Assembly (NCBI GenBank): GCA_039621445.1
Contig: CP154954.1
Location: 44,061,847-44,125,846, forward strand
Reading direction: 5' to 3'
DNA length: 64,000 nucleotides
DNA from: Euglena gracilis
Taxonomy: Eukaryota
This document shows, in pieces, positions 1 to 64,000 of the stretch; positions within the stretch are counted from its first letter, which is position 1; each line of letters opens with the position of its first letter. The notes below the pieces were generated by a model that was given only the letters and a program-made list of their open reading frames with translations, ran no database searches and was not told the origin of the DNA. The position numbers were made by a program, and so were the translations under genes.

Positions 1-94
1 CCCAGATTTTCTTCTTATTCATACAGACAAAAGTGCTTCAGTGAGGACTGTTTCTGACCTCAATTTCCTTCATTTTGGGTGTTTTCATGCCGTC

Positions 95-105
95 TTTTTT
101 TTTAG
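95..105 (+). promoter_or_regulatory. Probable splice acceptor (possibly spliced-leader trans-splicing) upstream of the ATG
   Basis: A poly-T tract plus AG (ttttttttt-ag) lies 7 nt before ATG 113. Euglenozoans trans-splice an SL onto such sites. Confidence 0.45.
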
Positions 106-112
106 ACCTCTG

Positions 113-3100
113 ATGGCAGCCCGGAAGCCCTTGGCGCCCACCCGCTCGGCGACGGAGCTGGTGTCGAAGACCCCGACCCCGCTGGCCCGTGTCCGGAGGG
201 GGTCTGGCGCTGGCTTACATGATTGCCGTCTGTGGAGGCAGTCTTTTTTTTTTACCGTACAACCGTACAAGCGAGGGTGCTTGACGGTTTCTCATTCCTG
301 GGTTGTTTTGGAAAGTGCAGGGGAAGTCACTCCTTTTTGGACGACACTCACTGAGTTTGTTTCAGTGTCATTCACGTCCTTTGGTTTCTACAGCTGTGCG
401 GGTTTCTGTGCAAACCGCTGAGGGTTGTGTTTGGCATACGCGTGGACCAGACATCCTGTGGTCCTGTCTGTTCAGAAGTTTCAGCTGAAACCCTGGAGAG
501 CCAGACAGCCTCCGCGCCTCGACGTGCTGGTGCTGGACGAGACCCTCACGCGAGGGCAGGTGCGGCGGGTCGAAAAGGCCCATGTCGACTCCCTCGTCAA
601 GGCGTTCACGGAGAACCCGCCGGTGGGGGCCCTGAGCTTCGTGGTGTGGCCGGAGCAGGGTGTGTGTTTTTTGTTTGCGTGTCTGTGCCTATCAGCATGT
701 GGGCCAGTCTGTCTGTATCCATGAATGTTGCAAATGGCGGATGCTTCCCAAACGACTGAATAATGAAATGTACCCCGTTTGTAGTGTTTTTTTTTTGGAA
801 GGGGGGGATGGTGGGGATCCAGGCGGGAATCTGTGCACCTGAAAAAATCTCAATTGCACTGTTCTTCTCTGTTGTCACAGCGACGGGGAAGTTCGTCATC
901 CTGAGCGGGCAGCACCGCTTCCTGGCGGCCACCCAGGTGGCAGACGCGGCGGTGGCCGACACGCGGCCGGCGCCGCAGTGGACCGAGTGGTTCAACTGCC
1001 ACACGGTGCTGGGGTCGGCCAGCCTCGAGGAGAGGCAGCGCGTGGCCGGGAGCATGCAAGCCCGGGACGGGACGGTGAGGGAGATGTCCCTCAGCCAGCG
1101 GGTGGAGTGGCTGGAGCGGGAGGTGGAGCGGGAGCGGCCGGGGGCGGTGCCGGACGGTGAGGCGGGGACCGCCGCCCGCCTGATGGTGAACCGGACGGAG
1201 CTGCTGAAGCGGGTGTACGTGAAGACGGGGTGCACGGAGGCGTCCCACGGCAAGATGGTGTGTGCGCGGATTTCCGTGTGCGTCGTTTTCTATTTGATAC
1301 AATGCACGGATTCCCGCCGAGACGGCCTGCCTCCTTTCTTTTTTCTTTTCAGAAGGAGAGTGCGCGCACGCTGTCCTTTGAAATTCCAGCCATCACATAC
1401 ACATCACTCACTCCCCCCCCCTTAATTCCCCCCCCCCTCCCCTCTCCCTCACCCGCTCTGTGCAGGACAACTGGGTGAAGGCGATGCAGCCGCTGGCGGA
1501 GTGGCTGCTGCACAGCGGGCGGCCGGTGGTGGAGGCGGTGCGGGCGCTGGAGGCGCGCCCCGCGACGGGGGTGGCGGCGGCGCTGTCCCCGTACGCGTTC
1601 AAGGCGATCGAGCAGCTGTACGACCCGCAGGACTACGTCGCCCTGACGAGGGAGATGCTGGACGAGGCGGCGAAGGCGACAACGGTGCGGCTGGGTCGGA
1701 TGTCCATTTCACTGTGTCTGTTGGAACTCTGCCTGCACTTTCACACAGACAGACGCACACACGCGCACGCACGCAAGGAAAGTATGATCATACGTGGACA
1801 GTTGAACCAGTTTTACTGTTCGAGTGGATACAGAGACAGTACGCGGTAAACCGCACACTACACAATGCGCGGTCAGGTGGAATGGGACGGGGGAGGAATG
1901 GCACTCCGCTGTCAAGGCGGTGGTGGGGACGCTGATCCGCCGCCGCACGTGGACGTGGCTGCTGATGCACCCGGACCTTCACCACGTCCACCCGACCCGC
2001 CGTATGTCTACTCTGTGCTGTCTTCCGCACTCTGTGTGCACACGTTTTCTTAAGGTTGTCATTTTCAGGCGGGTTTCCGTACAAACACTCCTGCACATGG
2101 AAGCGTGTGTAGTGTTGGGATTCTTTGCTGATGTCCCCGTTCTCGTGCTCAGGTACCCTGTCCATGGTGCCCAGCCTGGAGCAGAGCATGGACAGCGCGG
2201 ATATCAAGGTGCCGCTCAGCGGTACCAACTGGCGCTGGTCGGCCCAGCACCCGTGCGCAGGGCTATCCAGGACGTGTGTGCCTTTTTCCCTTTGGTTAGT
2301 TGCATGCGTAACTGCGTTTCACACATGGTTGTTTTACGCGGGAACCCGCCTGATTGGATGAGACGAAATATCTCAATTCGCATTAGAATGTTACTGAGTC
2401 CAATTTTTTGTTTTTGTACTGGCTAATGATTCTACTGTACTGTCGGAGGTTCGGGGTTGTCCTGAGGACGGCCACCGCGGGGAGCGGTCCTTCGCTCCCC
2501 CCTGTGGGGGACTGAGCGCTACGCCCCCCTGCGGGCGCGCCTGGCCCAGCCGCTCGCCGAGCCCACGGTGCGGTACGGGGGGCGCTTCTGCACCGTGGAC
2601 CTCAGCGGTGGCGGCGGTCGGCGCGGGGCGGCCACAGCGGCGGCCGGCAGCAGCCGGGAGGAGGCGGAGGGGTCCCCCAGTCAGCCCACGTCTGGGGAGG
2701 GGGAGCTGTTTGAGGCTGGCTCTCCGCGGGCGGGCACCCGGTCCACCAGGGGGCGAAGAAAGACGGCAGCGGCGGAGGGTGGGGAGAGTCCCGAGCCGTC
2801 CCGCCTGGCGCACGTGGTCCCCCTCCACCCCACCGCGGCGATGCCGCGGGAGATCATGGAGCTGAACGTCGACGCGGTGGTGGTGGAGGTCCCGGACGGG
2901 CTGAGCGACGCCGACGTCCATCCCGAGCTCCTGAGACTGTGGAGCCATGGGGTGCCGTTCGTGGCCACGGGGCGGGCGTTCGCCATCGGGGTGCTGCAGC
3001 AGACGCTGCAGAAGGGCATGGACGTCCCCGACGAGATGCGCCGTGTGGACGTCACACTTCACCGGCCGGTGAAGTCCAACGTGGACCGCACGTACCTGTT

Positions 3101-5161
3101 CAACGTCACCACCGTGACCGCCCTCTTCAGCAGCAGGACGGACTTTCGGGTGTGTATATCCTCCCCTCCGCTTTTTTTTTTGAACCCTCCTTCTTTTGGC
3201 GTACACGGGAATCCGCACAAGTGTCACACAACTGTTACACTCTGGTGCATATTGGGGTACTGTGCGCACAAAAGGTTTCTTGAGACTCATGCTGTGACAT
3301 TCTAAGATGATGAGAGGGGATGGGATGAGGTGAGATACAACGTGATGAGACCATCTTCGCCTTCCACTCGCAGGTCCCCCGGCAGATCACCCTCGTGGGA
3401 CAGGGTCAGGGCTTTGTTCACACAGAACAGAAACACAACCAGGCGCTCTTTTTTTTTTTAAAAAAAAAAGAAAACATACCACGTGACCACTGATCATCAT
3501 TTCAGGGAATTGGCAGCATCCTGTGTGTCAACCAGGATGTCAGTCCGTTGTCTGTGGTTTTCCTCTGCACGGATATCCGCACACTTCTGCATTCTGTTCC
3601 CTATGGTGAAAGAATGGCATTCAGTCCCACAGTGTGAATTCCCTTCTGGCCCCCATCCCCCCTCCCATGAGAAACTGCGCAGAGACGCAGCTCTGCGGGG
3701 GAGGGGCCGCCCACCCTGCCGGTGGAGGTGGCGTGGTGGCTGCTGGCGCGGCTGCACGTGGAGGCCCACGACTGGGTGCTGGCGGTCACCCGCCACGCCG
3801 CCCTCCCGGCGGACCTCGCCACCCGGCTGCAGGTACCCATCGGCGTGATCTGGGGGGACCCCGACCTGCTGGAGGAGGCGGACGAGGCGATGCAGCTGCG
3901 GGTGGACCAGCTGCAGCGCGAGATCAAGGTGGCCGACGGGAAGCCGGCCATCCTGTGGGATCAGGGCGCCACCCCGGTCCAGGCCAGACGAGGGGGGGGG
4001 GGACGTTTGCCCTTATCAACTCTGCGTGCGTGGGTCATTATTGCAGCATCAGAACGTGGCGGACAACGTGTACGCGGTTTCCCGCACACATTGCACGCGT
4101 GCGGTTTCCCGTGGGGAGGGGTGCTTAGCTTCTGCCATCTGGTTTCCCCACCTGAACTTTCCTGGGTGTTGGCCCCTGCGGCCATCAACGTCCACCACCG
4201 CATCACCCACCACGAGCCACTGGACGTCTCCGGCCGGGGCGGGCTGGAGGAGGAGGAGAAGAAGGGGGAGAAGGAAGAGGAGGACATGCCCCCCCGGCCA
4301 AAGAAGAAGGAGCCGGAGAAGAAGGGCCGGGAGCCCTCACCCCCGCCGCCAGCCAAGGGGCGGGGCAAGAAGGAGACCCCCGCCAAGGAGAAGGAGAAGG
4401 AGAAGGAGAAGGCCCCTGCCGCCAAGGGGAAGGAGAAGGGGAAGGAGAGGGCCCCTGCCGCGAAGGAGGCCGAGGCGCCGGTGACGCCGGCCAAGCAGCC
4501 GTCAGCCGGCGGCGCGGCGGCGGCGGGCCGCAAGGGGGCCTCCACCCCCTCCGGGCTGCGGAAGGGCGCGGCTGCACCGCCAGCGGCGCAGGAGCCGCCG
4601 GCGCCGGAGACCCCGGTGACGGGCCGCAAGCGCACGGCCCGCACGCCGCCGCCGACCGAGTCCGCCGCCGGTGAGCCGGAGGACGAGATTGAGGAGATCG
4701 TGCCACGACCGCCCCCGACACTGTCCCCCCTTCAGAGCCAGCTGTTTGCATCCTCCCATTCTGCTCTTTCAGCCTCTGAGTTTACAGCCATACGTGGTGG
4801 GCTTTGCACACGGGAAACCGCACACGTGCGTATTCAGGGACACCGCACACGTACAGAATGATACGTGCGTTGCACGGAAACCCGCACACAATCTCCCACG
4901 CTGTTTTTTTGGATTCAGGTGGTTTTGCAGTCACACTGCCTGTGTCCTTGCAAACTCTTGAAAGAGCTGATACCCTCTCTTCGTTATTGCTGTTCTGCTT
5001 GCAAATTGCACGGGAAACCGCACACAGCTTGCTGACTCATTGCACGCACACACCCCTCCTTCCTGTAATACACCACTTACACACCAAGTCCAAGGGGGGA
5101 GGGTCAGCTGAAGAAGAAGCCCACGCCGGCCGGGGCGCTGGAGGAGCTGCTCAACGTGTGA
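113..5161 (+). CDS. Spliced gene: ParB/Srx-like N-terminal domain, degenerate beta-class N6/N4-methyltransferase-like region, Lys/Pro/Ala-rich C-terminal tail
   Basis: ATG at 113 follows a poly-T/AG acceptor. Exons are approximately 113-201, 451-659, 881-1257, 1466-1684, 1877-2001, 2153-2273, 2449-3149, 3374-3404, 3691-3976, 4184-4699 and about 5089-5161 (TGA), joined mostly by GT-AG introns. The spliced N-terminus reads QVRRVEKAHVDSLVKAF...LSFVVWPEQATGKFVILSGQHRFLAA, a ParB/Srx pattern. Later segments read NVDAVVVEVPD and PTLPVEVAWWLLARLHVEAHDWVLAV...IGVIWGDP. Several joins need a 1-nt correction in homopolymer runs. Confidence 0.7.
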
Positions 5162-6477
5162 GCAGGAGCGCGGGCCGGCGGGGGCGGGCCGGGCCGGGCG
5201 GCGGGGCGGCTGCGCCGCCATCCTCATCCCCGACAGCGCCCACGAGTGGGCACGGCCGTGGGCGGCCGCTGAGCAGTTCTCTGCCCCTCCTGCGTGGACC
5301 GCCTGATGCTTTTTGGAACCTGGGACCGCCCGTTGCTTTTTTTGTGTCACACACCCTCCTCACACCCACTGTCCCCGGGACTGCCCAACGCCTTTCACCT
5401 TTCGACGGGAACTCAACCCCTGGACCACACTCCATCACCCCTCTCACCTGGGACCCACCGGCCGGACGCCCCAACCGCCGTGCTAGGTCCAGGGCGCACA
5501 TTCTGTCTCCCATTCAGTGGCCGGTGTCGTGTCCAACTTTGCCTTTGCGGATGTATGTATGGAGTGTGAATCCCTCTCTGAAGCATACCCCTCCCTGAGA
5601 TCACGCCGTGTGTGCCCTGGACCTGGATCACCCATGCGGCTGTCCGTTTGCCCCCTCTGTTTCTCTTTTTCCTCTGGACCGACCACAGAGACTTCGTCTC
5701 TCTCTTCTTCCCCCCCGGACCAAGGACCCCTCCAGGACCAGGACCAAGCTGCACGGTGATCCGCACACACACCCTCCCCCTCTCTCCCTCCTTCTGCTGT
5801 CGTTGCGCTTCGTGTGCTACCGCAGTCCCTGGCAGGCGGGCGGTGAGGGGGGGATGGGAGGAGGGCTGCCTTGGGTGAGGTGCCTCACTGGATGTCAGGT
5901 CCAGTTCTCAGCCAAACATCCCCAGGAGTTTCCCGTATGTTTTTGCACGGATAACCGCACAAGTTCGCTTTTAACCAGCCATAGTCACTCAGCCCCCTCT
6001 CGTAGCGTTAGCCCCTCACATATGGTTCATCTGTTGTGTGCGGTTTCCCGCCTAACAGACCATCTGCTAAAAATTAGGACATCCGTTCAGCAGTGGTGTT
6101 CGTTTCCCCCTCCCGTCACTGGTTGTTGGCACTCACCAGTCCTCCAAAAACGCGCGGGTTGCTTACGCGGGTGCCTCTCCCTCACAGGTCACCCCATGTC
6201 ACCCCCCTCCCGGAGGTGGGGTCCGGCGTCGTCGTGACACGGCCGGGGCTCTGACGGCCAGGTGTTCTCCGACCCCTTCTCCGTTTTCACATTTTCGGCC
6301 AGGTTACTGGGGGGTATTTCACAAAACCACCCCTTTTCAACCATTAATTTCTAAAACGGGTCACGTGTCAAAACAGTGGAAACAGACGGAAACCCGCACA
6401 CAATTTCTGGGTTGTATCAAGTGTCAGGAATTTCGGTCACGTTTCAGGGGGGTGGCTTACACGGGAACCCGCGCACC
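395..6477. repeat. Dispersed palindromic motif, consensus about (T/C)RCACGG-N4-CCGCACA, about 19 copies in both orientations
   Basis: Copies lie near 395, 821, 1261, 1303, 1840, 2068, 2335, 3203, 3566, 4071, 4097, 4807, 4871, 5007, 5750, 5944, 6035, 6386 and 6458, essentially all in introns or the 3' flank. The copies at 395 and 821 have one mismatched arm. Confidence 0.85.
3977..4183 (+). other. Nonconventional/intermediate intron (GTC-CAG ... CTG-CGGCC)
   Basis: CAG is at +4..+6 and CTG at -8..-6, with complementary ends (CAGGCCA / TTGGCC..CTG) and no AG acceptor. It is 207 nt, so the frame is kept, and it contains two of the intron-type CGG-N4-CCG motifs. Confidence 0.55.
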
Positions 6478-6533
6478 TGCAACGCCTAAAAAATGACAAA
6501 AAATTTGGGCAATTCGCGCCGCCTAAGTCTGGG

Positions 6534-6811
6534 CAGGGGCTTTTTTTAGACCAGAGGGGAGGGGGGGTCCCCTCGGGAGCCCCACCCACCCACCCCCAGG
6601 GGGGCCCCCTCGGGGGGGGGGGGGGTCCCGGGGGATCCACTCAACTTTCCCTGAAAATGGCACTTCTTTTAAAAATAGCACTTTTAAAAATTTTCCGCGC
6701 CTTCGGTGCCAAAAAGTATAACCCACTCCCCCCTGGGTGGACCCTGGGGGGGGGGGGGGCTCGACCGGCTTCCCCCCCCGGGGGGGTCCAAGACTAAAAA
6801 AAAAACCCCTG
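6534..6811. mobile_element. hAT-like MITE
   Basis: TIRs are CAGGGGCTTTTTTTA / TAAAAAAAAAACCCCTG. Flanks AGTCTGGG / CCTCTGGG match at 6/8, a degenerate 8-bp TSD. An internal GCGCCTTCGGTGCC motif is present. Confidence 0.65.
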
Positions 6812-7244
6812 CCTCTGGGTCCTTGATTTGACAGCTGGACTCCCCCCCCGGCGCATCAGAGAAGGCCAAAAGAAGTGCCCCATCTGGCGTCAGAGGGCAA
6901 AAAGTTTCGAAGAAAAAATGATGCGTCGCGGACTTTTTCCGTACGTTTTTCATGATGACAAATCGGAGCAAATGTAAATGTGCTCGAGAAAATGGTCCAA
7001 AATGCCGCACATGGCTAAAACAAGGGGAAATGGTATCTTTTGAGTTTTGAGGGAATGAGATTTCCGACCAAATGTAGATCCCCCCCTGAGGGTCTTGAAG
7101 TTCTGCTGAATAAAATGGGGGGACATTATATTTGTGCTTTGGGATTTGGGGGGTAAATATATTTTTGTCCATCCATCAATGACAAACATGGATGGTGCCA
7201 ATTTTGTTCCACATTCTTTCCTAACTTGGCAATGGCACTTCACC

Positions 7245-7632
7245 CCTTAAACCCCCCCACTTTTAACCCCCCCCCACTTACTAACCCCCCCCCCCACTTA
7301 CTAACCCCCCCCTCAGGCCGACCAACCAAACCGGGACTTATAAACCCCCCTTCGGGGAAGAAAAATGAAAGCCGCCGGGGACGATTTTTTCGGCCGCAAA
7401 CCACCCAAAAACTAATTTTTGGCCCTTTTTTGAGATCGACCATCATCAAAAATGCCATTTTTGACCAAATTTGCAAAAAAAAATTGCCAATTTGGGAGGT
7501 TATCAGGGTCATTTTTGGGGTTCGGATTTTCACCAACAATTCCGGGACTTACAACCCCCCCCCCACTTATAAACCCCCCCCTTCGGCCGACCAACCAAAC
7601 CGGATCCTACTAACCCCGGGGGGTTTATAAGT
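7245..7632 (+). mobile_element. Dispersed repeat family A (Helentron/HINE-like), copy 1
   Basis: Has the internal direct repeat CCGACCAACCAAACCGG, the core ACCATCATCAAAAATGCCATTTTTGACCAAATTTGC and a terminal palindrome AACCCC-GGGGTT. These are shared with copies at 11300, 14281, 24340 and 61793. Confidence 0.7.
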
Positions 7633-7678
7633 GTGGGGGGGGGGGGGTTAGACGCACTTTGCTTCTGTTGGCAATTAC

Positions 7679-9491
7679 GGGTGGTCATTCACGGGAGGTG
7701 GGGCGACCGTTGGTAGGGTCGCGGCAGGCCGCGGCCGACCGCGGCCCTACCAAAAAAATTTTTAGGTAGGGCCGCGGCATGCCGCAGCCCCACCCAAAAA
7801 TATTTTTGGAAGGGCCGCGGCCTGCCGCGGCCCCACCAAGCACCACCCAGCACAAAAGAATTTGGTGGGGTTGCGGCCGACCGCGGCCGGCCGCGACCCA
7901 ACCTAAGGCAACGTTTTGGTAGGGTCGCGGCCGACCGCAGTCGACCGCGGTCGGCCGTGACCCTACCTTGAAAAAAAAAATGGTTGGGCCACGGTTGACC
8001 GTGGCCGACCGCGACCCAACCTCCCGTGACCCTGAGGTCGTGGGTTCGATACCCACCTCGCATTCGAGAATGAACCTCGGGTTCCATACAAGCCTTTTTT
8101 AAGGGTCGGCTTTTGTTGTCAAAAACCACCATGTGGAATTTGGTCGTATCAGGGGGCGAATCACTTGTGTTACCAACTCCAAGGGGGGGCTGTGAGGGGG
8201 TGTTGGGCGTCTGGGGCGTGATAAATTGGCCCCTACAAGGTACCAGCTACCCCAAAGAGCCGCCCAACTAGGGTTAATACACATGGGGGGACCCTCGCTC
8301 GGCGCCTTCGGCGCCTCGCTCGGATCCCCCCACGTTTTTAACCTAGTTGGGCGGCTCTTTGGGTTCGCTGGTACCTTGTAGAGACCAATATAACAACGTT
8401 GAGCGGGAAATGTTCTGCTGTTTGGATGAGAATCGCAACCCTAACCCTACTCCTTCAAATAACCTCGTGAATTCTTTTTGGCCACAGTGAAACGCCATCA
8501 GGAAATCCTTTGCCAGTAATAAAAAAAAATAAAAAAAGGAAAAAACAAAAATAAAATAAAATAAAAAATAAAAAATAAAAAAAACGGTCACGTGAAATCA
8601 CGTGAAGTGGGGGGGGTATGGGGGGGGGGGCAGGTGGGTGGGGGGGTGTGGGTGGGGGTGGGGGAGGGTGGCGCGGGTGTGGGGGGGTTAGGGCGTGATA
8701 AATTGGCCCCTACAAGGTACCAGCTACCCCAAAGAGCCGCCCAACTAGGGTTAAAAACATGGGGGGACCCTCGCTCGGGTCCCCCCATGTGTATTAACCC
8801 TTGTTGGGCGGCTCTTTGGGTTCGCTGGGCACCTTGTAGAGACCAATCTAACAACGTTGAGCGGGAAATGTTCTGCTGTTTGGATAAGAATCGTAACCCT
8901 AACCCTACTCCTTCAAATAACCTCATGAATTCTTTTTGGCCACAGTGAAACGCCATCAGGAAATCCTTTTGACAATAATAATGGCAGGGGTGGAATCCAT
9001 TCTGCAGGAGGCGAAGGGTTTCCTGTGGGGATCTTTCGTCCCTAAAAGAGTATGGAGAGGAATTTACTTTTTAAATGCATATTTTTCATTGTACTGTTAT
9101 TTACAAGTACGCCATGGTTTTGGTATTATGTAGAGCCAATTACCAACTGCCACGGAGAGCGTATCACCGTGGGTATCAGAATAGCAGAAGGCGCAGGGAA
9201 CGAAGGTTGGATCGGTGGCTCGCAGAACAGTGTTCGGACAGTCATGGGAGGTGGGGTCGCGGTCGGCCGCGGCCGGCCGCGGCCGACCGCGACCCCACCA
9301 AAAAAAATTTTTGGTAGGGCCACGGCCGGCCGCGGCCCTACCAATTCAAAATTCTGAGAGCCAAAATTGGCTGTGGTGGGGTCGCGGTCGGCCGCGGCCC
9401 TACCAAAATCCTGTTTTGGTAGGTTGACGGCCGGCCGCGGCCGGCCGCGGCACCCACCTCCCACGAACCCACCTCCCGTGACATCCCACCC
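7679..9491. mobile_element. Mutator(MULE)-like non-autonomous element with a 9-bp TSD
   Basis: GGCAATTAC is perfectly duplicated at 7670-7678 and 9492-9500. The imperfect TIRs are GGGTGGTCATTCACGGGAGGTGGG / rc GGGTGGGATGTCACGGGAGGTGGG. GC-rich GCGGCCGACC subterminal repeats occur at both ends. Confidence 0.75.
8212..8970. repeat. Tandem duplication of a ~300-bp unit, each copy containing a ~150-170-bp hairpin
   Basis: Units at about 8212-8511 and 8690-8970 both run GGGCGTGATAAATTGGCCCCTACAAGG...CAGGAAATCCTTT with long self-complementary arms. A diverged reverse copy lies at about 45203-45810. Confidence 0.85.
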
Positions 9492-11299
9492 GGCAATTAC
9501 CCCCCCAAAGAATGCATAAAAGGCATGGCATATGAAGGAAAAGCCCTTATACACAGCGCTATGATGGATTCAATGGATTTGCCTTCACCATTGCTGGCAT
9601 TCCCGCTGCATGCTGAACAAACCACAAGAAGAGGGAGGAAAGAAGTTCCACACTCAGACTTTTTCTGAGTGTCTCTTTTTTAAAAGCAGAGGAGGTTCCT
9701 GTAGCCATGGTCGCATGACAAACGAGACATTGGGCATTGGGGAAGCTGACGCACACCGCGTGTCAGCATCCCCATTTGGGGTGGGGGGGGGGGGGCAGCA
9801 CACATCGATGCGAAGAAGAATTTTCTCGTCACGCTGCAAGTGTCCATGAGCAGATGGAAACAGGGCCTTTGTGAAGCGAGGAAGCTTTCCCAAACATCCA
9901 CCCGACAGTTCACCTTGAGGAAACCTTGCCTGAGGGGGTGTTTGACAGCCGGTCGGCACACAGTGCAGAAACACGTAACGGGCAGCAGTGTGATATGGAA
10001 GGGGCAGGGAATGGAAGAGACGGTTGCTGACTTGTGAGAGAGAAAGACATACATCAATAAGTGAGGAGGCTCAGTAGCAGAATGAAATCAGAATGCCAAC
10101 ACCGAATGTCTTCATTCTCTGAGCTGAGATGAAAACTACTTGAGATTTCCGTCTCAAAAGATTTCCTTCGGAAAAAGGGAATTGTCTGTTTCAAATACAC
10201 CAACCCCTTTGTGTGTGTAGGCACAAATAAATACTGCCAGCAGAGGCGTTGCATTGTTACTTTTAGGGACAAGAGGTTCTCAAGGAAACAAGAAACAAGG
10301 ATGAGGAACCGCTCCATCTAGCTCCCTGGACAGGGGGGGGGGCATACTCAATTGCACAGCAAGAATATGTGATCTGATTAGAAGCGCAATTTTAATTAAT
10401 TAATTAGGAGCGGTTCTTCCCAAAAACAAAATATCATGGGGCTTCATCAAACCTTCCTGCTTGAATAAACTAAAGCAAGGACATAATAAATATTTGATTC
10501 CACACAAACAAACTCTCTGGGAGCAAAAACAAGAAATTTATTCGCTTTTCTGCATTTCTGCCACTGTAGTGCCAAACACACAACACGCAAAAGCAGTAGA
10601 AAGAGCAACAATGCAAGTGGGGGTATAGGAAGCGAAAGGGTGTGTAACGCGGACCAGGAAGAAAATCAACCAGGCATCAGCCCATTTGTGGGGAGGGTCA
10701 TAGAAGAAGAAGCCACACAGCCGAGCACACCCCTGCGGTGCACGGCGGGATGATATGTGGGCAGAGCTTTCCGTGGTGGTATACAAAGCAGGAAGGGGCG
10801 CGGGAGAGGTTCGATTCCATCAGCCAAGCGAGTCGTTCGATGGGGAGACGACGGTGGCGGGACGTGCCAGAGCGGCAGCGCCAATTGAAGGAGTGGTCAG
10901 CAGACGGGGGCGGGGGCTGGGATGGACGGGAGGTCAGGAAGGGCCTGTCTGCCAGAGAGCAGAGAGGGAACGCCAGTCTGCAAGCACTAGGATCGGGTCG
11001 GGGAGGTTCAGCAATGGAGATGGCAGATCAGTTTGGGGGGGGGGGGGACATCCCGACGCAGCACCTGCATCGGATGGTTTCTGCTCTGGGCAGCATGGGA
11101 AGGAGGGCAACCTTCAACGAAAGGATTCAGTCCAAGTTCAGGCTGGGGCGTTCATTGGCCACCTCAAAGGCTGGTTGGTTGTCGGTGGTTCCCCTAAATC
11201 CCCTCCAAATACCCCACTTGTGTTTAGGAATGTCAAAGTGAGTTCCACGGCTTCTCCTTGTATACACATTTTTTACCCAAAAATGCCGGCACAGAAGAA

Positions 11300-11425
11300 G
11301 GAGCCCGTTTGGGGGATTTGGGGGGGTCATTTTGGGGGGTCGGACTTGGACCAACAATTTGTTGACTTATCCCCCCCTTCGGCTGACCAACCAAACCTGG
11401 TCCTATAAAGCCAGGGGTTTACAGG
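11300..11425 (+). mobile_element. Repeat family A, partial copy (3' end)
   Basis: CTTCGGCTGACCAACCAAACCTGGTCCTATAAAGCCAGGGGTTTACA matches the 3' end of copy 1. Confidence 0.6.
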
Positions 11426-11575
11426 ATTGGGTGGGGGGGCAAGGACGCAATGCCAACAAAGAAAGGAAGCTCTCATGTGCCCTTCCTCTGACCCATGCAC
11501 TTGACAGCATGGGAGGGTTCCCCCAGCGCCCCACCGCGCCCTCCCCCAGCCCGGGCCATAGCCCCGGGGGGCCTC

Positions 11576-14500
11576 TCAGGCCTCCGCGTCCTCCTCCTCC
11601 AGGTACACGAGGTTGTAGGAGAGGTGCCCGAACGTCAGTTGGAAGCTCCGCACCGGGTCGGGGGCGGAGCCGCTCCCTGTCCACCTCCCCCGCCTCTCCG
11701 GCCATTCACTGGGTCGTGTTGACCCGGGGGAATTTCCTTGGGGCAGCACAACCCATCGCCACCAATTGGTGGTGCATGCTGATGGGTGGCAAAATTGGAA
11801 TTGAATTCAATTTTGAAATTTGATCCCCCCCCTGTCCAGGGATCAATACCTCCTGTCCTCTGATCTGAGAGCTGTCAGCAGATGCTGTTTCTATCCTCTG
11901 ACCAGGGGTGCTGGAAGATGTTTTTGTTTATAAAACAAATTTTGAATTCCTTAACCTTATTTTTTAATCATTTTTAAAGTTTTTTTCCAAGAACAAGAAA
12001 AATGCAACCTTCGAAAAGTTGTCCGTTGAGTGAGGGTAATCGATAGACATACACAGATCGGGGGTGGGTCATCATGTCAGGCATGGTTGTTTCAGCAGCC
12101 GGAATTAGGGGAGTGCACTTTACGCGTTGTCGCCCACGCCGAAACCCCCCTCCCCCTTGCATAAACAAATCCGCCTCCAACCGGAAGGCACCTCCGTCCT
12201 CCAGGGAGGGGCTCGGTGGTGTAGATCGCCTCCAGCGTGTCTGCCAGCGCCCGCTCGGAGACCATGTTTTCCGTGATTTCGTTTTCGAGGCCCCGCAGCC
12301 CGCAGCTCTCCCAGTCCTCGCACTGCGTGCAAGCCATGTAGAAGTACATCAGCGGCATCACGGCGCAAGGCTGGGGCAGGCGATTGGCAGAGAAGTACCC
12401 CGGATATACGTCCACGAAAGAAACATGCCCTTGTTGTGGACGTTTGCCTCTCCGCTCCTTTTTTGTGGGTTGTGTGTGGCATGTGGCCTGGGTGGGACAG
12501 AGCGACTTTTGAGGAACAGGTTCCTTACTTCGTTCAAGATGCCTCTCATCTGCCAGACCAAGGGTCCACTTTGATACCCTGCTGGGGGAGAGGTGCCAGG
12601 GAGCTGAGCTCTTTGGGAGACCACCCCGGCCCGGCCCAGCCTGGCCCGGCCGGCGGCCGGCCGGCCCGGCCCGGCCGGCGGCTCGGCCGGCTGCCCAGCC
12701 CGGGCATGGGACGGGGGGTTGAAAAACGCTCATTTTCGGCTCAAAAACACTTTTTCCGGGTCCGGGAGGCCAAAAAACATCGTTTCGGGCAAAAAAAAAT
12801 TCGATTTTTTTCGACCTTTTTGACCCGGTTTTGACCCAAAGTCAATGGGTTGGCGGCCCAAAACGGGGCGCTGCGGGTCGAAAAACGCTGATTTTTGGCT
12901 CAAAAAAAGTTTTTCCGGGTCCGGGAGGCCAAAGAAAATAATAGTTTTGGGCAAAAAAAAATTTTCCATTTTTTTGGATTTCTTTCGACTTTTTTGGCCC
13001 AAAACGGCTAAATCTGACAGTAGAAAAAGTGTACAAAATGTCCCAAATTGGCCGGAAAAAAAACGGCCGTATCTCGGGCTAGGCGAGGAGTTGCGGGGAA
13101 ATCAAAATACCGGTAGATGGGGCATTCCAAAGGTTTCAATTTAGGTCTCCGGACATTTCCTTTGATTTTGCTTCATTTTGGAGATATTTTGAAAACATTC
13201 ATTTTTTTTTGACCCCCCCCACCCCCGAAAACGGCAAAGTCGAACAGTGGGAAAAGTGTACAAAACGCCATCTGGGCTGGAAAACGGCCGTATCTCGGGC
13301 TAGGCGGAGAGTTGCGGGGAAATCAAAATACCAGTAGATAGGGCGTTCCAAGGGCTTCGAAAAAGGTCGCCAGACATTTTTTTCAATTCCCCACCATTTT
13401 GAATATATTTTGCAAAAACTGGTTTTTTGGCCTGTTTTGGGCTCCAAATGGCAGAGTCCCCCCCCCCCATGGCGAAACCACAAAATGGCCATATCTTGGC
13501 CCAGGCGGAGAGTTGGCCCAAACCGCGCATACCGGTGGATAGGGCGTCCCAAAGTTGTGGAATGAGGTACTCTTTACTTTTTCTCAACTCCCCAGCGTTT
13601 TCGAGATATTTTGAATTTTTCGATTTTTTTTTTGACCCCAAAAATGACCCCTTTTGCCTGTCCAATGAAATTTCTTTGGGGGAAAAAAACGGTAAACAAC
13701 TTTTTGCTCGGGCCATATCTCCGGACTGGCGGGGAGTTAGGGGCAAAATGAGGGCTCGTTAGAAACTAGAAATTCTCTCCTAACCTATAGGCTATTAACT
13801 TTTCGGCCCCGGAAATCCAATCACGTCGATAATCCTCGGGTGTTCCGACCTACTACGGGGGTAATTGACAAAGTTGCGGTCCAAGCAAGGGGGGGGGGGA
13901 TTCATTGGTCATGGGTGTTTGGTAAAAAAGTAAACCTGCAGTTGCGGTGTCCAAAACTGTTTCGAACAGGGGTTGTAAGTTGGATCGGGTGTTCGTTGGG
14001 CACAGTGGGGGTGGGCATGGCAACTCCACAGAATTCAGAAATAAACACATCGTTATATCATTTGATATAATATTGTTATTCATTCGTGTTTTTTGAGGTT
14101 CTTCATTGCACGAAACTGAGGGAAATCCTGTTGTTGCACCAAGGCCTCGGGGGGGGGGGGGGGGGCTTTCCAAAGGTGGTCCCGGGCGTTATTCGACTCT
14201 GGGGGCACCTCTGGAGGGAGGGTGCCCAGGTGGCTTTCCATTTTTTCCAAAGTTTTCCGGGAGGATACATACCCCCCCCTCTTGTAAACCCCCGGGGTTT
14301 ATAAGATCTGGTTTGGTTGGTCAGCCGAAGGGGGGGGTTATAAGTGGGGGGGGGGGTTATTTTATAGGATCCGGAATCGTTGGTGAAAATCCGACCCCCC
14401 CCCCTCCCGAAATTGGCACTTTTTGGCAAATTTGGTCAAAAATGGCATTTTTGATGATGGTCGGTCTCAAAAAAAATTGCCAAGAAATCAGTTTTTGTGT

Positions 14501-17500
14501 GCTTTGCGGCCGAAGAAAAATCGTCCCCGGCAGTTTCCATTTTTCTTCCCCAGGGGGGGGGGGGTTATAGATCCGGTTTGTTGTTGCCCGAGACCGAGAA
14601 AAGGGGGGGGTTATAAGTAGGGGGTGTGTTTTTGGGTTAGGGGGGGGGGTTATAGTGGGGTGGCGGGTTTTATGGGGGATTTTTAAATGGGGGGGGGGGT
14701 ATAAGTGGGGGGTGGGGTTCACAATATTGATAACAACCCACTAAAAAAAATTTGGTTTTTAAGTTTTTAACCTCCGCATTTTGCAACAAAGCCGAAGGTT
14801 GACCTTAAAACACAGAAACAGTGGGCATCCCACCAAAGTTAAGGGGTGTCTGAAACAAAAAAACCGGCCTCATTCAAACTGCCCAAAAGGTTGCCGAAAA
14901 CTGGGAACTCGGGAACATGGGGAGAAGGTTCGGGTCGCCCCAAAATTGGTTCAGAAAGCACGGTTTCTGGGGGGGGGGGGCAACGAGGTGACTAAAATCT
15001 CAAGGTGGGTGTGAAGGATTCCATTTGAAATTCCAATGGCAAAAAAGGACAAAATCGGACAAATTCCCAACAAATTTTCGGGGAGGAGTCCATATCAGTG
15101 AGCAGGTCTGTTCTGAAAACAAAGAAGCAAAACCATTCTCGTGTGTTGAACATAATGAACACAGCAAACCTTGGGAAGGCAACAGACCGTCCTCAAAACT
15201 ACTCAGCCATACATACCCTCCAAATAATGAGCAGTAGAGAGAGCAGAGTGCCCATTTGTTGGGACCATCCTTTTCCCTCTCAAACACCAAACTTTTTCCT
15301 CGGACGTCATTGAACCCAACTTTTTTGGACCGCCCAGTTCTTCGAGCGCTGCAAGGGACAAGGGCTGTGGGGGAGGTTAGTATGTCTGATGCACATATAT
15401 CAAATTCTGTAAAGCTTGTGGAAGCACTTTCAGAATTCGACTCCATGTCCCCAAAAAAAATATCTACAACCTTCCATCTGGGCAGGACTGAGACTGACTG
15501 AGATCCAGCAGTATTCCTTCCACTCTGTGGTTGCTGCAGTGCCAAGCAACCAAGTTGCCTGCCCAGAATTCCACACGTGTTCGTCACACTGGCACCGGCC
15601 TCGGCAGAGGTGGCCACACCGGAGGCCTTCGGGTTGGGGGAGCGGTAGACGCGGCGGACCCGGAAGCGGGTGCCCGGCGGGGCGAGGAACTCCTGCTCCG
15701 TCGGGAAGTCGGAGTAACGGGAGATGAGCTTGTAGGACTTCATCTTGGTGATGAGGATGCTGCCGGCCCCAGGGCGACCCCCCCCCCATCAGGCACTGGC
15801 TCTGTGCCTGCCCACGGCTGGAAGTGGTTTCCCAAAAATGACTGACTGCTTTCCCTGTGACCCCCCCCCCTCGAGGTCGGTGAGCAATCGCATGGGGGGG
15901 GGACCCCCCCGCCAATGACCACAGGTTCCAAAAGAAATCGCCTTTGTTTCCGTCGTTGACCGCAAGTTTGCCCGACACACACGACACCCCCCTCCCTCCC
16001 ACTCCCAGGTTGTTCAAAAGAAGCCTGCATGGGGGGGGGGGGGGGTCCGGCCTGTGGGTAAGTCCCGGTCCCACAAGAGGCCCTTGGCCAGTGGCAAAGA
16101 AGTAAATTGAAACAGCAGAGGAATGATATGATTGCATACAGTGAGTCTTGATTGTCTTGGAGTTTGCAAAAACATAACGGACAGGATGCCTACCCGGGCC
16201 GCCTCTCCTTGGACGCCGTGCAGGCCACCCATTCATCGAGGTCGAGGGTACAAACACATGAGTTTGATTTAGACGTATGGGAGAACGCAGAAAGACAAGC
16301 ACTGAAATGAGAGAAAATGAATTATGCAACCCCCTTCCTTGCAGAAGAGATGCACTTCATTCTCATGCTCCCTGAGCAATTTTGTGCTCCCAAACCGGGA
16401 GTGGTCTTTGACTTGGGGTGGCGGTGAACCCTCCAAAACACACCCCAGCTCTATTGTTTGGGTAAGTCCAATCAGGGTCTTATTTAAACGTATTGCCAGA
16501 AAAAATTGGGCAAAAAAGCCTTCCCTCGAGATGCACAAAAAAATAGGTCCAAGAAGCAGGAATTTCAACAACAAACAAAAATTGTTTAAAAAATGCCAAA
16601 TCCTATCTCATGGAAAGAAAGATAAAAAATGGGGGAAAATAGGGGGGAAAATCAAAAAATGACCCATTTCGGGCACTCACACTACCTTGGTGGGTCTGTT
16701 TTTGGGGGTTCTTCTACAAAAAAACCTCGAGAGGGTTTCCTTTGGGTCTCTTTGGAAGAGGAAACGACAGGGGTTGGGGGCTTGGTTTTGGATTCCAGTC
16801 CGACCCACGTCGCTTTAGGAACCAAGGGGGTGCTCTGGCAGCACTACACCCCACGGGAGTCGAAAGCGCCCTCCCCTGCCTGTCCAAAGCACAGAGAGCA
16901 GACCCTTGGGGAGGGGGGGGCTGCCCTCCACGTGTCTCCCTGGCCCCCGACCGTCGCTGAAGGAGGGGCCCCCCTGGCCCTCGTACCCGAAGGAGTGGGC
17001 GATGTACGCCGACAGGGAGGTGGAGGTGAAGTTCTCCAGCGAGATGGGCTCCCCCTCAACGTACTTGCTGCCCGCCCCCCACTGCCGGAGGGGTTCAGTC
17101 CCATCAAAGGCGGTGGATGGGTGGGGGGTGGGTTTGGATCAGGCTTTTGCAGAAAGACTCGGAGCGATTTGGCCAGCCACCAGAAAAGGGTCAATTAACT
17201 CTGAGCCAGACCACCCAGCTCACCAGACACTCCTCCCTGCGGTCCCGGGAGTCCCCCCAGGAGGTGGAAAAAAATTACACCTCGGTTCTGGGCATTGTTG
17301 GCACGTGTATGGAAAAAAAAATACCGACGTTTCGCGTCTGTCACCGGAAAAAAAAATACACTTGCTGACCCTATCAAATTTCCACTTGCCAAATTTGGAC
17401 TAGCTGCAGTCCAGCCCCCCCCCACCCCCGGGTGCTTCGCACAGAAGAGGGCACAGCATAGACTATATAGGATCATCTTTACATACATATCATATACAGA

Positions 17501-17501
17501 G

Positions 17502-17552
<51 letters not shown>

Positions 17553-17867
17553 CATATACATATACACATATACATATAATACATATACATACATACATAA
17601 TACAATACATATACATACATATACAATACATACTACATACATATACATATGCAGACATACATACATTACAATACATACAGACATACAACATACATACATA
17701 CATACATACATACATACATACATACATACATACATACATACAGACATACATACATACAGACATACAGACATACAGACTACATACATTACATACATACATA
17801 CATACATACATGCATACACACATACATACACACATACATACATACATACATACATACATACATGCAT

Positions 17868-17925
<58 letters not shown>

Positions 17926-18891
17926 CATCAGACACACACACACACACACACACATACATACATACATACACACATACATACATACATACATACATACATA
18001 CATACATACATACATACATACATACATACATACATACATACATACATACATACATACATACATACAGACATACATACATACATACATACATACATACATA
18101 CATACATACATACATACATACATACACACACACATACAAACACACACACACCATACATACATACATACATACATACATACATACATACATACATACATAC
18201 ATACATACATACATACATACATACATACATACATACATACATACATACATACATACATACATACATACATACATACATACATACATACATACATACATAC
18301 ATACATACATACATACATACATACATACATACATACATGCATGCATGCATGCATGCATGCATGCATGCATGCATGCATGCATGCATGCATGCATGCATGC
18401 ATACATACATACATACATACATACATACAGACATACATACATACATACATACATACATACATACATACATACATACATACATACATACATACATACATAC
18501 AGACATACATACATACATACATACATACAGACATACATACATACATACATACATACATACATACATACATACATACATACATACATACATACATACATAC
18601 ATACATACATACATACACACACACATACATACATACATACATACAATACATACATACATACAGACATACATACATACATACATACATACATACATACATA
18701 CATACATACATACATACATACATACATACATACATACATACATACATACATACATACATACATACATACATACATACATACATACATACATACATACATA
18801 CATACATACATACATACATACATACATACATACATACATACATACATACATACATACATACATACATACATACATACATACATACATACAT

Positions 18892-18973
<82 letters not shown>

Positions 18974-19876
18974 CATCAGACACACACACACACATACACA
19001 CGCACACACATACATACATACATACATACATACATACATACATACATACATACATACATACATACATACATACATACATACATACATACATACATACTTA
19101 CTTACATATATATATACATACATACATACCTACATACATACACATACATACATACATACATACATACATACATACATACATACATACATACATACATACA
19201 TACATACATACATACATACATACATACATACATACATACATACATACATACATACATACATACATACATAATACATACATACATACATACATACATACAT
19301 ACATACATACATACATACATACATACATACATACATACATACATACATACATACATACATACATACATACATACATACATACATACATACATACATACAT
19401 ACATACATACACATACATACATACATACATACATACATACATACATACATACATACATACATACACATATATACACATATATACATACATACATACATAC
19501 ATACATACATACATACATACATACATACATACATACATACATACATACACACACATACATACATACATACATACATACATACATACATACATACATACAT
19601 ACATACATACATACATACATACATACATACATACATACATACATACATACATACATACATACATACATACATACATACATACATACATACATACATACAT
19701 ACATACATACATACATACATACATACATACATACATACATACATACATACATACATACATACATACATACATACATACATACATACATACATACATACAT
19801 ACATACAGACAGACAGACATACATACATACATACATACAGACAGACAGACAGACAGACAGAGACAGACAGACAGAC

Positions 19877-19935
<59 letters not shown>

Positions 19936-22450
19936 TACATACATACATACATACATACAAACATACATACATACATACATACATACATACATACATACAT
20001 ACATACATACATACATACATACATACATGCATGCATACATACATGGATGCATGCATATGGCAAGTGTTAAGTTTGGTACCCCCCCCTTAAATGTTAAATT
20101 TAGTACCCCAGGTTGGCCACGGGGGTGTACCCTGGGGTTAGTGCAGGGCGTAGGGTTTGGGCCGGTTGGCCTGAGGTCGACCGCGCGCGCGCGACGCCTC
20201 CCTGGCCCGGGCCGCGCGATTCCCAAAGGCGGCAGACAGGCAGAGGGAAAGAAAGATAAAGCCTGCCGAATGGTTGCCCCTACAAGAGACTTCACCCTCC
20301 CTTTGCCTTTGGAGTGACTCTCAAAGGGGCTGGGGTTGGCAGGACGGGCAGTCAAGCCGGCAGTTAGGCCGCATGCTCAGGGCAAGGTGCACGTCGTGCG
20401 CATGCGGCCGACCTCAGGCCAACCGGTCCAAACCCTAACCCAACACCCTGCAGTAACCCCAAGGGACGCACCCGTGGCCAACCTGGGTCAAGTTTAGTAC
20501 CCCCTAGGGGGGGGGGGGGTATGGTGCAGCTGACGTTTTTTATTTCAGTGCTTGGAACTCTTGGTTTCACACCATCGTAACACTATTCAGCAGGAATTCT
20601 GACTTGCATTAAACATATATTTTACTTGTTAAATCCATTACACACATATGGCAAGCTTTAAGTTCAGTGCCATTGATGGACCTAACTTGGGCAGCTATTC
20701 TTGACATCAAATTTTTGCCATTTTGCAGATTTTTGGTCACTTTTGCTTTCATTTTGACCAGTGTTTACATAAATCTTTGCAAGTGTGACACAAATTTGGC
20801 CGATTTCGACAAAAAAAACTGGCTATTTTTGACAAAAAAAAAACGTGTCTGAGGGTGACAACGTTGGTGGTTCAACTGTGAATAGGTGACTGCCCGTGAA
20901 ACCTGCAATCGTTCACACCAACAAGTCCTTCAGAATCTGCTGAAATTGAGGTGAAACCGTGGTTCCCACTTGACCGAAATGACCTCGCCATTGTCCCGAT
21001 TAAAGACCTTTGCCCTGCAGCCAGGGGCTCGAAGTCCACACTGGGCCCGACGCCGCGGAACGACGCGGCCTGGATGTTGGTGGAGAAGTTGGCGAAGGGC
21101 GGGTCCAGGCTTCTTTTTGGCAACCCCGGGGGAGGGGGTACACTTTGGGTGACTGGCCAGGGAAGCAGGGCTGGTCACAAAAAGAAGAGGCTGTGATGGG
21201 GTGGACAGCCCACTCAAAGGGCGGGCTGCAACACGAACTCTCGAAAAACGCCACACAAAATAAACTAAGATAAAAAAAGCAAATAAACACAAAAAAAAAT
21301 GCAAAAAAAAGTTGCATGTAAAATCCTTCGGGATGTACGCTTTCTACTGGAGAGGACTTTAGCCACCTCCGCCAGGGATAACTCTTCATTTTACATAAAA
21401 TATGCTGTTTGTTGACCAAAAAATGCAAAAATGACAAAGAATGAGAAAAAAAAAATAAAATTTGGTCTCAGGGGGAAATTGGGGCTAAAATGAAAGGTTT
21501 TTCAAAATCAAAAAAAATCCAGCAAAAATTGAAAAATTGCCAAAAGGTGCAAAAAAAAAAATCAAAAAAAGCAACAAAAAAAACGCGATTGCATTCCCCC
21601 CCTGCTCAGCAGAAACTTCAGATCACCAATCATTTGCTTTTTAGGCGCAGGCCAGTACAATGGTCCCTTCAAATTTATCGTTTTTGCAACCTCACTCAAA
21701 ATTGTGAATGACTGGGCTGTTCAACCAAGTTTTGCTTTGTTTCGTGTTGTGTGTTGAGCTCTACAAATGATTGCCAACTTTCATCTTTCGATGAGAATAT
21801 TGCATACACCAAATACTTGGGCCAATTGCACAAAAAAAAAACTATAATTGTTTAACCTGACGCTCAAAACTATGGTGTGGTGGTTCGATGGCCAGGAACC
21901 TGAGAAAGGAGTTAGGACTTCCACAATTTGGATGCTCTAAAGCAGGTGTCCCCACGGCATAAGGGACACACCTGCCCAGCACGTGTGCTTGGGACCCTTC
22001 CAACGGCTGCCCCATCAACATCAAATGTTGCGGGAATGGATGGAAGGGATGGCGGGCGGGGGGGGATGTGCTGCAACGCAAAAAAAGTGCAAGTTGCACA
22101 TGAATTCTTTAGGAGCTCCCAGATGTGCATAGCTTCCTGCTAGAAAGGACTTTGGAAAATTTTCATCTCCTCCCATCCAGGGAGAATTTTCAGAATGCAA
22201 ACCTAGCACCTCCCCCCCCCCCCGGGACGTTGCTGTGGCTGGGTTGGCCAAAATTGGGGCTGGCCTGCAAACGGACGCGTGGGTGCGACCTTCCGAAGAA
22301 AAGCAGCCCAGGCGGGTCCACGAAACACGTGCCGGGCAGCTTGTTCAGCGCCACCATGAGCTGCTCGCTGAAGGGGCGCCAATTGGCAATCTCCGCGGCG
22401 TCGCGGGTGTAGAACGCCGCGTTCATCTTCTGGTAGATGGGTGTCTGCAG
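11576..22450 (-). CDS. R-S-E clade (ARTC / NAD:arginine-type) ADP-ribosyltransferase domain, split over about 7 exons
   Basis: In transcript order the exons read [19 protein letters not shown]...[16 protein letters not shown] (~22335-22450), SFRGV (R at 21055-21057), ENFTSTSLS (~17016-17024), [23 protein letters not shown] (EQE at 15690-15698) and [11 protein letters not shown] (last exon). Confidence 0.85.
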
Positions 22451-25400
22451 CGTGTAGAGGTACACCACCAATGGTAGGGGCCGCCACCTAACCCTACAAC
22501 CACCCCCCACCCCGCAAACTGTCCTTCTTTTCCTCTGCGGAGGAAACCCCAAACCACTCTAACCGAAGCCTCATAAATCCCCAACAAATCTGCAAATGCT
22601 GCTCTTTGAATTAACATCAGAGCGGTTACACTAGCTACCCCAAACCCCGCCAAAAGATAAAATCCAGTCTAACTTTGGGTCCGTTGCAGGAAACCAAGAA
22701 CAGTGTTATTTGGGGGGGGGGTATATTTTGATGGACTCAGGCCTGAAGTCTTTGCACCATTTGTAAATTGGTATACACTGAAATCCTTCGGTCACAGAGG
22801 TCAAAAACAATCAGCGTTTTCGTCAATTTTGTGTCAAAAGAGGGTTTCAATAATTTTTCAGTGGCTTTTGATAATTCCCAGTGGGGTCATATTTGGGGGT
22901 GGCGGTTATGGGTATCTATCTCCTACCACTGTATTTGGACCAGGCCAGTTGTGTGAGAGCAGATATTCCCTTACCTGACCCTTTCCAAAACAAACCCTTG
23001 TGCACGGGGGCGAGGCAGGCAGCCCACACTGTGGTGTTGTTGAACAGCACCCCATCTTTGATTTCTTTGCCATCAACAGGGCCCCATCTTTGGATAATGC
23101 AAGATAGCAGCCTCTATCAACGAGGGGGCAGTGACTTCGACAAAGGTGTCTATTCTGGGTTTAAAACGGCCAAAAACCCACGTTAATTTGGATTTGGAAT
23201 TAACACTTGCCCTCCATCAGCGTCAGGATCACACATGGGAAACCTTCAAGGTCCCTGGTATCGCCCAACTTGTCAGGGTCAAATTAAATTGATTTTCCCA
23301 CAAATCCCCTCCCAGGAAACTGTCAGGGTCCCTCCTTGTCAGTGTGGGAAGTTGTCAGGGTCTGTGGGACTGGCCGACCTGTCCCGTGACAGTTTCCTGG
23401 GCAGGTGGTTGGGGGGCTTCTTCGGCTATGGACTCCTTTAGCTGTTTAGCTGCTAGTTTAGGTTAAAGCACTCAAAGCTGCACACGAGCCCTCAGGAAGG
23501 AAGAGGCGACATGCCAGGTTTAAGCAGACCTTTCTGAGACTCAGATTTAGGCAACAATTGATTTGTTTGGGAGTTGTGTTTGCAAGTGAAGGCTTCATTT
23601 TGCCAAACAAATTCGATGCCTCAAGTTTCCAGACCTCAATTTTACACAGCACACTGAAGCAGAGGTGGCTGGGTGGGCTGGGGCACACTGATGCATGGGC
23701 TGTGGCCATGCCAGTGGAAACACACCATCGCTGTGGCCCATTGGCTGGCAGAGGCTTTGGGGCTGGGGGTTGGGTCTGACCCACAGAATTTCCAGGTGTT
23801 CCACTATTCAGTGTGTACTGTACTGTACTACTGTACTGTAAAGTCCTGCTCTTTGACTTCTACACTGCCGAAATTCCTGAAAAGAGCATCATATGCACAT
23901 TTCCCCCGACACAGATGCACTTGCATACGGGGGATCACTTGGACGTCGAGTGCAGTTCGGGCACGCCCCTAGGCACATTTCCCCCCGACACAGATGCACT
24001 TGCATACGGGGGATCACTTGGACGTCTCGAGTGCGTTTCGGGCACGGAAAGAAGGGGGCCCTAGGCGCGATGTTCGCCGGGGGACAAGTCCCCGGCGGCC
24101 TCGCCGTAATTGGGCCGCAGGAGCTGCAGCAGGATGAAGATGCGGGTGCGGGCGAGCAGCAGGTTGACGTACGACCGGGAGAAGTCGTCGGGCCAGGTCT
24201 TGTGGAGGCCGCAGGAGATGAACTCCACGAAGTCGGTCCGGGCGTCGGGGGGAAGGACGCAGCCTGGTGGGGGGGGGGGGGGGCCCCAGCCCCGCCCACG
24301 GGGCAAACAGGCCCCAAAAGGGGAAAGGCAACCCTCAGGGGTCAGGATCAGGTTTGGTTGGTCAGCCGCGGGGGGTTGGGGGGGGGGGTATTAAGTGGTG
24401 GCTAAGTCCAGGAATTGTTTTGTTTGAATTCCGACCAGAGGTTGTTTTTTTTATGGTTTAAGGCCCGGGCAAGGGGGGGGTCCGAACCCACCCACCCACC
24501 CCCTGGAAATTCCACGGGGCGGGGGGGTCCCACTTTTGGTCAAATTTTGGGGTCCAAAAACTTCGGCAATTCATGCCGAAAATAGAAGGAAACTCCCACC
24601 TCCAGCGGGGCACCAACCCCCACCCCGGGTGGGGCGGGGGGATGGGGGATTCAGCCGGATCCACCCACCCACCCCAGTCACAAAAGTTTAAGAAAATTCA
24701 CTGGATCCGACCCCCCCCAAAATGACTCCTGAACCCCCAAATTGGCAATTTTCGGCAAAACTCTTCAAAAATGGCGTTTTCAACAATGGTTGGTCGCAAA
24801 AAAAAAATGCCAAAAATCAGTTTTTGGGTGTTTTGCAGCCGAATAAATCATCCACAATATCGTTGGCTTTTCTCCCCCTCGAGGGTTTATAAGTCGTCCT
24901 TTGGTTGGTCGGCCCAGGGGGGAGGTTGTGAGTTGAAAGGGGGGAGGCTATACGTGGGAGAGGGGTGTGAATGAGTGGGGTCATTTCGTCTCTTTTTTGG
25001 CTGATCATTCTCCAGAGTCGATCCATCCACAACTGAGTCCCGACAGACAAGTGCCCCGGAATGGGAAACTTCGAAAATATGCGATGCAGTGATCTCCCGA
25101 AGCTGCCTGTGTTAGGGCTGTCAGTCAGGATGTGCCCAGCCCCTTCATGGGGGGGGGGGACAACGGGTGGTCTTCAGAGGGGAGGGGGGAGGGGGGTGGC
25201 AGACACCCTTGGCAGGCTGAGGCTCTCCGAGGCGGACCATCCTCGTCAGGCTGACTTTTACCAAATTGGGTGGGAGGGGGGTGGTTGGGCTGACCTGGTC
25301 GTGGGAAGAAATGCCCAAAATGGCCCTTTCCTGGGCTTTTGGCCCTTTCGGCACCGGAGTGCCTTGTCCGAGCTCCCAGGCACTTTTGGCCACATGTGCC

Positions 25401-28400
25401 CCACCCCCTGGACATGTGGGGGTTTTGGATTGCCTCCCCAGGCAGGCCCCCTCCCATCAGGCCACCAGGGGAGTGCCTTGTGCAAAGGGGTGCTTGCGCA
25501 CCCCCCCCCCCAGGTGGGTCGGTTCTGGACCCCGGTGCATGCCAACCAAGCCACCTTTCCCTTGAAAAGGCCATTTTCGGGCTCTGGCGCCGAAGGCCTT
25601 TGGCGCCGGGGGGGGGGGGGGTGCGACAGCACTGCCACCCCAAAACCTGACCCCCCACGACACCCTGGCACCTCCCCCCTCCAAGGAGGGGGGTGCAAAC
25701 TTCCTTAAAAGGAAGCCTGCCCCCCCCAGTCAAGTTCAGCCTGGTCGTCATAAAGAAGAGGTCCGCGATGTGTGAGAAGCCACAAAAGCACTGGCCCATC
25801 GGCTTCAGCCCACTGGACGGTCGCTTGCAGCACGTGGGCCCTTCCAGCCAGTGCGCCCGCATCTGCCGGAACCGCTTCAGCTGCGGGCTTGGCAGTGGCC
25901 GGAAGGCTTGGGGTTCCCCAAGCCACACCCTCACCCCTCCCCACCCCTTCAGCTTTGATCAAAAGCATTGTGCCAGCGAAGTGTCAGGGTCACGCAATTT
26001 TTTTCCTGGGAGTGGTCATTTACATTTTCCAGAAACCAGTCAGTCACTTTTTTGGAAAACCAGTCGGTCCCTCCAACACCCACCCCCCAAGGAGGGGTCG
26101 GTCAGGTCACAGATGAGAAGAAAATATCTGAGAGGCACTGCCGAGGACGGTCCAGCTCAAAGTCGTGCAGCTTGGAGTCGCGGAACTCCTTCACCACATC
26201 CTTGAAGCCCGCCAGCTCCGCGAAGAAGTGGGCCGACCAGGGCAACCATCGCCCCCGGGGCCGCGGGGCTGGCCAATTTTTATTTGCAATTATTGGCATT
26301 GTTTTTTGCCAATGGCTAATAAAACACTGCGACGCCAACCTCTTCGGCAGGGAACACGGGGATCTCGACCACACGTGGTCTCCCACATGGCTAGATTCCG
26401 GAATTCAAATGACGTGCTGACACAAGCACCCCAAACTCTGAAGCTTCCAGGCGGTGCACAGTGCGCCGGCCCCAAGAAAGCACCACATGCGCTTCTGGCC
26501 CCTCCTTGGGTTCCCTCTTTTGTCAGTTCTTCCAGGGGGGGGAGGAGGCGCCGCCACCCCAGCCGGAAGTCCGGCAGCACGTCTATCATGGCGGGGAGGG
26601 CCGGGTCCTTGGCCTGCACCGCCTCCTGCAGCTGGTAGAGGGAGAGTGGGGTGATCTCCGGCAGCCTCTGGAAGTGGCGCCAGGGACCAGCAGGCGGCAT
26701 TTGACCGACCCCACCAACCCCGAAGCTTGGATTTTGCCAGAACGTTGACCAGCATTGAAGCATCGAAGCAGAACATTGACAAACACATTGAAAGGACGGG
26801 GATTATTGGCAAAACAGGGGGGGCAGAGGAAATGGGGAATGGGTGTGAGCTCCACCCCCCAAAGAAGAAGTTGCGGCAGCCCAAAACTGCTGGGACCCCA
26901 TGGGGGGTCCCAGTGGATTGACGGGGGTTATTTATGGAGTAGGGTTGGGGTTTCAATTTAGGCCCATATTTCATCCGATTTTCATTTGGCCTAAATTAGG
27001 CCTAAATTCAGGTCTCAGTTTTGTCAATTTAGGCACTGATTTTGCGAAAATTGAGGCCTAAAAGGCTAAATTGTAACCCTAACCCTCCTCCATGAATAAC
27101 CCCCCGTTATACTGTTGTGCTAATGGGACCCCCTCCTGGGGGGTCCAGTAGTATTGCTGCCGAAGTTACATCGACCAGCAGCCACCATGCCAAACGTTCA
27201 GCGATGGGATCATGTGCAATGGAAGGTGAACAGCTATGTTCTCCTTCTGCCTGCCTTGGTTGACTCATCCGCTTTGGGGTCAATTCGGAAGAACCATATT
27301 TTTAACATCCTCCTTGCACAATCACATTGAAAATTTTCCACTTGGCGCTGAAATTAAAAGCAAATTTTAATGGCTGTGAAGAGGCCAAAAAAAAATACAT
27401 TTTTGAACATCAATGGTGCAAATGTATCCATTTTCAAATTGCTGAATTCATCACCCACACTTTGAGCCGGGGGGAGGAGAACTCCTGGCAGAAGATGGCA
27501 CCTGTGGTTTGAGTTTGGTCTCCTTACATCACCCTTCTCCAGACCACACCACAGTTGTGAAAGCAGGGGGAAAGCAACGGCATTCGGTGAGGAGGGAGGG
27601 CAACCGCCGGAGCATTGGGGGGAAGTGAAGCGACACTACGATGGTCCCTGGTCCGGGAAAGACATCCGGAAAGCGTGCCTTCAGCACTTCTTCGAAGCCA
27701 TGCTCCGAAAGGACCCGAAGGGGAACTCTCCTTCAGATGGTGCGTGGCAAAAAAATGCCTTACGGAAGAAACCGGAAACCTCAAAAGCTCAAAAAAAAAC
27801 CGAAGCAGCGTGGGGAAAAGAAGGAGGAAAACTGTTAAACTTATCTTGACGAGGATCTTGATGATCCTGATGTCTCTCACCTGGGGACGTCATAACAACT
27901 AAAGTTTGCTTCTGACCAGGGAGGGGGTTCCCCAAGTCGGCAAAAATTGGACATAGGATGGATGGATGGATGGATGGATGGATGGATGGATGGATGGATG
28001 GATGGATGGATGGATGGATGGATGGATGGATGGATGGATGGATGGATGGATGGATGGATGGATGGATGGATGGATGGATGGATGTGTGTATGCATGTATG
28101 TATGTATGTACGTACGTATGTATGTATGTTATGTATGTATGTATGTATGTATGTATGTATGTATGTATGTATGTATGTATGTAGGTATGTATGTATGTAT
28201 GTATGTATGTATGTATGTATGTATGTATGTATGTATGTATGTATGTATGTATGTATGTATGTATGTATGTATGTATGTATGTATGTATGTATGTATGTAT
28301 GTATGTATGTATGTATGTATGTATGTATGTATGTATGTAGGTATGTATGTATGTATGTATGTATGTATGTATGTATGTATGTATGTATGTATGTATGTAG

Positions 28401-30661
28401 GTATGTATGTATGTATGTATGTATGTATGTATGTATGTATGTATGTATGTATGTATGTATGTATGTATGTATGTATGTATGTATGTATGTATGTATGTAT
28501 GTATGTATGTATGTATGTAGGTATGTATGTATGTATGTATGTATGTATGTATGTATGTATGTATGTATGTATGTATGTATGTATGTATGTATGTATGTAT
28601 GTATGTATGTATGTATGTATGTATGTATGTATGTATGTATGTATGTATGTATGTATGTATGTATGTATGTATGTATGTATGTATGTATGTATGTATGTAT
28701 GTATGTATGTATGTATGTATGTATGTATGTATGTATGTATGTATGTATGATGTATGTATGTATGTATGTATGTATGTATGTATGTATGTATGTATGTATG
28801 TATGTATGTATGTATTTATGTATGTATGTATGTATGTATGTATGTATGTATGTATGCATGTATGTATGTATGTATGTATGTATGTATGTATGTATGTATG
28901 TATGTATGTATGTATGTATGTATGTATGTATGTATGTATGTATGTATGTATGTATGTATGTATGTATGTATGTATGTATGTATGTATGTATGTATGTATG
29001 TATGTATGTATGTATGTATGTATGTATGTATGTATGTATGTAGTATGTATGTAGGTATGTATGTATGTATGTATGTATGTATGTATGTATGTATGTATGT
29101 ATGTATGTATGTATGTATGTATGTATGTATGTATGTATGTATGTATGTATGTATGTATGTATGTATGTATGTATGTAGGTATGTATGTATGTATGTATGT
29201 ATGTATGTATGTATGTATGTATGTATGTATGTATGTATGTATGTATGTAGGTATGTATGTATGTATGTATGTATGTATGTATGTATGTATGTATGTATGT
29301 ATGTATGTATGTATGTATGTATGTATGTATGTATGTATGTATGTATGTATGTATGTATGTATGTATGTATGTATGTATGTATGTATGTATGTATGTATGC
29401 ATGGATGGATGGATGTATGTATGGATGGATGTATGTATGTATGTATGTATGTATGTATGGATGTATGTATGGATATGGTAGTATGTATGTATGTAGGTAG
29501 GTAGGTATATATATATATGTAGGTGTATGTATGTATGTATGTATGTATGTATGTATGTATGTATGTATGTATGTATGTATGTATGTATGTATGTATGTAT
29601 GTATGTATGTATGTATGTATGTATGTATGTATGTATGTATGTATGTATGTATGTATGTATGGTATGTATGTATGTATGTATGTGTATGTATGTATGTATG
29701 TATGTATGTATGTATGTATGTATGTATGTATGTATGTATGTATGTATGTATGTATGTATGTATGTATGTATGTATGTATGTATGTATGTATGTATGTATG
29801 TATGTATGTATGTATGTATGTATGTATGTATGTATGTATGTATGTATGTATGTATGTATGTATGTATGTATGTATGTATGTATGTATGTATGTATGTATG
29901 TATGTATGTATGTATGTATGTATGTATGTATGTATGTATGTATGTATGTATGTATGTATGTATGTATGTATGTATGTATGTATGTATGTATGTATGTATG
30001 TATGTATGTATGTATGTATGTATGTATGTATGTATGTATGTATGTATGTATGTATGTATGTATGTATGTATGTATGTATGTATGTATGTATGTATGTATG
30101 TATGTATGTATGTATGTATGTATGTATTTATGTATGTATGTATGTATGTATGTATGTAGTATGTATGTATGTATGTATGTATGTATGTATGTATGTATGT
30201 ATGTATGTATGCATGTATGCATGTATGTATGTATGTATGTATGTATGTATGTATGTATGTATGTATGTATGTATGTATGTATGTATGTATGTATGTATGT
30301 ATGTATGTATGTATGTATGTATGTATGTATGTATGTATGTATGTATGTATGTATGTATGTATGTATGTATGTATGTATGTATGTGTATGTATGTATGTAT
30401 GTATGTATGTATGTATGTATGTATGTATGTATGTATGTATGTATGTATGTATGTATGTATGTATGTATGTATGTATGTATGTATGTATGTATGTATGTAT
30501 GTATGTATGTATGTATGTATGTATGTATGTATGTATGTATGTATGTATGTATGTATGTATGTATGTATGTATGTATGTATGTATGTATGTATGTATGTAT
30601 GTATGTATGTATGTATGTATGTATGTATGTATGTATGTATGTATGTATGTATGTATGTATG

Positions 30662-30692
<31 letters not shown>

Positions 30693-31412
30693 TGTATGTA
30701 TGTAGGTATGTATGTATGTATGTATGTATGTATGTATGTATGTATGTATGTATGCATGAATGCATGCGTGCATGCACGCATGTATGGATACATGAATGCA
30801 TGGATGTATGTATGTATGTATGTATGGATGGATGGATGGATGGATGTATGTATGTATGTATGTATGTATGTATGTATGTATGTATGTATGTATGTATGTA
30901 TGTATGTATGTATGTATGTATGTATGTATGTATGTATGTATGTATGTATGTATGTATGTATGTATGTATGTATGCATGCATGTATGTATGTATGTATGTA
31001 TGTATGTATGTATGTATGTATGTATGTATGTATGTATGTATGTATGTATGTATGTATGTATGTATGTATGTATGTATGTATGTACGTATGTATGTACGTA
31101 CGTACGTATGTATGTATGTATGTATGTATGTATGTATGTATGTATGTATGTATGTATGTATGTATGTATGTATGTATGTATGTATGTATGTATGTATGTA
31201 TGTATGTATGTATGTATGTATGTATGTATGTATGTATGTATGTATGTATGTATGTATGTATGTATGTATGTATGTATGTATGATGTATGTATGGATGTAT
31301 GTATGTATGTATGTATGTATGTATGTATGTATGTATGTATGTATGTATGTATGTATGTATGTATGTATGTATGTATGTATGTATGTATGTAGTATGTATG
31401 TATGTATGTATG

Positions 31413-31443
<31 letters not shown>

Positions 31444-33676
31444 TGTATGTATGTATGTATGTATGTATGTATGTATGTATGTATGTATGTATGTATGTAT
31501 GTATGTATGTATGTATGTATGTATGTATGTATGTATGTATGTATGTATGTATGTATGTATGTATGTATGTATGCATGCATGATGCATGTATGATGCATGC
31601 TGCATGCATGCATGCATGCATGCATGCATGTATGTATGCATGCATGTATGCATGCATGCATGCATGCATGTATATATGTATGTATGTAGGCATGGATGCA
31701 TGCATGCATGCATGTAGTATGCATGCATGTATGTATGTATGTATGTATGTATGTATGTATGTATGTATGTATGTATGTATGTATGTATGTATGTATGTAT
31801 GTATGTATGTATGTATGTATGTATGTATGTATGTATGTATGTATGTATGTATGTATGTATGTAGGTATGTATGTATGTATGTATGTATGTATGTATGTAT
31901 GTATGTATGTATGTATGTATGTATGTATGTATGTATGTATGTATGTATGTATGTATGTATGTAGGTATGTATGTATGTATGTATGTATGTATGTATGTAT
32001 GTATGCATGTATGTATGTATGTATGTATGTATGTATGTATGTATGTATGTATGTATGTATGTATGTATGTATGTATGTATGTATGTATGTATGTATGTAT
32101 GTATGTATGTATGTATGTATGTATGTATGTATGTATGTATGTATGTATGTATGTATGTATGTATGTATGTATGTATGTATGTATGTATGTATGTATGTAT
32201 GTATGTATGTATGTATGTATGTATGTATGTATGTATGTAGTATGTATGTATGTATGTATGTATGTATGTATGTATGTATGTATGTATGTATGTATGTATG
32301 TATGTATGTATGTATGTATGTATGTATGTATGTATGTATGTATGTATGTATGTATGTATGTATGTATGTATGTATGTATGTATGTATGTATGTATGTATG
32401 TATGTATGTATGTATGTATGTATGTATGTATGTATGTATGTATGTATGTATGCATGTATGTATGTATGTATGTATGTATGTATGTATGTATGTATGTATG
32501 TATGTATGTATGTATGTATGTATGTATGTATGTATGTATGTATGTATGTATGTATGTATGTATGTATGTATGTATGTATGTATGTATGTATGTATGTATG
32601 TATGTATGTATGGATGTATGTATGTATGTATGTATGTATGCATGTATGTATGTATGTATGTATGTATGTATGTATGTATGTATGTATGTATGTATGTATG
32701 TATGTATGTATGTATGTATGTATGTATGTATGTATGGATGTATGTATGGTATGTATGTATGTATGTATGTAGGTGTATAATTATGTATGTATGTATGTAT
32801 GTATGTATGTATGTATGTATGTATGTATGTATGTATGGTATGTATGTAGTATGTATGTATGTATGTATGTATGTATGTATGTATGTATGTATGTATGTAT
32901 GTATGTATGTATGTATGTATGTATGTATGTATGTATGTATGTATGTATGTATGTATGTATGTATGTATGTATGTATGTATGTATGTATGTATGTATGTAT
33001 GTATGTATGTATGTATGTATGTATGTATGTATGTATGTATGTATGTATGTATGTATGTATGTATGTATGTATGTATGTATGTATGTATGTATGTATGTAT
33101 GTATGTATGTATGTATGTATGTATGTATGCATGTATGTATGTATGTATGTATGTATGTATGTATGTATGTATGTATGTATGTATGTATGTATGTATGTAT
33201 GTATGTATGTATGTATGTATGTATGTATGGTATGTATGTATGTATGTATGTATGTATGTATGTATGTATGTATGTATGTATGTATGTATGTATGTATGTA
33301 TGTATGTATGTATGTATGTATGTATGTATGTATGTATGTATGTATGTATGTATGTATGTATGTATGTATGTATGTATGTATGTATGTATGTATGTATGTA
33401 TGTATGTATGTATGTATGTATGTATGTATGTATGTATGTATGTATGTATGTATGTATGTATGTATGTATGTATGTATGTATGTATGTATGTATGTATGTA
33501 TGTATGTAGTATGTATGTATGTATGTATGTATGTATGTATGTATGTATGTATGTATGTATGTATGTATGTATGTATGTATGTATGTATGTATGTATGTAT
33601 GTATGTATGTATGTATGTATGTATGTATGTATGTATGTATGTATGTATGTATGTATGTATGATGTATGTATGTATG

Positions 33677-33708
<32 letters not shown>

Positions 33709-33758
33709 TGTATGTATGTATGTATGTATGTATGTATGTATGTATGTATGTATGTATG

Positions 33759-33789
<31 letters not shown>

Positions 33790-33938
33790 GTATGTATGTA
33801 TGCATGCATGCATGTATGTATGTATGTATGTATGTATGTATGTATGTATGTAGTATGTATGTAGTATGTATGTATGTATGTATGTATGTATGTATGTATG
33901 TATGTATGTATGTATGTATGTATGTATGTGTATGTATG

Positions 33939-33970
<32 letters not shown>

Positions 33971-36699
33971 TGTATGTATGTATGTATGTATGTATGTATG
34001 TATGTATGTATGTATGTATGTATGTATGTATGTATGTATGTATGTATGTATGTATGTATGTATGTATGTATGTATGTATGTATGTATGTATGTATGTATG
34101 TATGTATGTATGTATGTATGTATGTATGTATGTATGTATGTATGTATGTATGTATGTATGTATGTATGTATGTATGTATGTATGTATGTATGTATGTATG
34201 TATGTATGTATGTATGTATGTATGTATGTAGTATGTATGTATGTATGTATGTATGTATGTATGTATGTATGTATGTATGTATGTATGTATGTATGTATGT
34301 ATGTATGTATGTATGTATGTATGTATGTATGTGTATGTATGTATGTAGGATGTATGTATGTATGTATGTATGTATGTATGTATGTATGTATGTATGTATG
34401 TATGTATGTATGTATGTATGTATGTATGTATGTATGTATGTATGTATGTATGTATGTATGTATGTATGTATGTATGTATGTATGTATGGATGTATGTATG
34501 TATGTATGTATGTATGTATGTATGTATGTATGTATGTATGTATGTATGTATGTATGTATGTATGTATGTATGTATGTATGTATGTATGTATGTATGTATG
34601 TATGTATGTATGTATGTATGTATGTATGTAGTATGTTTGTATGTATGTATGTATGTATGTATGTATGTATGTATGTATGTATGTATGTATGTATGTATGT
34701 ATGTATGTATGCATGCATGTATGTATGTATGTATGTATGTATGTATGTATGTATGTATGTATGTATGTATGTATGTATGTATGTATGTATGTATGTATGT
34801 ATGTATGTATGTATGTATGTATGTATGTATGTATGTATGTATGTATGTATGTATGTATGTATGTATGTATGTATGTATGTATGTATGTATGTATGTATGT
34901 ATGTATGCATGTATGTATGTATGTATGTATGTATGTATGTATGTATGTATGTATGTATGTATGTATGTATGTATGTATGTATGTATGTATGTATGTATGT
35001 ATGTATGTATGTATGTATGTATGTATGTATGTATGTATGTATGTATGTATGTATGTATGTATGTATGTATGTATGTATGTATGTATGTATGTGTATGTAT
35101 GTATGTATGTATGTATGTATGTATGTATGTATGTATGTATGTATGTATGTATGTATGTATGTATGTATGTATGTATGTATGTATGTATGTATGTATGTAT
35201 GTATGTATGTATGTATGTATGTATGTATGTATGTATGTATGTATGTATGATGTATGTATGTATGTATGTATGTATGTATGTATGTATGTAGGTATGTATG
35301 TATGTATGTATGTATGTATGTATGTATGTATGTATGTATGGATGTATGTATGTATGTATGTATGTATGATGTATGTATGTATGTATGTATGTATGTATGT
35401 ATGTATGTATGTATGTATGTATGTATGTATGTATGTATGTATGTATGTATGTATGTATGTATGTATGTATGTATGTATGTATGTATGTATGTATGTATGT
35501 ATGTATGTATGTATGTATGTATGTATGTATGTATGTATGTATGTATGTATGTATGTATGTATGTATGTATGTATGTATGTATGTATGTATGTATGTATGT
35601 ATGTATGTATGTATGTATGTATGTATGTATGTATGTATGTATGTATGTATGTATGTATGTATGTATGTATGTATGTATGTATGTATGTATGTATGTATGT
35701 ATGTATGTATGTATGTATGTATGTATGTATGTATGTATGTATGTATGTATGTATGTATGTATGTATGTATGTATGTATGTATGTATGTATGTATGTATGT
35801 ATGTATGTATGTATGTTGTATGTATGTATGTATGTAGTATGTATGTATGTATGTATGTATGTATGTATGTATGTATGTATGTATGTATGTATGTATGTAT
35901 GTATGTATGTATGTATGTATGTATGTATGTATGTATGTATGTATGTATGTATGTATGTATGTATGTATGTATGTATGTATGTATGTATGTATGTATGTAT
36001 GTATGTATGTATGTATGTATGTATGTATGTATGTATGTATGTATGTATGTATGTATGTATGTATGTATGTATGTATGTATGTATGTATGTATGTATGTAT
36101 GTATGTATGTATGTATGTATGTATGTATGTATGTATGTATGTATGTTGTATGTATGTATGTATGTATGTATGTATGTATGTATGTATGTATGTATGTATG
36201 TATGTATGTATGTATGCATGCATGTATGTATGTATGTATGTATGTATGTATGTATGTATGTATGTATGCATGGATGTATGGATGGATGTATGTATGTATG
36301 GATGGATGGATGGATGGATGTATGTATGTATGTATGTATGTATGTATGTATGTATGTATGTATGTATGTATGTATGTATGTATGTATGTATGTATGTATG
36401 TATGTATGTATGTATGTATGTATGTATGTATGTATGTATGTATGTATGTATGTATGTATGTATGTATGTATGTATGTATGTATGTATGTATGTATGTATG
36501 TATGTATGTATGATGTACGTACGTACGTACGTACGTACGTACGTACGTACGTACGTATGTACGTACGTATGTATGTATGTATGTATGTATGTATGTATGT
36601 ATGTATGTATGTATGTATGTATGTATGTATGTATGTATGTATGTATGTATGTATGTATGTATGTATGTATGTATGTATGTATGTATGTATGTATGTATG

Positions 36700-36730
<31 letters not shown>

Positions 36731-36980
36731 TGTATGTATGTATGTATGTATGTATGTATGTATGTATGTATGTATGTATGTATGTATGTATGTATGTATG
36801 TATGTATGTATGTATGTATGTATGTATGTATGTATGTATGTATGTATGTATGTATGCATGTAAGTATGTATGCATGCATGTATGTATGTATGTATGTATG
36901 TATGTATGTATGTATGTATGTATGTATGTATGTATGTATGTATGTATGTATGTATGTATGTATGTATGTATGTATGTATG

Positions 36981-37011
<31 letters not shown>

Positions 37012-37430
37012 TGCAGCATGCATGCATGCATGCATTGCATGCATGCATGATGCATGGATTGGATGATGGATGGATGGATGGATGGATGGATGGATGGATG
37101 GATGGATGGATGGATGGATGGATGGATGGATGGATGGATGGATGGATGGATGGATGGATGGATGGATGGATGGATGGATGGATGGATGGATGGATGGATG
37201 GATGGATGGATGGATGGATGGATGGATGGATGGATGGATGGATGGATGGATGTATGGATGGATGGATGGATGGATGGGTGGGTGGGTGGGTGGGTGGGTG
37301 GGTGGGTGTGTATGTATGTATGTATGTAGGTAGGTAGGTAGGTAGGTATGTATGTATGTATGTATGTAGGTATGTATGTATGTATGTATGTATGTATGTA
37401 TGTATGTATGTATGTATGTATGTATGTATG

Positions 37431-37462
<32 letters not shown>

Positions 37463-40400
37463 TGTATGTATGTATGTATGTATGTATGTATGTATGTATG
37501 TATGTATGTATGTATGTATGTATGTATGTATGTATGTATGTATGTATGTATGTATGTATGTATGTATGTATGTATGTATGTATGTATGTATGTATGTATG
37601 TATGTATGTATGTATGTATGTATGTATGTATGTATGCATGTAAGTATGTATGCATGCATGCATGTATGTATGTATGTATGTTATGTATGTATGTATGTAT
37701 GTATGTATGTATGTATGTATGTATGTATGTATGTATGTATGTATGTATGTATGTATGTATGTATGTATGTATGTATGTATGTATGTATGTATGTATGTAT
37801 GTATGTATGTATGTATGTATGTATGTATGTATGTATGTATGTATGTATGTATGTATGTATGTATGTATGTATGTATGTATGTATGTATGTATGTATGTAT
37901 GTATGTATGTATGTATGTATGTATGTATGTATGTATGTATGTATGTATGTATGTATGTATGTATGTATGTATGTATGTATGTATGTATGTATGTATGTAT
38001 GTATGTATGTATGTATGTATGTATGTATGTATGTATGTATGTATGTATGTATGTATGTATGTATGTATGTATGTATGTAGGTATGCATGTATGTATGTAT
38101 GTATGTATGTCATCGTTGCCCCAAGGCGGCAATGCAAACTGCCCCCCAACCCCCCCCCAAAGCAGAGGCCCCTCCTTCAACAGCTGCAGCACCTGCTTCT
38201 CAACGGGGACGACTACCCGCTTCGCCAGACGGAGGGTGCAGTTGGCGCAGATCTCCGCCACGGAGCGACCCAGGGGCCGCGACTCTTTGGCGGTCAGTTC
38301 CACACTGACTTCAGACAAAGGAAACCAGCATGGAAGGATTTCTCCCGCTGTGCCAGAAACCACACCACAGACAGAAGCGCAATGTAGACACATTGCAAAT
38401 GCACATTCGTCCAGTGCAGAATGGCCCTGGAGAGAAGGTGAGGTGCCTCCATTCCCCAACATGCGTGTGTGTACATAAAAAGTGGTGGAAATATATGCCC
38501 CCCTCCCTCTGTTTCCTGTGGTCGCAAACCCACTGCTTGGCAACGCACAGATGCGTCGCGTAAAGCCTCCCCATCAGCTGGCGAGAGTTTGGGGCTGGGG
38601 GTTGGATACCAAACACAAAGGTACACAAATAATTGCAAGCAATGTCCTTTTTGGGAGAAAACTGTGGTCGGAGGGAGTTGCTCAGGTTTGAAAACTGAAA
38701 CCAATCTTATGTAGCCCCCATTCCGATTGGTAACGACCATGGGGAAATATGGAAAGGAGTCAGGGGGTGGTGCCTAGACAGGGGGGGGAGCATGACTGAA
38801 AACAATCTGGTGCTTCGGGCCAGCCGCCGCCGTTCTCAAAAACGACCGGCCGCGGCGACCGTTTACGGGGCTCCAACCCGCCGGCGCGCTTCTCCCAAGT
38901 GTTGCGAGAGGTGGCAGGGTCACAGGCACCATTCTACCCACGGCGGGCGTCGTCAAAAAGCAGCCGTTACCGCCCCGGAGACGCAAAAAAAACCACTTTG
39001 GTAACGAGCACCCGGGAAACGACGTTTTTGGCTGCGCCGGCCGCCTCCCTTCCCAAAAAAAAAGCATCTTTCCCTTCATTTTTGCAGGTCCGATGTTCAA
39101 ATTGAAGACAGTAAGATACAAGAATCGCCAATATCTGATATCTTATCTGAAATATCTGAATTGTCGAAAATTTTCGGATGAAAATACACCTCAAGAAATG
39201 TTTCCTGGGAAGGTATAAAAAGGTGGGTCAGAACCAGGGGGTGGTGCTCAGACAAGGTTGGTGCTTAGACAAGGGTGGTGGGAACTAAAAAAGGGTTGTC
39301 ACTAATAGTTGGAGCCCTTCTACTGTTAATTATTATTGGTGGGGGGGGATGGAGTCTTGCATGATCCACCCTTTCCCTTTACACAGTCTGTTGCCGGGGC
39401 TTAAATGCGCAGAGCAGCAGCAGCAGCAGCAGCAGCAGACCAGGCTGGGGTCGTCCCGGCCCCACTTGCACGTCTGGCAGTGCTGCCCCTCGTCCTCCAG
39501 CAGCACGTCGTCGCACGCGTCGCACGTCCGCCACGGGTTGTCGTCGCTGTCGCTGTCGCTGTCCTGGGTGCTAGCCTCCTCTCCCTCGTTTTCATCCTCC
39601 TCGTCAGCATCCGCCTCGTCCTTCTTCGCCCCCTCTCCTGCGTCCTTGCCCTCCTCCTCCTTCTCCTGCGGTGCACACCTCGCCTCTGGCTGCGGCGTCT
39701 CGCTCGGCTTCCGCTCCACGTGGCGTTTCGTGGTTGGGTGGCGGCACTTGGGGCACTTCACCACCTTCTCCCGCCGCATCCCCTCCCCGAGGAAGTCCAG
39801 CATGCACTCCCTGGCACCTGTCGCTTTGGCCACACCGCCCCCCTCCCCCCCCCAGGGGGAGGTGGTACCCGCTGGGGGAACAGACTAACGCCGAGATGAA
39901 AGGGGATGGAGACCTGCACATCTGTGGCAAACTGCGGATACCAACAGCCACCGTGGCGTCGGCGTCAAGCGTCCATCATTGACATTTGCCTGCAAACTCT
40001 GGGAAAGGGGGGAAAAATGCATCATCGACAGCGGTCAGCAATGCTCCTGCATGATATCGCGTGACACACATGTGACGGGCATGTGATGAATGTGCGATGT
40101 ATGCGGCGCAAAATCCCAGTGGCACACACAGCGGGGGACAACCCACCAGGCCAAAGTCCTCCCTTCTCCCTGCTCCAAAGCGACGTGTGGGTCGGGCAAC
40201 AGTCCCAATTGCAATTCTGGCAGTTGCCAGCAGGGCATCCTCAGAGAGGGACTGACGTGGCAGGATGAGGCACATGCAGTATCGGTATGTCACCAGCAGT
40301 TCAAAAACCAGGGGAAGTGAGGGAACTTTGCACAGTTGCGCAAACGAATCAAAATGCCACACCTAAGACACACCCACCCACCCACCTGCACACACACGCG

Positions 40401-43348
40401 TGCGCACTCACACTCACTCCACTCACACTCACTCATCCAGCACCCACCCCACCAATACCCACCCACTCACTCATTCACTTAACTCCGCACACAGGTGTGC
40501 ACGCACGTGGAGACCAGTTGGTTCACAGGTTGAGTGGCAATGGTTGAACTCTTTGCATACAAATCATAATTTGATGCTATGTCGTTAAATAACCTCATCA
40601 GTCACCATGGGATGGCACAGCAGCTGGCCAAGGCGCCCGGTGGCCGCGGATGCGGCTGGCCGGAGCACAACCTCACGTTTCCACCTCCCACGGAAACCCC
40701 CACATACTCGCTCGCTCGCTCACAGTCATAAACTCATTCAGGCATGCACACTTACACACACTCTCACACACATTCACTCGCGCACTCACTCACAACACAA
40801 CACAACACAACACAACACAACACAACACAACACAACACAACACAACACAACACAACACAACACAACACAACACAACACAACGCAACGCAACGCAACGCAA
40901 CGCAACACAACACAACACAACACAACACAACACACACACAACACACGCACACACCCACGCACACACACACACACACACAGACCCACGCATCCACACCTCG
41001 CCCAACTGCAGGCAGCCAGCGAGGCAGGAGGAACCCCTGGCCGAGGCCCTTGCCAAGGTTTGTGTGGGTGGCGCAGCGGTCGCACACTGCCACTGCCCCG
41101 TACCCCTTCTGGAGCATCACCTCGCGGTCCGCCCGCGCCACCTGCTGGTTGCACTTATCGCACTGGAAGAGGGGCAGCTGCTGGTCCTGCAGGATCTCAG
41201 GGGCAGGCCTCCCCCCCCCTCCTCACCAACTGGACCCCCCTGCCCCCAAGGGTCTCTTGCAACGCCGGTGGGAAAGTCCTGCAAAGCGTCACCCATCCAC
41301 TCCCATCCCCAGCCTGTCCTAAAAACCCATGAAGGTCAACCCTACAGCGGCAGGGCTTTTCTTGGCACCGACGCCAGGGTCCAGCTCAGAGGCTGGACAA
41401 TTTGACTGACTGGAATCCCCCCCATCTCCACATATGGTTCACCCCCAAGAACTGGCAGAATCCCTGCATTGTGGATCGAACGTTTTTTGACTGTAGACTT
41501 CCGCAAGTGCACGGAAAGCCGTGTCCCCATTGGTGAGGGGCAGCCCTGGTCGACCAGGTACTCAAACACGTACGGCAGCGTGGACTCCTGGATGACGGAG
41601 TTGGACTGGGCCCCCGCATCCAGCAGCTCCCGCACGATGTCCTTGGAGCCCAAGAGAGACGGGGCAGGGGGGCCCTCGACGCAGGCCTTAGCGCATCCCT
41701 GGCCAAACTGTCCCCAAACTACACCGCCGTCCCTGAGGTTACTAACCATCCGCGAAGGAATTTCAGTGAAACATGGCCTAGAGAATCCCAACTGTGCGTC
41801 GGTGCGTAAAGCAAGTTTGCATTATCCGTTTGGAGTCCAGCCTGTCAAAAAAAAATTTTCAACCAGGTGGTCTGGGGAACATTTTCATACAGACCCATTT
41901 GATGGCGGTCAGCTAAACACTGGCAGCAGCAGCAGCAGTCTCATGCACATGCCCCACAGCGCCTCCCCGGGTGCCTCCATGAGGAGGGTGAGGAAGTGCT
42001 GGTTGCGCATTGACAGAAACAGTGCCTTCTCATTGATCTTCGTGGAGTCCTTGTCCTCTTCAACCACCATCTCCTTCAATTGGTCCTGCAGCACCGACAG
42101 CTGGCGGGAGCGCACAATTTGGAACAGTTGCAACGGAGGGCGGTGCGCATGTTCTACGGCATTGGTGGCCTGAAATGACGCCACGATGAGGGTCATATTT
42201 TCAACAAGCCTCCATTTCTATAAAAAAAAACAACCAAAAATCAAAAAAAATCTAAAAAATCGATCCAATAAAAAAAACCTAAACCCAAAAATGTCAAAGA
42301 AATGAATGCTGGCTGGTGTTGTCTCCCAAAAGCTCGGGAGAAAGTGTGTGGAGGTGGCCCAGTAAACAGTGTTCCATGTAAACAAAATGATCAACTCAGA
42401 TGATCAACTTGGACCAGATCCAACAGATGGCTGACCACAGATAGGCTGGGCGGCCTTAACCCCTGCCGATGTGATGCCACAACGTGGAATGGGCCCAAGG
42501 TCACACAAGGTCACACGCCGGGTGAAGGGCGGCACCACCATCCCGGAGGGCCCGCTGCGCCCCGCCCTCTCCCCTCCATCTGCGGGGAGTAGGAGAGGTA
42601 GTGGATCATGGTGGCGATGAACGGGTACAGGTTCTCCTTGCTCTCCCCGTGCTTGAGGTCCGCCCCCACCGCCTTGCCGTAGCCGGAGGCGACGATGGTG
42701 GCGAACGTGCCGTAGATCTCCTCGTCCGACATGCGGCCGATGAGGCCCTTCGCCTCGTTGCGGGCAGGAGCTGGCCAGCGGATGGACACCCCATGGAGCC
42801 ATCGGTCAAATGCTGGGGTTGTGGGTCGGACGTGAGGGGCAGGCAGACACCAGGCCAGGGTTACGGGAGGAGGATGTTTTGTTGGAGGAGTCTCTCAAGC
42901 CTCCTCGGACGTGCTCGAACGACATTTGAGGAGGTTCGAGAACCTGCTTGAAAGGCGTTTGAGCTCGTTCAAGGAGGCTCGAGAGCCTCCTCAAATGTCG
43001 TTTGAGGTCGTTCAAAGAGGCTCTCGTCTAATGTTATTCGAGGTGGACCTTTCACCCAGTCTCCAGAACACCACCTGGTACTGGCAATTTCCAAACAGGA
43101 AAAGCGGCGGGCAAGAACCTGGACCCTCAAATACCTGGACCCTTAAAACGAACTTTGTGCTCCTTTGCGCACACGTGGAAAGGAACACGAGAAATTTTTC
43201 GTGTTTGATCGGCTGCCTAAAGGGGGTGGGGGGGGGGACCCAAAGAAGGCAAGACATTCAAAAAAAAAATATGGGGAAAGACCTGGGAGGAGGTTCAAAG
43301 ACAAGGAGTGTTTGGTTGAGAATGGGTGGGGGCGCGGGGGGGGGGGGG

Positions 43349-43385
<37 letters not shown>

Positions 43386-46300
43386 GGGTTTCGACCCGTA
43401 TGGCTGGAAGAGTGGCAACGTTGTGTGGTTCTCTGGAAACCTTCCCGGTGACAGCACTGTGGGGCAAAGCGAATGGCAGTTCCCAGCCCCAACCCCCCGC
43501 TGTGTGCACTGTGGCGGTTTTTTTGTGCCTTTTATCCCTTCTTCTGGCCTGGCGCTGTTGTTCGCCTCTAGCCCAACCCCCCCCCTGCAGCCCATCCTGG
43601 GCGTAGGTAGTCTTCATGCCGGTCACCTCCGAGTTGCCGGTCAGCGGGTGGGAGCTGGGGATCCTCTCCATCAGGAACAGCCCCACCTTCTGCAGCCATG
43701 TGTTTGCCGGACTCCACCTTGAGGCTCGCTAGCGGCATCCGGAGGTCGTGCATCAGGATGACCTCTGCGTCGCCCCGCAGGGCCCCAGTCCTGCACCCAC
43801 ACTGCCGGACCGGACACCATTGCTGCCAGGGGGGGGGGGTGGCGGTCCGACATGGGAAACAGCCACCGGGGTACAGACCAGAATGAGGGCGGCCCTGGGC
43901 CAGGGCCATGGAGGGAGAGGGGGCGGGCAGGGAGCGGTGGTGGATGATGTGGAACGACAGCCGCTTCAGCACCGTCAGGAGCGGGCTGGTGGTGAAGGGG
44001 TAGCGGGAGGTGCTGGACGGCCGCCCGCCCCTGCAGTCCCTCCCCCACCCACGCTGCTGTGGGACGAGCACTGGGCCTTCACACAAACCTTCCAACGTTC
44101 AGAGGAAAACTAGAATTTGGAGGAGAGGGGTGAAACGCTGTCAAAAAAGGCTGTCAACAATGGGAAATACCACCAAAGCCGGACTTCGCTGAGTCGGTGG
44201 AGGACCAGGTTCAGGTACAAAGCCAGATGGGGAGGGTCCAAACCATGCCATTGCTCACCGATCCCCAGGGGGGGGGGTCACTTTCTGCTTTCAAAAAACC
44301 TGTCAGTCACTTTTCGGGGGGGGGGTCGGTCACTTTGGTCATTTGGGCCAAAAAAAAATACCAAAACCAAATTTTTTGGCCAAAAAAAACAAAAAAGTCC
44401 CAGCGCCTTCGGTGGCAGGTGCCCCTCGGGAGGGTCTGGCCCAATACTCATCAGTCACCCTGAAAAAACCAGCCAGTAACCTCCCCCAGGGATGGCGTCG
44501 AAAAAGGGAGAAGAGGGGATTAATGGTGTGTTCAGAATCAGAATGCCAAACCTGCGGGGGACTGTGACCCGAAACCAGTCACAATCCACCCCCCCCGCCT
44601 CTTGGGCAGCAGTGAAAGCTACTTGCAAATGGAGTATGTTTCACCCTCCTCCCCCGTCCTGCCCCCAAACCCCCCCACCACCACTACCACCGCTGGCAGG
44701 GGTGGGGGCAGGTGCTCCACAAGGTCCTCCCCCATGCTGGCCGGAGGCTCAGAGTCCTCCTGCCCATCCCCATCGTCGTCCAGCCGCGGCAGGAACAGAG
44801 GGCTTTTTTGTACCTGGGTCGACACCCACCCATCCATCCACTCACCCCTGCGAGAGGCCTTGGGGAAGGGAGGCTCAGGGGACCCACCTTTGAGGGGTCA
44901 ATTTTGGGGTCAAATTTAAACGCCTCGTGCCAAGAATGGAAAGCCCCTCCAGGAGTATTCACTCGGTCTGATCCCCACCGCTGGGGGGGGGTGCTATGGG
45001 AGGTTGGATCATGTTTGGCTGGCCACAGCCAGATGGCTGTGGCCAACCAAGCTGCTTCATCTCAACTGACTGGTTGGATTGCGGCCGGCTGCGGACAACC
45101 TCTTTTTACACCCAACAGGTTGACACATCTCTGCGGCTGGATCGCCTTTGGGTCGCGGCTGGCCGCAGCCCAACCAATTATTGAACAAATCAGGAATTGA
45201 TCAGGTTACTATTTGAAGGGGTAGGGTTCGGGTTAAAAGATTCTCATTCAAACAATTTGACCCTCCTGCCCTGCTCAACGTTGCTTTTGAGGGGGACCCT
45301 CACTCAGCACCTTCTTTGCATTGCTCAGACCAGGCTGTTGTTTACCAACCCCGGGGGGAGGGGGTCCGGAGAGCCTATGAGTGCCTGCCCAGGCAGGCAC
45401 TACCCCCCCCCGGGGGTCGGATTTGGGCCTGTGCCCAGGCACATTCCTTTGAAAATAGGCCATTTTGGGATCCCCGGCGCCTTCAGCGCTGGGTCTGTGC
45501 TAGGGCACTTTTGGCCGTGTGCCCTACCCCCCCCCCGGGGGCCGGGGGGGTCAGATTTGGAGTGCCTTGGAGTGCCTGCCCAGGCAGGCACCACCCCTTA
45601 GATGCACTTCGGCTTCTGTCTGGTTTAAGGCCTGGCGCTGCACTCCGCTTCTCGCCCTTTCTTCGGAGCAACTCGCAATAATTATCCAACCCCATATTCA
45701 CTGGGACTTCAACCCCCCCCCCGGGGTGGGGTCGGCACCCGACTAAAATACAGCCTGGCTCAGACCCCCTTTGGGGTAGCTGGTACCCTGAAGTGCCAAT
45801 GTATCACGCCAGTTTGCACACACATTGCGATCACAAGACCCGTACTCTGAGGGAATTCTCTGGTTGTATTCATTTCTGGCTGTGGCTGGCTGCTGCCGGC
45901 CGCAGTTCCAACCAATGTATTTCCAGCAACATCTGTGGTAGGATCTGCAGCCGGTTGTGCCAGCCAAAGTTCAAAAGAGAAAAAAACTTAATTCGGCCGG
46001 CAGCGGCTCGCCACGGTAACCAAACCTCCCATTGCACACCTCCCCCACCCCTCCCCGGGGTGGGGGGGGGGGGGTCGCACTGGGACCAACCCACTCCACC
46101 CGCTATGGGTGACCAACCTTGAAAAAGCCTCTGGGCAGGAAGTTCAACTGGTTCTGCAGCCAGTCCAGCGCCAGCACAAACCGCTTCTGGCAGCAGGGCC
46201 CTTCCCTTGGTGTGTGAACCAGAGGATTTTGGGATCTGGGGCGACAATCCATCCACCTTGGGGGAGGGGTTTTTTTTGGGTCCAAAATGGCGCAAAGTCA

Positions 46301-49300
46301 CAGGTGGCAGAGATCCCTTTGGAGGATGCCTGCTCGGCTGAGCCTTCATAAAAAAAAATCTCACTAACGACGGGTCGCATTGCCCGAAAATTTCTGGTGA
46401 TTTGTGCCACAAATTTCAGTGAAGGAAACCTCCCCGCCCCCCTAAGAAACCTGGCGGGGCCCTGCCCTTGGAAGTGCCCAAATAACCTGGCGGGGGGGGG
46501 GGGGGGGGCAAGGCAAAAAAAGATGGTTCCGGGAACTTGGCACCCTGTCGAGCAGTTGGGGGGGGGGGGGGCTGTCACAAGCCCAGCCCGAGATGAAGAG
46601 GGGAAAATGGCGCTGCACGTGACAATCCGTAGAACGTCTTCTGGAAAGACGTGGTGCCGACCTTGGGGAGGTGCATTGTGACGTACGTGTCCTCCAGGTC
46701 GCCCCCAGGCCCCCGGGCCCTGCGACCAGGCGGCTCTCCCACGCTGCAACCAGGCACGCAGCACATGTCACACGGACTTCAGCGCATGAAGAATAGATGC
46801 ACCGTTGCACCGTTCCCAGCCGCCAACGCCCAACCCATATCCCACCGTTTGGAGTCGGCCGCGGCGGCCTGCCCGTCGCGCTCGGCGAGGTACATGAGGA
46901 ACTCCCGCATCACGCGGGTCAGGCGGGGCTCCACCATCTTGCCCCCGGCGGTGGGCGACTCCAGCATGGGCGGGAGCTGGGGGCGCCGCTGGTGGGGCAG
47001 GACGAAACCGCTGCGGCTCCGCAGCACGGGCCCCTCTGCCGCCTCGGGGGCAGGGCGGTACTGGCAGGGGTCGGACCCCCCATGGGGTTTCGGGGGTTCC
47101 TGTTCAGCCTGGCCCAGGGTGGGGGCCTGCAGTGGCGTCAGTGACCCAATTGGGCCATCAACAACGAAACCCGGCATAGACGTTAACCCGCAAGGTCATG
47201 GGTTGGGCTGGTCCCCCGGTCCATATGAGGAGGCCAGCTGTGTTTTTCCCGCTCGGGGGAGGTGGGGGGGGGGGGTTGGTGGGGAAACACATCGGTCGAT
47301 TCTCTTCTGGCACACAACTTCCTGCTTCCTGGTGGGCCGGAAGCGACTGGTTGCTGACCAGTACCACAGGTGGGGTGCCCAACCCAGACTTCAGAGATTG
47401 GGAGGGTCCAAAAAATGCAGTTTCCTCAATCCTGAGTGAAACCACGACAGTGAACATAAGATGTGAAAACATACCACCCACCCACCCAATATTCACAACG
47501 ATTTGACGCTGCATGAGGCGCACAACTGACACCTGCCAAAATACTCTGTTGGGATTTTTGGCAGTAATAATAATAAATGTTGGGATTTTTGCACAAAAAA
47601 GACGACCCGTGAATGATGAAAGTCATGCCATCGTGTCCCCTGAGGGCAAAAAGAAAGGGGAAAGGGGACCGTGGCCTCCAGCCAGTCGTTGGCAAAGAAG
47701 AAGAAGTCGGCAGGCTTTTGGTTGATTGCACCTAGGCCACTGCTGCAAAGTGGCGTCGGCCAGTCTGTCACTGGAAACCTTTGACCGCCACCCTCAACCC
47801 CAACCTGCTGACAGGTTTGAAGAACCACCCCCCAAATTCCGAAGTTGATACTAAATGCAACTGCCCACTTTCATGAGAAACCCAAAAAAGGCCTAAAAAA
47901 ATTCACATATTCACAGATATATATATATATATATATTCAAAAATTCACAGATTCACATCCCTAGAGACCCATCTGGGCTCTCCAGGTGGGCCCGTGTCCC
48001 GGTAAAAAAAAAAAGTAAAGTGTGGAGGGTTAATGTTTAAGAGCGCAAGGTGAAACAGTCCTTTTGCAACTAGGAGGGACCCATTTTCACAGCTGTGTTG
48101 GTTTTCGCAAAAAAAAACTGTGACGACCTCCCAAAAAAACGATTTCAAAAAAAGTATCTTGAATTTCCCCGAGTTGGGATAAGTGCGAAATCCTCATCGT
48201 CCAGAAGGTGGTGGCTTGGGAGATTTGGGGGGGGGGGGGTAGCAACATGCTCCTCAATCAGGCATTTTGATATCTTTCACTGTTCACTTTTTTCAACATT
48301 ACTTCGTTCAAAAACGTGGTTGTTGCACGTTCTCCCAAACCCCCAAGAATTGACCTGGTTGTGTCGATGAGGAAGTCCTTCAGCAGAGAACGCAGGGTGC
48401 GGTTTTCTGGGTGCTCCAGAGCCCGCCGCACATCGTCTGAGATTGGGGCCACGGGAGCCAAGGCAGGAAAGATCCAGGCAATTAGAAGCATTAAATTTAA
48501 AAGTCAAAAAAGTGATCAAATTGATTTCCGTTTGTTGAAGTACTTTCGCAACCTTCTGCTGCTTCTGTGACTAACCTTCCCTTTGGGGAACTGCTGCCAG
48601 GGAAAGAGGCATGGCCACAGTGAGGCATGGCCCCTGTGCTCTCCACGTGGACGGTGCGCAGCACTTCCTCATTGTACGACGCCGGTTTCAACGGCCTGCA
48701 GGCCCCTGTATGGAAAGCCACAGCCCTCCTGGGCCCAGCCAAGACACCTGATTGCACACCGGCCAGAAAAGGCCAGAGAACCTTTTTCTGGTCCTGGAGC
48801 CCAAACACCCCACACCGCACTTCGTCAGTCTCCCCTCCTCCCCAGCCATCCGGCGTCGCTGGACCAAAGCCGGCCCCGGTGCCCCCCCCCCACACGGTGG
48901 GCCGCGCCGGCCGCTGGGCACCACGGCGCGGGCCAGCCAGCCGGGGGTCTGGAAGCAGCGGAACACGATATGGGACGGCACGGCGAACACCGCCAGCAGG
49001 GCGGCATCCTCGACGGGCAGCGTAAGGAACGCCCGCACGCAGTCCACCAGCGTCTCCACCGTGAGCGGCTTGCGGCGGGACCCGAGGGCGGCGGCCCGCC
49101 CCGGCGAGTCCCCCGCAGCGCCAACTGACAGAAAATAACCTGAAGACGTCGCCTGCAGGAAGCACATCCAACGGGGAAAACTCGCGAAAAAAATTTGAAA
49201 ACCGTGCAGTGAAAATCTGCAAAATTCCACGAAATGCACATTCCTCAAAGCTTTTATTGGCGGGGAAGGCAAATTTCACGCAGAAAACACACAAAAACCC

Positions 49301-52300
49301 CACAAATTTTCAGATGATAAAAGGCGCCAACCATGAAAAGAGCATCCCCCCCCCCCCGCCACCATTTTCCACCCCCAAGCTCCTATGGCACCCACGTGCC
49401 ACGCCAAGAAAGAGAATCGTGCCAGCTGGAAAATGGGGCATGGGATGACACTGGTCTGAGTCAGTGGATTTGAAGTGCTGCACCACGTGCTGGATCCTGG
49501 GCAGGCGATGCCTGTTGGTGAGAGCCCCTTTCGGACAGCCCCTTTCCACTGGACACAGGACCCAAATGGCGGGGGGGGCTAGTTCATGATATGAGGTTGC
49601 TGAAAAAAGCTTGCTTGGGGGGGGGGGTGACTGGTGGGAATTATGTGACTTGACTGGTCATTCTTAAAAAGTGACCTCCCTCATACCTTAAAACAACCAG
49701 AAACTGTGCCCAGCATCCAAAACAGCCTAATTATTGCTAGAAGAACAAGAAAAACAGCCTAATTGCTGCTCAGTGCTTTTTGGCATAATTCCATGCATTT
49801 TGGTTGAGAATATATTTGCTGAAGTTTTATATGCAGCGCTGATATAAAGCCAAAAAAAAAAAAAAAAAAATATGACCCCCGTTGCGAATTTTCTTATTGA
49901 CAAGTCGCGGAGTGATAACGATGACCTATGGGCTGATTGAGGTAATTTCGGTTCCGGTGGGGTCCAACCTAGACAAGTTCACCCAGGTCGGACTTGGGGA
50001 GAAATGACTAGGCTTGATAAAAATGGCCATTTTCAAAAACCATGCCGCTTCGGTGCAGGGGCTGTGCTAAAATATTGCCATAAACTTGACCCCTTCTGAG
50101 GCGGTGGGGGTCGGGGCCCCCGCCTGGGCATGTGGCAGAAGAGGTGGGCGAGGCCGTCGTCGAGGCTGACCGGCACCCACGGCGGCAGCCGAAACAGGTC
50201 CCGCAGGATGTGTACTGCCGCGACGTTGGTCCCGCTTGGCTGCCGCCGCGACGACTCGCTGCCGTCCGCCTCCTCCGCCTCCTCCGCCTCCTCCATCTCG
50301 GCCGCCTCCTCCTCCTCCGCCGCCTCGCCCTCACCGTCGCCGCCTGCGCTGCCCTTGTTGTCCTCCACATATATCTTGGCCTCGGGCTGGGGCCCGGCGT
50401 CACCACCACGCCCCCCATCCTGGTTTACCCAACCGACAACATTGTGGGGAGTGGGTGGATGACTCGTATGGTGGCCAGTTGGTGCAACGAACGAAGAATC
50501 AGGAAGCGGTAAATGTATTAGTGCGGCACCACACCCACACACACATACACACACACAAACTGGCGGCTTCAGAATGCAACCCTGTGTGTCAGGGAGAGGG
50601 GCAATCCACATGGATGGACAGTGTGTTCCTCGGGCTGCTCCTCTTCCTCCTCTGCCCCTGGCTGCGGCTCTGCCTCCCCTCCAAAAAGGGCCTCCGCCTC
50701 GTCCTCAGCAATGGACTGCCTCTGCTGCCTCCGTCTCCGCATCCGCCTCCGCCTGGATGGAATGGCAGGGAGGCTTCGCCTGGCTGGAGCCAAACCCCAT
50801 CAAAACCACCCGAACCCAGGAACATTTTGGAGAACTGAAATTTGGTAGAAACCCACCTCAAAAAAACCCTCAAAAAAACCATTGTTGAGCACTTCATGAA
50901 AATCCAATGTAAATACTGATTCGTGATTTTCTGCTGCCCTGTCTTAATGGAAAATAAGAAATATAGAACTTCCCAAAATATAAACCTCCTAGGGGCATGT
51001 GGCTTAAAGGGGCTTTAATATGGAAGCCACATGAAAGCCCCCCCCTCCCGGGAAAGTGTCAACGGGCTAGACACAGGCGGCATGGAAAGGGGAAAACCCT
51101 AAGAAAAAAATTCCACCCCGTGGCAGCTTTGACAATAATTTTTGATTAAAAAAATGGTCCCAGCTGGATGTTTCTGAAGACTGGTGGAAGTTGAACAAAA
51201 TGACCTGAAACACGTCGGAAAGCACATACGATTTTAACCTTTTTGGAACTTGGTTTTTCCGCACAAAAAAAACCAAATATAAACTCCTGAGGACCTTCAA
51301 ATCCCGCCGAAATAAAAAGCCGGGAGTATATTTGGGGGGGGTTAGACTAATAACCACTTCCCAAGTGGACGTACCCTATGTCTATGAAAACAATGTGTTT
51401 TGTCCTTCATCACCGTGTAGGCGCAGAGGGTGAGCAACTTTTGGCCATCTGGCCGACCTCAGGGTGGAGAACACCCCCCCCCAGACTAACCCCAAGTTGG
51501 GGGGGGGGGGGTGCCAAAACCAGCCCTAACCACTCGGGGGGGAAAAAACCATTTAACCTTTCAACCACCCCGGGGCTGAAATAATGGTATGCTCTGGACC
51601 CATCAGTTCACCATTTGGGGACACACCTCCTCCTCCTCGCCCTCATCCTCTGCTGCCGCCTCCTCCTCCTCTGCACCCACGGCTTCTGCCTCATTGCAAG
51701 CCTCTTCCGGGTCTCCCACCTCGTCGATGTCTCCTGTTGGGGATCGAGAGGCCTCAATGAGGGGGCCATCGCCAGAACAGACCGCGCCCACGGCCCATGG
51801 TGGCAGGGAGACACCTCCAGCCACCTCCGCTGGGTCGCCCGGAGCACAGGCCGCCGCGGCAGTTTCGGGTTGTGGCGCGGCCCCAGCGGTGTCCTCTGCG
51901 GGGGGAAGGAAGCCCCAAGCCGCCCAGAGAGGTGGGGGTGGGCAGTGATGCCTCGGGGAACTCGGCGGCACGCCAACCGCCGGTGCGATGATACAGGGGA
52001 ACGGCATAGGAGGGTATAGCAGAACGGGGCCGCCTCCATTTGGGGCATCAACAAGCCTCGGGTGTGTTCCGCCTCCGTCGATGGAGTAAACATACCCGGT
52101 TCATCGCCACTTGCCCATTTAACAAGGGAAAACCTCAAAACAAAAAAAACTCCCCGATGTGATTAGAACTGTGCAGGAAGGCCTGGTGGGGGGGGGTCGC
52201 CCCCACTCACCACAGCACCTGTGCAAGGAAAATTCTTTCCGCACCGAACGAAATTTTTGGCCAAAAAATTTTGTGCCCCTGGAAATACAGGAAGGCTGGT

Positions 52301-52508
52301 GGGTGATGGGGTCGAACCCCCCCACCCGGGGTGGGGGTCGACCCCCCCCACCCACCACCCATTCCCGTACAGTTCTTGGGTGCCCCATCTTGCACCCTTC
52401 ATCCTGTTTCGTCATTTGAGCACGACATTTTTTTCTCGCACAATGATACTTTCTGAGGATAACTGGGCTTCCCTGTCCCCCTGTCCCCCTGGGTCTATAT
52501 ATATGTAC

Positions 52509-52539
<31 letters not shown>

Positions 52540-53900
52540 TGGGTGTATATATATATATATATATATATGCACACACATATACACACAAAATTTGGCGACT
52601 GAATACATAACCCTCTTTGCACGCCTTTGAATGGGAATCATAAAGATGGTCCACAAAATATATTGGTGTTTGAGGTAAATTCCATCACTCATTCTGGAAA
52701 AAAAAAGTTTCAAAAGGTTGTTAATAATCCTTGAATGATTTAAAACTGAATGTAAAATGCAAAACCAATTCTGCCAAAATTGAAAAACATACAACAAACA
52801 GCCAATGTGCCCCTTTGACCCAATCTTCCCAAACCTTCAGCAAAATCTTTGATCATTTTCCCGCACCTCTTTTGAAAAAATATTGATGTGCCCAATTGTC
52901 GGAACTCCCTTCCATCTCCTCCCCTGTACCTTTTGGTGTCCTCCGCACTAATTCCGGGATTGGTGAGGCGGGGGGGGGGATTCAAGCAATCCTCCGCCAC
53001 GCTTTGAACACCACCTTCCAGGCACGTGCAGCCAGCTCGGCACCTGAAGGGCCCCCCGCCTCCGGTGGGCCCAGCGCTGCCTCCGGCGTTGCCTCCACCG
53101 GCAGTCCGGCGCCGGGCTCCGCCTCCTCCCGCCCCGCCGCTACCACGGCGGCGGCCAGCGCGGGGGCTGCCTCGGCCGGCGGGGGGAGAGGGAGGGGGGC
53201 GGCCTCCACCGGCTGAGGGGCCTCCGGCTGTGAGAAAGGAGGGGGGCCTCCAGGAGGGAACGTTTGGGGGAAGCCACCGCCGTGGGCGGCCTTCCTCTCT
53301 GATTCCTGAACAGTCCACATTCCGGGGCAAGGTGCGAGGCTCACCCAGCAGAGGCCCCGGGGATGCGGCAACCAACCGTTGGTTGCGCGATTTTTTTTAC
53401 TGAATTTGACTTCTTTCAGGTTCGACCTTGCCAGATGGAGGAAGTAGGGTGCTTTGTTTTGCTCTTTGTGTCTTTATTGTGTGTCTTTTGCCCTTTTGAA
53501 TAAAACAAAGCAAAACAAAACAAAAGGCAAAACTGTCCACAAAACAAACAAAACAAACAACATCACGCTTCTTTTAACATATCATTTTCTCAGTGGCAAT
53601 GTTGGTGGAGAACAGCGTGAATCTTGTGAATCACTGAATTTTTTTCAAAAGACCATCCTGTTGGAGGGACCCAGGTGACAGGTGTGGTCAAAGAGGCGCT
53701 GGGGGCGCTTCGGACAGTGCATCAAACAAATGTTGAAAATAGCAATTGAAAATGGAACAGAAATGGGAACGGAATTGAATGGCAGACCCACGACATCATT
53801 TTTCCGTTTGTAGTGAGATTTCTCCGAAACCTCACTGCCCCTTTTGGCCACTGCGTGCGTTGTGCGCAGCATGAACCCTCTGCAATCCCTTCCTCCTTGG
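11576..53900 (-). CDS. Very large multi-exon gene (or adjacent co-oriented genes) with a C-terminal ADP-ribosyltransferase domain; 5' boundary uncertain
   Basis: More than 35 short GC-rich exon-like segments lie on the minus strand, e.g. 11576-11708, 12192-~12410, ~15580-15764, ~16197-16246, ~16950-17090, ~21020-21100, ~22335-22450, ~24066-24260, ~25723-25900, ~26140-26235, ~26530-26690, ~38170-38300, ~41010-41195, ~41540-41650, ~41920-42217, ~42520-42790, ~46780-47130, ~48900-49120, ~50125-50420, ~51620-51900 and ~52990-53230. The stop codon TGA is at 11576-11578. Continuity of the whole span is inferred. Confidence 0.6.
12630..13835. repeat. Unclassified composite repeat with internal tandem units
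   Basis: Contains a (CCGG/CCGGC)n tract, a duplicated ~120-bp unit (12721 and 12880), and three copies of a unit CCRTATCT..G.C.AGGCG..GAGTTG...ATACC.GT.GAT.GGGC (about 13065, 13285, 13490). Confidence 0.6.
14281..14720 (-). mobile_element. Repeat family A, reverse copy
   Basis: Starts CTTGTAAACCCCCGGGGTTTATAAG and is reverse-complementary to 7245-7632. Confidence 0.75.
15765..16196 (-). other. Nonconventional intron within the ART domain
   Basis: On the minus strand: CGG CCC|GGG TAG G...CCTG GGGCC|GGC AGC ATC. The join is in frame ([14 protein letters not shown]) with no GT/AG. The junction octamers GGCCCGGG / GGGCCGGC match at 6/8. Confidence 0.6.
17481..20056 (+). repeat. Compound microsatellite (CATA)n with (CAGA)n, (CATG)n and (CA)n blocks, ~2.6 kb, intronic
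   Basis: Read directly from the sequence. Confidence 0.98.
20107..20487. mobile_element. Foldback element with ~110-bp imperfect inverted arms
   Basis: CCCAGGTTGGCCACGGG...GGTTGGCCTGAGGTCG is inverted relative to CGACCTCAGGCCAACC...CCCGTGGCCAACCTGGG. Confidence 0.8.
23895..24045. repeat. Tandem duplication, ~78-bp period, 2 copies
   Basis: GCACATTTCCCCCGACACAGATGCACTTGCATACGGGGGATCACTTGGACGTC...TTCGGGCACG occurs twice. Confidence 0.9.
24340..24960 (-). mobile_element. Repeat family A, diverged reverse copy with a nested insertion (~24458-24700)
   Basis: CAGGTTTGGTTGGTCAGCC, AAATTGGCAATTTTCGGCAAA and AAAATCAGTTTTTGGG are collinear with the 14281 and 61793 copies. Confidence 0.6.
25242..25722 (-). 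mobile_element. Nonconventional intron that consists of a hAT-like MITE (25247-25719) plus 3+5 flanking nt
   Basis: TIRs are CAGGCTGACTTTTA / TAAAAGGAAGCCTG. Removing 25242-25722 joins ...[17 protein letters not shown] in frame. The element shares termini and internal motifs with 45331-45757 and 60287-60585. Confidence 0.65.
26921..27107. mobile_element. MITE with ~26-bp TIRs, nested within another short inverted repeat (26887-27152)
   Basis: TIRs are ACGGGGGTTATTTATGGAGTAGGGTT / AACCCTCCTCCATGAATAACCCCCCGT. Confidence 0.7.
27956..38110 (+). repeat. Giant (TATG)n microsatellite, ~10.2 kb, with (GATG)n, (CATG)n, (TACG)n and (GGGT)n blocks
   Basis: Read directly from the sequence. It lies between minus-strand exon-like segments at about 27850-27880 and 38170-38300. 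Confidence 0.98.
39440..39810 (-). CDS. Exon encoding the C-terminal half of a RING-like finger (EC...KCPKCR), an acidic tract and a CxxC..CxxC zinc-finger start
   Basis: Boundaries are cag|G GAG TGC ATG ... GAC CCC AGC CTG|gt. The translation is [23 protein letters not shown]...[22 protein letters not shown]. Confidence 0.6.
40791..40980 (+). repeat. (CACAA)n/(CGCAA)n and (CA)n microsatellite
   Basis: Read directly from the sequence. Confidence 0.95.
42885..43025. repeat. Short internally repetitive foldback
   Basis: AACGACATTTGAGGAGG and CCTCCTCAAATGTCGTT are inverted, with further GAGCCTCC/GGAGGCTC units. Confidence 0.75.
45331..45757. mobile_element. hAT-like MITE with a perfect 8-bp TSD, nested in a reverse copy of the 8212-type unit
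   Basis: TSD GCTCAGAC is at 45323-45330 and 45758-45765. TIRs are CAGGCTGTTGTTTA / TAAAATACAGCCTG. Confidence 0.9.
52165..52376. mobile_element. MITE-like element
   Basis: Inverted ends AGAACTGTGCAGGAA / TTCCCGTACAGTTCT. Confidence 0.55.
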
Positions 53901-53983
53901 GACCCTAGAATGCTGAATTTTTCAGCGAGGCCGACCCCACCCCCCTGGGTGCCCTAGAGTGCCCAGTCAGCACCCAGTGCCCT

Positions 53984-54242
53984 CAGGGCGGGGGGGGGGG
54001 GGTTAACCCCCCCCCAAATAACCTGGCGGGGCCCTTGCTCCTGGCGGGGGCCAAATAACTTGGTGGGGGGAGGGGTAAAAAAGGTGGTTGCAGTAACTTG
54101 GCACCCCCTTTTTTAGACAAAATTCCTTTATGGAGCTGAAAAGGGGGCCCAAATAACCTGGCAGGGGGGCAGGGCCAAAAGTTCGTTCCAATAAACTGGC
54201 ACCCCGCCAGGTTATTTGGGGGGGGGGGGGTTAATGCCAGGA
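53984..54242. repeat. AAATAACCTGGC-motif repeat family (related sequence at about 46430-46570)
   Basis: Several AAATAACCTGGC(G/A)GGG units occur in both orientations. Confidence 0.6.
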
Positions 54243-55180
54243 ACCCTCCTCCCAATGGAATTGGTCAAATTCAGCAACCAAGCAACTGGAACCAAGAGTG
54301 AAACTGAAACCAACAAAAGCGATGAAAACAACAAAAATGATTCAAAAATCATCATTTCCACTTGTGATTCAGAAAAAAATCATATAAAAAAATCATCAAG
54401 AGGGTGCCGTATTGCGTCCAGGAAATCTGAAAAACAGAGATTCACCATATTTGAAAGACAAATATTACCATATCCAATCACGAAACGTCGGCCAAGCATG
54501 AAAGAGAGACTGAGATTAGACACAAACCACAAAGACGCTTTTCCCTCTCTCACAAACAAACATGTTCAGGGTTGTAAGATTCCGATGACTTTTTCTTGCA
54601 GTTATCTTCATCTCATCGGGCTGTTCTATAGTCTGTATTCTATAGTCGGGGAATTGTTTTCATTGTGCAACATAAAAGTGGAGCCCACACCGCAGTTACA
54701 CCATGGTTACACCATGGCGACACTGGGGTGGGCAATGTCCCTTAGCAGGGCAGAGGACAACGTTGTCTACAGTGTGCATGGGACATGGGGGAGACATTCA
54801 GGTCCATTGCCATCCAATAATAAATGAAATGACAATGCCAATGACAAAACAACTCTGCCACTGTGCCAGCTGCTTTTGTCACACGTGGCCACAGCAGACG
54901 GCGTGTGGATGTTTGCCTTTTCGTTCTGCCCAGTTGATATGCCAACAGTCAGTTGATTACTGTTCAAACACCGACTGGAAACTCTGAGGAATATTTCGAC
55001 TTTGGGGGCCTACAAAGCTATGCCTTCTTGGATTCGCTCCTCATTTCTTTGATTTTTCCCACAACGAGGTGATGCCCATTTCTGCTCCGGTGGATACAAA
55101 TTCAATGTGTGTGAAGGGGAGAGTTATTGTGGCTTCTCTCTGGGATTTATGGGATCTTTTGCTCAGAGGGCAAGACAGTA

Positions 55181-55575
55181 AACCACCCAAATAATACCCC
55201 CCTCAAATAATACCCCCCCCCTCGGGGTCCGACTTCCGCCACCGAATTAATACCCTCCCCCCTAAATCTCGGGCCGACAACCCGGATTTTGACCTGAAAA
55301 TTTGGGTAAAAATCACAACTTCTGACAACAAATTACGAAAAAAAAATCGATTTTTCTGGATTATCTGGCCTCCAAAAATGCTAAATTGCATGAGAAAAGA
55401 CAAAAAATGACCCCAAAGGGGGGGTTTTGGGTGCTATTTTGGCTCCTATGGGACTTCAAAAATTTCGAAAAATTTGGGGTGCTATTACCCCCCCAAATAA
55501 TACCCCCCCCTCGGGCCAGGACTTCGGGCGAAAAAATAATACCCCGGGGGGGGTATTACTTGGGGGGAGGGGGTT
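55181..55575. mobile_element. MITE-like element with AATAATACCCC subrepeats
   Basis: CCCAAATAATACCCC is at the left end and GGGGTATTACTTGGG at the right. The motif is repeated internally. Confidence 0.55.
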
Positions 55576-55726
55576 AGCTGGTTTACTGGATTTTGCCAGT
55601 TATGGAAAATGCGGCGAGACGAAAATTGTTGGATCAAATTTGCCAACATTTTTGATTGGAATCATTTTTTGCCATCATGCGAATCAAATGGGTCATCAGG
55701 GGGTCGACCCTTTTCCTTTCAAACAA

Positions 55727-64000
<8,274 letters not shown>

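What the first reader, a model, noticed from the sequence alone, without database searches (positions are those of the whole stretch)
395..6477. About 19 palindromic CGG-N4-CCG sites coat a ParB-like gene: candidate eukaryotic ParB/parS-like (self-binding) module
Seen: a dyad motif (ideal TGTGCGG-N4-CCGCACA, with a variable mostly W-rich 4-nt spacer) recurs in most introns and in the 3' flank of the 113-5161 gene, in both orientations. It stops at about 6480, and I did not notice it clustered elsewhere in the window. Conserved arms with a free spacer are what a dimeric DNA-binding protein site looks like. Known: bacterial and plasmid ParB CTPases load at clustered palindromic parS sites near their own gene, and DNA transposons also carry repeated transposase-binding motifs. 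Inference: this is a mobile element or endogenised replicon whose encoded protein recognises its own DNA.
Basis: partly seen in the sequence, partly recalled or inferred. Interest (0 to 1): 0.85.

Follow-up and report, generated by a model that had tools for sequence, protein, structure and literature searches.

The report
Repeated DNA motif coating a mobile-element gene
A 20-base near-palindromic motif sits in every intron and the tail of a many-copy, probably mobile, eukaryotic gene with a weakly ParB-like start, most likely as docking sites for a DNA-binding protein, an arrangement already proposed for algal transposons.

Summary
An oriented 18-20 bp pseudo-dyad, TGCACGG-RAAW-CCGCACA, occurs about 19 times (14 strong) between 393 and 6477 and nowhere else in the window. 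It lies in all 10 inferred introns and the 3' flank of the gene, and never in exons.

Three details need correcting. The two arms differ systematically. The spacer is A-rich and oriented, not free.

Public DNA runs lay thousands of short contigs at 90-99% identity on the region, so it belongs to a multi-copy, probably mobile, family.

The ParB-like call is only weakly supported. Pfam, NCBIfam and PDB searches of single exons find nothing. Language-model neighbours and two home-made profiles point to a DGQHR/ParB-box motif at the expected place.

No partner gene (ParA or transposase) was found in the window, and the gene may continue left of it.

The idea is not new. ParB-like accessory proteins next to inverted-repeat arrays, proposed to bind their own transposon, were described in red and brown algae in 2025.

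Best reading (0.4): a cis-acting binding-site array of a mobile element, plausibly for its own ParB-like protein. Binding is untested.

The parts
113..5161 (+). Multi-exon gene, about 11 exons and 10 GT-AG introns. It may continue upstream of the window. Approximate exons: 113-190, 476-659, 881-1257, 1466-1684, 1896-2001, 2153-2275, 2485-3149, 3374-3404, 3672-4004, 4119-about 4700, 5108-5161.
   Evidence: Open frames with GC3 of 0.87-0.99 alternate with stretches of about 50% GC. Frame-keeping GT/AG pairs were enumerated. No frame-keeping pair came out for the exon 6/7 and exon 10/11 junctions, so those were set by hand, and the last junctions are uncertain. RNA run X24 covers exon bins and not intron-only bins, but with 59 reads only, 57 of them under 99% alike. 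The frame is open from base 2, and a 3' splice-like site sits near 104.
476..1000 (+). Probable ParB/Srx-superfamily N-terminal domain of the DGQHR type, split by intron 2 (660-880). The box SGQHRFLAA lies in exon 3.
   Evidence: Searches give weak support. Searches find nothing.
2485..3149 (+). Middle domain of an unnamed family (exon 7).
   Evidence: 38 relatives at E <= 0.001 among 1.84 billion representatives. The 20 looked up are all unnamed metagenome or run-assembly ORFs, and the 10 scanned against Pfam show no Pfam family above its cut-off. The AlphaFold model has pLDDT 71. Residues 114-226 resemble Alba/IF3-C or a partial methyltransferase fold, with Z no higher than 7.5, which is inconclusive.
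4196..4690 (+). Lys/Glu/Pro/Ala-rich low-complexity tail, encoded partly by a 39-nt tandem repeat.
393..414 (-). Motif site, intron 1. The CCG is degenerate here (CTG).
   Evidence: Matrix score 18.7. All 3 contigs covering base 407 in runs X1 and X2 read C, which restores CCG.
818..839 (+). Degenerate motif site, intron 2.
   Evidence: Score 11.2.
1261..1282 (-). Motif site at the 5' end of intron 3.
   Evidence: Score 27.0.
1301..1322 (-). Variant site (arm CCGCCGAG), intron 3.
   Evidence: Score 10.8.
1838..1859 (+). Motif site, intron 4.
   Evidence: Score 27.1.
2064..2085 (+). Variant site (arm CCGCCTGA), intron 5.
   Evidence: Score 14.2. In other copies a second, inverted site follows 8 nt later (joint 2086>4869).
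2333..2354 (+). Variant site (arm CCGCCTGA), intron 6.
   Evidence: Score 13.1.
3200..3221 (+). Motif site, intron 7.
   Evidence: Score 27.7.
3564..3585 (+). Motif site, intron 8.
   Evidence: Score 26.7.
4069..4090 (+). Motif site, intron 9 (spacer TTTC).
   Evidence: Score 24.1.
4096..4117 (-). Motif site, intron 9.
   Evidence: Score 23.8.
4805..4826 (+). Motif site, last intron. A lone half-site lies near 4838-4850.
   Evidence: Score 30.0.
4869..4890 (+). Motif site, last intron.
   Evidence: Score 29.9.
5005..5026 (+). Motif site, last intron.
   Evidence: Score 30.7.
5748..5769 (+). Motif site, 3' flank.
   Evidence: Score 25.8.
5942..5963 (+). Motif site, 3' flank.
   Evidence: Score 26.4.
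6035..6056 (-). Motif site, 3' flank (second arm CCGCCTAA).
   Evidence: Score 27.3.
6381..6402 (+). Motif site, 3' flank.
   Evidence: Score 25.1.
6456..6477 (+). Last motif site, about 10 nt before a repeat boundary.
   Evidence: Score 26.2. Four contigs of run X1 that fit from 6488 onward have unlike sequence before it (loose ends).
6487..6488 (.). Likely right-hand boundary of the repeat family that carries the gene. A different and far more abundant repeat follows.
   Evidence: Loose ends at 6488. Summed depth in X2 is 206,755 at 6553-6786 against 4,545-25,395 in the gene bins. Depth also rises two- to three-fold at 6085-6552.
7690..8030 (.). Array of GC-rich hairpin units (GGTAGGGyCGCGG...CCGCGrCCCTACC) with CCGCGG repeated every 10 bp. 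It is a different repeat, and its link to the gene is unknown.
9243..9465 (.). Second array of the same units, inverted relative to the first.
   Evidence: Inverted pairs I1-I7.

Best explanation
The sites form a cis-acting array of protein-binding sites that belongs to a multi-copy, probably mobile, DNA element.

The element carries a multi-exon gene whose product starts with a probable ParB/Srx-type (DGQHR) domain. That domain is followed by an unnamed alpha/beta domain and a basic, disordered tail. About 19 copies of one asymmetric 18-20 bp pseudo-dyad fill every stretch of the locus free of coding constraint, namely each intron and the 1.3-kb 3' flank up to the element boundary.

The most plausible binder is a protein of the element itself, first of all the ParB-like product. 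Bound at many sites about 300 bp apart, it could cover the whole element copy. It could then recruit or exclude chromatin or DNA-modifying activities, or help the transposition machinery find element copies.

Shown here: the motif, its confinement to this locus, its placement in non-coding DNA, and the multi-copy nature of the locus.

Inferred: that a protein binds the sites, which protein it is, and what follows from binding.
For: - Site cluster: 14 strong and 5 weak sites in 6.1 kb and none elsewhere in the window.
- Placement: all 10 introns are occupied (P = 0.015) and no site lies in an exon.
- Origin of the sites: relatives read straight through the places of introns 4 and 6, so these are lineage-specific. 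The places of introns 5 and 7 are shared with relatives at 22-32% identity. Sites therefore sit in old and young introns alike and did not arrive with the introns.
- No similarity beyond the 20 nt, so the sites are not copies of a longer repeat.
- Other copies keep the sites. All 3 contigs covering base 407 restore the CCG that is lost in this copy, and contigs at 93-99% identity span sites 393, 2333, 3200, 3564 and 5005.
- Site number varies between copies (the 2086>4869 joint).
- Multi-copy family including the introns.
- Weak ParB/DGQHR signal from four approaches.
- Published precedent: red-algal Plavaka elements carry PAG3, a ParB-like protein with an oxygenase domain, next to arrays of inverted repeats. 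The authors propose it binds its own transposon (passages read). Ectocarpus Sola1 carries a ParB-methyltransferase accessory gene (passages read).
Against: - No binding data exist.
- ParB membership rests on a roughly 15-30-residue motif match of 3 bits. Pfam, NCBIfam and PDB sequence searches find nothing for any exon.
- No helix-turn-helix domain was detected after the N-terminal domain (second stretch scores -2.1 bits).
- The canonical GERR box reads GQHR here.
- The two arms and the spacer are consistently asymmetric. A symmetric dimer site would not predict this.
- No transposase, terminal repeats or target duplication were seen, and the left end lies outside the window.
- The test for the motif in the introns of distant relatives was not significant: 7 compatible places against 3.4 +/- 2.2, P = 0.087.
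- The matrix statistics are partly circular.
Confidence: 0.4

Rival explanations
1. The sites are bound by another protein: the transposase of the element that carries the gene (like the subterminal repeats of En/Spm or Ac) or a host transcription factor. The ParB-like gene would then be cargo or simply the regulated gene.
For: - The asymmetric 18-bp motif fits a monomeric multi-domain or heteromeric binder as well as it fits ParB.
- Five sites crowd the last 740 bp before the family boundary, where depth rises two- to three-fold, as expected of transposon ends shared with deletion derivatives.
- Inverted CGG triplets are the known site type of zinc-cluster factors (recalled, not tested).
Against: - Sites run through the whole 6 kb, not only near an end.
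- No transposase or zinc-cluster gene was found in the window: 26 further ORFs show no Pfam family above its cut-off.
- Nothing outside the locus carries the motif, so it is not a common host regulatory site in these 57 kb.
Confidence: 0.25
2. The motif acts as a strand-specific hairpin in single-stranded DNA or RNA, for instance in an antisense transcript or a replication or transposition intermediate, rather than as a duplex site.
For: - The arm mismatches are always C.A/A.C on one strand and G.T/T.G on the other.
- The strand opposite to the motif orientation folds into 7-8 bp hairpins of -8 to -10 kcal/mol at 9 of 19 sites (-6 or lower at 13). The motif strand reaches about -3 to -7.
- Left-arm variants (TGCACGG, TACACGG, TACGCGG) all keep pairing on that strand.
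- The last hairpin lies about 10 nt from the family boundary, as in rolling-circle elements (recalled).
Against: - The sites point both ways (14:5), so the hairpins would not all lie on one strand.
- For the sense pre-mRNA only 5 sites could fold.
- The loops are not known stable tetraloops on the folding strand.
- The transitions that create the asymmetry are also what CpG decay of a CGCGG-N4-CCGCG ancestor would give.
- No Rep/helicase gene was seen.
Confidence: 0.15
3. The motif has no function. A short CpG-rich palindrome arose or was inserted repeatedly in the ancestor of the family and is seen many times only because the whole unit was amplified.
For: - Most half-sites are within one or two transitions of CCGCGCA/CCGCGCG.
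- Non-coding DNA here is CpG-depleted (observed/expected 0.60), so decay products are expected.
- Copies inherit whatever the founder had.
Against: - Nineteen independent placements of the same 18-mer, with unrelated flanks, in old and young introns alike, need a source.
- All 10 introns are occupied (P = 0.015).
- CpG observed/expected inside sites is 1.25-1.34 against 0.60-0.69 around them (partly by construction).
- A lost CCG in this copy is intact in the other copies seen.
Confidence: 0.15

Closest known systems
PAG3 of Plavaka (EnSpm/CACTA) giant transposons in red algae (Petroll et al. 2025, bioRxiv 10.1101/2025.02.11.637652; passages read)
   Same: - An accessory-type gene on a high-copy element.
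- An N-terminal ParB-like domain detectable only by very weak profile matches (their HHpred E = 0.29).
- Inverted repeats next to the gene.
- The authors' proposal that the protein binds its own element.
   Different: - Their repeats are tandem arrays beside the gene. Here, single 18-20 bp sites are scattered through every intron and the 3' flank.
- Their protein carries a putative 2OG oxygenase domain, which was not seen here. The model of the middle domain is alpha/beta.
- Their ORFs were taken from consensus sequences without introns, whereas this gene has about 10.
- Homology to PAG3 could not be tested, because the sequences are in supplements I could not see.
ParB-methyltransferase accessory gene of Sola1-1_Ec32 in Ectocarpus (Genome Biol 2025, PMC12477816; passages read), and the ParB-HTH + Dam family of chlorophytes and chytrids (Iyer et al. 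2015, PMC4738411; passages read)
   Same: A ParB-like domain in a eukaryotic, transposon-linked protein thought to bind and modify its own element.
   Different: No N6/N4 methyltransferase family is detected here. Only weak fold resemblance to MT-A70/N6 methyltransferases was found (E about 0.01-0.09, Z 4-5), and there is no DPPY/W-type motif at the aligned place. No binding motif was reported in the passages I read.
Bacterial and plasmid ParB-parS partition systems
   Same: Clustered near-palindromic sites at or in the parB gene. For comparison, bacterial loci found with the recalled 16-bp parS consensus hold up to 6 sites within 830 bp (L019). A nucleation-and-spreading logic would fit sites spaced about 300 bp apart.
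   Different: - No ParA was found.
- The box reads GQHR, not GERR, so CTP binding is doubtful.
- No helix-turn-helix was detected.
- The sites are asymmetric and sit in introns of a spliced eukaryotic gene.
Subterminal binding motifs of DNA transposons (En/Spm TnpA 12-mers, Ac hexamers) and the VANDAL anti-silencing protein (recalled; VANDAL is also cited in the passage)
   Same: A short motif repeated in both orientations within an element and bound by an element-encoded protein.
   Different: Those motifs are confined to a few hundred bp at the ends. Here they span at least 6 kb, including every intron.
Bacterial REP elements with their RAYT transposase (recalled)
   Same: Short imperfect palindromes with strand-specific G.T pairing, clustered around the gene of the protein that acts on them.
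   Different: REP elements are prokaryotic and depend on a Y1 transposase. No such gene is present here.

Membership tests
ParB/Srx superfamily (Pfam ParB_N PF02195; DndB PF14072, DGQHR type) | Significant match to a curated family profile | tested here: inconclusive
   No Pfam (E <= 1) or NCBIfam (E <= 10) match for any exon ORF. The putative domain is split by intron 2, and spliced sequence could not be handed to these tools.
ParB/Srx superfamily (Pfam ParB_N PF02195; DndB PF14072, DGQHR type) | Strand followed by the G-x-x-R-x-x-A box (GERRxRA in ParB, DGQHR in DndB) at the right place in the domain | tested here: met
   SGQHRFLAA in exon 3 aligns to that box in a profile of 36 chromosomal ParB (2.8 bits, reached by 9 of 1000 shuffles). 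It also aligns in a profile of 13 DndB (3.5 bits, reached by 1 of 1000). This is a motif-level match only.
ParB/Srx superfamily (Pfam ParB_N PF02195; DndB PF14072, DGQHR type) | ParB/Srx fold | not testable with these tools
   The fold tool takes unspliced window sequence only. Language-model neighbours of exon 3 (0.90-0.93) and exon 2 (0.77-0.80) include ParB_N, DUF6551 and DndB clusters. These are leads, not proof.
ParABS partition system | ParA ATPase partner and a helix-turn-helix that reads parS | tested here: not met
   No ParA or other Pfam family above its cut-off in 26 further ORFs of the window. The HTH region of the ParB profile aligns at -2.1 bits. The sequence left of the window was not seen.
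ParABS partition system | Protein binds the clustered sites | not testable with these tools
   Needs EMSA, DAP-seq or ChIP.
Transposon accessory ParB-like proteins (PAG3, Sola1 ParB-MTase) | Gene lies on a multi-copy transposon | tested here: inconclusive
   Multi-copy is shown (1,774 and 15,721 contigs at 90-99% identity). Transposase, terminal repeats and target duplication were not found. The left end is outside the window and no genome is held.
Transposon accessory ParB-like proteins (PAG3, Sola1 ParB-MTase) | C-terminal DNA- or chromatin-modifying domain (2OG oxygenase or N6/N4 methyltransferase) | tested here: inconclusive
   The middle-domain model resembles Alba/IF3-C or part of a methyltransferase fold at Z 4-7.5. 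There is no family match.
Transposon accessory ParB-like proteins (PAG3, Sola1 ParB-MTase) | Inverted repeats at the gene | tested here: met
   19 pseudo-dyads in and after the gene. Separate GC-rich inverted-repeat arrays lie 2.5-4.3 kb downstream.
Introner elements | Introns are copies of one element (similar over their length, with terminal repeats or target duplications) | tested here: not met
   Introns share only the 20-nt motif. The places of introns 5 and 7 are shared with relatives at 22-32% identity. The 3' flank carries the motif too.
Helitron-type 3' hairpin | Rep/helicase gene and a single hairpin before a CTRR end | tested here: inconclusive
   No Rep/helicase in the window. There are many hairpins in both orientations. 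The last one lies about 10 nt before the boundary at 6487/6488.

The most novel reading that the evidence does not exclude
A eukaryotic mobile element uses a parS-like system. Its ParB-like protein would load at about 20 asymmetric dyads that evolution has placed in every intron and the tail of its own gene. It would then spread over the element copy and mark it in chromatin, for protection from silencing, for DNA modification, or for partition or tethering. The strand-specific G.T pattern would mean the sites are read as extruded hairpins or cruciforms. That would be a way for a transposon to tell self from host that is not known in eukaryotes.
Probability: 0.2. Interest if true: 0.85.

Novelty: new variant of a known kind. 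Interest (0 to 1): 0.55.

Why it matters
ParB-like accessory proteins have recently been noticed on giant transposons of red, brown and green algae. [quoted passage not shown]

This locus offers a concrete candidate: an 18-mer present about 19 times, with natural variants in arms, spacer and orientation. It sits beside the gene that may read it, in a family with many copies. That makes the self-recognition idea directly testable by EMSA or DAP-seq, by ChIP, and by mapping DNA modifications on long reads.

The placement in every intron also shows how cis-elements can be packed into a gene without touching the protein. If the binder turns out to be another protein, the locus is still a clean example of a homotypic site cluster tied to one repeat family.

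Tried and rejected
- **Whole genome.** None is held. So no genome-wide motif scan, no paralogue survey and no extension to the left were possible.
- **Earlier findings of the scan.** Nothing for this genome, this sequence or this topic.
- **Related loci.**
  - Exon 7 and relative P0016 as single queries found nothing in metagenome contigs.
  - Exon 7 found nothing in viral contigs.
  - The DNA of relatives was therefore never seen.
- **Word-index protein searches.** Exon 3 gave none at 'longer' or 'near' lengths. Profile A1 recovered only P0016 and P0036.
- **Direct ParB tests.**
  - tblastn of exon 3 against phages gave no match.
  - Phage P1 was fetched to reach ParB sequences, and the ParB_N family search of its record gave nothing usable.
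  - I then built profiles from bacterial loci instead.
- **Motif in relatives' introns.** The peptide HGFPS (back-translating to CAYGGNTTYCCN) occurs in intron read-through of P0016 and P0018. About 40 chance 5-mer matches are expected in that set. The formal back-translation test gave 7 compatible places against 3.4 +/- 2.2, P = 0.087. It is not used as evidence.
- **Motif in viral contigs.** One contig (L141) holds two copies of a 19-mer that contains it. It is GC-rich and judged unrelated.
- **Self-comparison.** No second copy of 1-7000 exists in the window.
- **RNA families.** Rfam and tRNA scans of the window found nothing.
- **Taxon of the organism.** Not determined. Run names are coded, and no conserved gene was found in the window.
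- **Literature search for the site type.** CGG-N4-CCG, CGGN4CCG and CGGNNNNCCG gave 0 papers.

Full report
**Observation**

The region 1-7000 holds a gene of GC-rich exons (GC3 0.87-0.99) and roughly 50%-GC introns with GT-AG ends.

CGG-N4-CCG occurs 52 times in the window against 9.9 +/- 2.7 in shuffles. Twenty-four of these lie in 1267-6471, 17 of them with an A/T-rich spacer.

Orienting the sites shows a single asymmetric motif, TGCACGG-RAAW-CCGCACA(C). At up to 2 mismatches it has 12 matches, 5 of them exact, all inside 395-6475, against 0.72 expected.

A weight matrix from 14 sites finds 14 places scoring at least 20 in 1-6500 and none in the other 57.5 kb. The best score elsewhere is 17.3. 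Block shuffles give 0.007. That matrix is circular. Independently, CCGCACAC occurs 10 times in 1-6500 against once in 43.5 kb of the rest.

With five degenerate sites the count is 19, of which 14 are in gene orientation and 5 are inverted. The flanks of the sites share nothing.

**Placement**

With an approximate gene model (the last two junctions are uncertain), all 10 introns hold at least one site. For 14 sites thrown at random on the introns, P = 0.015. None of the 19 sites lies in an exon. Five sites lie in the 3' flank, and the last ends at 6477.

**Anatomy of the motif**

Read outward from the core, one arm is CCGCACA and the other is CCGYGYA. Four sites instead have an arm CCGCCTRA or CCGCCGAG. 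Two arms of the CCGCACA type never occur in one site.

As a result, the strand opposite to the motif orientation can form 7-8 bp hairpins with G.T/G.U pairs. These reach -8 to -10 kcal/mol at 9 of 19 sites. The motif strand reaches about -3 to -7.

Most half-sites are one or two transitions from CCGCGCA/CCGCGCG, which is what CpG decay would produce. Non-coding DNA here has CpG observed/expected of 0.60, against 1.25-1.34 inside the sites (partly by construction).

**The locus is multi-copy**

No genome is held. Public runs could be laid on the region.

Two DNA runs give 1,774 and 15,721 short contigs on 1-7000, mostly 90-99% alike. Contigs identical to the window have depths of 33-46 in X2, whereas summed depth in the gene bins is 4,545-25,395. 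The tool warns that summed depth is not a copy number, so I read this only as "many diverged copies".

Introns are covered too, at lower depth than exons, so the copies are DNA copies with introns.

Other observations from the same lay:
- Contigs at 93-99% identity span sites 393, 2333, 3200, 3564 and 5005.
- At base 407, where this copy has lost the CCG, all 3 covering contigs read C and restore it.
- A joint (2086>4869 with 8 letters between, seen in both runs) shows copies in which site 2064 is followed by a second, inverted site.
- Depth rises two- to three-fold at 6085-6552.
- Contigs with unlike upstream sequence begin at 6488. A much more abundant repeat follows (206,755 at 6553-6786).

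The family therefore probably ends near 6487, about 10 nt after the last site.

RNA reads are few (51 and 59 laid). In X24 they fall on exon bins and not on intron-only bins, and 57 of the 59 are under 99% alike. This shows spliced transcripts of family members rather than of this copy.

**The protein**

No exon ORF matches Pfam or NCBIfam. PDB sequence searches of exons 2 and 3 give nothing relevant.

Exon 7 has 38 relatives among 1.84 billion representatives (best E = 1.2e-17, identity over matched stretches mostly 25-42%). The 20 looked up are all unnamed exon-level ORFs from metagenomes and run assemblies. The 10 scanned show no Pfam family above its cut-off.

Their alignment shows three things:
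- The intron after exon 7 is at a shared place.
- An insertion sits at the place of intron 5 in two relatives.
- Relatives read straight through the places of introns 4 and 6.

The sites therefore sit in old and young introns alike.

An AlphaFold model of exon 7 (pLDDT 71) resembles Alba/IF3-C or part of a methyltransferase fold, at Z no higher than 7.5 and Foldseek E of at least 0.01. This is not decisive.

**Is it ParB-like?**

- Language-model neighbours of exon 3 score 0.90-0.93 (recognition 2697) and include clusters with ParB_N (19% of members) and DUF6551 (90%).
- Neighbours of exon 2 score only 0.77-0.80 and include DUF6551, DndB and ParB_N.
- I built a profile of 36 chromosomal ParB proteins from bacterial loci found with the recalled parS consensus, and one of 13 DndB proteins.
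- The spliced exon 2+3 product was computed inside the script. It scores 2.8 bits on the ParB profile (reached by 9 of 1000 shuffles) and 3.5 bits on the DndB profile (reached by 1 of 1000).
- Both alignments fall on the box that reads GERR in ParB and DGQHR in DndB. Here it reads SGQHRFLAA.

This is a motif-level match. I call the domain probable, not shown. No helix-turn-helix, ParA or transposase was detected. Twenty-six other ORFs of the window show no Pfam family above its cut-off.

**Literature**

I read passages, not whole papers, and supplements were closed.

- Petroll et al. (bioRxiv 10.1101/2025.02.11.637652) describe giant Plavaka transposons of red algae. Their accessory protein PAG3 has a weakly detectable ParB-like N-terminus and an oxygenase domain. 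[quoted passage not shown]
- The Ectocarpus transposon paper (PMC12477816) reports a ParB-methyltransferase accessory gene on a Sola1 element. It calls such proteins a possible new class that binds and modifies its own transposon.
- Iyer et al. (PMC4738411) list a ParB-HTH + Dam family in chlorophytes and chytrids.

Searches for a defined recognition motif or for this site type found nothing.

**Interpretation**

The best reading is a homotypic array of binding sites that belongs to a mobile, multi-copy element and fills all of its non-coding DNA. The most plausible binder is the element's own ParB-like protein (0.4).

The rivals are:
- another binder, either a transposase or a host factor (0.25);
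- a strand-specific hairpin (0.15);
- a non-functional, amplified CpG-rich palindrome (0.15).

The asymmetry of arms and spacer speaks against a simple symmetric dimer site and keeps the hairpin model alive. The mixed orientation (14:5) speaks against a single-strand mechanism.

An attempt to see the motif in relatives' introns through read-through peptides was not significant (P = 0.087).

**Verdict**

In kind, this is a new variant of a recently described arrangement. Its value lies in a concrete and testable candidate recognition sequence.

Noticed in passing
window 7690-8030 and 9243-9465: Two mutually inverted arrays of about 5 and 4 GC-rich hairpin units (GGTAGGGyCGCGG...CCGCGrCCCTACC). 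CCGCGG repeats every 10 bp, and the units are separated by A/T palindromes. The arrays flank a 1.2-kb segment, in a foldback-like layout. They account for the second cluster of bare CGG-N4-CCG matches. [quoted passage not shown] Whether they belong to the same element as the gene is unknown.
   Followed up: partly
window 17480-20044 and 27958-38110: Microsatellite arrays (TACA)n of 2.6 kb and (ATGT)n of 10.2 kb. They are reverse complements of each other and bracket about 8 kb. There is also a (TG)n array of 0.8 kb at 55902-56730.
   Followed up: no
window 6553-6786: A very abundant repeat with long G and C runs. Summed contig depth in run X2 is 206,755, about ten times that of the gene bins. 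Related pieces lie at 7286-7348, 7555-7617 and 11351-11413.
   Followed up: no
window 8183-8511 and 8660-8969: Two direct copies of a roughly 300-nt unit, 87-96% alike over the repeats found, each containing its own inverted repeat (D3, D5, I6, I13). A tRNA-like box (GGTTCGATACCCAC) lies near 8040, but ARAGORN calls no tRNA.
   Followed up: no
window 6500-64000: No Pfam family passes its cut-off in 26 long or GC3-rich ORFs, and there is no Rfam match. The ParB-like gene is the only clear gene in 64 kb, and its GC3 of 0.87-0.99 contrasts with surroundings of about 52% GC.
   Followed up: partly
L141 5646-5667 and 7527-7548: A GC-rich (68%) viral contig holds two copies of a 19-mer that contains the window motif core. 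There are only two copies and no relative of the gene, so I judged it a coincidence.
   Followed up: partly
window 1-112: The reading frame of exon 1 is open back to base 2, and a polypyrimidine tract plus AG precedes base 105. The annotated ATG at 113 may therefore not be the true start, and further exons may lie left of the window.
   Followed up: no

What the first reader, a model, noticed from the sequence alone, without database searches (positions are those of the whole stretch)
113..5161. Intron-containing ParB/Srx domain fused to an apparently inactivated beta-class DNA methyltransferase fold
Seen after splicing: a ParB-like core (QVR...HVDSLVKAF...FVILSGQHRFLAA). It is followed by NVDAVVVEVPD where motif IV (VDLVVTDPPY) would sit, and later by PTLPVEVAWWLL...DWVLAV...IGVIWGDP, resembling the P..L...LI....D.VLDPFxGxG...IGIE.D segment. 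That order is the circular permutation of beta-class N6/N4 MTases, but both DPPY and FxGxG are lost. Known: ParB-MTase fusions occur in phages and prokaryotic mobile elements. Inference: a horizontally acquired or element-borne gene domesticated with spliceosomal introns, with a pseudo-enzyme possibly kept for DNA binding. The basic K/P-rich tail could provide nuclear localisation or chromatin binding.
Basis: partly seen in the sequence, partly recalled or inferred. Interest (0 to 1): 0.75.

Follow-up and report, generated by a model that had tools for sequence, protein, structure and literature searches.

The report
ParB-like gene with private intron palindromes
This is an intact, many-copy, intron-rich gene of a Euglena-type genome whose protein starts with a bacterial ParB-type DNA-binding domain and whose introns all carry one short palindrome, while the proposed "dead methyltransferase" half finds no support.

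Summary

**ParB half: supported.** Exons 2+3, joined in a script, match home-made ParB-superfamily profiles. hhalign gives P 6e-6 (combined profile) and 2.9e-5 (DndB/DGQHR type). 0 of 2000 shuffles reach the real hmmsearch score.

**Methyltransferase half: not supported.**
- The family profile against two beta-class MTase profiles gives probability at most 0.8%, while those two profiles find each other at 100%.
- The folded core resembles Alba-like domains (Z 8.0-8.5) more than any MTase (Z at most 6.3), both near background.
- The module keeps its own near-invariant His/Glu/His, so it does not look like a decayed enzyme.

**New here.**
- An 18-20-nt quasi-palindrome sits in every intron and the 3' flank: 20 of 21 window matches lie in 1263-6475, against 0.46 expected.
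- One intron (2255-2469) is a Euglena nonconventional intron.
- DNA runs hold many diverged copies.
- 38 unnamed metagenome relatives exist.

**Reading.** The best fit is a repeated-element gene like red-algal PAG3. This scan noted the same pairing twice before elsewhere in this genome (e1-7359102, e1-7335275).

The parts
113..235 (+). Possible exon 1 (ATG at 113). The 3' end is unresolved: 190 with a GT donor, or 235 with a nonconventional CAG..CTG intron to 476.
   Evidence: GC-rich open frame. No RNA joint and no homolog cover it.
476..659 (+). Exon 2: first half of the ParB-like core (..RGQVRR..HVDSLVKAF..).
   Evidence: Acceptor cag|AAG and donor AGG|gtgtgt. Contributes 2.5 bits alone and 14.4 bits together with exon 3.
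881..1257 (+). Exon 3: second half of the ParB-like core (GKFVILSGQHRFLAA, the GxxR motif) plus a helical region.
   Evidence: P0001 is 50% identical over the same exon borders. hhalign against DndB-like proteins aligns spliced residues 16-138.
1466..1701 (+). Exon 4 (helical middle region).
   Evidence: The 1702 donor and 1877 acceptor keep the frame. TTVRLGRM matches P0007 and P0017.
1877..2001 (+). Exon 5.
2153..2254 (+). Exon 6 (SLEQS..KVPLSGTNWRWSAQHP + T of the Trp codon).
   Evidence: Homologs carry this stretch joined to the next exon's stretch..
2255..2469 (+). Nonconventional (Euglena-type) intron: gcgCAG ... CTGaggac|G.
   Evidence: Fits N3-CDG..CH'G-N5|R (abstract of PMC12501133). 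Its removal gives AQHPWPPRGAVL, restoring the family's PWPP.
2470..3149 (+). Exon 7: conserved N-subdomain (PWPP..Y..R..GG.F.T.D), a low-complexity linker, and an alpha/beta core (LAHVV..VVVEV..DVH..GVP..).
   Evidence: 38 relatives. Conservation counts. AF2 of relative P0010 gives pLDDT 85-95 over this part.
3374..3404 (+). Mini-exon 8 (VPRQITLVGQ).
   Evidence: In frame with 3150 and 3405 GT donors. P0010 and P0027 hold an equivalent stretch in one piece.
3672..3976 (+). Exon 9: second, less conserved alpha/beta segment (P.EV..W.L..L.V...WVL.V....G....G ... PAILWD).
   Evidence: Alignment A3 with P0010 and P0027. Donor at 3977. AF2 confidence is only 55-65.
4217..4699 (+). Exon 10: disordered E/P/K/A-rich tail with 39-nt imperfect repeats.
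   Evidence: Composition E 17%, P 16%, K 16%, A 16%. Repeats D1. Junctions.
5108..5161 (+). Exon 11 and stop codon (..LKKKPTPAGALEELLNV*).
1262..6476 (.). 17 good copies of the quasi-palindrome TTGCACGG-N4-CCGCACAC. They lie in introns 3, 4, 5, 6, 7, 8, 9 (two copies) and 10 (three copies), and in the 3' flank (5637-6476).
   Evidence: 21 matches of CGGNNNNCCGYRCA in 64 kb, 20 of them here, 0.46 expected. Positions by intron. The same family was found blind by the repeat finder.
395..837 (.). Degenerate copies of the same motif in intron 1 (395-413) and intron 2 (822-837).
   Evidence: Inverted-repeat pairs I9 and I24.

Best explanation
**Shown.**
- An intact gene of about 860-885 codons and 10-11 exons sits in a Euglena-type genome.
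- Its N-terminus is a ParB/Srx-superfamily domain. Among the profiles tried, it is closest to the DGQHR (DndB-like) type.
- The rest is a conserved, unnamed module followed by an E/P/K/A-rich tail.
- The gene belongs to a family with many diverged copies in related DNA runs and with 38 unnamed metagenome relatives.
- Every intron and 1.3 kb of the 3' flank carry one private 18-20-nt quasi-palindrome.

**Inferred.**
- The unit is, or derives from, a repeated mobile element.
- The ParB-like domain recognises the element's own palindromes, as ParB recognises parS and as proposed for PAG3 of red-algal Plavaka transposons.
- It thereby brings the C-terminal module, a possible enzyme or nucleic-acid binder with conserved His/Glu/His, and the basic tail onto the element's own DNA.
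- The module is not a recognisable beta-class methyltransferase.
For: **ParB homology.**
- hhalign gives probability 85.2%, P 6e-6 against the combined profile.
- It gives 73.8%, P 2.9e-5 over 113 columns against the DndB-like profile.
- hmmsearch gives 14.4 bits, and 0 of 2000 shuffles reach it.
- The Atlas lead pointed to phage ParB_N and DUF6551 clusters.

**Palindromes.**
- 20 of 21 window matches lie within 1263-6475, against 0.46 expected.
- Copies bearing the conserved flanks lie only in non-coding parts.
- The repeat finder found the same family blind.

**Many copies.** 791 and 1609 short contigs at 90-99% identity were laid on 6 kb, over exons and introns alike.

**Intact frame.** 858 codons, including a nonconventional intron that restores the conserved PWPP.

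**Family under constraint.** Counts; 38 relatives.

**Precedent.** PAG3 is described as a ParB-like N-terminus with inverted-repeat arrays beside the gene (bioRxiv 10.1101/2025.02.11.637652, passages read).
Against: **No mobile-element hallmarks seen.**
- No transposase, terminal repeat or target duplication was seen: 0 of 121 ORFs of 125 aa or more downstream have a Pfam hit.
- The left flank is outside the window.

**Limits of the ParB evidence.**
- It rests on home-made profiles.
- Curated libraries gave nothing on single exons.
- The fold of exon 3 alone failed (pLDDT 44).
- Canonical ParB and phage AGHGR-type profiles alone match weakly (5 and 38 of 2000 shuffles reach the score).

**Untested or unconfirmed.**
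- Binding of the protein to the motif is untested.
- Splice junctions lack RNA joints.
- Intron positions shared with relatives at 25-35% identity suggest an old gene, which fits a host gene as well as a mobile one.
Confidence: 0.5

Rival explanations
1. The gene descends from a phage or plasmid ParB-MTase fusion. The region encoded at 2800-3976 is a circularly permuted (beta-class) N6/N4 methyltransferase fold that lost DPPY and FxGxG and survives as a DNA-binding pseudo-enzyme.
For: - ParB-fused N6_N4 MTases are common in phages. 47 full-length fusions were fetched here, and passages of bioRxiv 10.1101/2025.10.10.680097 say the same.
- Eukaryotic MTases derived from phage ParB loci are known (PMC4738411 passages).
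- In the AF2 model the strand ending in the conserved Glu occupies the place of MTase strand 4.
- Some MTases align at Z 4.5-6.3, among them M.MboIIA at 4.9 and M.PvuII at 4.6.
Against: - That path has P 0.63.
- All family-versus-MTase comparisons give probability at most 0.8% and E at least 0.066, against 100% and E 1e-43 for the positive control.
- hmmsearch scores do not exceed shuffles.
- Alba-like folds fill the top 24 rows (Z 7.1-8.5), above every MTase.
- Foldseek found 0 matches at E 1e-3 or better.
- The distance from the ParB motif to the supposed motif IV is about 400 residues, against about 145 in real fusions.
- The module keeps its own near-invariant polar residues.
Confidence: 0.1
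2. An ordinary multi-copy host gene for a chromatin or nucleic-acid-binding protein. The intron motif has nothing to do with the protein. It would be a relic of introner-like insertions or a splicing or regulatory element of this gene family.
For: - Ten or more introns, with positions shared by distant relatives. 24 of 29 rows read V after the F[KR] border, as expected when translation reads through into a GT intron.
- No transposase in the window.
- Earlier notes of this scan report transposon-derived introns in this genome (e1-7363118 and others).
- A second shared intron motif, AGGCAGTC followed by a T-run, has 5 copies.
Against: - The motif also fills 1.3 kb beyond the stop codon and is nearly absent from the other 57 kb (1 match).
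- The introns share only the 20-nt motif, not whole-element similarity.
- Copies at 90-99% identity that include the introns look like recent bursts.
- The pairing of a ParB-type domain with a private palindrome recurs in other elements of this genome, according to unchecked notes e1-7359102 and e1-7335275.
Confidence: 0.25
3. A decaying, non-functional copy of a repeat family, so that neither the protein nor the motif does anything at this locus.
For: - RNA reads lie mostly at 90-99% identity, so they come from other copies (1 of 33 at 99% or more in X24).
- Exon 1 is unresolved.
Against: - 858 codons are open across ten exons.
- All junctions are usable.
- The conserved residues are kept.
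Confidence: 0.08

Closest known systems
PAG3, accessory gene 3 of red-algal Plavaka (and Zisupton or Mutator-like) DNA transposons (bioRxiv 10.1101/2025.02.11.637652; passages read)
   Same: - Eukaryotic, repeated-element context.
- N-terminal ParB-like DNA-binding domain that curated domain libraries do not detect.
- Arrays of short inverted repeats at the gene.
- A proposed role in binding its own element.
   Different: - PAG3's second domain is a putative 2OG oxygenase. Here it is an unnamed alpha/beta module with His/Glu/His.
- Here the repeats are scattered one or two per intron rather than in tandem beside the gene.
- No transposase or PAG1/PAG2 partner is seen in the window.
- No PAG3 sequence was held, so homology was not tested.
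DndB / DGQHR-domain proteins of bacterial phosphorothioation loci (Pfam PF14072; PMC4507180 passage)
   Same: Best-matching ParB-superfamily profile (hhalign P 2.9e-5). It shares the upstream Q-R motif and the GQHR motif on a hydrophobic strand.
   Different: - Ser replaces the Asp of DGQHR.
- Only the core of about 110 residues aligns. The extended alignment gives probability 22.8%.
- There is no dnd operon, and the gene is eukaryotic and spliced.
Phage ParB-N6_N4 methyltransferase fusions (47 fetched here)
   Same: A ParB-type N-terminal domain followed by a larger C-terminal module.
   Different: - The ParB part matches this subtype weakly (38 of 2000 shuffles reach the score).
- The C-terminal module shows no detectable MTase similarity.
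Alba / Sso10b / Rpp20-Rpp25 / SpoVS fold (IF3-C-like beta-alpha-beta-alpha-beta-beta)
   Same: The confident core of the module (P0010 residues 182-271) aligns over 80-85 of 86-91 residues at Z 8.0-8.5.
   Different: - Z is at the level the tool calls common background.
- There is no sequence similarity.
- The core carries extra strands and conserved His/Glu/His, which these matches do not account for.
Earlier notes of this scan: Euglenid transposons with a ParB-fold protein and private palindromes (e1-7359102, e1-7335275)
   Same: Same genome and the same pairing: a ParB-type protein with its own short palindrome in almost every non-coding stretch.
   Different: - No word-level sequence likeness to this gene.
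- Those notes report DDE transposases, and none is seen here.
- Their claims were not re-checked here.

Membership tests
ParB/Srx superfamily (ParB_N-type domain) | GxxR (Box II / P motif) directly after a hydrophobic strand, followed by an Ala-rich helix | tested here: met
   KFVILSGQHRFLAA in the window, identical in P0001.
ParB/Srx superfamily (ParB_N-type domain) | Significant profile similarity over the whole core of about 100 residues | tested here: met
   Home-made profiles give hhalign P 6e-6 and 2.9e-5, hmmsearch 14.4 bits, and 0 of 2000 shuffles reaching it. Pfam's own model could be run only on single exons, with 0 hits.
ParB/Srx superfamily (ParB_N-type domain) | ParB/Srx fold | tested here: inconclusive
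   AF2 of exon 3 alone gave pLDDT 44. The spliced domain could not be handed to the fold tool.
ParB/Srx superfamily (ParB_N-type domain) | NTP (CTP/ATP) binding or DNA binding | not testable with these tools
   Needs biochemistry.
DndB / DGQHR domain (PF14072) | DGQHR motif | tested here: not met
   SGQHR in the window and in P0001. 27 of 27 fetched reference proteins have DGQ[HQ]R.
DndB / DGQHR domain (PF14072) | Similarity over the full DndB length | tested here: inconclusive
   The core aligns at P 2.9e-5. The extended alignment gives P 9e-4 and probability 22.8%.
Beta-class N6/N4 DNA methyltransferase (PF01555) | Motif IV (D/N/S)PP(Y/F/W) | tested here: not met
   The window has VVVEVPD. 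The family column is Glu in 26 of 28 rows. 47 of 47 reference fusions were chosen for having the motif.
Beta-class N6/N4 DNA methyltransferase (PF01555) | Motif I FxGxG | tested here: not met
   Absent from the window, P0010 and P0027 in the aligned segment.
Beta-class N6/N4 DNA methyltransferase (PF01555) | Profile similarity to the family | tested here: not met
   Probability at most 0.8% and E at least 0.066 against two MTase profiles that match each other at 100%, E 1e-43. Pfam found 0 hits.
Beta-class N6/N4 DNA methyltransferase (PF01555) | Class I MTase fold (seven-stranded sheet) | tested here: inconclusive
   MTases score Z 4.5-6.3, below Alba-like rows. The second half of the model has pLDDT of only 55-65.
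PAG3-like transposon accessory protein | ParB-like N-terminus plus arrays of inverted repeats at the gene | tested here: met
PAG3-like transposon accessory protein | 2OG-oxygenase-like second domain | tested here: inconclusive
   No such match appeared in the fold or family searches. No PAG3 sequence was at hand.
PAG3-like transposon accessory protein | Lies in a transposon with a transposase | tested here: inconclusive
   0 of 121 downstream ORFs have a Pfam hit. The upstream side is outside the window.
Euglenid nonconventional intron | 5'-N3-CDG ... CH'G-N5-6|R signature with complementary D/H' | tested here: met
   Intron 2255-2469 reads gcgCAG...CTGaggac|G, and its product restores PWPP. 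The signature is taken from the PMC12501133 abstract.
Alba superfamily | Beta-alpha-beta-alpha-beta-beta fold match clearly above background | tested here: inconclusive
   Z 8.0-8.5 over nearly the full domain, but at the tool's stated background level.

The most novel reading that the evidence does not exclude
A eukaryotic counterpart of the ParB/parS pair.

- The protein would load, perhaps as an NTP-gated clamp, on about 19 private palindromes spread through its own introns and 3' flank.
- This would mark or gather all copies of the element in the nucleus.
- It would deliver there a so far undescribed His/Glu/His alpha/beta enzyme or binding module.
- The family is spread through uncultured protists: 38 unnamed relatives.
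- Placing the sites in introns would keep them on the DNA and pre-mRNA but out of the mature message.
Probability: 0.3. Interest if true: 0.8.

Novelty: new variant of a known kind. Interest (0 to 1): 0.5.

Why it matters
**The question it opens.** Bacterial ParB proteins find their own DNA through short palindromes. Whether eukaryotic mobile elements reuse that trick has so far only been proposed, in one red-algal preprint and in two unchecked notes of this scan.

**What this locus offers.**
- An intact, testable example with a defined motif.
- A defined ParB-like domain.
- A conserved partner module of unknown activity.

**What it corrects.**
- The tempting "dead methyltransferase" label is not supported.
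- A Euglena nonconventional intron can masquerade as a frameshift.

Tried and rejected
**Curated libraries.**
- Pfam, PHROGs, NCBIfam and PADLOC on single exons and relatives gave nothing significant.
- PDB sequence search with A1 and A2 gave nothing.
- tblastn of exon 3 against phages gave no match.

**Homolog searches.**
- Word-indexed search with exon 3: 'longer' found none, 'near' found one hit, P0001.
- The metagenome-contig scan with A1 found no relative.
- Rac-prophage ParB as a seed returned only near-identical E. coli prophage copies, useless as a diverse reference.
- PF02195 was not found in 4 large viral records.

**Folds.**
- AF2 of exon 3 alone gave pLDDT 44 and was not searched.
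- The BFVD fold search gave no match below E 1e-3; its best row is 1.0e-03, with TM-scores 0.12 and 0.05.

**Window and genome.**
- No second copy of the gene in the window.
- No whole genome is held.
- Rfam and tRNA scans of the window were empty.
- The first motif pattern, with a 5-nt spacer, gave 0 matches because the spacer is 4 nt.

**Splice junctions.**
- A canonical GT(2253)/AG(2466) junction was rejected because it shifts the frame.
- The GC donor at 2234 was rejected because it deletes the conserved W.W.

**Variants in the motifs.**
- Of the 40 listed variants between runs, none lies in the 15 good motif copies within the laid 6 kb.
- Only 40 of 163 variants were shown, so this is no test.

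**Literature.** Searches for Euglena + ParB + transposon found 2 irrelevant papers.

Full report
**What is in the sequence.** Positions 113-5161 hold GC-rich (66-75%) coding blocks separated by T-rich stretches.
- I enumerated splice sites and used relatives as guides.
- The resulting model has exons 476-659, 881-1257, 1466-1701, 1877-2001, 2153-2254, 2470-3149, 3374-3404, 3672-3976, 4217-4699 and 5108-5161.
- It reads 858 codons to the TGA at 5159-5161 with no internal stop.
- Eight introns are GT-AG.

**The exon 6/7 junction.** It cannot be made with GT-AG without a frameshift.
- Relatives carry this stretch in one piece as W.W...PWPP..AVL.
- The published Euglena nonconventional-intron signature is N3-CDG...CH'G-N5-6|R (abstract of PMC12501133).
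- Intron 2255-2469 (gcgCAG...CTGaggac|G) fits that signature.
- Its removal yields AQHPWPPRGAVL, rebuilding the conserved Trp codon from T|GG.
- This agrees with earlier notes of this scan that the genome is Euglena. I did not identify the organism independently.

**Exon 1 and RNA support.**
- Exon 1 (ATG at 113) may end at 190 or 235. This is open.
- In run X24, 33 reads lie mainly in exon bins. Depth is 2.4-2.9 over 2601-3200, against 0.14-0.16 over 3201-3600 and 0.01 over 4001-4200.
- Most of those reads are 90-99% identical, and no joints were listed. X21 gave 11 reads.

**Copy number and relatives.**
- Two runs, labelled DNA by the tool's guess, laid 791 and 1609 short contigs at 90-99% identity on these 6 kb, over exons and introns alike.
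- That is far more distinct pieces than one locus needs, so many diverged copies exist. The summed depth is not a copy number, as the tool itself warns.
- The window holds no second copy.
- A full HMMER scan with exon 7 found 38 proteins at E 1e-3 or better, 6 of them at 1e-10 or better.
- The 10 proteins that I looked up (9 of these hits plus P0001) are unnamed ENA, JGI or Logan metagenome ORFs on contigs of 1-6 kb.
- In 24 of the 29 rows that reach the end of the exon 7 domain, the next residue is Val. This is expected when a gene caller reads on into a GT intron, so this intron position is old.
- P0010 and P0027 run on in one piece through the equivalents of exons 8 and 9.
- P0001 matches exon 3 at 50% identity with the same borders.

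**The ParB half.**
- Curated libraries see nothing on single exons. That is unsurprising, because the domain is split by intron 2.
- I joined exons 2 and 3 inside a script and built reference profiles from sequences fetched independently of the window:

| Reference set | Sequences | Source calls |
|---|---|---|
| Phage ParB_N proteins | 88 | 68, 69 |
| Canonical ParB | 28 | 78 |
| DndB-like (DGQHR) proteins | 27 | 77, 80 |

- Results against each profile:

| Profile | hhalign probability | hhalign P | hmmsearch bits | Shuffles reaching the real score |
|---|---|---|---|---|
| DndB-like | 73.8% (113 columns) | 2.9e-5 | 6.9 | 0 of 2000 |
| Combined | 85.2% | 6e-6 | 14.4 (best shuffle 9.6) | 0 of 2000 |
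| Canonical ParB | 2.1% | 0.023 | 5.0 | 5 of 2000 |
| Phage AGHGR subtype | 1.6% | 0.031 | 1.5 | 38 of 2000 |

- Against the combined profile, exon 2 alone scores 2.5 bits and exon 3 alone 8.1 bits, so both halves contribute.
- The alignment puts the window's RGQVRR on the Q-R motif and SGQHR on DGQHR.
- Beyond the core the match fades: probability 22.8%.
- The protein-language-model atlas had pointed the same way, to phage clusters of which some carry ParB_N or DUF6551. This is a lead only.
- A fold of exon 3 alone failed (pLDDT 44).
- I therefore accept a ParB/Srx-superfamily domain, DGQHR-like in flavour. I do not accept membership of DndB proper, because Ser stands in place of the Asp.

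**The methyltransferase half.** I assembled two true references: 34 YhdJ-like beta-class MTases and the MTase parts of 47 phage ParB-MTase fusions. In those fusions GxxR lies near residue 55, DPPY near 200 and FxGxG near 350-450.
- The two references find each other at 100% probability, E 1e-43.
- The family profile, taken whole or in four pieces, reaches at most 0.8% probability (E 0.066-0.94).
- hmmsearch scores for the window, P0010 and P0027 do not beat shuffles.

**The fold of the module.**
- AlphaFold2 of P0010 with 40 rows is confident over residues 30-270 (pLDDT 85-95) and weak over 275-375 (55-65).
- Foldseek against the PDB gives no match at E 1e-3 or better.
- The exhaustive aligner puts Alba-like domains first (Z 8.0, 76 residues) and MTases at Z 4.5-6.3.
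- In the second look, the top 24 rows are all Alba, Rpp20/25 or SpoVS at Z 7.1-8.5, covering 80-85 of 86-91 residues.
- The tool states that Z of 7-8 is a typical best score for models without a true match. Neither fold is therefore established.
- The strand ending in the conserved Glu does sit where MTase strand 4 would.

**The module is strongly constrained.**

| Conserved residue | Count |
|---|---|
| His | 29/31 |
| Glu | 26/28 |
| His | 22/29 |
| Gly-Gly | 29/32 and 28/32 |
| Tyr | 32/33 |
| Arg | 32/33 |
| Pro-Pro | 29/29 and 25/29 |

Polar invariants at strand ends suggest a working ligand or catalytic site of unknown kind rather than a dead enzyme.

**The palindromes.**
- While reading the introns I saw one motif recur. 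CGGNNNNCCGYRCA has 21 matches in the 64 kb, 20 of them within 1263-6475, against 0.46 expected and a maximum of 3 in 100 shuffles.
- With its flanks the unit is TTGCACGG-N4(A/T-rich)-CCGCACAC, a quasi-palindrome.
- The flanked copies lie in introns 3, 4, 5, 6, 7, 8, 9 (two) and 10 (three), and five or six lie in the 1.3 kb after the stop.
- The six bare CGG-N4-CCG hits in exons lack the flanks.
- The repeat finder recovered the same family blind and added degenerate copies in introns 1 and 2.
- From about 6500 on, the DNA turns into unrelated small repeats.
- None of the 121 ORFs of 125 aa or more in the rest of the window has a Pfam domain. So no transposase is seen here, and the left side of the unit is outside the window.

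**Comparison with what is known.**
- After I had seen the motif, the scan's notebook showed two earlier, unchecked notes on other parts of this genome. They describe transposons that pair a ParB-fold protein with a private palindrome in almost every non-coding stretch (e1-7359102, e1-7335275).
- By word look-up they are not sequence look-alikes of this gene.
- Those notes named a preprint, of which I read passages. It reports three things:
  - Red-algal Plavaka transposons carry PAG3, with an HHpred-level ParB-like N-terminus and a putative 2OG oxygenase.
  - Inverted-repeat arrays lie beside PAG3.
  - A separate PAG2 carries PF01555 plus SET.
- Other passages show that phage ParB-fold proteins are often fused to N6_N4 MTases and to DUF6551 (bioRxiv 10.1101/2025.10.10.680097).
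- Some eukaryotic MTases derive from phage ParB loci (PMC4738411).
- My search for Euglena + ParB + transposon found nothing relevant in print.

**Verdict.**
- The ParB-like observation is real. The MTase interpretation is not supported.
- The most likely reading is a repeated-element gene whose ParB-like domain recognises the element's own intron-borne palindromes. This part is inferred, not shown.
- It is a new variant of a kind proposed in 2025, and the scan has met that kind before in this genome.

Noticed in passing
window 27958-38110; 17480-20044; 55902-56730; 40791-40945: Very long microsatellites: (ATGT)n of about 10 kb (2545 copies, 97% matches), (TACA)n of 2.6 kb, (TG)n of 0.8 kb, and (CACAA)n.
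   Followed up: no
window 87-104, 236-253, 657-674, 779-796, 3441-3458: A second shared non-coding motif, AGGCAGTC followed by a run of about 10 T. It occurs in the 5' leader and in introns 1, 2 and 8 of the same gene (family D6).
   Followed up: no
window 6500-9000: Directly after the last palindrome the DNA becomes a patchwork of small repeats with long G or C runs. Two near-identical units of about 250 nt lie at about 8215-8500 and 8693-8960. A tRNA-like arm lies at about 8030-8060, which ARAGORN does not call.
   Followed up: partly
A2 alignment columns (window exon 7, 2470-3149): The unnamed C-terminal module has near-invariant His (29/31), Glu (26/28) and His (22/29) at predicted strand ends. 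It also has Y, R, GG and PP. This looks like a ligand or metal site of an undescribed domain.
   Followed up: partly
window 4368-4481: The tail is built partly of imperfect 39-nt repeats encoding KEKEKEK/APAAKGK units (family D1).
   Followed up: no
window 23895-24046: Tandem repeat of a 79-nt unit, 1.9 copies, 93% matches.
   Followed up: no
window 39336-39884 (-), 42514-42894 (-), 57584-57880 (-), 63253-63492 (-): High-GC3 open frames that look like exons of other genes, some coiled-coil-like and one with a KCPKCRH stretch. None has a Pfam hit.
   Followed up: partly
L158, L165, L175, L179, L181, L187 (IMG/VR contigs): Several phage contigs carry two ParB-MTase genes in tandem about 1.4 kb apart.
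   Followed up: no
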